Source: Octopus sinensis (taxonomy: Eukaryota). From it: 64,000 nt of DNA. A program made the translations under genes and the position numbers. The stretch is from contig NC_043010.1 in NCBI RefSeq assembly GCF_006345805.1, positions 33,790,001 through 33,854,000 of the forward strand, given 5' to 3'. The notes under the pieces were generated by a model. The model saw only the letters and a program-made list of their open reading frames with translations, was not told where the DNA came from and made no database searches. Below, piece after piece: positions 1 through 64,000 of the stretch. How positions within the stretch are numbered: the stretch's first letter is position 1; each line of letters opens with the position of its first letter.

Positions 1-182
1 CCAACGCTCGAAAGGAACTCGGCCACTTTGCCTCCGTGAGGCCCAACACTTTAAAGGAACTCAGCCACTTTGCCTCCGTGAGGCCCAATGTTCGAAAGGA
101 ACTCGGCCACTTTGCCTCTGTGAGGCCCTATGCTCAAAAAGAACTTGGCCACTTTGCCTCTGTGAGGCCCAATACTTGAAAG
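1..182. repeat. Tandem repeat, 42-bp unit x4 plus partial (truncated by window start)
   Basis: Unit CCAACGCTCGAAAGGAACTCGGCCACTTTGCCTCCGTGAGGC starts at 1, 43, 85, 127, 169 with a few substitutions and no spacers; adjoins an RTE-tailed repeat. Confidence 0.9.
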
Positions 183-291
183 ACGTTCTTTACATGCCAC
201 CAGCATGGGTGCACTTGGCTTGACAGGTCCTCTCAAGCACAGCACATCGCCAAAGGTCTCTGTCACTAGTCATTGCCTCTGTGAGGCTCAA

Positions 292-625
292 AGTTCAAAG
301 ATCATGCTTCACCACCTTGTTCCTTGTCTTCCTGGGTCTACCTCTACCACAGGTTCCCCCCACAATTAGATATTATCGCTTCTTTGCACTGCTGTCCTCC
401 ACCATACACATCACATTTCCACACCGGCACACTCATCTCTTTTGCACACCACATCTGATTCCTCTTATGCCTAACTTTTCTCTCTATGCTTACAATCTGT
501 CAAACATGCACACTGACATTGCACATCCAGTGAAGCATACTGGCTTCATTTCTTTCTCGCCTACGCATATCCTTGGCTGTCACAGCCCATGTTTCACTGC
601 CATACAGCATATCTTTTTGCACACA
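292..625 (-). mobile_element. RTE-clade LINE, degraded 3' end of RT ORF
   Basis: Minus-strand translation with stops/frameshifts reads ETWAVTAKDMRRRERNEASMLHWMCNVSVHV...EKLGIRGIRCGVQ...GTCGRGRPRKT..KVVKHDL, typical of an RTE ORF C-terminus. Confidence 0.8.
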
Positions 626-979
626 GGCATCAAACAATCAGCCTTTCATTCTGAGAGAGAGGTCCTTTGTTGCTAGCAGGGATAGGAGCTCTCTGAACTT
701 GTATATATTTCTCATCATTATCGTTGTTTAATGTCTGCCTTCCATATATAAAAGGATTAGAAAACATTGAAAGTAATTTCCATAATAATAACAACGTCCA
801 CTTTTCTTCACTTGCATGGATTACACAGAATTCATTGAAGTAAATTTTCCACAACTGCATGCCTTTCCTGTCACCAACCCTCACCTGTTTCCAAGTAAAG
901 CAATATTTCCCCATGTTTTCACAGAAAACAGGAAATAAATGACACTGCTTGTATGATAGTGAAACTCATTTATGTGCTG

Positions 980-1165
980 TCAAGGCAAAGAGTCACCAAG
1001 ACACACACGATGGGCTTCTTTCATTTTCTGTCTACCACATCTGCTCACAAGGCTTTTGTTGGCTCGTCGCTATAGTAGGTGACACTTGTCCAAGGTGCTA
1101 TGTTATGGGACTGAACCCAGAAGCATGTGGTTGGAAAGGAATCCTCTTAACAACACATCCATTGC
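980..1165 (-). mobile_element. tRNA-derived SINE (family B, CACAAGG..GACACTTG..CCAAGG core)
   Basis: Reverse complement of the family seen at 3682-3900, 4765-5100, 40710-41190, 46730-47060 and 49638-50070. Confidence 0.75.
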
Positions 1166-1515
1166 ATAACCTAATTTTCTTCATAATCTTTCATTTAAAA
1201 AAAAAAAAAATGGTTTTCTGCTACTTTTTGAGATAGCCAAACTGACACTGAAGTAAATAATCAACTCGTGAATATCTCAAACAAATGGGATTAAAACAGT
1301 GGCACTGAATTTTTCGATGGTTGGAATATGTTGGTTGAAGGAAGAGGAGGTGATGATGGCATACAGCAATAAAAATCTAATGAAGTACAAGCCTTTTCTA
1401 TGCTTTACTAATTATCTTTGTTGTTGTCTGTCATCAAAACATTTCAGGGGTATGATTTTAATTTATAAAAAAATTTTTTTTTAATAAAAAATATTCTTTT
1501 TGTTACATTTTGCAG

Positions 1516-1647
1516 GCAAATGGCCAGAATTTGGAAGACAGAGCAGTATTGAGTGCATATGGAGAGGAGGACCCATCTCAGCTGGTACATTTCTGTATCC
1601 CATACAACCATGAGTTTCATGTGCTACCAGAAAGCCAGTCAGCAGCT
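1516..1647 (+). CDS. SPPL2: SPPL2 exon (lumenal N-terminal region), phase 0-0
   Basis: ttttgcAG|ANGQNLEDRAVLSAYGEEDPSQLVHFCIPYNHEFHVLPESQSAA|GTaagc; 132 nt. Confidence 0.88.
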
Positions 1648-4600
1648 GTAAGCTAACACTTTGTATCTTTTTTTGTAGCAGGTATTCTGAGAAATTTTAC
1701 CTAGATTTGACATAAAACTGAAATCACCATAACCATCACCACCACCATCGCTACCGTCATCACCAACATCGTACCCATCACTACCATTATAGCTACCATA
1801 GCCACCACCACCATCATAACTACAATGAAGACCAACACCATATTAAACTGCAAGGCCATTACTTCCCACATAACCACAACTATCATCATAATCACCATCA
1901 TCATAACCACCATCATTATAACCACTGTCACCACCACCATCGTCATAACCACAGCCATCACCATCATAACTACCACCACCGTCATAACCACCACCACCGT
2001 CATAACCACCACCACCGTCATAACCACCACCACCGTCATAACCACCACCACCGTCATAACCACCATTATCGTCATAACCACCATTATCGTCATAACCACC
2101 ATCATCGTCCTAACCACCATCATCGTCATCATCATCCTCATAGCCTTATTAGCATAAATAATAACAATGTTGATGTAGTAGTAATTTGCTTAACAATTGA
2201 CAAGCTGACATGAATACATAAATTAACTGATTCTGTATGATTTACGATGTTCTCTGTGTGTCTCTGCTGTTGTCTGATGGGATTTTGGCTCACATTAAGT
2301 GATCTTTGATGAGAATTTTGATAAGTTCAAAATTGTGTAGTCATCATCATTGTTTAACATCCACTTTCCATGCAGGCATGGGTTGGACAGTTTGACAGAA
2401 CTGGTGAGCTTGGAGGCTGCACCAGGCAACAGTGCTGCATAACTGGCTCCCCATGCCAGTGGCACGTAAAAAGCACCATCCAAATGTGGTCAATGCCAGC
2501 CCCCTCGCCCCGACAGGCTCCTGTGCCGGTGGCACGTAAAAAGCACCCACTACACTCTCGGTGTGGTTGGCATTAGGAAGAGCATCCAGCTGTAGAAACA
2601 TTGCCAGATCAGATTGGAGCCTGGTACAGCCTCCTGGTGCAGCCTCCTGGCTTGCCAGACCCCAGTCAAACCATCTAACCCATGCCAGCATGGAAAACGG
2701 ATATTAAACGATAATAATGATGATAATGATATCTTATCAAAATTTCTAAGGTATTATTGGTTCCTCTACGAGTTTAATCAGTAGAGATGAGGCATTGCTT
2801 GTTCAACTACACAGTGTCCCCTTGAGCTAAAGAGAGTGTCCCCTCTTCTCCAATGGTTAAACTAAAAATGCTATGAACCAACAAGGGAACAAATAGCTAT
2901 ATAGTCTTTCAGCTTACCAGAAATAGTAGCCAAATCTTAAGCCTTAAATTAAACAAAACTGATTTGAATAAGAAAGGTCAGTTACATGAAACCCGAGAAA
3001 AAAAATTGCTAGAATGGAATGTTATTGACCATATATTTACTGTTCTGGGGCTAAACTGCAATGGAGGATACTTTCTAAGATCTAAGTCTTTTCCAATCTA
3101 TTGTCAATTTTCTCTGAAGAATTTTTGTGTTTATGCCATTTCAGAAGTTCTACCGTCTGGTCGACTTCAGTTCAGCCACCGGGTGCTCCGAAGATACATA
3201 TGTTGATGCCAACCTAAGTCAGGCTGTGGTCACAGTGATGCGTGGTGATTGCAGCTTCTCCGTGAAAGCATCTATTGTTGCCAAACTTGGTGCTGTTGCC
3301 ATTATAAACATTTCACCAAGTAACGAAAGTCTGGTAAGTTCTTAATGTTTCTGTATTTCTAATGTTTCTATCTGTGAACGTTTTATTTTTGCTTCATTTG
3401 CAGTGTGTATGGGTGCAAGAGGAAGGAGGCAAGTATCCCATAGGCAGGCTAGTTGATTAGCCAGCCAACAAGCCATCAGTTCATATCCTGCCCCTGTTAC
3501 TGTTTTGTATATCATAACTAAAATACTCCAATGTCTTAGTCTAGCTACCTGTAAATAGGTATAACAGAGTAGCCTACACAATGATACTGTAATAATGGGC
3601 AAGTAGTTCTTTAACTTGCGGTGTTGAGTTCTTTCTTGGATTCAGCCTAAGTAAATATTTAGAGCCCCACTGATCTCATCTAGGTGTGGCTGTGTGGTAA
3701 GAAGTTTGCTTCTCATCCACAATGCTCTAGGTTCATTCCCACTGTTCGATGCTTTGGGCAAGTGACTTCTACTATAGTCCTGGGCTGACCAAAAGTCTTG
3801 TGAGTGAATTTGGTAGATGGAAACCAAAAGAAGCCCTTTATATGTGTGTGTACATGCTTCCCCACCACTACTTGACAACCAGTGTTTGCTCATTTATATC
3901 TCTATGACTTAGTAATTCAGCAAAAAAGATATTAATAGAAGTACCAAGCTTTAATAAGTACTGGCTTTGATTTCTTCAACTAAACTCGTGATTTGTTCAC
4001 TCAACTCACTGGTGTTTGGCTCCAGAATGGTCCCGGTTCAATGACTGAAACAAGCAAATGATAAAAGAACCTGTCACCCATTGATGCATGATTCTTATCA
4101 CAATTTTGATTTCCTCATGAAAATTCCTGTTAGGTAAGTCTAGCATAGGAGCACAGGAGAAATACTTGACCAGTAAACAAACCTCTTTTCTAGCATAATA
4201 CCAGAATCTGGGAGGTGACATCCTCTCCACACATTATTGGAAAATTACATGTGCTTAATGAAAGCCTCTGTGTGCTCACTTGACCTCTAGAAATATCAGC
4301 CAAATGTTCCCCGAATCACACCCTATTGTTTTAAAAGAGTCTTCATCATCATCATTGTTTAACATCTGTTTCCCATGCTGGTATGAGCTGAACGGTTTGA
4401 CTGAAGTCTGGAAAGCCAGCAGCTGCACCAGGCTCCAATCTGATCTGGCAATATTTCTACAGCTAGATGCCCTTCCTAATACCAACCACTCCGTAAGTGT
4501 AGTTGCTGCTTTTTATGTGCCATCGGTACAGGAGCCAGTCAGGCAGCCCTGGCATTGTTCACATTCGGATAGTGCTTTTTATATACCACAGCATGGGATC

Positions 4601-7600
4601 AATCAGGGGTGCTGGCATTGGCCACATTCGGATGGTGCTTTTTATGTGCCACTGGTAAGGACAACAATTTTATGGAGTAGTTAAGGGAGTGAATAATCAG
4701 CTTCAAATGAATAAATAAATAGCCCATCAAATGTATTCATTACTGTCTCATATTTGTACGTATGTATGTGTGCATGTAGCTATGTAGCAAGAAGCTTTTT
4801 TCCTAACCTCATGGATCTGAATTCAGTTCCACTGACCAAAATCTTGTGAGTGGATTTGGTAGATCGAAACTGAAAGAAACCTGTTATATATATATATATA
4901 TATCTATGTGTGTCTATGTTTGTGCCATGCTACCATTTGACAACTGGTTTTGGTGTTTACATCCCCATACCTTAGCGGTTCGTCAACAGAGACCAATAGA
5001 CTAAGTGCTAGGCTTTAAAAAAAGTTCTGAGGTCAATTCGCTCAACTAAAAATTCTTCAAGGCAGTGCCCCAGCATGGCTGCAGTCTAATGACTGAAACA
5101 AAAAGATAAAAGACTTATACTATAGACTTCTTTTGGTTTGTCTACCAAATCCATTCACAAGACTTTAGTTATCTCAGAGCTATAGTTGAAGACACTTACC
5201 TTTGGTGCCATGCAGTGGGCCTGAACCTGAAGCTATGTGGTTGGAAAGCAAATTTCTTAACCACAGTCATGCCTATGCCTAAAACAATCACTGTGGACAG
5301 TCATACATAGATTTTCATTAATAATTTGTCTCACAACATTCACATTACTCTCTGACTTATTTGGACATCCTCTTCTTCTTTCATCATCTACAGAGCCAGT
5401 TCATTTGAATTTGTCCACTAGTTTACATATTGTTTTATCTGTTGGCTGTGCTTTGTTGAATTTCCTCTCAAACTTATTTTTGATTTCATTGTTTCTTTCA
5501 TTGGACTTAGCAGATAAGTAAGTATTACTACACATTAGTGTTTTTACTTGAAGGGTCTGGAAATGAAAAACATTTAAATTGAGCCATTTGTATTAAAATA
5601 GTACCTGACTTTGTCCACCAGGCTTTGTACAAATAATGAATTGCCAAAGAGATACGTTAAATAAAATCAATACAGCTAATGGAGTAATGATTCAAATGAG
5701 AAAAAAAATCAGATGAAGTTGTGTATACTCCAGCTGTTTATCTATAAAATGGAAAAGGAAACTAAGTGGTTCATAAGTGTTAGCTGACAGCTTATATGAT
5801 AATGAGTTGGTAGATAAGAATGCTTTTGATATAAAAATTTTGTCAATGACAAATAGGAGTTGTGAACTGTCAAGAAGAGTAACAAACATTGAACTAACTA
5901 CATTATTTACATTTGATGGATATTTGTCCTCATCTTGTTTGTTGTTAACACATTTCAACTGATATACCCACCAGCCTTCATCAGGTTCTTGGGAAAATTT
6001 CAAACCTGGGTTCTCATTCCTAAGGTATTTTTCGATGTTGTTGTTGTTATTATTATTCAGATCACTGCCTGGATCGGAATCTTGGGGCTAGTAGCCCGTG
6101 CTCTTAACCACTTCACCATATGTGGGGATAGTGGTTAAGAGCACGGGCTACTAACCCCAAGATTCTGAGTTCGATTCCAGGCAGTGACCTGAATAATAAT
6201 AATAATAATAATAATAACATCAAAAAATACCTTAGGAATGAGAAACCAGATTTGAAATTTCCCCAAGATACCTGGAGGGTATATCAGCCAAAACGTTGTG
6301 TTAACAACAAACAAGATGAGGACAAATATCCATCAAATATAAATAATGTACATAATTCCTCATCTCTTAAATATAGAACTGTATTGAACTAACTAGTTTG
6401 TATGTGAGTATTTAGTCAACAGTAATACTTGTTTAGTCACATTGTTTTGAATTAATCATGTATTATCTCATAGCTTTTGAGATTTTGATGGTGTGGTTGT
6501 TTATTTTTAGAACAGTGTTGTAGGGTAGGTATGAGAGGCTGGATATGGCCTGTTTGCACATAAAACAAGAAGAATATTTAGGCTAGATATGGCAGGTTTA
6601 AATGCAAAGGGGTTAAATGCAGAAATATATTATGGGGGTTAATTCAGAACATTTTAGAGAAACCTAGAAGGAAAAATAACATTTTTATTATGATGTAATA
6701 TTGTATATGTAAAATGATATTCCTGACTTGTATGTAATCTTTGTTTTTGTGTCCTTATTTCACAGATTATCCCTGGGGGTAATAAAACTGACTACATGAA
6801 CATCAACATCTCTGTGGCTCTAATGAGGGATATTGAATTTGCCACTATTAAAGTAAGTGCAAGTTTCCTTTTCTTTTCACCTCTAAGACCTGAGGTGCTT
6901 ATCAAGTTATTTTCTTATTTAACACTAGCCTTATCACCATTGCTAGTAATCATTTCACTGCACAGAATTAAAACCATATACCACACAAGCCAAATGAGAG
7001 AACTTGTTTATATGTAGCAGCCAGCCGGTCAAAGGAGAGCATCACCAGAATTATCATTTTTATGTTTGCTTTCCTTGTAGATTAGGTTGGACTGGTCACC
7101 ATGATCTGAGTGAGTTCTTATTAGGAGCTACTGTATTTGTAGACCATGTCTTGTTTCAGTCTGGCTTGGTTTCTACAGCTGGACAGCCTTCCTACTACCA
7201 ATACTTTACAAGGGCACTATGTATATTTTATCAAGGTAGTATCACTACAAACATAGTAATGCTTTTGACAAGATCAAAGGGTCCTCTCAAATCTAGTCCC
7301 TGCTCATTCATTTGCATTAATGTAGTTGCCTTCTAGCCTTATAAGGCTCATTACAAGCCTCAAGAAATCTTGTCTAATCTATGCCAGCATTAAAAAAGTG
7401 ACAATGCTACAGAGATGGACAGGATGGTTATGGGTGGAATGTCTTAGCTCATAGATCTGTTCAGTCTTGAGACTAAACCACTACCCATTCCCTTCAAAAC
7501 TTTGTTGCTATGTTATTATTAGTGGAGAGCAGTGAACTGGCAGAACCATTAGAGCATGCAGTATCTTCTGTTTCTTTTTTTCAATATGGTTTCAAATCTT

Positions 7601-10600
7601 GCAGAATTCAGCTTTGCCTTTTATTCTTTCAGGTTTGTTAAAGTACTAGTCATGTAATGGGGAGTGGGGGTTGATAGTATTGACCAAGCCAACTCCTTAA
7701 AATTGCTAGCCTTGTGCTCAAGTCAGAAACACTCAAGGTGGCAAGCTGACGGAATCGTTAACATGTCAAACAAAATGATTAGTGATGTTTGTTCTGACAC
7801 TTTATTTCTAAGTTCAAATCTCACCAAGGTCAACATTATCCTTTTATCCTTTTTTGGGTCAATAAAGTAAAGTACCAGTCAAGTACTGGGTTTGATTGGT
7901 TCCCATGCTGGTGGCACATAAAAAGCACCATCCAAATGTGGTCGATGCCAGTGGCACATAAAAAGCACCATCTGAACATTGTCGATGCCAGGTCTGACTG
8001 ACTGTCTCCTGTGCCAGTGACACATACAAAGCACCATCCAAACGTGGTCAATGCCAGTGCTCCTGTGCTGGTGGCACTACACTCTGAGTGGTTAGCATTA
8101 GGAAGGGCATCCAGCTGTAAAAACATTGCCAGGTCAGATTGGAGCCTGGTGCAACTGCTGGCTTTCCAGACCTCAGTCAAACCGTCCAACCCATGCCAGC
8201 ATGGAAAACAGACATTAAACGATGATGATGATGACTAAAGCCCATCTCCCTCATATTATTCCACCTTGTACCAAAATTTGAAACTTGTTTTTTTTTAATC
8301 AAGTTTTGGTACAATGCCAGTAATTTTAGGATTAAGGCTTTAGCCAATTACAATGACATTCCCCCCACCCCAGTGCTTGTCTGGTAATCATCCTAAAGGA
8401 TGAAAGGCAGTCAACCTCAGCTGCATTTGAGCTCAGGATGTGATCCATCCTTTAAAAAGCAATAAAATAAGTACTAGTCAGGTGCCAGGGTCAATGTAAC
8501 CAACTTGCTCCTGTCCCTCAAAACTCCTGGCCTTGTGCCAAAATTTGAAATATTATTATTATTATTATTGGTGATGAGCTGGCAGAATCATTAGCACACT
8601 GAGTAAAATGCTAAGCAGCATTTCATCTAACTTTGTCCTGAGTTCAAATTCTGCCAAGGCTGACTTTGCTTTCATCCATTCGGGGTCAATAAATTAAGTA
8701 CCAGTAAAACACTGGGGTTCTCCCCCCAAATTTCAGGCCTTGTCCCTTTAGTAGAAAGGATTATTGTTATTATCATTATTATAAAGGCAATTATTGATCT
8801 AATAAATAACTTATTTTGTTGTTGTCTTTCAGCATCTTGGTGACAATATTAAATGCCAGCTGTACTCTCCGCAACCAACTCTGTTTGGACTCACGGAAGC
8901 TGTTATCTTTCTCCTTGCTCTCATCAGCATTGTCATTGGAAGTTACTGGTCTGGTGTCCTCTTCTACGAAGAGTTAGTCTCAACACTTTTCTTCTTTTTC
9001 TTTTATCTTGGAGACATTTGTTGTTTTCTTTTGTGTGTGTCTTTTGGTGTTTTTACTCCATTCTGTGTGCATATGTTTGTGTTGTTGTTTAGACCCAAGC
9101 TAACTCTGATTGAGCTGACAAAATCCAAGGCATTCTTGCCATGACCATTTCATCTTTGTTTTTTTTTAAATTTTAATACACCTAAAACTACATTATGCAA
9201 TGTGTCCTTCCATTTTTTAAAAATAATATGGTGTAATTTCAAAGGAATTTGGCTGCCATTTCTAGCAGGTTGAGCGACCATGTTGAAGCTCTCTCATCAT
9301 TTGTGTCTGTATTTGCACATTGTGGAATGGCTGAATGGTCAAGAAGTCCCCTTTGCAATCCTGTAGTTCTTGGTTCAAGACTGCTGCTGCCACTACACAT
9401 ACATATTCTAGTCACTCCTCATACATCTGGGACCGTACTATTATTCCATAATTAACATTTTAGCCTTGGCCATCTCTGCTATTGTCAACCACTCCCCTCC
9501 TGGTATCACCCCTTCCCCCACTCTTATATCCCTGCCTTCTTCCCATCAGACTCTTGCCCCTCTCACCCTCCCACCCATTATGGTCTGTAAGATGTCATCA
9601 CTCTACCTCCCCCTCTACTCCCATTCCACCTTCCCTCTCCTCAGTTACCTGAGTGCACATACATGCCCTCAGTTATTGAGTATCTATACCTATACTTCCA
9701 CCCCTATCCCTCCTCCTGCTTGAACCTAGTCTTTCTGTTATCATCATTCCCTCCCCTTTCCCACTTTGGTCAACATACTTGGCTAATGAGCAGAGTAAGT
9801 ATCAGGTTGTGAGGTCCCACTAATCTTGTCTTGCCAAGGATTCTTCAACCTCTTCACTACATTTTATAGTGGTTGGCAATAAGAACAGCATCCAGCTATA
9901 GAAACCAAATGGAATGCAGTGGCTACCAATGAAAAGCAACTCAGACTGTGATAGCCAAAGGAAGCACATGATCATCATCACTGTTTAATGTCCACTTTCC
10001 ATGTTGCCATGGGTTGGATGGTTTGACTGAGGACTGGCAAGCCAGGAGGCTGCACCAGGCTCCAGTCTGATCTGGCAAGGTTTCAATAGCTGGATGCCCT
10101 TCCTAATGCCAACCACTCCGAGAATGTAATGGGTGCTTTTCACATGCCACCAGCATGGGAGCCAGTCAGGTGGCACTGGCATCAACCACGCTCAAATGGA
10201 GCTTTTTATGTGCCACAAGATGTAAATAATAATAATAATGATGATAATGACAGCGACATTAAAAGTACTCTTCACACCTATAGAGGACATTGCTGCTGCC
10301 ACACACACTAATATTCAGCATCACATTAAAGTACTCTTCAAACTGGAAGAGTGCTGCTGTTTCTATAGACAAACATCCTAAATCACATCTAATAGAAAGC
10401 CATTTGACTGATCAGTGAAGATTCAGTTTCAGACAGACGTCCATTTCTAGCATGTAGATGTGTTTATTTGCTCTCTGCATCTTCTGCCATGCTACAACAA
10501 TGGCAAATGGTCATCTGATCTCGCTTGTTACTCACACTCTCTACTTAAGTCTATCCAGTTCTCCTCCTCTCATTGACCCTCTGTCTTCCAAAGTCATGCA

Positions 10601-13600
10601 TTAGTTCAATTCCTCCTCCTCAGTACTGTGAGCTTCTGGAGCTCCCTATTTATTACTTTTCCTGCAGACATGAACTTAAGGGCCTTCTAACTGAAGATCA
10701 TTTGCTTCAGTCTCACCATTCTGGGATGTCCTGCAGAGGCATTGTTTGTTTGTTTATAAGTTAGTAGAAGCAAGCAAAATTGTGAAACTAAGGGAGTTAA
10801 TGACTTACTCTTTAAGATAATTCGAGAGAGGTAACTTCCTTATGACACTCATACCTTTCCCAAGGATATCGATGGAGTAATTGATAGTATTTGGCCCCCA
10901 TTGACTTACACATACATACAAGTGATTGTGAGTACTCAACCATATCAGTGTCAGGAACAGATGTAAAAATGGTTGAGTGGTTAAGGTAACTGGACTACCA
11001 GCTCATTTGTCAAGGGTTCAAATCTGCTGAATGATATTTCTAATGTTCTATTTATATCAGTCTCCAGCTGGCTGTACAACATGACCTGTGTCCCTATATT
11101 TTCAAACAAGGGTATTTAGCGCCTCTACTCAACTCCAAACAATATCTGTGTATCGTGATTTCCAGGTTATTTCCCTTCATCAGCACAGAATAATTGTTCG
11201 GCTAGAGGTGGCACTGCCAAATTCCTGTTCAAAATATATAATTTACAAAATGACAACTAGTCACTGATCTATAAAATAGAAAATTACTATTTGTAAATCT
11301 CTCAACAAAAGATATCCATCCTAAACCAGGGCTACCATGTTATGTTGGTGAATAATCTTTGCTCTAGAGTATTGTTGCTGAATATCCCTCATTGAGAGAT
11401 TTACAAATAGTAATTTTCTAAAATCTAATATGGACCCCGGTTGAGATTCACTGCTCTAAATGCTTTCTGAGCCCTCAAGTGTTTGTTATGGGCTGCTGCT
11501 TAACTCTTGTTTCTTGACATAGTGACTTCTCAAAAGGACACTATTTAGATTATAGATAACAATCTCATATAATCTGGTACTTATTCTGGAAAATTCACTA
11601 GATTATAGATAACAATCTCATATAATCTGGTACTTATTCTGGAAAATTCTAAGTGAATTGAAGTAAAGTATTTTAACAAGAAGTACAGTGAAATGTCAGC
11701 AGTAGATTTAAATGATTAACCAGTGATCAGGCAGCCCAATGCGTTATCCACTCAACTATCTCACTTCTGCCTCTGTGTGTGTGTGTTTGATTTATTTGAA
11801 ACAATGAGCTCATCAAAATACATTTAGAATTCATTGATTTTGATAAAACACATTGACACTGAGTCCCAGCACTTGAAGTTCTTTTATTCCAAGTGGCCCA
11901 TCATGTTTCTTGGAAAAGATAATCCCATGAATAATTTGCCTATTTATCTCTCCTGCTCCCTGTGTGTGTGTGTGCGTGCATGCATGCATTAGCATATCTA
12001 ATATATTATAACTGCTAAATAGTCAAACATAACAAGACATGTTACTCTAAGACAAATAATGAAGAATTAATCCTTAGATAAGACTTGTTACTGTACTCTA
12101 TATGGATACATCAACATATGTAACACTATTAGTATTATGATTACTAAAATGTTAAACCTTATACAAGACACACCACCCTTATTTTTATGAATATAGTAAC
12201 CTATCTAACATCATATATTAAAGGGGTTAAACATTAAACAAGATACACTACTCCACTATATAATGCTAAAGTATTTAACTTTACACAAAACCCACTCCTC
12301 TACATTGTATGAATTATTAAACACCTGATGTGCTTCATGGCATACATATGTACATACATACATCCTTCCTTCCTTCCTTCCTTTCAGTCCACTGCTAGGT
12401 GAAGGCCACAGCATGGTCTCTCCACCAACCAGAATCTAATGTTTTCCTCATCCATGCTTGGGTTCCTAAGAATTTAACAAAGTCTTCATTCTAACTTCTG
12501 CATGGTCTTTCCCTCCTTTTTTCTGCAGGTGGTTGTCCACTCTGTCAATTTGCTATTCCATCTGTTGTCCTTTCTTCTAAACACATGTCCCACAAAAGAC
12601 CATTTCAGGATTTTTGTTTCCCAGACAATACCCATTAAACCTCAACATCAGCATATCTAATGCTTTTTCTATTGTGAATACTAAAAAATTTAAAGTTTAG
12701 ACAAAACAGTATTCTACTTTATATAAATACATTAATATATCTAACAATTTTTCTATTAATATTAAACTGTTCAATGCTTAGACAAGATGTACCTCTCTAC
12801 TTTGTATGAATAAGAAACCTATCTAACACCACACATAAGTTCCACAATGTGAACTGAATCTGCAATCCCAAGTTTGCTTATCCCTATTTTACTAACACTC
12901 TTTGGAAAGGCATGAACACCATTGCTCCAGTCCCCTGGAGTCAATAAAGCTGACCATTCAGTAGTTGTCTCAGGTCAACCAAAGCCACATGAGTAAAATA
13001 TGGTAGGCAGAAACAGTAATGTAGGCCTGTCAGAGGGCCTGTTACTGTTCTTGGATCAAAGATTTAATCATTTGATTTAATCCCCTCGTCTGGTCCTTGG
13101 ATGCCACAAAGCAGAGTCCACTTTATTGCAAATATTTGGGCCAGGTTTCCAGTCTAAAGATAACTCTCCCTTCCTCCCACCTATCTCCATGGCTCTGAAA
13201 AAAAGTTATGGGCATTGCTATCCCTTTGCTGCTTTAAGCCATTAAAAAATATTTTTTAAAAAATCATGAATGGTCAGTCATTAAATTCATCTTATTTAAC
13301 TTACTGGTGCATGGCATCTATAAGTATTTGTCTACCTTTCATCATTAACCCTTTAGCATTTAAACTGGCCATATCTGGTTCATATATTGTACCAGTTTTA
13401 TGTTAAAACTAACCAGATTCAGCCTCTCACACCTACCCTACAATGATATTCTAAAAATAAACAATCACATCATCAAATTCTCAAGACTTTAAGATAATAC
13501 ATGATTATTTTTTTTAAATGTGGATACATAAGCATTACATTTGATAAATTAATCTGAATGCTAAAGGGTTAATACAATGAATACTAAACCTTCTAGAACG

Positions 13601-16600
13601 TTCTGTATAGTTATCCGCCCCACCTCTTTTCCTCGAAGCTCTAATCAAATTAAACACCTGTATTTTCTGTTGTGTCTTCAGTTAAAGACCTGCTTACTCT
13701 GTGGAGTACTAACAACTTCCTGCTCTTCTTTATTTTCAGAACCAATTTGAAAAAAATTAATGAAGACGTTTCTGAATCGCCTCCCACACGGTACGATTCC
13801 CTTAACACCAGCAAAAAAAAAAAAAAAAAATTCAAAATCAAAAAGGGCTACTAAATTTTTATAGCATTTTTACCTTCTAGAAATATTTAGAACCCCTCAA
13901 CTTTCACTCACTCACAACCTATTTTTCCTTTGTTTTTGCTATTCTTAGTGTTTTTCTTTCTTAAGTTACAGATTTTCTGTTATTTATTTATCGATTTTTT
14001 TTCAGTTGCAGTCTTTATTCTTTGTTTCATGATTTAACATGCTGCATTGTCATGCTGTGATTGCACAGCTTCATTAAATATGCATGCTCTTCCACCTCAC
14101 TCACCCACTGTTCTTATACTAACAGTTAAATGTTGACATTTTCTGTTTTATTTCGTAGCAGCTGTTTTGGCACTGATTGTAAAATGCTTAGGGTATTTCT
14201 TCTCTTGTCCACCTGTTCTCAGTTCAAATATCACTGGTATAAGTAATATAAATACCAGTAATATTCTATTACAACTCTTCTACCTAAAGAGAAAAATCCG
14301 TCTAGCACAGCTGGACTAAACGTCTTGCAATATTAAGTCTTGTTCCTAAGGCGGTGAGCTAGCAGAAATGTTAGCATGGCAGGTGAAATGCTTAGCGGTA
14401 TTTCATCTGTCTTTACGTTCTGAGTTCAAATTCCACTGAGGTCGATTTTGCCTTTCATCCTTTCAAGGTTGATAAATTAAGTACCAGTTGCGTACTGAGG
14501 TTGATCTAATTGATTGCCCCCCTCCCTCCAAAATTTCAGGCCTTGTGCCTAAAGTAGAAAAGAATATTAAGTCCTGTTCTTTTAATTTCTGTTAAAACCT
14601 TGCCTGCTTTGCATGTTATCTCTCTTACAGTTGGTAAAATAAATATGTACCAATCAAATACTGGATCAATTATCTCTTTTGATGCCAACCCACCTGAAGC
14701 CACCCATAGTTCTGGTTTTAAAGTAATCTAATTTAAAATCTTCCACCTAAATTTATGTTCCAAGCACAGTTTAATGATGACAGTCATTTGAGTAAATTTT
14801 TCATTACTTTTAAAAATCAATTGAAACAAAGTTGGTATATTCCAATAAAAATATGGTCACGAAAGGGTTAAATCCACATAGCTTTGATCCAAGACTATAT
14901 TGAGCAACCCTCTTGGAATGCGGAAATACAAACTCCAACAACAGCAAATGTTTAATTCGAGATTTATAGGAATAAGTTAAGGCCAAATAGATATTAAGAC
15001 ATGGAATCTAGTATTCTATTATTTTTGCCATCTTACTACCCCTAACAGTGACACAGGGTCACCAATATTTGGTGGATAGATGATTGAACCAACTCCTCTA
15101 GTGCAAGACTGGTGGTTTGTTAATTCCAGCAGCATTTGAACCTAAAGGGATGCAGCTAAAATATCCTGAGATTTTGCCCAGTACTTTACCAATTTTACTA
15201 ATCACCACTCTTCTTCAGTAATAACCGTGATGAAGAGGAGGAATTGCACTGGTACAAAGTTAAGGATAGTCAAGTGAATTGCTGCCTACTACATAGCTGG
15301 TATGGATTTTAATTGACCTCAGAGAAATGAAAATGAATTAAGCTGACCCTACTTGGATTTCAGTGTACAATATAGAAAGAACATACAAAACTGAATCAAG
15401 AGGTTTTGTCTCCTTCTGTACCATTTCTGCCAGCTCACCGTCTTAATAATAATGGTTTCAAATTTTGTCACAAGACAGCAATTTTTGGGGGGTGGGGATG
15501 AGTCAATTACATCAACCCTCAGTGTTCAACTGGTACTTATTTTATTGACCCCAAAAGGATGAAAGGTAGAGTCAACCTTGGTGGAATTTGAACTCAGAAT
15601 GTAGCCTCAGGCAAAATGCCGCTAAGTATTTCATCCGGTGTGCTAACAATTCTGCCAGAATAATAATAATAATAATAATACAGTAATTATTACTTAAACT
15701 GGCAAATTTTACAAAGAGTTAGAAATCTTTGAAGCTAGGGTCACAATCAACTGACTTTGATTATGTATTTGACTGGTACTTAAGTTATCAACCTCTTCTG
15801 TAGAAATGAGTAACAATAATAATTTTTACCATTGACAATTCTTTTGTTTTGCTTTGTTTTGTTTCTTTATTAGCAAATTTCTTACTGAGATGTTAAAAAA
15901 AAACACTTGTTCTCTTTTTCTTTCCTTCCAGTAGCATCTTCAGCTGCCGCAGTACATTTCTTTCTTTCCTTTTAACTCTTTAACTACATAATTAAATTTC
16001 ATGGTCATTTCAGTAATGATGTTAAATATGTACTAAAAAAAAAAAGTGCAATTGATATTTTCTGCAATTCCCATTTCCTCAGTAAATTTGGTGTAACTCA
16101 ACAGAAAAATAATTTCAAACAAGACATTCCTCAACAAAAAATAGTGACTTCTCAAAAGGACACTATTTAGATTATAGATAACAATCTCATATAATCTGGT
16201 ACTTATTCTGGAAAATTCTAAGTGAATTGAAGTAAAGTATTTTAACAAGAAGTACAGTGAAGTACACTAAGCATTCCAGCCAATGTGCTATTTCACCTGT
16301 CGCTTCGTTCTGAGTCCAAATTTTGCCAAGGTCAGCTTTGCCTTTCATCCTTTCAGGGCGATAAATTAAGTACCAATGAAACACTGGGGTTGATATAATC
16401 AACTAGTCCCTTGCCCAGAAATTTTCAGACCTTGTGCCTTTAGTAGAAAGAATTATTGTTATTATTTTTAAACCAACTTGAAGCAGTAGGTTGGCGGAAC
16501 TGTTAAGATATTGGACAAAATGCCATTAGCTATTCTTTTGACTCTTTACATTCTGAGTTCAAATTCTGCTCGGGTCAACTTTACTTTTCATCCTTTTGGG

Positions 16601-18251
16601 ATCAGTAAAATTCCAATTAAATCCCTCCCCACATATTGCTAACCTTGTGCCAAAATTAGAAGCAATTATTTTTAATCCTTTCGTTACCGTATTTCTTTTG
16701 AGATGCTCTGTGTTTCTTTCAATAAATATTACAAAGAATAACCTAGTTGTCATTAAGCTAGTGTTAGGAACATAAATTGTGACTAAGGTTTGGTGGAAGA
16801 TTTTAGTTCAAAACTTATGGAAACAAGACATTTGTACTCAGAGCCAGAGCCGATTTCAGCCGGGTTTGTAATGAAAGGGTTAAACACATTGAATAACAAT
16901 CTTGACTGACACCGAATTTACCTTTTTAACTTGGTGGCATTTTTACCATCCATTGCTGTTATGTGTTGCACAAGTCTACTGGCCCATACCTACCTTTCTT
17001 TATATTTTGTGCATCTTGGGCTTACTACTTCATATCATCTATATAAAACAACAATACTCACATTTTTACATTCGCCACATTATCTTTTATATAAGATATT
17101 CTTTAATTTGTGTAGTAAATTATTTTCTGTACTCCGAGTTTCTCTCTCTCTCCCTCATTTTTCCTCACCTTGCTTCTGCTTTGTTGTAGGAATGAAGTCA
17201 CTGCTGAAGGGCACAAACCTTTGGAGTCAGAAAATTCTGACGATGCTGATAAAGAAAGGAAATTGAAGGCTTCCCAAAAACTACTTTCCATCTCTGTACC
17301 AGTCGTTATATTTCTCATTATCGTCATGAGTAGCTTTCTGCTTGGCCTCTACTTCTTCTACAACTACCTAGGTAAGTATTTTCAGCAGAACACCAGCAAT
17401 ACTCAGCTCTCTTCTTTCTCTCTCTCCTCTGACATTTATCTCTATCTCTCACTCACTCCTCTTTCTCTCACAAAATCTCAGTCCATCCCACGGGACATTC
17501 TATTATTATCCAGTGGTTTAAGGTGGAAAGCTGGCAGAATCATTAGCTCGCTGGACAAAATGCTTTGCAGCATTTCATTTGTCTCCATGTTCTGAGTTCA
17601 AATTCCTGCTGAAATTAACTTTGCTTTTCATCCTTCCAGCGTCGATAAAATAAGTACCAGTTAAACACTGGGGGCAATGTAATCGACTTACCTCCTCCCC
17701 CGAAAGTGTTAGCCTTGTGCCAAAATTTGAAATCCTTATTATCCAGTGGTTAATCTACTTGACCAACAAAGACTCACTACTACCTTGGTAGTAATAAATG
17801 AAAGCTCGGTAGTAGCAGTTTAGCTTATACTTTTCAATATTGGCATCATACTTTTCAATATCTGCATCACTTGTCCCTTTGTTGAGCAATTTCATCTAAT
17901 TCTGTAACCCTTGCTGGGTGAGTACAGTCTTATGTAAGGTTGTACAGTAGGTGGTTCAGATGATAAACCAGAATTTAGGTTATATAGGAGGAAAAAATGG
18001 ATATAATAACAATGGGAAACTCATGGTTTTCGCTGGTATGTCTTTAATTAAAGAGATAACAAAGAAGGAAGAAGCAGAGATGAGGGTAGCCACCCTCATC
18101 TCTGCTTCTTCCTTCTTTGTTATCTCTTTAATTAAAGACATACCAGTGCAAACCATGCTTCTTCCTTCTTTGTTATCTATTTAATTAGAAACATATCAGC
18201 AAAAACCACGAGTTTCTCATTGTTAATATATCTATTTTCTTATATATATAT

Positions 18252-18290
<39 letters not shown>

Positions 18291-21200
18291 GACTTCTTAT
18301 ATGTTGGACATTCTTGTTAAAGATGACCTATGAGTGCTCAAGAAGACAAAAAAAATCCCAACAAGAATCAAATAACAGCAGAAACAGAAAAACACATAAA
18401 TAGACAGTCAACAACACACACTCACATTACTATTACTACAATTCACCAATATTTATAATTCATTCAATTCACCTGGTCACTCCTCGTGTGAGTCCCCAGG
18501 CCACCAAAAGCAATATGGATGTGAGCATGACTCATTGAACCAGCACATCTCTCTTTCTCCTTCCTCTTATTCTTTCTCAAAGTATAAACAGCTAACAAGT
18601 AGGGGTTTAGAGAGAGATAGAGATGTGGAATATGTCACAGTCACTGTGATGGGAAGGAAGAACTGTCTGTAATTGTATAAATGATAATTCATTGTGATAT
18701 CATAAAGATAATTATTTCCACTAATTCTTCATTATCATTATTGTTATTGACAAACATTTACTGATTTTTCATCTCTCCTTATGTTCATTCCATTTTGAAT
18801 CTGACTCAGTTTAGCTCCCAAACATATTTGTTCAATTTCTTTCTGTCCTCTTCTTAACCACAATTCCATTCTCCAAAAAATTTTTAATCTAAAATTTTTT
18901 TTGTGCCTGTTTTTTTTTAAAAATTTATTTAATTATTATTTTCATCTTAAATTCATTATGGGTGCAACAATTTAATATATAGAACTTGGTGTTTGAAACG
19001 AATGTATTAAACATGTTTGACTGTTTGATTCAGAAGAGAAAATTTTCTATTTTCAATTTTTTTTTTCCCTTTTAATCCTACAAATTCTAAAATAGTTTTC
19101 TAAAATGACTAATTTGTTGTGTTTTTTAAAAATTTATTTATCGATTTATTATATTTTTTGACTTAATCGAAATTGTTCAAATAATTTTTGGTACTTCAAA
19201 TTCTTGTTTAACATTTTAATCTTCTACTGACGGTTGTGATACCTGTATTTTGTCTTGTCATTATATATTAGAGTATTAGGTTGCAGACAAAACTATTGGC
19301 TTCAGTTTGTACAGCCAGATGTCAATGTAATGGCATTATTTCTTAACCCTTTAACATTCAAATTTGGTGTCAGTTCAGCAACAATAGAAACAATGTTTGT
19401 TGTTTAAACTGGTCGTAAACAACCACATTGACACACAACCTTTTCTAACAGTTAACTCTGCTATGACGAGATTGCACCAGCATTAATACTTTAGCATTAT
19501 CATCTCAACATTTTTATGAATACATCAAAATATCTAATAACCATGATCTTTATGAAATACCTGTTATACCTTAGATAAGACATACTATTCTTGAGTGTAT
19601 GAATACATCATGTACATCTAATGCCAAGGATATTATGAATATTTATATACATTAAATATATGTGAATACATTATATATATCTAATGTCTATAGTATTATA
19701 AATACTATAAAGTTTAATCTTATTCTTCTACTTTATATAACTACATAAATATACAGATCAACTGCCATTAATATTGTGAATGCTAAAGGGTTGAACCTTA
19801 GAGGAGACACACTTTTCCGAATGAATTTATTCAGTTTCACAATCATTAATAATATTAACCACTGCTAATACTGTAAATTTCAAAACAATATGAGAGTTGT
19901 GGTGTATGTATTACTATACAATAAGACAGCATGCAAAAAATGAATACGATCTGAATTTTGACAGTTATTTCTTCATTTATTTGTTTTTATTTTTTTTGTT
20001 CAACATGATTATGTATTTTGGAATAAGATTGGCAGCCTTATTAAAATAGTCATTATAGATTTTCTCTTGGCAAGTGAGCAATTGAAGATATAATATCATT
20101 CCAATACTAGAATGTTCTTGATCATTCTATGGTATTATGTAATGAACAATGGTCAAGGAGTTTATATATATATATTTTGGATCATCCCATAAATAATGCG
20201 GTTTTCTTTTACTTATTTTTCAAAATTAAGATAGTTCTTTTTTAATCTAAAATATACTCTCCCTCATTTTCTACAATGCTCTTCCATCTATCTGGTAGAC
20301 TTGCAAAGCCCCTCTTCCAAAATACACTTGTCCATGACAAATGATACTCCTCCAATACTGATCTGACCTGGTCTACAGAATTCATATTTTTTCTGTCCAA
20401 ATGATTTTGAAGACTGCAGAATAAATGATAATCAAATGGGGCAATGTCCAGTGAATATGATGGATGGGGCATCATTTCCTATTCAAACTGCTCCAGCCTT
20501 TAGAATGTCATCCTCGCTGTATGTGGCTGATGGAAGAACACCTTTCGTCTTGAAACCAAAGATGGTCGTTTTTCTTCTAGTGCTGACTTGAATGATTGGT
20601 TGAATGACCAAATCCAAGCTTCTCTGCTAGTTCCTCAACAGTTACAATGGAATTTTGTTCCAATAGGCTTTGCAGGACATCCTTGTTGAGCTCTACAGAT
20701 CTTTCATGATGAGGCTTGTCTTCTTGGCTGTAGTTTCTGGCTCTGAATTTCTGGAACCACCATTGACACTGGCTTATGCTTATTGTCCAATCCCCATATA
20801 CTGCATTGATATTCCTCGCACTTTTCGTTGCATTTATTGAACTCATAAAGTCAACTATGCTGAATATGCTCCTTTGACACTTCCATTATAGCTTCGAAAA
20901 AATAATTGTTAAAATCGAATTGTACTCCTCAAAAATTGCACTAAGAATAAGGACAAGGTAAAATTACTACCTGCTTTTATAGCAAGTTGATGCCCTTAGT
21001 TTATCCCATTCCCCTCCAACTTTTAGTTCATGCAACTGAAAAACCGCATTATTTATAGGATGACTCAATATAATGTTTGTATATAAAACAGCCTAGTCTT
21101 GTTGCAATGGATTTTTTTTTTTAGATAAAAGCCTGTGTAATGAGAGAGCAGTAGATTGTGACTTCAAATCTAATTTGGATCCTCGTCAATTCCAATGTAG

Positions 21201-24200
21201 TCAAATCCCCAAATTACCTAAGCAACATGAAATTAAACATGCTTTCATAAACAGAATTAGTCAACTCATTTGCTGCATGAAAAGTTGGATAATTATTGTT
21301 ACTGAGCTTAACACTACCAACTGAAAAATGACAGTCTTATGAATTCTTTAAAGTCTTCACAAAAAATGCACTTCTCTTCAGTCAGATCAGATTTGAGTTA
21401 GAACCAGAAACCTTTCTCCCAATTTCTAATCATTCAACATGTTGTGAGGTACTCTAACCCTTTAGCATTAGCTAAATGTAATGTATATTTATTCACATTG
21501 TTTTGAATTAATCATGCATTTTCTCATAGCTTCAAGATTTCAGTGATGTGATTGTTTATTTTTTTTAGAATGACATTGTTGGGTAGGTGCCAAAGGCCAG
21601 ATCTGGCCAGTCTACGTATAAGACAAGTAGAATATTTGGGCCAGACATGGCTGGTTTAAATGCTAAAGGGTTATAATACAACTGAACATAATGCCATGTA
21701 TAAAACTTATTCTTTTTCTGTGTGACACAATATATATAGTTACTATTACTTGTTTGTTTCACATGACCATTTGAGAAATTCTGTGATCCTCTGGGTTGTT
21801 TGTGTCATACCAGCAGAGCATCCCTATCCAAAATAGATTTGATATTATAATCTTTTGATTACAATATATATATATATCTATATATATATGTATATATGCT
21901 CTCTGTCTGTTTCGCTATTTTTAAGAGCTTTATCAACATTACTTTACATAGAGACTAAATATATGTACAGCTGTTTGTGTTTACTACAGATTACAGATGT
22001 TCTCCACAGAAGTCTGTACTCTGCACTGTTTTATTTTATTTTTAGCAAGTTAACCACTTAAAAAAATTGTAAAGTTTGATATTTCAATGTCTAAATATCT
22101 GCGCAGGGTCATTTGGAATAATAATAATAATAATAATTATTTCATTTATTTAATTTTTCCTATTTTTGTGTTCTACATTGATTTGATTGACTCAAGCTCC
22201 AATAATCTTCAGGCATTTTTACTGTTAAATATATATATATATTCTTTTCTAGGCTGGGTCTAAACTCAGAAACACATTCTCTCTCTCTCTCTTTTTTTTT
22301 TTTTTTTTTGTTTTCTTTTTAACTGATTACATATTTCTGCACTTAGCCTTCTATAATGTTTACTCAAAATTTCTAAATACTTTCTACTGAACATCTCACT
22401 AAGCTATATTGTGTTGTGTGTGTAACTCTGCATTTGGTACTGAACCAGTGCATGTATTTTTTTTTATTGGCATAATGACCCTCCCTAAACACTAGATATA
22501 CATATATGGTTATATATATATGTTTATGTATGTTAATGTGATGTCAGTTGAGCTATGTATGCTGTAAGGCTTCAGTTTTTGTTACCTTTTACAACTTTAC
22601 ATGTCTTGCAGCTGTTACATCATACATGATGCTGCTTTTACTTTCACTATCAATGCTCTGTTGGTCAACACCGCCCTCTGAGGAATGTTATTGATCCACT
22701 ATAGATAGCACCAAGTTAAGATATCTAATAACTAGCCTTGATATCAACAGTTTGCATCCATTACTGTCCCCCACAGACTAATTCACTCTCTATAAGCAGT
22801 CTCAATTTCCTCTAATGTGACACGACAAGCACTTGACTCGAACCCGCAGGGGAAAAGGAAGCGAGGACGCCCAAAGCAGACATGGAAGTGGAGCATTTTG
22901 GACAAGCTCAGGACTACTGGTCTGACATGGGAGGCAGCCAAGAAACACGCCAATTACCGCAAAAAGTGGAAAACAACTGTTGAGGCCCTATGCTCCACAA
23001 GGGGCAAAAAGGATTAAGGAGAAGAAACAGTTTCAATACTGAGATCATTTCCTTCTGTGTGCATGAGCTATAATAGAAGCATTAATAATAGATCTTTACT
23101 TGAGCCAGCACTGGAGTCTACATGCAGTCACTTGACTCGCTAGAAATAACAGCTAAATTTCTAAATAAAGGAAAGGCACTTTGGGTAATGTAGTTTTAAA
23201 TCTGACAGAAAAAGATCATGATATTGACTACTAAAATGTATTTAATCATAGATCTGCTTGATCAAGGCTGACCTGGGGCTTATCTATAAAAACATGGTCT
23301 TTTTATTGCTAATGCAGCCAAATAAAGATTCTTGTTGACACAAGCAACTCCTTGGCCTTTTCTCATAAAAAATTTTAATAAGTACAGTGTTTACACAGCT
23401 GTGACAATATGTAGTCTTAAAAAGAAACATACAAGAATTTATCTAATGCTTTTGGTCCAACATATATGGCTTGTAGTAATTCTAAAATCAAGGTGTCTTG
23501 GTTGTGTGATAGCTTAAACTCTGATCTATTTAACACTTTAACCTCTATTGTGAATATTTAATGAGAGTGCCCCTATTTGATCACTTAGCCTTCCAGAAAT
23601 AAGTTAAATCTCCCTCAAATCACACCTCATTGTCTTATAAAAAGATAAAGGCATGTGAGATAATGTTGCCCTAGATACCTCTGAAAAGATGAGGTGGTCA
23701 AGATTGGAATGCTTTTGATCATTTGATTAATTAGTTAACTCATCTGTTCTAGGGAAAGTTACATAATTATTGTCATTTATTTATTGTCAAATTTAACATC
23801 ACCGACTGATAAACAGATTCTTAACACAAAAAAGTCACTTTTCTTCAGTTTCAATTTGAACAAAAATCCTTAAACTCTTATAATTTCACATTTGGCCTAG
23901 AGCTAAGTTGAAACTTTAACCCAAATATTCTACTTGCTTTTTGTTTAAGCTGGCCAGCTCTCACACCTATCCTACAATGTCATTCTAAAAATAAAACAAT
24001 TACACCATCAAATTCACAAAGCTACAAGATAATGTGTAATTAATTCAAAATAATTGTAGATAAATTAGCATTACATTTGACAGAGTAATCATAAATGCCA
24101 AAGGGATTAAACTCTGCAGCAGCAAAATACCCTTTGGGAAAAGATAGCAAAAAGTGTTTTAATTCAAATCTAAACGGGATCAAATTTTCTCACCCCCACC

Positions 24201-24496
24201 CCTCCTTATACACCATAGTTTCTTGAGCATAAAATAAGAGCAGTAATATGTATGGTGGAACTATGTCAGTGTTCCCCCTTACAGGCTTGCATTGAACACT
24301 TAGACATTGCTTAGTTTTCATATCTTACCAATGTTTGTTCTTTTGTCAATTATATATAATAGCATATATATATAGTATGCATGCATATGCATTTGGTTAT
24401 TTAAATATATTTTGTGCTTATATACAGTTCATACCTAATACTTTTTTCAGTAAGCTAAACTCCCCACACACACATCTATGCATGCATGTGTGCCTG

Positions 24497-24537
<41 letters not shown>

Positions 24538-27500
24538 AATTAAGGAGTGTGTGTGCATTACATAAATAATATTTTAATATTTTCAAGATTAAATAAAAAG
24601 ATATGACCTACCTATATATATATATTATATATATATATATATATACATGTAGTAAATAAAGAAACGAACATATACTAAATACACAAATGGACAGAAAGCA
24701 CAGAAGGTCACCAATTTTTCATCAGTTATCGGCCAGAAGATCAAACGCAATTTCGGCCCTTATTGAAAATATTGCTTCCATTTGTTGTCTTTTTATTTAT
24801 TTATTTATATATATACACACACACACATTTTATGTGTATGAAATGTATGTGTGTATTTACTTACTCAATTATGTAATTTTAGTATTTTAATATTTATTTT
24901 GATTGTCAATTTAACATGTAATATTTGCCTCTTTATATTCTCATTATTAACAGCCACAGCAACATTTTCATCATCATCATTGCCACAATTACTTAGCCCC
25001 AACTACTTCATATCATTTAAAGTATTTAATTTTTCATTACTGTCATTGTCACATTCCTCATCACCTAATCGCCAATATTATCATATGGTCAAGGGTATTA
25101 GAATAGCAGAGATAAGATTTGTTGGACGAAAGAAATGTTTTGTTAATTAGTTCTTTAAAAAGCAGAGTATGTCAAACATCAAACAAATATTTTACTGTAT
25201 TTAGTTGTGTCCCCTTTTGTTTCGAATTCAAATTCTGCCAATGTCAGTTCGATAAAACAAAATATCACATGTATGCAGGCATGGCTAAGTTGTCAAGGAA
25301 CTTGCATCACAAACCATGTGGATTCAGGTTCAGTTCCACTTTACAGCACTTTGAAAAGAAATATCTTCTATTATAGACTCGGTTGACCAATACCTTGTGA
25401 GTGGAATTTGATAAACGAAATCTGTGCAGAACCCCATGACTCATTGGAAATCTGTAACTAACACCGCTATCATAAACTGTATTATAAAATACAGAAAATA
25501 AATAGAAGTATAATGGTTGATATAATCACTGATGACATCCCCACCCCATAAAAAAAATTTGTAACCTTTCTATCTAAATTGGTTTCAAATTTTGGCACAC
25601 AGCCAACAATTTCAGGGAATGGGGTTAATCTATTATATTGACCCCAGTACTCAACTGGAACTTATTTTATCAACCCTGAATGGATAAAAGGCAAAGTCGA
25701 CCTCAGTGGAATTTGAACTTAGAACATGAATATGAACAAAATGTATTTTGCCTGGCATGCTAACAATTCTGCCAGCTCACTGCCTTATAATTTGGAATAA
25801 TATTGCCTACACAGTCTTCTCAGTAGATCTCAAAGAACTGACATTCCTTCTTAGAACTGCATCTGCTATTGATTTCAGTGTCTTTCTTCAATTAAGTCAT
25901 CTTTCCATCTCAAGAGACAGTTGCACTTTAGTGCATTACTACCAAGGAGCAAGATTGTATGAAGGGCTGGCTGTTATTGTTGTAATTTAACTCTGGTTCT
26001 AAAGTTGCTTTAGCCTCCATTATCCTGTCTTTTCTCAGTCTGTCTAGGACAACACTAGGCAATGTGTCCTTTTCTGAAAAGATAGCAGATTTCAGGACTT
26101 CTACCAGGCTAAGCAGCTAGAGCTTTGCTCATTGTCTTACTGTTGCAATACAGCTGATATACACACACCCACCCACACACACACATACGCTCTCTCTCTC
26201 TCTCTCTCTCACCAGACAAGTCTCTCCCTCTGTTTGAATTCATTTTGAAGAATTGCTGAGACATTTGGTAACTGATTTTGATATGGAACCCTGTATTGGA
26301 ATGGTGACCCCCTCCAAACTTACAGGATAAAGTTGAATTTACACTACAACTTAACAAATCACACGTTGATTTCTCAATACATCTATTTGCTTTGAAGAGT
26401 TGCCTGCCTCTGACACCTACATTGTCAGCTAGATAGACCGCAGCTTTTTTAGAATTAACTGCCGTGACATGAACCAACTGTACCCCTACTTGTAGCTTTA
26501 TCTCTTCTTATCCACTCAGCCATCCATGTTCTCAACTGCCCTGTTTGTCTCCTGGAGACAAATTGTTTGCTACAGAGGCCAATATCTTCTTCAACTAACC
26601 TCAACATATTTTCTCAATTTTCATGGCCAAAGTATTTTTCGTACAAAAATCTTGCTCAATTTTTGATTATTTCATTTCAGTATATGTTGTGATTGTTATA
26701 TTCATGGTTGCTGCTTCCATTGCATTCTACTCATGTTTTAAACCTTTGTGGAACTATATAATTCCAGGAAAACAACGGTAAGACTTTCAATTTTTACCTT
26801 CAGTTATTGTTGTTCTTGAGATTCCCTTCCCAGATCATCAAGACCTATGATCATAGGTATTTAAGTCATTGGGGTGTGATTTTGTGAGGCAATTTGGCTG
26901 TTATTTCTAGTTGATTGAACTATCATCTAGAGCAGGGGTTCTTAACCATTTTTTTATCCATGGATCCCTTTGATTACCATTTTATTCTGGTGGACCCCCA
27001 TAGCCATCGATGTTTAAAAACTAGTTTTATAGAAACTTCTTTCAAAATTCCTGTTTTGTTTTTCAAACATTAACTTTGTATTTGTTGAACTATGTAAAAC
27101 ATTAGAGAAAGAAGCCTAGCTATTTTTTGCAATAAATAGCAATACATACATCTAAAACAAAATTTCTTCAGGGGCCCTTAAAATACTATTGTGGATCCCC
27201 AATTTACTATTTTGTTGCATGGACCCTCAAAATCTCGGGTGTCATATGGACCCCAGTTGAGAACCACTGACCTAGAGGCTCCCTCATTAATGGTTGTGGT
27301 GCTTAGACCCAGATCAGCTTTAATTCAGAAAGCTTAGAAACAAAGACAATGCAAATGCAACATCTTTTGTTCAGACATATTGTCTCTAAACACCACATTA
27401 TCTATTGTACCCTTCCTTTTTATAAGATGTTACAGTGTGAATTTGAAGAACATTTTTGACTTCTATTTTTAGGCGATCTAGGGACCATGTATAAGCACCG

Positions 27501-30500
27501 GTGTTAGTGTTTTTGTGGTTTTGCTAGCTTCATGGTAGATAAATTAAGCTAATTGAACAGACCAACGAGCAAAGATTATTCCAAGCATGTCAATCCTATA
27601 CTTGTTTATTTTTTTCTCTTGAATCACATTGTGTATCCAAGATCATACTTTGTGTATCTTCTCATTTAATTAAAAGGATAATGTGATTTGAGAGAAATTT
27701 TGCTGCTGTTTCTAGCAGTTGAGAAATCTGGCAGAGGCACTCTCATTTGTACACTGCATTGAATTGTCATTGGAGAAGCCAGAATCACATGATTGTGAAG
27801 CAAACATCTTGACCACCCACAACCCTACCCGCACCCAGCAATTTCACTGGTGACCTTGGAGTTGATCTGAACTGATTGATCACAACTCAATAACAACATG
27901 GTTTTATTATTTTATCTTAGCTGAGACAGTGCCCATAGCTTTTTGTAGACCTTAAGTTATGAGTTAAGGTTCACTTTGAACAGTTGGATGTTAGTGTTTG
28001 TGGAGGAAACATGGGTAAGGAAGGAGACCTAGTAAGAATGATTGGACCTTGTTATTGTTTAGATACAGGCCATCCCTGGTCCAACATTTCTTCAATCAAA
28101 GATGTACCAGTCTTTAATTCAGGCACAATGTATCTAAGATTTTTAAAGAGGTATATGGCTGTTATTTCTAGCAGGTTAAGTTTAAAACTCAGAAGCTAGC
28201 TCTTTGGTAGCTGTATTGTTGTTTAACTCCAGGTCTTCATTGGTTCTGCAGACCTACAGTCAAAGGTTATCCAAACATCTTTATCATGTCTTTTATTCAG
28301 ACCTAGTATATCTAGGAATACATTATCCAATGTGTTTTTACTCTAAGACAATAGGTTGTAGTTTGTTGAAGCTTTAGGTGCTTTTTCTTGCAGATAAATG
28401 TTCCCTTATTCGCTTCAGAGGCACCCTCAGTGCCTCATTGGGCTAAATTTTATTGTTTAGCCCTAATTCAACACTGATCAAGCAAAACTATGATCAAAAC
28501 TAAGACCATCCCACTTTTATATATATCCAGGATTATATTATTCAGCATGTTTGATTTTTTTATATTATAACATCATTTGAGGATGACTTAAATCTGCTAT
28601 TTCTAGCAGATCCTGCAATGATATAAAAGCTTTCTCACTGTACTAGCGCTATAGCATGATGCAAAAGAACAAGACAAGTAGATGTGATAAATAGGCTGGA
28701 GCATAGACCCGTATAGTAACAGTGGAAGAAGCAGAGAGTGACCATAATTTGTTGGTGCAACATATTGATAAATAAAAGCTTGCTTAACAGAATGGAGGTG
28801 TTTCTTCCTCCCTCTCCATTTCAATATTTGGCCTGTATGTAGTCTTAACCTTATCCCAAATGAGCTGTAGAATGTAATTGTCCCCTTGTGCAAGGTCTGC
28901 AAAGATTTTTCTTAACCCTTCTTATATCCCTCTTCCACTTTGGCAACTATTTTTGAGAAATATCTCCTTGCTTTCAGATTAAAGTTTAATCTAGGTTCCT
29001 GTTGTAAAGCAGATATTATGTATAAAGAAATTGTGCTACTGATGTTGGGTTTTGCAGCTGGTATCACATGGCTAGTTCTCAGACACAAACCGTAAGTATT
29101 CTTTTACCAGTTTCTTCAATTTTCAACTGATTTCTACTAAAAACCAAAGCAAAGTTTAATCACTCTAGTGCAAACTGGTGTTTCTCAATCTCATCCCTTT
29201 CAGCAAAACTTGCTGTATTACATGATGTACATCTGCATCACATGTTGTGCATCTGCACCACATGATGTACATCTGCATCACATGTTGTGCATCTGCACCA
29301 CATGATGTACATCTGCATCACATGTTGTGCATCTGCACCACATGATGTACATATACATCACATGATGTACATCTGCATCACATGTTGTGCATCAGCATCA
29401 TATGATGTACATCGGCATCACATGATGTACATCGGCATCACATGATGTACATCTGCATCACATGATGTGCATTTGCATCACATGGTCTTCATCTACATCA
29501 CATGGTCTTCATCTACACACGGTCTGCTAGTGTTCCTAGTCTGTAATGTTGTGAGCTTAAGTACAACACATGACTGATAAAGTAGATTCTTCTCAGCTTC
29601 ATGGTTGCATGATTAGTAATAAAAAAAGCAGCAAACATTTAACTATAATTCCATTCTCATCTTTGATGTTTCTTATAAATATTGCATCATTGCAAGTACT
29701 TGCCTGGTACTTTATTGAGTTGACAATCCAACTAAACATATATCTTGTATTCAAAGACCAGCTGAATAGTGAAGAATTCTGAGTTTTTTACTACAAATAA
29801 TGGGGAGATTAAAGAGATGCTAAGTGTTCATTGGTTTGGGAAATAAATTATTTTGTGTACATACCTCCATGCTTGTATAGGTTCAATGGGTCTTCTCCAG
29901 CACAGTTTCTTACTGTTTGTTGCAGTTTTTGTCACTTTGCAGCTTTCACCAATTCTTCTCATGACTTCCTTTGTATTCCCCTTCTACAGATTCCTTTCAT
30001 TAGAATTTCTACACATTCTTATTACTTTACTGCCCACAAAGGGCTACACACAGAGGGGACAAACAAGGTCAGACAAACGGATTAAGTTGATTACATCGGC
30101 CCCAGTGCATAACTGGTACTTATTTAATCAACCCCGAAAGGAGGAAAGGCAAAGTTGACCTCGGCGGAATTTGAACTCAGAACATAGTGGCAGACGAAAT
30201 ACCACTAAGCATTTCGCCCAGCGTGCTAACATTTCTGCCAGCTCGCCGCCTTGAATTTCTACACATTCTACCCTACTGTCATCTTCCATTTCTTTCCAGC
30301 CTTCATACATCCTTCACATTCAATTCCTATGTCTTTCTGCATTGCAACATTGCACTTCATACACATGCATCATACAATCTGCCCTTCACTCAAAGAGAGA
30401 ATCTTTTTGTTTCAACATAGATAAGCTCTCCCTATTATTTCAGTTTCTATACCTTCCTACCACAGATTCTCTTGTGTTTTGGGGTGCATCTAACTCATAA

Positions 30501-31327
30501 TCTGATGTCACCAATCACTGATTGTAAACAAGCATCACCCTCATCAGTTTACCAATCCATTAAGCATGCATCATTTTTGCTATTGTCATGGCTAAGTGGT
30601 GAAAAATAAGAACGGAAAAATATATTGCACAGTATAACCAAAATAGCCCCATAACATGGAAATACAAACTTGCATAATTCCTATTAGGGTGTAAAGGAAA
30701 AAAGAAAAAGGATATCTCTTTGATGATCACTAACTTCTTTATTATTTATACCACTGATGTATTAAACTAATAATCATTATTTCAGATATTCCTGGATCTT
30801 GCAAGATATTCTAGGAGTGTTGTTTTGTATCAATGTCTTGAAAAACCTTCGAATTCCCAGCTTAAAGGTGAGAAAATTATTTGACTTTTGGATTGGGGAT
30901 ATTGGGGGGGGGGGTCCCCTAAGCAGCCAGCAGAGTAAGGAAGGGTTACAAAAAATTTAGTAAGTGTTGCAGAAGGCAGACTGAAATATGTAAGATGTGT
31001 GATGCACCAAAACCGTTTTAAGGGCTACATGCTTTGTATTGTTATTGGATCAGCGAACTTTTCCGGGAATTACCGGTTATGTCAGATAGTTATCCATAAA
31101 AGTAACTAAGAATTTTATGGGTAAACCCTAACAAAAATTAAGGTAAGCTAAACCTGAAAATTCAGAATAATGTTGTAATAAATATAAAAGTGATGAAAGC
31201 TATATCACTGTTATCATAATGAATTCTGCAAGGGAGTAGCAGTGGATTGATTAGTAATGACAATATGGCAAGTATATATTATGGATTTCTCTCCCACTCT
31301 GTTTATCTGTTTATACATTTGTATATG

Positions 31328-31358
<31 letters not shown>

Positions 31359-31682
31359 CATCGTTTAACGTCCGCTTTCCATGCTATGCACAGACTGAAA
31401 CATGTAAGATGTGTGATGTTAGATGTAGAAGCTTAATAACCCATGACTGCAGTATTTCAGTTGGGACACCACTGTGTTCTCACTTGAGCTATGTCTTGTT
31501 ATCATCTATCTTTTGTTTTAGTCATTGAACTGCTAGGGCACTGCCTCAAAGAGCTTAGTTGAGCAAATCCCAGTACTTATTTTTCTAAGTCTGGTACAAA
31601 TTCTATCAATCCCTTTTGCCAAACTGCCAGGTTGCAAAGACATAAACAAGCCTACAACAGTTGTTAATTGCTGGGAGACACG

Positions 31683-31737
<55 letters not shown>

Positions 31738-34700
31738 ATTATCCTCATCATTTAATGTCTGTTTTCCATGCTGACAATGAGCTTCCACACAATTTTCATC
31801 TATTAAATTCACTCACAAGTTATTGGCTGGCCTGAAGGTTGTAATAGAAGACACTTGCCTAAGGTGTCAAACAGTGAGACTGAACCTGAAACCATATAGT
31901 TTCAAAGTGAGCTTCTTACTCATACAACCATGTCTGCACTCACATATGTATATATTGATTTCAAATTTTGATACAAGGCCAGCAATATTTGAAGATGTGG
32001 GTAAGTCAATTATATTGACCCCAGTGCTCAACTGGTACTTATTTTATCAACCCTGAAAGAATGAAAGATAAAATGCTGCTAAGCATTTTGCCCAGCATGC
32101 TAATGACTTTGCCAGGTTACATTATATGTAACACTGTAACAACAGCAATTAAAATCCAATGACTTTTAAAGAACTTCATAAAAGCTACCAGAAATACTTC
32201 TTGATACCAAGATTGTAAAATATTTATGAAGAATTCACCATTTCTTACTTTTTTTCTTCATCACAGGCTGGCACCCTACTTCTAGGAATGTTCTTCCTTT
32301 ATGATATATTCTTTGTGTTTTTGACACCACTGTTTACCGAGGTAAGTTTCATCTTTATTCTTTAATATATATTTTTTGTCTTCTCTACATCTTACTCTGT
32401 TTTCTCTTTCTTCTTGGTTTCTTCATCTGCTGTCCTATTCTTTTAGGTTATTCTGTCGTCATCCCATTTGTCTTCTGTCTCTTCCTTCTCCTTCTGCTTC
32501 TGTCTGCTCCCCCTCTTGCACCCTTTCACTTCTGTTTGCTTCTCCTCCTGCCTCTCCTTCTTCTATTTGCTCCCCCTCCTGCCTCCCCCTTTCACATCTG
32601 TTTACCCCTCCTCATCCCCCCCTCTGCTTTCGTCTGCTCCTCCTTTTGCTTCTGTCTGCTCCTCCTTCTGCCTCTCCCTTCTGCTTCTGTCTGCTGCTCC
32701 TTCTGCCACCCTCTACTGCTTCTCTCTTCCCCCTCCTTCCCCTTTCACTTCTGCCACCCCTTCTATTTGCTCCCCCTCCTGCCTCCTCCTTTCACTTCTG
32801 TTTACCCCTCCTTCTGCTTCTGTCTGCTCCTTCTTCTGCCTCCCCCTTCTGCTTCTGTCTGCTGCTCCTTCTGCCACCCTCTACTGCTTCTCTCTGCTCC
32901 TTCCTTCCCTTTCACTTCTGCCACGCCTTCTATTTGCTGCCTCCCCCTTTCACTTATGTTTTTTTCTGCTTCTGTCTGCTCCTCCTGTCTCCTCCTTTTG
33001 CTTCTATTTGCTTCTTTTTCTGTCTTCTCCTCCTCCTTTTTCATTTTCTTGTAGTAATGGTACTGGGCCATAGTTCCATAAACTATAAGTTCAAAACCCA
33101 ACTATGGTCATGGGTTTGCCATAGTGAGTGAGCCCCATTATATCTAATCTATTACATAATATATTGTAACCCATTGTTATGACATGGTAGCTTTACATTT
33201 CATTGTTTCTTTTTTCCCGTCCTTCTAGAATGGTGAAAGTGTAATGGTTGATGTAGCAACAGGCAAAAGTGGCCATCATTCAGAATCAGTAAGTACAAGA
33301 CGCTACACTTTCAGGGAATTTTTTTTTCTTTTTTTTTGTAGTTGTTTCTTTTCTACATTTATTTTCAGACAACTCAGTTTTTGTTTTCAGAAAACTTTCT
33401 ATTGATTTGTAAATATTCCATTCCTGGCAGGAATCTTAATTAAATTCTAAGACAAATGCTATTTCTAAATTACACATGAAAGTATCAGTATAAGGTTTTA
33501 TAGCTGGGTTTCTAAAAGCATGATCAAGATTTCAAATTTTCACTACAACCACTGTGTTTGGCAAAGACATATAGTTGTTTTTGTGTTTGCCTGACTCATA
33601 TAAAACTGGTTCTACTTGCTAGCTCACAGTTGAGTGGTTAGCAATAGAGACATTCCATCTACTCTAGAATAGAATAATGGAACAAGAAGGATATTTAGCA
33701 CAATTTTTAAATACCAAATTTTCCCTGATTGAATGAAGGTGTTCCAGTCATGACTATCCTGTCCTATTGTGCATTTCATTACCTAAAACTACATTATGTC
33801 CTTCCTTTTTCAAACAGTAGGGGGCAATCTGAGGAAGACTTGGCTGCTATTTTGAGAAGGGTAAGCCATTATGTAGATTCCTTTCCAGTGGCTCAGTGGA
33901 TGTAAAATAGGGGGGGGGGGTAAATGTCTAAAATGTGAGGTGAATCCTCCTTTCTACTAAAGGCATGAGGCCTAAAATTTTGGACGGGGCTGGTCAGTTA
34001 TATTTACTCTGGTATTTCACTGGTACTTAATTTATCGACCCTGAAAGGCAAAGTTGACCTCAGTAGAACTTGAACTTAGAATGTAACGATGAGCGAAACA
34101 CTGCTAAGCATTTCACCCAGTGTGCTAATGATTCTGCCAGCTCACCACCTTAACCATCATGATAATAATACAAAATTTTTTTATGACTGTTAACCTTACC
34201 TTCTCAGATCATAATGGTCGTGGCAGCAGTGGTGGTGGTGGTGGTGAATAAGAAGTGTCCAAAACTTCGTTTCTCTTCATCCCCGTCCCATTTCTTTGTC
34301 ATTCCATGGTTTTCCATTGTTTCCCAGAACTGTGGAATCACTGCATATCAGTACTTTATTCATCTGTCCTTTCATGGACCTCAAAACTCCTCTGTGTGTG
34401 TAGTGGGTTTAAGTAACAAGTGATTAAGAGCCAGCTTGGATGCAAGTAATATTTCTCACAACTGCTATTGCTCTTAAGAGTATTTTGTATCATCTTTGGG
34501 TATCTACTTACACTTTGGAAGATTGGACTATTGAGCATTAAGTAACCTCATCATCATCATCACATTTATCACCAATTCCAACTAGAACTAACCTCTTGAA
34601 AGTTAAATGGTTTGGCCCTGGGTACCTACTTAAGGCTAGGTGGACTGGGCTGTTGGACAGTTAAACAACTTGGTTATGGACACAAGTTGATGATTCTGAG

Positions 34701-37700
34701 CCTGAATATTTGATGATTTTATACATTACTCAAATATGTTCTACATTAGATTATTTGCTTTTTTTTTTTAATATTTATTCGCATTATATTTGCCTGTTTC
34801 AGCAATATACTTCTTTTCTCACACAAGTTATGTTTTTCTTCAACACACGCCATGCTTTCCTTTTCCATACACACACTAAACATGCCTTCTTCAATGCACC
34901 TTATACAAGCTTTCAGTGATAATCTGACAACAGTAATCTATTATGGCATATGGATTATACTTTTTCAGGCTTTTCTCCTCATCTTTACAATTTGATATAT
35001 CTCTTGATATTTGCACCTTACATTTCAATCAGTTTGTTCTCCAGTCGTAAGTGTCTTATCCCTAGATAGATGGTATTGTACAAGACATGAACTAAAAACA
35101 TTTACAGTGGAACCATGGTTTATGAATTTAATTCATTCCTGAAGGCCATTTGTCATTTGAAATATTCAGAAATCAAAACTATTTTTCCCATAGGAAATTC
35201 AAGAGAAAGCACAGCAAATTCAAGCAGGGATGTGTACTGAGTGAAAACTAGACTGCAATTGACACTCTACTGCTGGTATACCCACTTATCACCAACTCCT
35301 GTGTATTCATTGCTTAAGACACTGTTTGTCACAAGACATTTTATTCAAAAAATTGTTTGTAAACCAAGGTTCCACTATATTTCTGAAGACAAGATTTATC
35401 ATCTGAAAGCTTAAAAGTAAAAGACCCCCTTTGGTCAGGAATGACCATAGGATTGCACCTAGAAAGTTCCCCTTCAAGATACAAGTCCAGGCAAAGTTGC
35501 TTATAGAAGACCAGTAGTCACCCATGCATACCAGCCTCCCCCTCTCCATGCCACTGATGTTATCCAAGGAGTAGGCGAAGGCTGATACAGCTTAGCACCA
35601 GTGACATCACAACTCATTTCTACAGCTGAGTGAACTGAAGCAAGATGAAATAAGCTGTCTTGCTCAAGAACACAACACTTCTCCCAGTCTGAGTATCAAA
35701 ATCACTACTTCATGATTGTAAGCCCGACATCCTAACCACTGAGCCATTAATAACAGTTCATTTCTCAGATATTTACACACTTAAGTCTGCAAGTTTTCAT
35801 TTCCCTTTGAAAAAGACCAATGATAGTCTCTCTTTCCCTCTCTCTCTCTCCAAAAAAATACCATCTTCTACATTTCTCTGTTTAAAAAACATATTTTTGA
35901 GATGTATAGAGACAAGCAACAGGGAATTACCTGCAAGTTCTGCACTTACTCGTTTACGTGAATGTTTGTCTCAAAAATAAACCCGCTGTGATTTTTGTTT
36001 CTGTTTTTGTTAGGCTGCCAGTAACAGTATGCCTCGGTCCTTAAATGTACCAGACAATAAAAAAGATGTAAGCTCAACTAGGGAAGTTGTAAGTATTTCT
36101 TGCACCCAGTAAACTTGGTTCTTGTGTTCCTTCATGTAGGTTGCATTAATTTAATCGGATTTTTCACACATACAACCTTGCACGGCTTCTTCCAAATTTC
36201 TTTTCTCCACCATTCTTATCTAATGTGGTGCATTGGCAGAACCATTTGGGCATCAAACAAAACACCTGCAGTATTTAGTTATGACACTTTGTTCTGAATT
36301 CAAAGTCTGACAAGATCAACTTTAACTTTCATCCTTCTGAAGTTGAGAAAATAAGTACCAGGCACATAATGAGGTTGATAGTCTTATAAGGCATTCTAGA
36401 TGGAAATGGAATTGTAACACTGTGGAACAGAATTTAAATTTTTTTTCTTTGGTCAGTAAATGTTATTTCCTATTTGCTTCTATCTAGAAATCAAAGGAAA
36501 TGACTACTATTTCCTTCAAACATTGCTTTTGTGACCTGGACATCAATGTTTTGAAACCGACCTATTTTCCATTACATTTCAGACAGATTCAGTGCCGAGT
36601 TGCTGAAGCAAAAACATTGCTATAGCGAATATTCAGCTTAATACCACAGATTTGCTTATCAGTTGCTTAATCTTAATTATTTGAGCATGTCCCTTAGTGG
36701 CTGACAATATGTGCATCTCTGATCATGAGCAGTAGTAGTAGGGGGGACATCATAGCCATGTGTTGAGAGGGGTTCTTTGGGGCTTGAATAAACGTATCAA
36801 AAGCAAAGTTTGAAGAAAATATTAACCATATTTCATACTTTCTAGAGGTAAACAAATAGGAAATAATAATTGCTACCTAAGGGTAAAAATCATGTTACAC
36901 AGTGTAATATAAACTTCCCTCCAATTTTGTCCCCTAATACACAAAACTGTAAATCATCTTTCCAGGATTGATAAAATGAAATTCCAATCAAGTATTGGGG
37001 TCAATTAACCCCTCCATTACCTGAATCCTTTGATAGAAATCCACCATTATTATCCTTTCCCAGCTGGAGCAGCCATGTATCTCCTTTACACTCCCTTTAT
37101 CATACTTTGGCCCCTCAACACCTGGCACAAAGCCACTTGCCTCAACACTGCACCCCAACTCAGTTGAAGGTTCTTGTCTTGAAAGTTACTTGGTGGCATC
37201 CTTAGTGCTGGTGCCACAAAAAAATGCACCTAGTACACTCTGTAATGTGATTGGATTTAGAATGGACATCCAGCCATAGAAACCATGGCACATTGGAGTT
37301 CATCTCAATTCTCTAGTTTGCCAGATCCTGTTGAACCAGCCAACCTATGACCCACATCAGTATCCAGTCCTTATTGCAGCATGTTGGCTTATGTACCTCA
37401 TTGTATCATGTCAGTGGACCACCAGCTCCTGGAAGAGCCTACTGGATGGGTCAAAGGTTAAGGGTATCCAGCTGTAAAAACCATGCTAAAACAGACTTCA
37501 CCAATGCTGGTGCCATGTAAAATGCACTTGGTTCATTCTGTAAGGTGGTTGGTGTTAGTAAACCTGGTGCAGTCTTCTGGCTTTGCCATCTCTCAAACTG
37601 TCCAACACATACCAGCATGGAAAATGGATGTTAAATGATGTACCCTTTTTCTCTTTTATTAGTTTCAATCATTAAATTGTAGCCATGCTAAGATACCATC

Positions 37701-40700
37701 TTCAAGGGTTTCACTTGTTTAATATCGACCCCTTGTTTTATTAACTTATTTTATTAACCTCACATGGGTGAACAGCAAAGTTGACCATTAACCTAAGTGT
37801 ATAGAACCGTAACCAAATCCTATCAGGTACTTTTGTTTAATGTTTTAACCAGTTCTGCCATCCTTTCGCTATAGATAGATAGTTGATAGACTAATATAGA
37901 CAAATATATAAATGAAAGTGCACTCAACATGTGATGAGGAGTTCTAATATTGGTATAAACTTAACTTGAAATTTCACTGATGTAAAATACCCCTGATGTT
38001 TTATAAGCTCACTTCTGAAGTAACACATTCTGTCTCAATGATCAAGAATTAGAGGAGGTGGGGATGTCACATCTATGAAAAATAAAGTAATGCTTCTCAG
38101 AGTGTAGCTGGTTCCCATCCTAGGTCACCCGAGAAAATGTTTGTGTTTTAAGCTATTTAGTTCCCTGTACACTTATACTCCTATCTCCCCTTCAAACTAC
38201 CCATTTCTGGCCTTTCTGCTGCCATTGCTCCTATTCCTAATCCCTTCCTTGGTCTACAAGCCTTAGGTTAATGAGTACTCCAGTTTTGGTGCCACTAGAA
38301 AACACACCCACTCTATTCTGTAAAGTGGTTGGTGATAGAAAGGGCATCCAACTGTGGAAACCAAACCAAAGATGCAATGTACAAAACCCCAGAATTTTAA
38401 GAATAGTGGCTTCCAATAGGAAATGAACGAGACTGATGACCATCCAACTTGTATCAGCATTGAAAATTATATAACATCATCATCATCATCGTCATTTAAT
38501 GTCCATTTGCTATGCTGGAATGGGTTGGACAGTTTGCTTGAAAATTGGTAAGCTGGGGAGCTGCACCAGGTTTCAATTTTATTTGGCATGGTTTCTACAG
38601 CTGGATGCCCTTCCTAACACCAACCACTCCAAGAGTGTAGTGGGTGCTTTTTACATGCCATCAGCATGGGTACCAGTTACAAAACACCAGCATCAGCCAC
38701 AACTGCGGTCTCACTTGGCTTGGCAGGTCTTCTCAAGCATGGAATATCGCCAAAGGTTCTTTTATTCTTTTTCACATTTCAGTCATTTGACTGTGGCCAT
38801 GCTGGAACACTGCCTTAAAGGGTTTTAGTCGAAGAAATCACCCCCAGGACTTGGTCTTTGTAAGCGTAGTACTTCAGTTAGTCGCTTTTGCCAAACCACT
38901 AAGTTACAGGGACATAAACACACCAACATCAGTTGTCAAGCAATGGTGGGGGAGATAAACACAAAGATACACACACACAGAAATAAATACATACATATAT
39001 ATATATGTGTGTGTGTGTGTGTATGTAATATATTGAGTTCAAATCCATTTCTGAGGTGGTGAATTGGCAGTTGTTAGAGCATTGGACAGAATGCTTTGTT
39101 CTTATTCTATGTGCTTTGAGTTCAAATCCTGCTGTGGTCAATATTGCTTTTCAATCCTTATGGAATTAAGAATTAAAAAAAAGTACCAGTCCAAGGTGCA
39201 AAATAGGCTGAGCTATAAGAACATTGAATCAGCTGCCTCGTGTTATTTATTCCAGCTCTTTGCATTCTGAGTTCAATCCAACCATGACCTACATAAGTGG
39301 TAGACATAACCCATCACCCAGGTTAACACCACCACTTGACACCTTCAGCATTTTAGCAGAGTGCCCTGTCCAACACCCAGGCCAGCTTTCTGGTTTGAAG
39401 CTACTTTTGTCCTTTCCTCCTTCCAGTCTCAGTGACCATGTAAAAGGTCCTAGGTACTGACTTCTCCCACTGGCTAAAAAAAAAAAAAAGTATTAAATAA
39501 AATCCTGATTTATTTTTGCATGTGCTTTTTGTTTCGTTAACAATTAATGTGGAACAATGAGTGTGATATTTAACCACAAAGTGATAGTTCTTTTGTTGTT
39601 GTTGTTGTTGTTTTTTTAATTCTTCTAGAGCAAAATAGACTGTAGTGCCTTTTACTAACTCAGCTAACAAAATAGGAACCTCTCTTTATTTCATGGTTAG
39701 TTGACTGATTGATTGCTTGATAAGACAGGATATTATGAATCCCAGCTTCATGACTTTCCATTGTCATTAGTTGTATTGTTTAACTTGTCTCAGTCTGTAT
39801 GGCTGACAAATAGGCTGCATTCTTAAATCATGGTTGTGTTGTTAGTAGTTAAAAAGGCCATTGTAAATTCAAACTTTACTACCTCAACAGTTACTGAGTT
39901 ATAAGCTTTTAAGGTACTTTATACCGGTTTCTTTATGATTTTTTCTCTCTCTCTCTCTCATACATCAACAATCACAGGTAGAATAGATTTATCATCTTCA
40001 TCATTTTACATCCACTTTCCCTGGTGTCATGAATTGGGCAGATTATCACAGTCCAAATCATTTCTCATTTAGAGAACCTCATCTCACTCATACAAGAAAT
40101 GAAAATATGCAGTGGTTTCCATGGGTTTTCTTATTTTCTATTTTTATGAAAATAGGGGTTCTTTTGAACATGCAGATTCATCACAATTTTTTTTAAAGAT
40201 ATACATACTTGTTTTTTGGGGTTTTTTTCTGCTAAGGTGTATACACTATTGGGTTTGCTCTGTTTGCTTAAATCCTCTAAAAGCTTTGCTGGGTAAATAT
40301 GTCCTCATTTGAATGACTGCTACTGGGTTCTTAGCTGAACACACTATTTTGTGAATGTTTTGTTTGGTGAAAGTTTCTTTTGATGAACATGTTAGGTTAA
40401 AGTGAACATTTTGCTATCCAGTGAACAAACTCCTTCAAGTAAACAAAGCTTTGGATAAGAGATACCTTTTATTATTAGCTAGTCAGAAGAAACAGTGTGA
40501 CTCTCTTAATCTTTACAAACCTTCGTAAGTCTGGTGATTAATGCTAAAGTGATTGTTCCAAATTTTCCCTTGAAAATCACATTTAAAAGTAATTGGAGAT
40601 GAATTGATCAACAACGAATTGACTGGAGACAAATTAACCAACAACAAAATAACCAGGGATGAATTGTCCCAGCACTGTGTTCGTGTGTGTGTGTGTGTGT

Positions 40701-43700
40701 GCAGGCAGGCATTGCTATGAGGTTTTGGGTTCAATCCCACTGCATGGCACCTTAACTGTCTTTGTGTCTTCTATTATAACCTACCAAAACCTTATAAATG
40801 GATTTGGTAGATACAAACTGAAAGATTATTGTGTGTGTGTAGGTGCAGGCATGGCACTAGTTAAGAAGCTAGTGTCTCAAGCATGTGCTCTTGGTTTCAG
40901 TCTCACGGTCTGGCACCTTGGGCGAGTGTCTTCTACTATAGCTCCAGAAACTGAAAGAAGCCCAACGTATATGTATGTTTATTATATATGTGTGTGCTTC
41001 TTTTGTCTTGACATCATGTACATGAGCATCACTTGATGTTCGTTTATTGTTTTCCCTGATGAAATATTACCTTGCTTGGAAACGAGTGAGGGTTGGCAAC
41101 AGGAAGAGTATCCAGCTATAGAACAATATCTATCTCAACAAATTCTGCTAGTTCATGCAAGCATGGAAAAAGGGACATAAAAATGATGATGGTGTGTGTG
41201 TGTGTATGTGAGCATGCATCTTGCTTAGTTTTGCAAAGGTGGCAGTGATGTTGTCATTTCTCCTATCAACAAATCATCCATTTACTTTGTACCTTCGAAG
41301 CCAGGTGAAATAAGAGATCCTTTCTTCGAAAAACAAGTATGGGTTAGAGAAAGGAAGAGCATCCAGCTGTAAATCAATACCGCAGTAACACATTCGTCTA
41401 ACTCAGTGGCTCTCAACCATTTTTTTGTACCAATGGACCCCTTTGATTCCTGTTTTACTCAGGTGGATCCCCCACCCCCCATAGCCATCTGATGTTTTAA
41501 AAAATCCTATTTTATAATTAACTAATTAACTATTATTAGGAATTGCTTAAAATGATTGAAATATTTTGTGTATTGTAGAAGTATAACCAATTTATTGCAC
41601 ATACATTTTAATGACAAAATTTTATATGGACCCCAGTTGAAAACCACTGATCTAACCCATGTACGCATATAACAAAAAAAAGACATAAATCAAACACTTA
41701 CATATACAATATAACTGAAAAAATTTGGTGTCAAGCATAACTAATATATAGATATATATTATAGGATCTTTACCTTTTGCCCGACAGATTTAAAAAATAA
41801 TTTTTGTAACTAAACACTTTCAAAGTTTGTATACTTGTAGAATGTGTCACATAAAACATCTTTTACTCTTCGCATTGTTGAGCAAATTCTGTACTTTGGA
41901 AATTATTTTTTGTTTTATTCAGCTGAATACACATGATTGATTGGTTGAAATTACCAAAATACGATAACTTTAACAAAAAATAACTTCCAAAATACAGAAT
42001 TTTCTCAACAATGCCAAGAGTAAAAGATGTTTTATGTGACACATTCTACCAGTATACAAAATTTGAAAGTGTTTAGTTACAAAAAATTACTTTTTAAATC
42101 TGTCAGTCAAAAGGTAAAGATCCATATTATATATATAGCATGGGTGGAACGGTGCCACAAGAGCTGGCCAGGCCAAAGCCTGCACCAGACTTCTGTGTCT
42201 GTCTTGGCTGGATGCCCTTCCTAACACAAATTTATTTATTTATATCTGCTTATATAGTAACTAAAAATTGTCTGCATTTACTAGCTTCTGTAATATCCCC
42301 TTTTAATGGGTTATGTCTTTATAACCCTTCATTTGCATATCTTCATATTTGAATAATCAGGATTATTCTATTAATGATTGCACTGAGCAATAATTTTTTT
42401 CTTTTTTTTTTCTAATCCTAACAATGCTTTCCATTTAACAACAAGGAACAGGTAAGTGATTAACTCCTCTTCGTCTTTCTATTCACTGCAAAATTATAAA
42501 AAGTTTCTGTCCTGCACTTTGGTTTGTCTTCAAGTGTTTAAAAATTAAATCATAGCAACAATAATATCAAGTGGCTCTAGTTTTGTTGCTTTCTGCTGAT
42601 ATTTTGGCATGCAGTGAAGGCTACTTTTATTGGTGGCATTGTTCAAAGCTGATGATTTCTTTCGTCCTTTAAACAAAACAAATGTTTGTCTCAGCAGTGT
42701 TAGAGGGAATCATCAGTTTCTGCTTTTTTCTGTCTGTCTTTCTTTTTTTTTGCGATTGTACAAAAACCACTAGAAATTGACTTTTAACCCATTAGCATTC
42801 AAAACAGCTGAAACCTACTACCATACTGTTTCAGGTAATTGGTCTATTGCTCTTTGAAGAAAAACAGGCAAAATAAAAAATCACAATCTCACAGTTAGTT
42901 ATGCCATTCCCACACACATCTTTATTATTTTCATCATCTCACCAGCATGACTACAGCCTCATGGCTGAAGCACACACAAAAATAAAAATAACATGCCTGG
43001 TACTCAGGATGTTTGTTATGAATGCTTTCTGTGTTGTTATCTCTTCTCTAGTTCAGCTTTTAATTTTTCCAATCTGCTGGCTTAACATATTGAACATTAT
43101 ATAGACAATCAGTTACTATATTGTTTTTAAAAAAAACCTATCCTGCAGCTGCATTGAGTTAGATCAAGCTGATTGGTTAAAAATATGATCCTCACTAGGT
43201 GAACATTGAAGGTTATATATTTTTATCTAAAATAAATAAGTGATTATGATTAATTATGGGGAATTGACTTGCAGCATGCTAAAAGCTAATGTTTCCCACT
43301 TTATCAGTTCAATCCAGGACCCTTTTGCAAATAACATGTCATATGTCTATATTGTACTATTAATTAAACCCCTGTTTTTAAACAGATGTCCAGCATCTCA
43401 CCTTGAATGTCTTGTAATTCTGAACTTTTTATTACAACTAGCTTTGGTAGAAGCTGGTTCTACTATCAAAATTATCTGCAATTTCATTGATTTTAAAATG
43501 TTTTCATTTTTGAAGTGTTTATGTACTCTTCTACAAATTTATTTCTTCATTTGCTAAACAGTAACTATTTTACAGCAGTTCATATATGTATATGTGTATA
43601 GACGTATATGTGTTATTTTTTAAAATGGTCTTGCTTTATTTAACTTAATCAATTACTTTGTATGCCTATTTTAATAATATTACTGTTTTTTCTCGGCTAA

Positions 43701-46700
43701 TCCACCAGTTTTTCTGTATTTTAAAACCCTGCAACTTTTTCCTTCTTTGTGCGAGGTCTAACATAAGCTTCACAGCACTTCATACATATGTGTTTGTGCA
43801 TATAAATGAGACAAAAAGTACTCTGTACATAGGAGTTTCTTTATAGGTATAGCTGAATCTGTGTGCCAGTGAGTGTCTGAGGGACTTTATTAAAACAAAA
43901 CCTGACAAGTCATCAATGAGCTGTTAAAAGAAACACAACATTTCATATTGCTTTCTCTTTCCATCAAACAGAATGGGTCTGACTCTTCACTTGAACATTA
44001 TAGTTGTTATTAAATTCAACATGTTGCACCCATAATGAAGTTTATTTATATATATATTTTTGGTCAATCAAAATCTATCCCTCACTTCTCAGTAATGGTT
44101 CAATTTTCAAGTTTCCTTCTGTTTTTCTTCCCCCCACCCATTTTCTCCTCAAATAAATGTTTTGGAAGTTAATTTAACATTTTTTCTTAGATGTCCTTTA
44201 ATCCCTTCAGTCACAGATGAAAAAGTAAAACTATTTTAAAATTTTATTTTTTATTTATATTAAAATTGTATTTTAATATAAATAAAAAATGCTTAATTTT
44301 TGGCATGGATAAATTAATTTTGCTAACACTAGGTAAAAAAAATACTAATTTACATCTGCAACCATCCTCTATGACTTGTATGCAAACACTGAGTCAGAAT
44401 CACGTGGTCTTGATTATATATGCGTTTTAGAGGTGTCCAATGAATTGGTAACTGTGACTCAATTATAATTTACACTGAAAAATTGTCCAATACATTGGAC
44501 AAAGTGACTGAAGGGGTTAATGGCCTTGAGTGACCTTGTTTTGTATAGTAATTTTTATGATGGAAGAATAAAGTAATATCTTTCTCCCAAGATTGAATAC
44601 TTGCCTCTTCGAGTCCAATTCTTCACTATGGTTAATGATGTATTTTATCTTCCTAATCAAATCTGTTTCTATGATCCACTTTTTTTGTTTTGTTTTTTAG
44701 TTTTGTTTTATTACATCATGCAAGAAAAAACAACAGTACCTTTGTCTTTCTCTGATATGCCTTACCTTCTTAAATTGCTGAAATTAGTGTTATTGGTGTG
44801 TTTTAACTTGGACTTGAGAATTGGGACAGGAGTGATGCAGGACTTGGGAAGAATGATCAGATAATGTATATAGTGGAACACAATAGGCTGGAGGAAGAGA
44901 AATTAAGGCACTATTTGCTCGTTCAGAGGAGTTAAAATTGTTGTAGTAGTGGTAACAGAGACAGAAGGAGGGGCCACAGCATATTGCTGAGTTAATGATT
45001 GCAGCATGCTAATGAATACATGTTTGCTAGGCAGTTTTGGGAGTGCACCTTTATTCATGTCAGGGATCGATCTGTTGCATCCCAGATATATGCAATTTCC
45101 AATTGTTGGAAATTGCACTTGTTCCTTGTAGATGGTCAGCACTTTATCAACACCTTTTTTTTAAAAATTATTTGTCTGGATCTGAGGGTGAAGTCCATTT
45201 TCTGAAATGGTTTTAGTTAAGATTGGGGTTATTAACTGCATCAACTTTGAAAAGAAATTTTTCAAAATAAGTTTGAAATTTGACATAATGATTTATATTG
45301 TGTTATTACTGGAATCCCCTGATTATGTTGATGATGCTATCGCCTTTTTTTTTTTTTAAATCTGGTGTTCTATCAGTCTCTTTTGCCAAAGCACTAATTT
45401 ACAGGGATGTAAACAAACCAAAACTTATTGTCAAGTGGTGGTGGGACACACACATACACAATGGGCTTCCACACAGTTTCCATCTACCAAAATTCACTCA
45501 CAAGGCACTGGTCAGCCTGGGAGCTACAGCAGAAGACACTTACCCAAGGTGCCATATAGTGGGACTGAACCCCAAACCACATGATTGCATTAGCAAACTT
45601 CTTAACCACACAGTCATTACCTGTGCCTATAAGAGTTTACTCTCACCCCACCCACCAAAGAAAATATCTAAACAGTTATATATCAGAGGTTCACCAAGCA
45701 ATCACAAATATAGTGGCTCAATACTGACCTCGTTTAAAGATCAATTGTTTTCAGATGCAAATAATGACACTTACTGGAATTAGTAAGTTAGTAACAGTTT
45801 TAGGTTTGCATGAATTGGATTGGAAATGAAAACAGGTGATGTTGCTGTGTTAGGAGATGAAGATGAAATAAGGATGGTTGATTTGGTTAAAACCCGTTAT
45901 TTGCTATGGAGCTACTCTTCATTACTCTTCCATGAAGGCTTGATCTTTTTTCTTATCATCATAATCATCATCATTATTATTAATCTCTTCTTTTGTCCAG
46001 TAAGTTCTTGGACCACTACTATAGACTGCCAAAGATTCTCACTCCATCTTTCTGCTGCTTCATTCCCTTCTGAGAAGAGATTGTCCATATTGATCTATTT
46101 GTTTGGTGCTATCTTTTTCCTGTCACTGTCATCATCTTCATGGAGACTGTCTCCATGCTTGCTTAGTCATTTTCAGAAAATTATGTAGTCCCTGTCTCTC
46201 ATTGTCTCTTCTACTTCTATTACAACTGATCTTCTTCCTCTGTATACCATTTCTATCCAGATCCAACTTCTCTCATTACTCTCAACACCCTCTCCCACTA
46301 ACTTTGTATTGTATTATTGTGTTGTACACATTGCAACTCATCATTACTCCTCTACCTCCTGAGTTGATGATGGGAGGTACAAAGAATGTGGGACCTGCCC
46401 CTCTTCCTTGGGATGAAATAATTGAGCGAAAACGAAGTTAACCTCTCTTACCTGTTAATGCGATGCTTCTAATACCCAGAAACATCACCTGTTCAAAACA
46501 CATTGAGGCTATGATTAGACTTTATTAATTAGCTTTGTGGTTGTTCTTTATTTCTTAACAGTTGGAGAGGCTGATAAAAACTAATCTCCTTAAAGCCACT
46601 TCTCTGTTATGGATTAATCAGTAACCTAAGATTGATGGAGGTGGAGTGCATCATTCTGAGAAGCCTCTACCACATCAGTATAATAACTCTTTCCATAACT

Positions 46701-49700
46701 TCAACACATCAGCCTTTCTGTGGATATTTGACTAAGTAGCTCACTTCCTCACCAAAAGTTCAGTTCCACTGCTTGACACCTTAGGGAAGTGCCTTCTTCT
46801 GTAGACCTGGTCTGACCAAAGCTTTGTGAATAGATTTGGTAGATGAAATCTGAAAAGAGTGTGTGTGTCCTTGTATTGACATCATCTGATGGCTGTAACC
46901 ATTTCCAGTCTGCTGTAGAAACTTGCCCAACTAAGGTGGAATTGGGTGGGAAACCTTTCTTGGGAATAGGTGAGGGTTGTTGATAGGTAGAGCATCCAGC
47001 TTTAGGAAATCTGCCTCAATGAATTTCAGTTGATATATGCGAGCATGGAAAAGGGGATATTAAAACAATAATAGCAGTGATGATGGCCTCCATTGAATGT
47101 TCTCACTGCACTTCATTATATAACATGCATGTTCAGAGAAAGATATATATCTGTTTCAGTCTTTGGAATACTATCGTAAGCATCTCGTCCCAAAATCAAA
47201 AGCATAGAACATCGCAAACACCTTGTTCCAAATTCAAAAGCTTTGAGAAAGTCAGTCAGTCAAGATGGGGGTGTAGACAGTTGTCCAAGTTCTCAACCAC
47301 CAATGTTATTCTCTTATAGAAGAATCCACTGAAGTCAAAGAAGAAAATGACAATACTGAAGATAATCTGAACTAGGGGTTCTCAACCATTTTTTATTCAT
47401 GGACCCCTTACTAGTGGGTCCCATAACCATTCAATGTTTAAAAACTAGTCTTAAAGAAACTTTTTCCAAAATTCCAGTTTTGTTTTTCACACTTTAACTT
47501 GTGTAAGTTGAACTATGTAAAATGTTAGAAAAAAACAAACAAACCTAGCTGTTTCTAGCAATACATATCAATACATATATCTAAAGTGAAATTTCGATAT
47601 ATGTTGTATGTTGTATGCAAAAGAAAAACTAAAATGAAGTGTTCTTTACTAATACTTATTTGTCTTGCATCAATCCCAGTTTTGATTTTGTTTTGATTTT
47701 TGTTCTGTATTGGTAATGTGGTGGTGGCGGAGTTGGAATTCATTATATTTTTTCTTTATTCCAGATAACAAACTTTTGGATATATTTCGTTTTCCCTTCT
47801 GTTTAATTTTTACTTTACAACTTAAATGTCATGCAATTTTGTCACTACACAGATCAAGTCACTAGAGAGTATACATATACATATGTATACACATACACAC
47901 ATATATTGCATACTTTTATTAATTTACTGGTTTTCATCATTGGGCTGTGGCCACGCTGGTGGATACTACCTTGTATAGTTTATTTACATCAATCCGAGTA
48001 CTGATTTTTTATTCACTGGAAATTATTTTATCAATCCCAGAACAATATAAGACAAAGTGAACCTGAGTGAGATTTGGACTTGGAATTACATATATATATA
48101 TAATCAGTGAAGCTAATCCTTTTTGTTTTTATTTTCAGCTCCCTCTAGTTTTCCGAGTGCCTCCTTTGTTTCCGTCTCATCCCTCAGTGTGTTTTGTACA
48201 GGAGTCGCTTCTGGGCTTTGGCGACGTCATATTACCAGGTAAGGGTTGCTTCTCTCTCAACGAGGAATAATTCCTATATTCGTTACAACTGTCCTACACA
48301 CCTCTTGAACTCGAGACATAATTGCTTTCCTATCCAAGTTTGAACTTGTCAGGTGACTTCTAAAGAGGAAAATGCAAGCAGTGGTGTTTGGAAGAATTCC
48401 AGGAGAGTACAGTCGCACATTCTCTTGGAAAGGTTACTCAACTAATTGGCATGCTGTCACTTTCTGACAAGCTCCAGCCTTTGGCCCACAAAGGTACTGT
48501 GTCTACTCTCTGTTATTTTCCAACTGCTACAACAAGGGTCTCTGCTTCTCAAAGCTGGCTGGTCCCATGAAGCACTTGACTGACTCATCTCTCCTTTCAT
48601 CATCCACATTGTATCCAACCCTGCTACCACAAGCCCACACTAACCGATATACTCAACTTTTTCTCCTCAGAATGTCAGCCCTCTTGAATTCCTACTCCCA
48701 TGCATCTGCCTTACCTGCAGTCATCAACTTGCCTCAGTTCATGCAGACCATTAACAGCATCAGTCTTGCCAGACTCAGAGATTATGGTCACTACCCCTCT
48801 CTCCAGACCTACTAAAAAACATTGTTTATAACTCTGTCTGCCTTGATTGAGTAAATCTGTGATTGACAGCATTCTAGCCATGATAACTCTGTCCTTTTTG
48901 GGTATCGGGTTCTCTCATTTAAAAAAAACAAAACTGCAGAGTATATTTGAGACAATTTGACTGCTGTTTCTAGCAAGTCAAATCATTATGTAATAGTTCC
49001 CTAATTGTCTCACAAAGCGTTAAACTGTGAGTTAGAAATCATTGTTTGAAGATGTAATACAACATAGATGTTAAGCCTTGTTTTGATGTAGAAAATATTT
49101 TATATTGATGTTGTTATCGTTACAGGTGTACTGGTTGTCTACAGTCATATTTTTGATATCTATGTCCGAGCAAAGAAACTTTATCTCGTTATTTCTATTT
49201 TTGGTAAGCATTGATGACTTTCTTTTCATTGAAACTGAATTTTAATTAGTTTGGTGGCTAATTAGTGTTGATGTTGCTTGTGTTTATTCTATCTTCATTA
49301 TAAGTCATTATGTACCTCATATTTTAAAGATTGTATGATGGTTGTTATGATTTAGTTGCCACATTGAACAGATTTAGCAAATCTCCAAATCTAAATCAGA
49401 TTATGTAGTGATTGTGGCACTGACTCCAGAGGTCCCTGGTTTAAACACAGTATAGTTAAGTATGATTCTGCTGCTACATTGAACAGGTCAAATGACTGGC
49501 AGAATTCATAAAGTGTCAAACAAAATGAATTTTATGGTCTGAGTTCAAATCTTGCCAAGTACAAATCAAGTACTAGGGATCAGTTTAATATTCCTTTAAA
49601 GCATCCTAGATGTGAATAGAATTATAATTGTAAAGATGCAGGTATGGCTGTGTGGTCAAGATGTTTGCTTCTCAGCCACATTTTCTGGTTCAGTCCCACT

Positions 49701-52700
49701 GCATGGCACTTTGCACAAGTGTCTTCTATAGCTCAGGCCCACCAAAGCCTTGTGAGTGGATTTGGTAGATGGAAATAATAAGAAGCTTGTCGTGTGTGTA
49801 TTTAAATAAATACATATATATATATATAATGTTTGTGTCTCCTTGTCTTGATATTGCATGGTAGCTGTAAATGAATGTCACTGTTATACATGCTGTGTCA
49901 TTCAATTCCAATATTCTATGTAAACTTGCCTGGCCATGGGGAAATATTACCATGTTTAGAAACCGGTGGGGGTTGGTGACAGGAATGGCATCCAGCCATA
50001 GAAAATGTTTCAATGTATTCCACCTGACCTATGCAGGCATGGAAAAATAGACAATAAAACAATGATGATGGTCAACTAAGAAAGCCATAGAAGTAATTTT
50101 GCTGGCTGAAGAGGCCTTTGACAGTTTGGTGATTTTTAGAAATAATTTAGCTGCCCTCGTTCAAACAGTCACATAACAATATAGTTGTACTTTCACAGAA
50201 AAGTCTCTGTTTTAAAGACAATAGTAATTGTTGAAGATGATTTTTACTGCAAAGAGACTTTCACTATGTTAGTAATTTGCCAGTCTATCTATGGTGACAA
50301 CCTTGGCATTATTCATGGATTTGAGAATTCAGGCAGCATGTCCAAGAGTGGATGACAAGTCTAGTATGAATGTAAAACCTCCTATTCACATTGGGCAGAC
50401 ATTTTTCAAACTCTGTGCTATTGCAATGAGAGCTCTGGAATTTCATAGCTCTTATCTTTCTGCTCAGCTTGTCTTGTGCCAGTTTACTCAGATGCTTTGG
50501 AACCTTCCTGATCATGCTGAGCTAGGTATCTCTCTTGGAAGCAAGGTTCTCCCATGATTCTGGAATGACATTTGTGTACCTTAACTGATCCATAAAGACT
50601 ACTGTTTTAATGAAGTAATTAAATCAAACTCATTACTTGGAAGGATGTAAAACAGTTGCCCTCAGCAGTATTGACGTAACTATCACAAAGTATTTAGTCC
50701 ACTGCCCTACCAATTCTGGCAATCCACCTTAATTTTGCAGTTCAATAATAATAAAATTAAACTACCATATTTTCTAGCATACAAATCAAATTTTTCTGAC
50801 AAATTTACAGCCAAAACAAGATAGATTGACTTATACAATGAAGATGATTTAGGAGGACTAAAAATTTCATGTGAAATACACCAGGGCTTAGCAAGATAAT
50901 GGCGAGGCTTGAATCTTAACTCTACATACTACATTGATTTGTATGCTGGAAAATACTGTAAAAGCTTATTTAGTTATCATTTTTGTCTGTTTCTTAATAT
51001 GTATATTTATATATTTACTATTCTTGATTTTTTNNNNNNNNNNNNNNNNNNNNNNNNNNNNNNNNNNNNNNNNNNNNNNNNNNNNNNNNNNNNNNNNNNN
51101 NNNNNNNNNNNNNNNNNNNNNNNNNNNNNNNNNTCTTTATTTTTCAAAATTAAGATAAACATAACTTCTTTTTTAATCTAAAATATACTCTTCTGAAATT
51201 CACTGTTATGTGATGAAAAATACTCCTCCATTACTGTTTCTGACCTCGTCTACAGAATTCATATTTTTTCTGTCCAAATGATTTTGAAGACTGCAGAGTA
51301 AATGATAATCAGATGGGGCAATATCCGGTGAATATGGTAGGTGGGGCATCAATTCCCATTCAAACTGCTCCATTCTTTGGAATATCATTCTCGTTGTATG
51401 TGGCTGAACATTATCCTGATGGAAGCATATCTTTTATCTTGAAACCGAAGATGGTTGTTTTTCTTCTAGTGCTGACTTAAGCCGCTCAAGCTGCTTGCAG
51501 TAGATCTCCTTTGTTATCGTTTGGTTGGAGTTTAAAAGTTCAAAGTGGACTAAACCTTTCATATCCCACCAAACAGATAACAACACCATATGTGGTTGAA
51601 GTCCTTTTTTAGTCTGGGGTGTCAGTGTTTCTCCTTTCCCTACCCACTGTCTTCAGCACTTGACATTTTATAGAGAACCCATTTCTTATGAGTCACTATT
51701 CCATCCAAAACTACTTAATTTGTGAAATGTGACGGCAAAGAAGAGCACATATTCACTCTCTGCATGTGATCAGACTTGGAAAGTTTGTGAGGAACCCATT
51801 GACCCAATTTACTAACTCTTCTGATGGCACACAGTTGTTGATGAATGGTTGAATGACCAAACCCAAGCTTCTCTGCTTGTTCCTCAATAGTTACAATGGG
51901 ATTTTGTTCCACCAGGGTTTGCAGGATGTCCTCATTGAGCTCTACAGATCTTCCAGGACAAGACTCGTCTTCTTGGCTGTAGTTCCCAGCTCTGAATTTC
52001 TGGAATCACTGCTGACATTGGCTTATGCTTATTGTCTGATCCCCATATACTGCGTTAATATTCCTTGCACTTTCCATTGTGTTGTTGCCTTTATTGAACT
52101 CATAAGGCAAAATATGCCGAATATGCTCCTTTGTCACTTCCTTTATAACTTGGAAAAAATAACTGTTAAAATCGAACTGCACTCTTCAAAACTTGCACTA
52201 AGTAATTTTACCTTGTACTTATTCTATCTGCTTTTATAGCAAGTTGATGGGGGTGGTTTATCCTGCCCCGCCCTCCAACTTTTAGTTCATGCAATTGAAA
52301 AAATCAGCATTATTTATGGGATGACCCAATATACAATCAAAATAAAAATCAAATTCGATGACTGGCGCCCATGCTGGCAGGGTGCAAAGAGCACCATACG
52401 AGCGTGATCATTGACAGAGCAGCTAACTGGCTTCCATGCCAGTGGCATTTAAAAGGCACCATTCGAGCGTGATCGTTACCAGCATCACCTTACTGGCACT
52501 TGTGCCCATGCTAGTAGGGTGCCAAGAGCACCATCCGAGTGTGATCGTTGCCAGAGCAGCCAACTGGCTTCCATGCCAGTGGCACGTAAAAGAGCACCAT
52601 TCAAGCGTGATCGTTACCAACATCGCCTTACTGGCACCTGTGCTGGTGGCATGTGTAAAAGGATTCGAGCAAGGTCGTTGCCAGTACCGCCTGACTGGCC

Positions 52701-55700
52701 CCCGTGCCGGTGGCATGTAAAAAGCACCCACTACACTCTCGGAGTGGTTGACATTAGGAAGGGCATCCAGCTGTAGAAACTCTGCCAAATCAAGATTGGA
52801 GACTGGTGCATCTATCTGGTTCGCCAGCCCTCAGTCAAAATCGTCCAACCCATGCTAGCATGGGAAGCAGACGTTAAACGATGATGATGATGATGATGAT
52901 GATCTTATGTTTCAGTTAAAACCTGACTTGGTTTTTAATGATTTTAAAAACTTGTTTTAACAACTTTTAAAAATTGGTGTAGGAAAACTTTAGAAATCAA
53001 TTTTTAAAATCTTCAAAAACTAATTTTTTTTTAAAAATCACTAAAAATTAGCATAAAATATTTACTGTTCAATATTTAAGAGATGAGGAATTATGTACAT
53101 TATTTACATTCAATGGATATTTGTCCTCATCTTGTTTGTCGTTAACACAATGTTTTGGCTGATATACCCTCCAGCCTTCATCAGGTATCTTGGGGAAATT
53201 TGGAACCTGGGTTCTCATTCGAAATTTCCCCAAGACACCTGAAGAAGGCTGGAGGGTATATCAGCCAAAACATTGTGTTAACAACAAACAAGATGAGGAC
53301 AAATATCCATCGAATGTAAATAATGTATAAAATATTTAATTTTGTAATGGAAAATATGTTTGCTCTTCCCTATTTTGTATAAATTATCATTCACTACTAT
53401 TCACAGGCTCCTGTATGTTCCCTTCGGCCAAATCTTAAATGGTATTAAATAAACTTGCTGGTTTAGTATTACTTTCCAAGTATAATGGGTTCAAACTCAG
53501 GTCAGAAACAGTACACTACTTCAATGTGCCTCTCTCACACAACAGCTCAATGTAACTTTTGCACAAACAGCTTTTTCCTTCCTTCCTTGCTTTCTTTCTT
53601 CCATCCTAATGGTTCCCTAGATCATTGTAGTGGCATAGAATATTCACTAGGCACAGATATTACTTGTATTTTCCTCTGTAGAGGAAGCTAAAAGCCAACT
53701 TGAGTGAATGGATTTATGTTGGTAGAAGATATCACAGGGCTTTCTCACTTCACAGATCTTCTGTTCAACTCTAAAGTAGTTCCATTTGGAACCAAAAAAT
53801 ACAATTGGTATTTTCTGCAATTCACATTGCCTCAGTGAACTTGACATAACTCAAGAGAAAATAGTTTCAAACAAGATATTCCTCAACAAAAGATAGATTA
53901 GTAAATAAAACTGTTTCCCACTGATAAGGGTATTGGAATTTTGAGTTATTCTACTCTTGCTTCAATTTACCTAACTTGGGTGAGTAAGGCTAAAGTAAAC
54001 AGTCTAAAATGTACTGATGTCCTATCTAGGGGAAATTTTAATTTCATCTCATCTGCTTAATGTTATGGATCTTGAACTAATCAAAAGTTCTGATGAGCTC
54101 CTTGGTGTTCAGGATACATTTAATCTGTTTTATTTACTATTGTCAAAGAAGCTAGGTGGTTATGTGGTGATCTTTCAGTCGAGGAGCTGCCTTGAGAAAC
54201 CGAGTTACAAGTTCAAATTTTGTTCGAACCATAATGTCACATGATTCGTTAAAAGGTAGTAAAAGGGACCCTCTGTTTTAGGGAGAAAAACTATGAAGTT
54301 CATGCTCCTCCTCTTCCTTTTTTCTTTTTATTAAAAGAAATATATATATATTAGCAACAGAGACAGTATTAATACAGAGAGGTAATATTTACCCCCACTT
54401 ATAACAAACTATACTGCAGCAGATACCATGAGAGAAACTCTCATATTGGTTTTTGGTGCAAAATTCACTCTTGTTTACATCACTGGTGGAGATATAAATC
54501 CCTGCTGCCTCCAACATTGAGATAAACAAGAGTGCATTTTTACACCAAAAGCCAATATGAGAGTTTCTCTCATGGTATCTACCACAGTATAGTTTGTTCC
54601 ACATTTCAATGGGGATAAATATTACCTGTCTCTTGTCTCCCATCCCTTTGAAGATTATTCGTATAAGAGAATTGAAGTGGCTTCAACCAGTTTTGAAATT
54701 ACATTCTGGTTTTTTGCTTGTTCTCATAAGATTCCCTCTTGCTCAGCAGTGCTCATCGGGTGTTGTGATTGTGTATCCCTAATTCAGCATTGATCAACTA
54801 GTCCTATGGCAATCAGGTCGTCAATCAACAACAAGGAAATCATCCACCACAGAGCTGCTGGTGGTGTTAATGTGGAACCTTTAGTCAACTCTGATCAAGA
54901 TTTACAACTAAATAGCTGTTGTAAAGCGGTCTTTTATCACTTCTGTATCTATCTTTTGATGACAGTTGTTTCTCTGACAGATATTGTTATATTCTGAAGT
55001 CCTCAACAAGATGGTTCTTTCAGGCACTGTACAACCCCACCACCACCATCATACAGAGTTATTATCCTCAAAAGGTTGGATTGTTATAACATCCACTCAG
55101 TATCACAGTATGATTGACTATATCAGCACAGACACGACTATCAACACAGTCTACGCGTACTCTCGACCTTCTTCTGTCGACCAGCTACTGGTCTATTTAT
55201 TATGGCTGGATACTACCATTTTTACCAGGAGTGTACAGTTTCACTATACAACAGTAGCATCAAGAATCCTTTGTTCCAGAAATACCAGAGTGTAAATTCC
55301 ATCATGCAGTAGGCATACCACACTCCCTCCACTTTCCAATTTATTTTTGTACACCTGTTGTTGTTGTTGTTGTTTAACCCCAAATAGTGAAGATGCTTGG
55401 TGCAGTGGTTAGAGCACCAGGTTTACAATTATGAGGTTGTGGGTTCAATTCCTGGTTCAAGTTGTATGTTGTATTCTTGAGGAAAATACTTTCATGTTGC
55501 TCCAGTTCACTCAGCTGTAGAAATGAGTTGCAACATCACTGGGGCCAATTTGTACCGGCCTTTGCCTTTCCCTTGGATAACATCAGTGGTGTGGAGAGGG
55601 AATGCTGGAATATATGGGCAACTGCTGGTCTTCCATAAATGACTTTGCCCAGACTTGAGCCTCAGAGGGGAACTTTCTGTGTGCAATCCCATGGTCATTC

Positions 55701-57418
55701 TGAGTGAAAGGGGTCTTTATCCTGACCTGTTTTTTATATCAAGGACTGAATTATCCAATGCTCCCCCACCTTTTTCTAAATAAAGAAATTCAGTAGGGTG
55801 ATGTTTGAAGAAAATTTTGCTATTTTTAGCAGGCTGGTTGACCATATAAAGGCTCCATAGCAATGGCCACAGTGGAAGTGAAAAAAATACACAGAGTATG
55901 ACACTTGTTGCTCCTCTACATTATTCATGGTCTGCATCCCAGCACACTGTTTTAAACTGATTGTGTGTGTGTGTGAGAGGGAGAGAGAGAGGGGAGAGAG
56001 ACATGTTCATTTGGACTGTTTGAGTTGGTGGTTTATTGAGATAGCATTTTAGGTTGCTATTACAGAACTGTTCTGAGGGTGATTAACTCTCTTGCATTCA
56101 AATTATTCTGTCAAATGTAATGCTTATTTATTCACATTGATTTGAATTAGTCATGCATTACTTTGTAGCTTAGATGTGATTATTTCTACAATAATTTTAT
56201 AGGGTAAGTATGCAAGTTCAGATCTGACCAGTTTGAACATAAAGCAGGTAGAATATTTTGGCCAGATGTGGTCAGTTTAAATACTAAGGGTTAAACCTGC
56301 TGTGGCAAGGACTGTAAAGGTTAGAAATTGCTGTGGTAACAAATTGTGTGAATTTTGTATGTCCAAAATAATCTTTCCCAGTCTGTTTGAGTGTTGGCTG
56401 TTGAGTACAATGATAGGTTGTATTTGATGATGTTTGGTAGGTGCTAATTTAAATCGCTTTATGTTTTGGATGTGGTGGGCAGAGAGATACCCAAGTTTCT
56501 AAATGAACGATGGCAGTGTAATTACACTTGTGCAGCTACATCTCAAACGTTTGGTTGAAGTAACTATGATAGCAGGTCTATATGAGGCCATTTGTTTTCT
56601 CAGGTATGGAAGGGCAAAAAGGGAGGTTCATGTAGTGATAAGTTAAATTGACTGACATTCTATCTATTACTTTTTCGATTTTTTTTTATGCCAACTGACC
56701 AATAGGCATCGTGTATTTATTTAATTTAGGGTGAGGGAAGAAGCAAGTTAGCTGTGAGAAATTTCTAAGTTGAGTTGCAGTTAATAAAATTATAATTTTT
56801 CCATACTGTTTTTATATACACACTAAATACTTTAAAAATAAGGTTTACAAAATTAACTCTATAATATTAACCCCTTCTTTCCTTGATAATCTTCTATTTT
56901 ATTTTATATCCATTCAGGATATTTCTTAGCTCTTATTTAACAGCTAGGTGCCTTTTGTAGCTAACAATTCAACCATATGTTAGGGATTGGAATTCTTTTT
57001 TTTTCTTTTTTTTTTTTATATTTGTCAAGGAAACTGAAGGAAGCAAGGTAATGCTATACTGTAACACAGCTTTCTAAACCCACATACAAAAAAGAATCCA
57101 GCTACTGACACACTAACACAAAACCCTCAGGTTGTTAATACTCTGTAACACAAGACGTCTACCAGCTGCTACATTGTAACACGAAATTTCCACTCACTGA
57201 TACATTGTAACACAAATATTTAGCCACTGCTGCTGCTTGTATTTTGTGATTTAATTTTTTTTTTCATTTCTCTCTTACAGAATTTTCTAAAAGCCTCACC
57301 TCCAGTTGAAGATAGATCTCTCTCCCAGGAGACCCTCCCAGATGATGTTGAAACACCACCCATTTCTACAAAGCCTGACCAGTCTAAAAGAAATGAGAAC
57401 GACCACTTACTAAATTAG
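1516..57418 (+). CDS. SPPL2: Signal peptide peptidase-like 2 (SPPL2A/2B-type) GxGD aspartyl intramembrane protease, multi-exon, 5'-partial and lacking the PAL exon
   Basis: GT-AG exons join in frame: PA domain (VMRGDCSF), TM segments, WILQDILG, FFLYDIFFVF, LPLVFRVP, SLLGFGDVILPG; exon order and intron phases resemble vertebrate SPPL2A. Confidence 0.96.
1725..2140. repeat. ACC/ATC-rich minisatellite, 18-bp unit ACCACCACCGTCATAACC
   Basis: Near-perfect units at ~1970-2110, degenerate flanks; source of the spurious poly-T/I and M/V ORFs. Confidence 0.9.
2340..2730. mobile_element. Two RTE-tailed SINE copies (family C, (GAT)n tail) in inverted orientation
   Basis: 2340-2427 is the reverse complement of 2636-2730 (GGTGCAGCCTCC...CCCATGCCAGCATGGAAAACGGATATTAAACGAT). 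Confidence 0.85.
3145..3333 (+). CDS. SPPL2: SPPL2 exon, PA domain core, phase 0-0
   Basis: atttcAG|KFYRLVDFSSATGCSEDTYVDANLSQAVVTVMRGDCSFSVKASIVAKLGAVAIINISPSNESL|GTaagt; 189 nt. Confidence 0.95.
3682..3900 (+). mobile_element. tRNA-derived SINE (family B)
   Basis: Head GGTGTGGCTGTGTGGTAAGAAGTTTGCTT..GGTTCATTCCCACTG, body GGGCAAGTGACTTCTACTATAG..TTGTGAGTGAATTTGGTAGATGGAAAC. Confidence 0.8.
4340..4650 (-). mobile_element. RTE-tailed SINE (family C)
   Basis: (ATC)n tail then reverse-complemented CCCATGC..GGAAA and AAAAGCACC modules. Confidence 0.8.
5901..6382. mobile_element. Inverted (head-to-head) dimer of a tRNA-headed element with a hammerhead-like 3' part, inside a 13-bp TSD
   Basis: Arms ~5901-6116 (minus) and ~6123-6382 (plus) are reverse complements; ATTGAACTAACTA at 5888-5900 and 6383-6395; A box GATAGTGGTTAA and B box GAGTTCGATTCC (6167-6178) in the plus arm. 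Confidence 0.88.
5946..5990 (-). ncRNA. Degenerate minimal type I hammerhead ribozyme motif (cleavage triplet deleted)
   Basis: Minus strand: AAC CTGATGA A GGCTG gtgggtatat CAGTT GAAA TGTGTT; CUGAUGA core, stem II and GAAA present, 3 nt lost at stem III. Confidence 0.6.
6766..6852 (+). CDS. SPPL2: SPPL2 exon, end of PA domain, phase 0-0
   Basis: ttcacAG|IIPGGNKTDYMNINISVALMRDIEFATIK|GTaagt; 87 nt. Confidence 0.93.
7895..8235 (+). mobile_element. RTE-tailed SINE (family C)
   Basis: Repeated GCCAGTGGCAC..AAAAGCACC modules, GGAAGGGCATCCAGCTGTA, ends CATTAAACGATGATGATGATG. Confidence 0.85.
8833..8972 (+). CDS. SPPL2: SPPL2 exon, TM1, phase 0-2
   Basis: ctttcAG|HLGDNIKCQLYSPQPTLFGLTEAVIFLLALISIVIGSYWSGVLFYE+ga|GTtagt; 140 nt. 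Confidence 0.94.
9975..10215 (-). mobile_element. RTE-tailed SINE (family C)
   Basis: Reverse complement of the family C 3' half with (ATC)n tail. Confidence 0.8.
11277..11420. mobile_element. MITE, Tc1/mariner-type (TA TSD + perfect 27-bp TIR)
   Basis: TAGAAAATTACTATTTGTAAATCTCTCAA (11277-11305) is the exact reverse complement of 11392-11420. Confidence 0.8.
11519..11692 (+). repeat. Copy 1 of a 121-bp identical direct repeat, carrying an extra internal 53-bp tandem duplication
   Basis: Matches 16141-16261; TAGATTATAGAT...GGAAAATTC occurs at 11546 and 11599. Confidence 0.9.
13349..13568. mobile_element. piggyBac-like MITE
   Basis: TTAA|CCCTTTAGCATT...AATGCTAAAGGG|TTAA; related copies near 6430-6616, 21458-21670, 23905-24110, 56090-56295. 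Confidence 0.85.
13707..13713 (+). promoter_or_regulatory. Consensus branch point TACTAAC upstream of the 51-nt exon
   Basis: TACTAAC followed by a pyrimidine tract and AG at 13738-13739. Confidence 0.6.
13740..13790 (+). CDS. SPPL2: SPPL2 candidate symmetric (phase 2-2) exon in the TM1-TM2 cytosolic loop
   Basis: attttcAG|a+TNLKKINEDVSESPPT+cg|GTacga; 51 nt, frame-compatible with both neighbours. Confidence 0.7.
14349..14562 (+). mobile_element. tRNA-derived SINE (family A)
   Basis: GGCGGTGAGCTAGCAGAA..CTGAGTTCAAATTCC..CCTTTCATCC..AAGTACCAG; many further copies in the window. Confidence 0.85.
16141..16261 (+). repeat. Copy 2 of the 121-bp identical direct repeat
   Basis: ATAGTGACTTCTCAAAAGG...AAGTACAGTGAA identical to 11519-11692 minus the 53-bp duplication. 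Confidence 0.9.
16676..16879. mobile_element. piggyBac-like MITE (second family)
   Basis: TTAA|TCCTTTCGTTAC...GTAATGAAAGGG|TTAA; related degenerate copy ~14640-14873. Confidence 0.7.
17190..17371 (+). CDS. SPPL2: SPPL2 exon, loop + TM2, phase 2-1
   Basis: gttgtAG|g+NEVTAEGHKPLESENSDDADKERKLKASQKLLSISVPVVIFLIIVMSSFLLGLYFFYNYL+g|GTaagt; 182 nt. Confidence 0.95.
17522..17735 (+). mobile_element. tRNA-derived SINE (family A)
   Basis: GGTGGAAAGCTGGCAGAATC..CTGAGTTCAAATTCC..GTCGATAAAATAAGTACCAG. Confidence 0.85.
17990..18240. repeat. Fold-back element: perfect 55-bp hairpin nested in an older diverged inverted repeat
   Basis: 18033-18087 and 18092-18146 are exact reverse complements with loop AGCC; 18156-18240 is a diverged reverse complement of 17990-18077. 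Confidence 0.9.
18241..18290. repeat. (TA)n microsatellite
   Basis: Direct reading. Confidence 0.95.
20173..21070 (-). mobile_element. Mariner (Tc1/mariner) transposon, internally deleted, non-coding
   Basis: TIRs TATT..ATCATCCCATAAATAATGCGGTTTT / AAAACCGCATTATTTATAGGATGACTCAATA; transposase fragments with N-terminal HTH (RNINAVYG..CQWWFQKFR) and PSYSLDIAPFDYHLF..LPDRWKSIVENEGEY. Confidence 0.93.
21458..21670. mobile_element. piggyBac-like MITE (opposite orientation to the 13349 copy)
   Basis: CTAA|CCCTTTAGCATT...AATGCTAAAGGG|TTAT. Confidence 0.75.
22818..23017 (+). mobile_element. RTE-clade LINE 3' end fragment
   Basis: TRQALDSNPQGKRKRGRPKQTWKWSILDKLRTTGLTWEAAKKHANYRKKWKTTVEALCSTRGKKD*. 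Confidence 0.85.
26681..26777 (+). CDS. SPPL2: SPPL2 exon, TM3, phase 1-2
   Basis: atttcAG|ta+YVVIVIFMVAASIAFYSCFKPLWNYIIPGKQ+cg|GTaaga; 97 nt. Confidence 0.94.
26933..27269. mobile_element. hAT-like MITE
   Basis: CAGGGGTTCTTAAC...GTTGAGAACCACTG with 8-bp TSD ATCTAGAG/ACCTAGAG. Confidence 0.85.
28978..29091 (+). CDS. SPPL2: SPPL2 exon, TM4, phase 2-2
   Basis: ctttcAG|a+LKFNLGSCCKADIMYKEIVLLMLGFAAGITWLVLRHK+cc|GTaagt; 114 nt. Confidence 0.94.
29221..29520. repeat. 20-bp minisatellite x15 with a 40-bp higher-order period
   Basis: CATGATGTACATCTGCATCA alternates with CATGTTGTGCATCTGCACCA for the first six units. Confidence 0.95.
30020..30252 (-). mobile_element. Young tRNA-derived SINE (family A) with 17-bp TSD
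   Basis: GAATTTCTACACATTCT at 30003-30019 and 30253-30269; CpG-rich, near-intact. Confidence 0.9.
30786..30867 (+). CDS. SPPL2: SPPL2 exon, TM5, phase 2-0
   Basis: atttcAG|a+YSWILQDILGVLFCINVLKNLRIPSLK|GTgaga; 82 nt. Confidence 0.96.
31686..31735. repeat. (CT)n microsatellite
   Basis: Direct reading. Confidence 0.95.
32267..32341 (+). CDS. SPPL2: SPPL2 exon, TM6 with catalytic YD motif, phase 0-0
   Basis: atcacAG|AGTLLLGMFFLYDIFFVFLTPLFTE|GTaagt; 75 nt. Confidence 0.97.
32440..33050. repeat. Pyrimidine-rich complex tandem repeat with a ~200-bp internal duplication
   Basis: TTCTATTTGCTCCCCCTCCTGCCTCC at 32561 and 32761, variants at ~32928 and ~33002; recurrent CTTCTGTCTGCT modules. Confidence 0.9.
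33229..33288 (+). CDS. SPPL2: SPPL2 exon, TM6-TM7 loop, phase 0-0
   Basis: cttctAG|NGESVMVDVATGKSGHHSES|GTaagt; 60 nt. Confidence 0.96.
35500..35750 (-). mobile_element. tRNA-derived SINE (family D, CACTCAGCTGTAGAAATGAGTTG core)
   Basis: Reverse complement of the plus-strand copy at ~55375-55710. Confidence 0.75.
36014..36088 (+). CDS. SPPL2: SPPL2 candidate extra exon in the TM6-TM7 loop, phase 0-0, with an internal in-frame alternative donor at 36067/36068
   Basis: tttttgttAG|AASNSMPRSLNVPDNKKD(GTaagc)VSSTREV|GTaagt; 75 nt, no stop. Confidence 0.75.
38265..38760. mobile_element. Two family C SINE copies, tail-to-tail
   Basis: Plus copy ~38265-38475 meets the (ATC)n tail of a minus copy at ~38480. 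Confidence 0.7.
41404..41649. mobile_element. hAT-like MITE nested in a SINE
   Basis: CAGTGGCTCTCAAC...GTTGAAAACCACTG; 8-bp flanks GTCTAACT/ATCTAACC. Confidence 0.8.
41763..42123. mobile_element. Fold-back MITE with ~150-bp inverted arms
   Basis: GGATCTTTACCTTTTG...ATTATTTTTTGTT (41763-41912) vs AACAAAAAATAAC...CAAAAGGTAAAGATCC (41972-42123). Confidence 0.88.
42446..42451 (+). CDS. SPPL2: Candidate 6-nt microexon (Glu-Gln) of SPPL2; alternatively a zero-length recursive splice site
   Basis: Poly-T tract, CTAAT/CTAAC, TGC, then acaacAAG|GAACAG|GTAAGT; phase 0-0 gives EQ|LPLVFRVP. Confidence 0.55.
44202..44516. mobile_element. piggyBac-like MITE (third family)
   Basis: TTAA|TCCCTTCAGTCAC...GTGACTGAAGGGG|TTAA. 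Confidence 0.8.
47370..47590. mobile_element. hAT-like MITE, 3'-truncated copy
   Basis: TAGGGGTTCTCAACCATTTT.. homologous to 26933-27269; no right TIR. Confidence 0.75.
48139..48238 (+). CDS. SPPL2: SPPL2 exon, TM7 with catalytic GxGD motif, phase 0-1
   Basis: attttcAG|LPLVFRVPPLFPSHPSVCFVQESLLGFGDVILP+g|GTaagg; 100 nt. Confidence 0.98.
48567..48815 (+). mobile_element. Possible degraded non-LTR retrotransposon C-terminal fragment
   Basis: ISLARLRDYGHYPSLQTY resembles the LAxLRxGH..L motif near the end of LINE ORF2; remainder is decayed. Confidence 0.35.
49126..49203 (+). CDS. SPPL2: SPPL2 exon, TM7 end to TM8 start, phase 1-1
   Basis: gttacAG|gt+VLVVYSHIFDIYVRAKKLYLVISIF+g|GTaagc; 78 nt. 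Confidence 0.95.
51034..51133. other. Assembly gap (100 N, probably a placeholder of unknown size)
   Basis: Exactly 100 N; left flank is T-rich, right flank is mariner sequence lacking its terminal repeat. Confidence 0.97.
51134..52331 (-). mobile_element. Mariner transposon, near full length, inactivated transposase
   Basis: Same family as 20173-21070; QWVPHKL and PHLPYSPDIAPSDYHL motifs; first catalytic Asp region decayed; TIR CATTATTTATGGGATGACCCAATA at the right end. Confidence 0.94.
52350..52903 (+). mobile_element. RTE-tailed SINE (family C) with amplified internal modules
   Basis: A ~131-bp block (GAGCACCAT..GAGCGTGATC..CCTTACTGGCAC) occurs twice; ends GTTAAACG(ATG)n. Confidence 0.88.
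53143..53190 (-). ncRNA. Minimal hammerhead-like motif, G12 mutated
   Basis: Minus strand: GATAC CTGATGA A GGCTG gagggtatat CAGCC AAAAC ATT GTGTT. Confidence 0.6.
53234..53279 (+). ncRNA. Minimal hammerhead-like motif, G12 mutated
   Basis: GACAC CTGAAGA A GGCTG gagggtatat CAGCC AAAAC ATT GTGTT; stem I GACAC/GTGTT, stem II GGCTG/CAGCC. Confidence 0.62.
54377..54632. mobile_element. Fold-back MITE with ~100-bp inverted arms
   Basis: AACAAACTATACTG..GATACCATGAGAGAAACTCTCATATTGG..CACTCTTGTTTA vs TAAACAAGAGTG..CCAATATGAGAGTTTCTCTCATGGTATC..CAGTATAGTTTGTT. Confidence 0.87.
54990..55290 (+). mobile_element. Possible relic of a LINE AP-endonuclease C-terminus
   Basis: SMIDYISTDTTINTVYAYSRPSSVDQLLV resembles the IDY...SDH motif region; weak. 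Confidence 0.3.
55375..55710 (+). mobile_element. tRNA-derived SINE (family D)
   Basis: Head GGTGCAGTGGTTAGAGC..GGGTTCAATTCC; body TTGCTCCAGTTCACTCAGCTGTAGAAATGAGTTGC. Confidence 0.8.
57030..57047 (+). CDS. SPPL2: Candidate 18-nt microexon (ETEGSK) in the SPPL2 C-terminal tail, phase 0-0
   Basis: Long poly-T tract, tttgtcAAG|GAAACTGAAGGAAGCAAG|GTaatg; in frame with the terminal exon. Confidence 0.6.
57055..57230. repeat. Degenerate ~31-bp repeat with TGTAACAC/CTAACAC core x5
   Basis: Core at ~57060, 57113, 57143, 57174, 57206. Confidence 0.65.
57281..57418 (+). CDS. SPPL2: SPPL2 terminal coding exon
   Basis: ctcttacAG|NFLKASPPVEDRSLSQETLPDDVETPPISTKPDQSKRNENDHLLN*; strong acceptor, hydrophilic tail, TAG at 57416-57418. 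Confidence 0.82.
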   Translation, partial: NFLKASPPVEDRSLSQETLPDDVETPPISTKPDQSKRNENDHLLN

Positions 57419-57620
57419 TTGCCTAATGAATATTGGGATGCAAGAAAATCACTGACTTTTACACCATCTTTCTGGCATTACATCATGCCAAGCCTTTTGG
57501 TTTGTGAATATCCGTGTTTCTCCCTGTGTGTGAGTGTGTGTGTATGTACACAGATGTGTGTGTGTGTGTTTAGTGTGTACACTCAATTTGAAATAAGAGT
57601 AAATGTATAATGCATAAATT

Positions 57621-57624
<4 letters not shown>

Positions 57625-57683
<59 letters not shown>
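57625..57683. repeat. (TA)n microsatellite in the putative 3' UTR
   Basis: Direct reading. Confidence 0.95.
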
Positions 57684-57685
<2 letters not shown>

Positions 57686-58784
57686 CAGGAATTGTAACAA
57701 ATGTTCCATTCCATCTTAGCAAAGTGTGACTGCCAAAACAAAAGATAAACCAACTGAGTAGGCTGAGAATGGCAGAGTTGATATCAATTTAGGCTACAGA
57801 ATCTCAGGTATTAAGTTATCCTTTTTACTAAATATTTTAGGCAGGAGGCCCTTTATTCTGCCTTGTTTGAGTTCTGTTGCTTCTTGAAGGAAGGGGTACC
57901 AGAATCACAAGAATGTCACCTTTATTATAAACTAGCATTCTATCCAGGAACAGATTTAGCTCTCATTTCCTTAGTGCCATGAAACTAAAGCTGAGCACTG
58001 GCTAAACCTGCGAGACCCTTACATGTTCTACTGGTATCCATAGCTCATTGCATTGTCTCTTGACATATTAGCTTCACATATCCCACTCCTCTCTCCATGA
58101 CATCCCTTATGATAATAAAATCCAAGTTAAGCTTTTAGGTGGTCATTAAGTGTAGCTACTGTGAGGAAAATATCTGAGTGTGTCTGAGGAGCTCAGTACA
58201 AGAGAGAGCTTTCTATGTCTCATGACAACTAAATTTATTACCATCTACAAACTCTCTTTAGATTCTTTTACTAGTGTTGTCAGTGCGGTCATTTGACCAT
58301 TTTCCTCGGATTCCAGATTTTATCCTTATCTCCATGTTAAAATTCTACTAATGAATTATTACTTCCTTTTACTAGCTCAGTGGACACCAGATCATTTGAG
58401 ACTTGACCAGACACAACACAATGCCTGTTGTGCAGGTTATAAACCATCAACTGTTCAGATAACAGTTTGACATCATATCAGCTGAAACCAGCAAAATAAC
58501 TTGCCTGTATTTGGTAAAATTTCTTTGCATTCTCTCTGAATCCTGTTTTGGTTAACTTTCCCTTTTCCTCCTCCAAGGGCTGATAAAATAATCATTATTT
58601 CGGACTTCATTAAATATACTATGCCTCTCTTCCCACCGGGGTTACATTTCCCTTTCATCTTTTGGGGTTGGTAACATAAGTACCAGCTGAGCACTGGGGT
58701 CAGTGTAATTGACTAAACCCCACTTCCCATTAAACATTTTGGGTCATGTGCCTATCATAGAAGGGATTATTATTAGTACTATTT

Positions 58785-60365
58785 AAAGCAGCAAGCTGGC
58801 AGAATAGTTAGCACACTGGACAAAATGCTTAGCAGCATTTTGTCCATCTTTACATTCTGAGTTCAAATTCTGCCATGGTCGACTTTGCCTTTTGTCCTTT
58901 TGGAAAATAAGTACCAGTTGAATACTGGGGTTGATGTCATTGACTAATCCACTCCCTCAAAATTCCAGGCCTTGTGCTTTTCGTAAAAAAGGATTAAGGA
59001 TTATTATTATTATTATTAAAGTGGTGGACTGGCAGAATCATGAAAGCATTAGACAAAATGCCATATCGGTATTTGTTCCAGTTCCTCATGGTCTGAATTC
59101 AAATTCTGCTGAGGGAGACTTTGCCTTTCATCGTTTTGGGGTCACTGGAATAAAATATCAGTCAAATACTGGGATCAATGGCATTGACGTATCCCCTACT
59201 CTGAAAAATTGCGTGTAAGTTAGAAACCATTATTATTACGTCAGAATGGTGATTAGAATTGTTGGTGGTAACAATCCTTTATAATCCAAGTTCAGATCTC
59301 ACTAAACTCAACTTTGCATTTCATTCTTTGAGGATCTGCGTAATCAACTACCCCTAACCTCAAAAGTGTTGATCTTCTGCCTAAATTTGAAATTAATAGA
59401 TATCCTGGGTTGGCAGAATCATTAAAACTTTAGTAAAAATGCCTTGCAATATTTCTTTGAGTTTTTATATAAGTACCATTTGGGCATTGGGGGTCAAATA
59501 TATCAACTAACCCTGCCAAAATTTCAGGCCTTGTACCTATAGTAGAAAGACTATTATTGTAACTGAATGAAGTGATAATTTTGCATATAAATCAACTTAT
59601 GACAAGTGTGCACCAAGCTCGTTGGCACTATTTCCTGTCTTATATTGGTCCTTATAATATCTTTCGTCATTTTAGATTATTAATATTATAGAAGGTGGTG
59701 ATTGGCAGAATTGGTAGAGCACCAAACAAACTACTTTTCGGTATTTAAATATGTCCTTTAGCTCAAATCCCACCAGAATCAACCTTGCCTTTCATACTAA
59801 CAGGTTGGGAGAGGTCAATAAAATGAAGCACCAGTCAAGTGCGAAAGGGCAATACAGTTGCTGGCCTTGTGTGTATGTTAGAAATTTTAACTATTGTTGT
59901 TGTCGTTTTTTGCTGTTGTTTACAAACTGAGTGCCATTTTGTTTTTGTTTTTTTTAAAGATGGAGGAATCTTTAGAAAACCATTTTACAAGTCAATTCTA
60001 CCCATTTTTTCTTTTACTTTTTCCCTAATTTAAATTTAATCTCAATCCTCTAAAAAATTTAAAATGCTACATTTTACTAAGTCAGGCTTTTATATCTCAC
60101 CTGAGGATGGGCTATTATTAGTGTGATTATTATTATTATTATTGTTATTACTACTTAGGCAGTGAGCTGGCAGAATCGTTAGCACGCCAGGCAAAATGCT
60201 TAGTAGTATTTTGTCTGTCTTTACGTTCTGAGTTCAAATTCTGCTACGGTCAACTTCCTTTCATCCTTTCAGGGTCGATAAAATAAGTACCACTGAACAA
60301 TGGGGACAATGTAATCGACTAGGCCCCTTCCCCCTAAATTACTAGCCTTGTGCCAAAATTTGAAG
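58785..60365 (+). mobile_element. Cluster of co-oriented family A SINE copies separated by (ATT)n
   Basis: Heads (GCTGGCAGAAT-like) at ~58795, 59045, 59410, 59700, 60165 plus further decayed copies. Confidence 0.8.
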
Positions 60366-60725
60366 CGATTATTATTACTACTACTACTGTTACTTTGGCA
60401 ACAAGAAGAATGGTTTCCATTGTAACTCTTGTTTTTTTGGGTTTTTTTTTTTACTTTCATAACCTGGTTTACAATATATCAAAAAGTATTGAAACTTGTT
60501 TTACTCCTGCATGTATTTTTAAAATATTTCGTTATCATATAAAAGAAGTTTAACAAACTGTACAAACAGAAAATCCCAATTCGTCTGTATAACAAAGACT
60601 TATTAAAAATGTTTAATCAAATTGAAGAAAACAAATTGTTTATTCTCATTGTTATTGTTATCATCATTGTTTGTTTATTATAGCACATTCTTCTTCATAC
60701 ATGGCCATTTCCCTCACTGATAATT

Positions 60726-61115
60726 GGATGGATGGAAGCACTCCGTCAGTTACGACGACGAGGGTTCCGGTTGATCTGAATCAACAGAACAGCCTGCTCG
60801 TGAAATTACGTGTAAGTGGCTGAGCACTCCACAGACACGTGTACCCTTAACGTAGTTCTCGGGGATATTCAGCGTGACATAGAGAGTGACAAGGCTGGCC
60901 CTTTGAAATATAGGTACAACAGAAACAGGAAGTAAGAGTGAGAGAAAGTTGTGGTGAAAGAGTACAGCAGGGATCACCACCATCCCCTGCCGGAGCCTCG
61001 TGGTGCTTTAGATGTTTTCGCTCAATAAACACTCACAACGACCGGTCTGGGAATCAAAACCGCGATCCTATGACCGCGAGTCCGCTGCCCTAACCACTGG
61101 GCCATTGCGCCTCCT
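60726..61115 (-). mobile_element. Young full-length tRNA-derived SINE (family E) with 12-bp TSD
   Basis: Minus-strand head GGCGCAATGGCCCAGTGGTTAGGGCAGCGGACTCGCGGTC..GGTTTTGATTCCC; (TCCA)n tail; TCACTGATAATT at 60714-60725 and 61116-61127. Confidence 0.92.
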
Positions 61116-61242
61116 TCACTGATAATTAATTGTTCCAACACTAACACACATCAATGAGGTAGGTATGTATGTATGTCTGTATGTATCATCATCATCATTC
61201 AAATAACATTGGATAATGTAGTTTAAGAGACATTGCCTAGGT

Positions 61243-61572
61243 CAGGAGTTCTCAACCATTTTTTAACTATAGACCCCTTTGATTACTATTTTACTTTTGT
61301 GGACCCCCATTGCCATTCAATGTTTCAAAACTAGTTTTATAGGAACCTCTTTCAAAATTCCTATACATGAACTTGTGTAGATTCAACCATGTAAAATGTT
61401 AGAGAAAGAAACCTCGTTTCTTGTGCAATACGTACAAATACATCTAAAGCAAAATTTTTCAGGGGTCCCTTAAAATACTATCGTGGGTCCCCAGTTTACT
61501 ATTTTATTGTGTGGGCACCCACTCCATATTTTATATGGACCTTCAGGGGCCATATGGACCCCGGTTGAGAAC
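61243..61572. mobile_element. hAT-like MITE
   Basis: CAGGAGTTCTCAACC...CCGGTTGAGAACTGG, homologous to 26933-27269. Confidence 0.8.
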
Positions 61573-62683
61573 TGGCCACAGCTGCAATGTCTATGGCTAT
61601 AGGTTTGCTTACTCAGGGACAAATTAGAGTTAAATAATAATAATAATAATAATAATGTTAAAGCTGGCAGGATCTTTAGTGCATTAGACAACATGCTTAG
61701 TAACATTTCTCCTGGCTCTTTATGATATAAGTTCAAATATTGTTGAAGTCATCCTTTCAGGGTTGATAAAATAAAGTACCAGTCAAATACTGAGGGGTGA
61801 TGTAAGCTGGCATTGTGCCAAAATAGTGTGTGTGTTTGTTATTTTAATGTCCACTTCTCCATGCATGCATGGATCAGATAGTTTGAGACAGATTTTCTAT
61901 ACATAGATGCCCTTCTGGTTGTTGCCGACCCTCACCTATTTCCAAGCAAGGTAATATTTCCATGGCCAGAGAGGTTTTTACTGAGGACTGAGATGAACAA
62001 CATCATATGTAATGCCTAGATAAGGGTGCATGCGCATGCACACACACATAAATGATGATGATTGTCCACTTGTGACTGAAGAAGACCTTCATTGGCCATT
62101 ACCCATGCAAAATGCCAAGAATGTGTGTGCATGAGGTTATTGCACCAACAATTGGCTTCACCAGGGTTCACATCCACACTTTCCAAGCTTGACACGGCAC
62201 CCTCCAAATCAACTAGTCATTGGATAGTCACCTCACTACACATTGCACAACTTAACATTTTAGGTCCAATAAGGCTTACACAGATCCTTTCCATCTTGCT
62301 GACATAAGCCAGGGCAAGATATCCAGTGCCAATATAGGTCAGATTCAGGAATGTGAAACTGTCATGGTCTTCAGCACAAGCAAAAGATCCCCAAAATGTT
62401 TAATGCCATTCCCTGCATTTCTGGTTTTCTGTCAGTGACCTTTCCCTGCAGACATGCTTTAACAAAAGTTGAGGAGTGCATCACTCTGAGTGGTCTTCCA
62501 GCACACAGGACACCAACTCAGAATTTCTGACAAGTCCATGCTATTATTAGATAGTTGTTGAACCTGCACTCGGTTCAATGTCCTTTTGACAGGTATTGCT
62601 TTTAATCCTGCTGGGTTTCTAGCAACACTCCTCACCAAGCAAGCCTAGTGGAACTGCCAGTTCAGTTGCTGAAGACCCAACCA

Positions 62684-62716
<33 letters not shown>

Positions 62717-62717
62717 A

Positions 62718-62752
<35 letters not shown>

Positions 62753-62754
62753 TA

Positions 62755-64000
62755 AATTAAATTAAATTAAATTAGAGATAAAACCACTATTAGGCAAATC
62801 AAACAGTGAAAAACATAAGCCAATACAAAATTAATTTTAAAATATAAAAGTTAAAAATTAAAAAATTATTAAAATAATTTAAACTTATAAATTTTAAATA
62901 TATACATACAAATATATATATATATGTATGTATATTTTTATATTTATATATTATTTTGTTTAATAATTAATTTATTTTTTATTTATTTATTTTTTTTATA
63001 TAAATATCAAAAGTATTAAAAGTTTAATAAAAGATAAAGAGTAAAACACTATGATCGTTTCATGGCTGTATCTATTTGAATAACAATAATTTAAATTCAG
63101 TTAATAATTTGAGTTTTGGTTACAGTCAATCTTCAGGTTAATTGAAATATTTTTTAAATAATCAGAAATATTTAAACAATATTTTTAAGATATAAATAAT
63201 ATAATAATTTTACTTATAATAAACTCTATTATCAAACTAGAAACTTAAAACTTAATAATTATGATTATATCAAAATCGATTATAATGTTAAATATTAATT
63301 TTAATTTTTAAGGTAAGAAACCCACCGATAATCTAATGTCAGTAATAGTCTATATCTAATTACATAAATATTAAAAAAAAACAAAAAACTATTATATACA
63401 AAAAATTATCAATGGATATATATAAATGTATATGAATATTATAATTAAGATCTAAAATAATCTCTATAAATAAATATATATGCACATATAATAAAGACCT
63501 ATTAAATTAATATTTTATATTTAAAGATGAAATATCTAAATTCAAAAATACAAACAAACGAACTTTCGGAAATCTTATTTAAAATACTTATAGAAATAAT
63601 CAATTCGTAGTTATATAGTATCGAATAAATACTATAAATATATTTATCAATGGCAAATATCAATTTAAAAAGACAATAACTAAGTTATGCTATTAAGTTA
63701 GACATGGCCTGGACCAATCTTTGGTCGAAACATATCTAAGTTTATCTAATTTTAATTATAAGAAATTTAAAACTACAATTAATATATGTATATACATAAA
63801 TCTAACTTTAGACAACTTGTAATCTTGCTATCAAACAACATATCTATCGCTAAGTGATATCTTACGAATAAACTTAAATTTAATATCTAATAATTATATA
63901 GAAAATTACGATAATTAGATCATTACATAAACAACAATATTTATCATAAGAAAAATATTATTACACCAAAGACTTATAAATATTAAAATTTACAATTTAA
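62755..64000. mobile_element. Very AT-rich block following (TA)n; possibly a decayed Penelope-like element, running off the window
   Basis: Abrupt compositional shift; hammerhead-like motif on the minus strand at 63045-63140; stop-ridden + frame ending HKQQYLS*EKYYYTKDL*ILK loosely recalls a PLE N-terminal H..FL..C...PKGL.IK motif. Confidence 0.35.
63045..63140 (-). ncRNA. Hammerhead-like motif with a long stem II loop
   Basis: Minus strand: TAAC CTGAAGA T TGACTGTA [~50 nt] TACAGCCA T GAAAC GATCATA GTGTT; stem I is weak. Confidence 0.4.

Follow-up and report, generated by a model that had tools for sequence, protein, structure and literature searches.

The SPPL2 gene of Octopus sinensis contains an intron of 14,850 nt (positions 33289-48138), and deep inside it lies the stretch AAG/GAACAG/GTAAGT, in which two AG acceptor candidates precede one donor. 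Positions refer to the window, that is, the whole 64-kb stretch of DNA analyzed here, and slashes mark splice boundaries. The question is whether this site is a two-codon microexon, a zero-length step in the removal of a long intron, or a decoy. We conclude, with a probability of about 0.88, that positions 42446-42451 are a true cassette microexon of SPPL2, 6 nt long and included alternatively, as represented in the RefSeq gene models. Since the exon is already annotated in these public models, the original prediction was right, but it does not amount to a new discovery.

The host gene is labeled by RefSeq as 'signal peptide peptidase-like 2A'. Its protein matches the Pfam families Peptidase_A22B (PF04258, 182-254 bits) and, in the N-terminal part, PA (PF02225, 28 bits), both above the cut-off. 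The YD motif (LYDIFFVF) is encoded by the window exon 32267-32341 and the GFGD motif by exon 48139-48238. A search for the exon with the PAL motif within the window found only a run of N at 51034-51133; the exon is missing because it is located in this assembly gap, and the gap also explains why the C-terminus is truncated in all five RefSeq isoforms of O. sinensis. The PAL exon is present in the orthologues from O. vulgaris and O. bimaculoides. The microexon has two possible upstream partners. On the 5' side it is spliced to one of these, the exon that ends at 33288 or the optional one that ends at 36088, and on the 3' side to the exon that begins at 48139; these three ends, as predicted from the raw sequence, are correct in the window exons. 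The optional exon has a strong acceptor (score 10.1); RefSeq isoforms X1-X3 contain it, as do the gene models from O. vulgaris and O. bimaculoides.

Table 1. Exons and splicing elements around the SPPL2 microexon (window positions).
Feature	Position	Strand	Description
Constitutive upstream exon	33229..33288	+	Encodes NGESVMVDVATGKSGHHSES, the equivalent of the TM6a helix plus linker; ends ..HHSES; donor TCA/gtaagt
Optional cassette exon, 75 nt	36014..36088	+	Encodes AASNSMPRSLNVPDNKKDVSSTREV; ends ..STREV/gtaagt
AG-free zone, 56 nt	42388..42443	+	Precedes the microexon acceptor; O. bimaculoides has no AG here either
Distal polypyrimidine tract T7-C-T10	42394..42411	+	Lies 35-52 nt before the exon
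Two CUAAY branch-point consensus motifs	42412..42422	+	CTAAT 42412-42416, CTAAC 42418-42422
UGC motif (TGC)	42425..42427	+	Between branch site and AG; 3 nt past CTAAC, 19 nt before the exon
Microexon acceptor AAG, weak	42443..42445	+	Score -3.4; median of 13 real acceptors 6.7
Microexon GAACAG, 6 nt, Glu-Gln	42446..42451	+	GAA CAG; length divisible by three, no stop codon
Microexon donor GTAAGT	42452..42457	+	With the preceding CAG forms the window's only CAGGTAAGT
Downstream exon	48139..48238	+	Encodes LPLVFRVPPLFPSHPSVCFVQESLLGFGDVILP (LPLVFRVP..GFGDVILPG); beta-hairpin region and GxGD catalytic motif

All sequence elements named in the original prediction, namely the T-tract, CTAAT/CTAAC, TGC, and AAG/GAACAG/GTAAGT, were found in their expected places at 42394-42457 on the plus strand (Table 1). 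The exon has canonical AG/GT flanks, and the pattern AG/GARCAR/GY occurs in the intron only at this site. The T-tract ends 33 nt ahead of the microexon AG, and the putative branch A at 42421 lies 24 nt ahead of it. The AAG is the first AG past the branch motifs; its use as the acceptor is implied by isoforms X1, X3, and X4. The donor has the top score on both strands of the window, and the region from the branch point to the exon is predicted to be unstructured (z = +0.85). The order of the elements is atypical: here the pyrimidine tract is followed by CUAAY, UGC, and AG, whereas canonically the branch site precedes the tract.

The main evidence comes from the RefSeq proteins. Isoform X4 (XP_036364755.1) is identical to isoform X5 (XP_036364756.1) except for the residues EQ at 432-433, whose placement is unique, between ...GKSGHHSES and LPLVFRVP. 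The same two residues are carried by X1 (XP_029644537.2 / XP_036364752.1) and X3 (XP_036364754.1) and are absent from X2 (XP_036364753.1). X1 combines the cassette with EQ, and X2 has the cassette without it; X1, X2, and X3 were located by exact look-up of proteins built from the window sequence. When the window exons are spliced and translated, with 42446-42451 included or left out, all five isoforms are reproduced exactly, which confirms the prediction of a 6-nt, frame-neutral EQ microexon joined to LPLVFRVP. Shifted splice sites cannot encode these residues, as a donor moved by +6 would yield VS and an acceptor moved by -6 would yield FQ. Thus, the inclusion and skipping products both exist as RefSeq gene models, that is, as computational XP models with protein sequences. 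Gnomon generally keeps alternative variants only if they have transcript or RNA-seq support.

Protein searches found no transcript-derived octopus ORFs. The junction-peptide search had a single match, a Logan ORF of 85 aa that belongs to a distant cephalopod. The corresponding contigs match the window (81% identity) solely within the exon and extend upstream of it for no more than 595 nt, so that they are uninformative on the microexon. Neither isoform X5 nor an intronic ORF of 70 aa had a record in the contig index when looked up as exact sequences. The six-frame translation of 42236-42900, used as a protein query for orthologous intron contigs or a repeat family, gave no match among 8,000 candidates, and an Rfam scan of the intron gave only sub-threshold matches to AT/TA-rich miRNA models at simple repeats.

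An alternative explanation is a chance pseudo-exon, that is, a decoy pair of splice sites in a long AT-rich intron that was spread by the annotation pipeline from few or mis-aligned reads. Some features of the site agree with this. The proximal acceptor AAG is no better than 28% of random AGs, and strong donor-like octamers occur on the antisense strand at the background rate: AGGTAAGT is found four times on the plus strand, two of these being real donors, and twice on the minus strand. The donor by itself is not beyond chance; the composite of elements is. T-tracts of this strength number six on the plus strand of the window and one on the minus strand, and only 0.6% of positions (4.2% under a relaxed definition) have a strong tract 23-80 nt upstream. 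Given this rarity, about 0.01-0.08 co-occurrences with a non-exonic AGGTRAGT are expected per window, which argues against a decoy. A stepwise filter of plus-strand AGs, requiring in turn an AG-free zone of at least 50 nt, a pyrimidine tract, CTAAY, TGC, and a good donor within 30 nt, reduced 3,329 candidates to 238, 54, 5, 4, and finally 1, the microexon site; on the minus strand none survived. These filters were picked after the site had been seen, but they match an architecture that had been published earlier. Thus, the full combination of a long AG-free zone, pyrimidine tract, CUAAY, UGC, and strong nearby donor is unique in 64 kb on both strands. The isoforms also count against a pseudo-exon: EQ is present in three of them, in both cassette contexts, the intron contains a single canonical source for an extra GAACAG in transcripts, and the product is the family-consensus EQLP. 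The weakness of the acceptor, the frequency of AGGTAAGT at background level, and the fact that the skipped junction aligns with Lottia without gaps would point to a plain chance decoy; this view was dropped because isoform X4 carries EQ.

The comparison with other octopuses was restricted to the genus Octopus, in which identity of the neutral background is already as high as 92.5-99.4%. The O. vulgaris sequence is identical across 42207-42840. In O. bimaculoides, a perfect block of 52 nt covers 42409-42460; it ranks 24th among 891 blocks in an intron with a background identity of 92.5% (p ~0.02), and the 100-nt windows around it fall into the top 3% in this comparison. The T-tract of O. bimaculoides is 7 nt longer and still consists entirely of pyrimidines, all changes in it being from pyrimidine to pyrimidine. 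Both CTAAY motifs and TGC are invariant in the three species. Hence the microexon and all its splicing signals are kept across the three species, and the conservation proposed originally as a check in related cephalopods is indeed observed in O. bimaculoides. This again speaks against a pseudo-exon, a reading that can, on the other hand, point to the absence of EQ from two independent sister-species annotations. The gene models of O. vulgaris and O. bimaculoides omit EQ, and the DNA is intact in both; the missing residues could reflect a pipeline miss or low inclusion. Taken together, we regard a pseudo-exon as very improbable.

Another scenario is that the site serves, instead of or alongside the microexon, as a zero-length recursive site (ratchet point), with the CAG at 42449-42451 used as an acceptor and the intron of 12-15 kb removed in two steps. 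Use of this CAG would regenerate TCA/GTAAGT or GTT/GTAAGT. The two upstream donors both read .../gtaagt, and therefore the regenerated 5' splice site would be equivalent to the original one. The direct juxtaposition of CAG/GTAAGT at 42449-42457, the only instance of its kind in the window, the length of the intron, which is large for this gene, and the conservation of the site in Octopus also agree with a ratchet. Drosophila ratchet points have a pyrimidine tract that abuts the AG. The octopus site resembles them in having a juxtaposed CAG/GTAAGT deep in a long intron, but its CAG has no abutting tract, an AG 6 nt upstream makes a coding exon, and the intron is only ~12-15 kb long. The recursive site fits poorly because purines prevail upstream of the CAG: pyrimidines account for only 7 of the 18 positions from -20 to -3, as counted from the sequence, the acceptor score is -5.6, and 1,509 of the 3,333 plus-strand AGs (45%) score at least as high. 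Moreover, reading on from the branch motifs, the AAG comes before the CAG. The six bases before the donor are coding in three annotated isoforms (X1, X3, X4), so the site makes an exon product; an additional recursive use of the CAG is still compatible with this. A literature search for recursive splicing in cephalopods found none. The ratchet, offered originally as the alternative to the microexon, is thus unneeded, and we consider it unlikely.

A combination of the two functions can also be described. In such a dual-use site, two AGs separated by 6 nt would compete: the AAG (42443-45) would include EQ, and the CAG (42449-51) would provide a zero-length recursive step leading to the skipped mRNA. 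If so, the choice between tandem acceptors at a ratchet point would set the isoform ratio, and lophotrochozoans would have their first demonstrated recursive splice site. This possibility is doubtful.

Returning to the cassette microexon, its closest parallels are the neural microexons of vertebrates and Drosophila that depend on the eMIC-domain proteins SRRM3/4 (PMC8797185; bioRxiv 10.1101/2024.09.17.613571; PMC12871342). In such microexons, the AG exclusion zone and the pyrimidine tract are long, UGC is located near the 3' splice site, and CUAAY, the branch-site consensus used in that work, is strong (PMC8797185). They also have a strong 5' splice site and a pyrimidine tract and branch point located far from the AG, with UGC between the branch point and the AG in 74-79% of cases (bioRxiv 10.1101/2024.09.17.613571). 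The octopus exon is likewise short (6 nt) and frame-preserving; its 5' splice site is very strong, and its proximal 3' splice site is weak. A strong pyrimidine tract lies far from the AG within a long AG-free zone, and a CUAAY branch motif is followed by UGC before the AG is reached. Further parallels are the predicted lack of structure in the upstream region and the conservation of the flanks. One difference is that the CUAAY motifs of the octopus site are downstream of the T-tract rather than upstream. Recognition may proceed via the donor, which is perfectly complementary to U1, the distal T-tract, the CUAAY sites, UGC, the 56-nt AG-free zone, and the weak AAG. This SRRM3/4-like arrangement of cis elements suggests that inclusion is probably regulated and possibly neural. 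No link between SPPL2 and microexons was found in a literature search.

The position of the insert can be interpreted by comparison with human SPPL2a, where the loop-6 beta-hairpin has been described structurally (PDB 9k92/9k93; PMC12745688). The product of exon 33229-33288 contains GESVMVDVATG, which aligns to the human TM6a segment GESIMVELAAG; octopus LPLVFRVP aligns to NEKLPVVIRVP, the beta1 region with the conserved Pro384, and octopus GFGD to GFGD412. Thus, the site of insertion corresponds to the interval between TM6a (human Met369, Ala373) and Leu383-Pro384. The linker from TM6a to Leu-Pro has 9 residues in human SPPL2a, with no known alternative insert, and 8, 10, 33, or 35 residues in octopus, as set by the two optional exons. 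In human SPPL2a, deletion of either hairpin strand, beta1 or beta2, abolishes activity (PMC12745688). Inclusion of the microexon adds Glu-Gln directly before Leu-Pro of LPLVFRVP. On the luminal side, the linker that leads from the TM6a cap helix to strand beta1 of the substrate-docking hairpin, next to the GxGD aspartate, would thereby become longer. Glu would stay at position -2 from Leu-Pro, and the residue at -1 would change from Ser or Val to Gln. The insert could tune substrate gating.

The microexon was originally argued for by homology as well, with EQ said to supply the E-x-LP that precedes this motif in SPPL2 proteins. Every isoform keeps E-x-LP, the skipped junction encoding E-S-LP and the cassette junction E-V-LP, and in this respect the argument does not discriminate. 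It holds for the particular form EQLP, the commonest one in invertebrates (7 of the 13 non-octopus homologues read), as this consensus is restored by the microexon only. Thus, the argument is partly discriminating.

The origin of the exon may be considered by comparison with Lottia and Paralvinella, which have the same phase-0 intron with E-x at the end of the upstream exon. In Lottia, this exon ends with GAACAG/GTAAG, identical to the octopus microexon and donor over 11 nt. For this reason, the microexon could represent the orphaned last two codons of an ancestral exon, split off when the octopus lineage gained an intron. A duplicated exon end was considered as another source; three E-x exon ends compared by eye had nothing alike beyond GAA...gtaagt, and this candidate was rejected.

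In summary, a 6-nt exon, belonging to a class often missed by gene annotation, was found from raw sequence alone; in the models of O. vulgaris and O. bimaculoides, EQ is absent and the DNA is intact. The finding leaves the general picture unchanged. The octopus SPPL2 exon is a candidate member of a cephalopod eMIC microexon programme. It lies at the edge of the loop-6 beta-hairpin and, together with the 25-residue cassette, yields four linker lengths, all with Glu-x-Leu-Pro, providing a small testable case of splicing-tuned geometry beside the active site of an intramembrane protease.

Used as a protein query, the joined exons match O. sinensis 'signal peptide peptidase-like 2A isoform X5' (P0002, XP_036364756.1), to which every exon of the window is 100% identical, and the host protein carries the Pfam domains Peptidase_A22B and PA. 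Therefore, the greater part of the SPPL2 gene of O. sinensis lies in the window, on the forward strand, with exon 1 located upstream of the window. All five RefSeq isoforms of O. sinensis (X1-X5) end in ...ISIF-EFSKSLTSS without TM8-9 and the PAL motif, and splice from 49203 to 57281 with a break in the reading frame because an assembly gap (51034-51133, 100 N) removes the PAL exon. This gap stands for ~6.2 kb of the O. vulgaris locus (L006, 66226-72473), where the PAL-motif exon (GYLLG..QPALLYLVP..WTGDFL) is found at 66238-66396.

The original prediction placed a 6-nt microexon encoding Glu-Gln before LPLVFRVP, and this exon can be traced in public gene models. The second member of the 90% cluster of P0002, isoform X4 (P0022, XP_036364755.1, 501 aa), corresponds to X5 with EQ added at residues 432-433 (...GKSGHHSES-EQ-LPLVFRVP). 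The sole AG/GARCAR/GY in the 14,850-nt intron is 42446-42451, and moving the neighbouring donor or acceptor by 6 nt would produce VS or FQ, never EQ. The remaining exon combinations were assembled from the window and looked up by exact sequence. The cassette exon with EQ yields isoform X1 (XP_029644537.2 and XP_036364752.1), the cassette without EQ yields X2, and the cassette with EQ minus exon 13740-13790 yields X3; the cluster holding X1-X3 and the O. vulgaris orthologues, represented by P0026 and near-identical to the query, was found via cluster listing and exact look-up. Translating the spliced window, with 36014-36088 and 42446-42451 each either included or left out, reproduces every one of the five proteins from residue 28 onwards; therefore, the microexon is already a RefSeq annotation. 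EQ is present in three of the five isoforms, with both upstream partners (the constitutive exon and the cassette). As a rule, Gnomon retains alternative variants only if transcript or RNA-seq alignments back them. The isoform matches show that 42446-42451 acts as an alternative cassette exon of 6 nt, with Glu-Gln as its product. EQ is missing from the annotations of O. vulgaris and O. bimaculoides, neither of them made by NCBI, although the DNA is intact in both. X1-X3 include the 25-residue cassette, as do the models of O. vulgaris and O. bimaculoides, and X4 and X5 lack it; the 17-residue exon 13740-13790 (TNLKKINEDVSESPPT) is left out of X3 and of one O. vulgaris model.

Features of the microexon site and neighbouring exons (window positions; a slash marks a splice junction)
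Feature	Position	Strand	Remark
Distal T-tract T7-C-T10	42394-42411	+	read from sequence
CTAAT	42412-42416	+	read from sequence
CTAAC	42418-42422	+	read from sequence
TGC	42425-42427	+	read from sequence
Acceptor AAG	42443-42445	+	read from sequence
Microexon GAACAG	42446-42451	+	read from sequence
Donor GTAAGT	42452-42457	+	read from sequence
Upstream exon encoding NGESVMVDVATGKSGHHSES	ends 33288	+	donor TCA/gtaagt
75-nt cassette exon encoding ...STREV	36014-36088	+	
Downstream exon encoding LPLVFRVP...GFGDVILPG	starts 48139	+	

All splice elements named in the original prediction are present, and the flanking exon boundaries it used are real. All three possible exon ends before Leu-Pro (constitutive exon, cassette, microexon) read GAA-NNN/gtaagt, resulting in ES, EV, or EQ. 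By itself, the microexon donor is unremarkable: in the window, the donor motif AGGTAAGT has four forward-strand occurrences, of which two are real donors, and two antisense ones. Under a simple model derived from the 13 real acceptors of this gene (median 6.7), AAG reaches -3.4 and CAG -5.6, and ~28% and ~45% of all AGs, respectively, score as well. The alternative proposal, a zero-length recursive splice site at CAG/GTAAGT, is unlikely even as an additional use of the site, as no pyrimidine tract abuts this CAG, an earlier usable AG precedes it, and none of the observations requires it.

For the microexon, a combination of elements can be considered. T-tracts comparable to that of the microexon are rare, with six on the forward and one on the reverse strand of the window, and only 0.6% of positions have such a tract 23-80 nt upstream (4.2% under a relaxed definition). 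All AGs of the window, on both strands, were screened in steps that required at least 50 nt free of AG, then a pyrimidine tract, a CTAAY, and a TGC, and finally a good donor no more than 30 nt away. The microexon site was the single survivor; these criteria were set post hoc, yet they are the published hallmarks of SRRM3/4 (eMIC) microexons. In such microexons, the AG exclusion zone and the pyrimidine tract are long, the CUAAY is strong, and UGC lies near the 3' splice site (PMC8797185); their 5' splice site is strong as well, and the tract and branch point, being away from the AG, create a weak 3' splice-site context (bioRxiv 10.1101/2024.09.17.613571). A distal tract and an unstructured region between the branch point and the 3' splice site have also been described for microexons (PMC12871342), and the octopus microexon region is predicted to be unstructured (MFE -7.3 kcal/mol, z = +0.85). 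Unlike in the canonical layout, the octopus CUAAY sits 3' of the T-tract. Because exon definition cannot work on 6 nt, recognition probably relies on other elements. The probable ones are the perfect U1 site, the branch sites of CUAAY form, and the combination of a distal T-tract and a UGC enhancer on which SRRM-type factors act; in that case, inclusion of the microexon would be under regulation, possibly in neurons.

Several other features of the region were observed. A T9-C-T9 tract (33318-33339), followed by several tag/cag acceptor-like sites, lies 30 nt 3' of the constitutive donor 33289. A possible foldback or MITE-like element lies ~300 nt upstream of the microexon: an imperfect palindrome (41752-42136, 385 nt, arms ~84% complementary), also found in O. 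vulgaris. A second microexon-like arrangement, ~230 nt before the last exon, consists of a T-tract (56992-57019) and caag/GAAACTGAAGGAAGCAAG/gtaatg (18 nt, 57030-57047), and is in none of the annotated isoforms seen; a weaker 25-nt candidate begins at 56706.

The O. vulgaris intron is 99.4% identical (42207-42840 fully so), and therefore too near for an informative conservation test. The orthologous intron of O. bimaculoides (protein P0028, locus L008, GCA_001194135.2, from the representative search) is 92.5% identical over aligned bases. Here, the microexon lies inside a 52-nt perfect block (42409-42460; rank 24 of 891), which at this identity has a chance of ~0.02 at a given place, and the 100-nt windows around it are in the top 3%. 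In the three-species Octopus alignment, CTAAT, CTAAC, TGC, AAG, GAACAG, and GTAAGT are unchanged; changes in the tract are limited to pyrimidine-to-pyrimidine substitutions and one 7-nt pyrimidine insertion, and the zone is still AG-free. The conservation proposed as a check in cephalopod introns is seen within Octopus. A chance decoy spread by annotation is very unlikely: three isoforms carry EQ, the 6 nt have a single possible source, and both the composite splice architecture and this conservation speak against it. Other intronic blocks perfectly identical in O. sinensis and O. bimaculoides (44921-45042, 46024-46130, 44424-44512, 35355-35437, and 34431-34508; 78-122 nt), the longest exceeding the longest exact block across either neighbouring coding exon, contain neither an open frame nor a match to Rfam, and may be conserved non-coding elements.

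Among homologues, Lottia gigantea has the same phase-0 intron before LP, of only 260 nt, following an exon that ends in ...TGEQ; in the annelid Paralvinella the intron is ~1.4 kb and the preceding exon ends in ...SGEM, and Saccostrea lacks an intron at this position. The octopus skipped junction SES/LP aligns without gaps to Lottia GEQ/LP, so E-x-LP is already present without the microexon; the cassette junction REV/LP, aligned by HMMER to NEKLP of human SPPL2a, has it as well. Hence the E-x-LP argument originally advanced for the microexon is non-discriminating. What stands is that EQ-[LIM]-P, the commonest form among the 13 non-octopus homologues compared (seven have it: Lottia, Saccostrea, and proteins P0030, P0031, P0032, P0033, and P0037), arises among octopus junctions only via the microexon. 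The Lottia exon before the shared intron ends in GGAGAACAG/gtaaga (locus L001, 9861-10180), giving the same GAACAG/GTAAG as the octopus microexon and donor; this could be coincidence (EQ plus consensus splice-site bias) or descent of the microexon from an ancestral exon end. Another Lottia intron stretch (L001, 5389-7070) contains ~30 tandem 57-nt copies of the next exon's first 12 codons (KKYRCNSDKSNN), some with stop codons.

In summary, the microexon is already known as an annotation, since public gene models contain it; a literature search brought up neither this nor any other SPPL2 microexon. The new remarks, of modest interest, concern its eMIC-like architecture and its position at a hairpin edge. 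Octopus GESVMVDVATG aligns to the TM6a helix of human SPPL2a, where Met369 and Ala373 cap the inhibitor (PDB 9k92), and the LP of LPLVFRVP aligns to Leu383-Pro384, where the beta1 region of the loop-6 hairpin begins. Deletion of strand beta1 or beta2 of this hairpin abolishes SPPL2a activity, and pairing of the hairpin with a strand of the substrate has been proposed (PMC12745688). As the insert falls between TM6a and Leu-Pro, the optional exons set the TM6a-to-beta1 linker to 8, 10, 33, or 35 residues, with Glu at -2 from Leu-Pro kept in all four forms. It is plausible that the optional exons could influence substrate gating.
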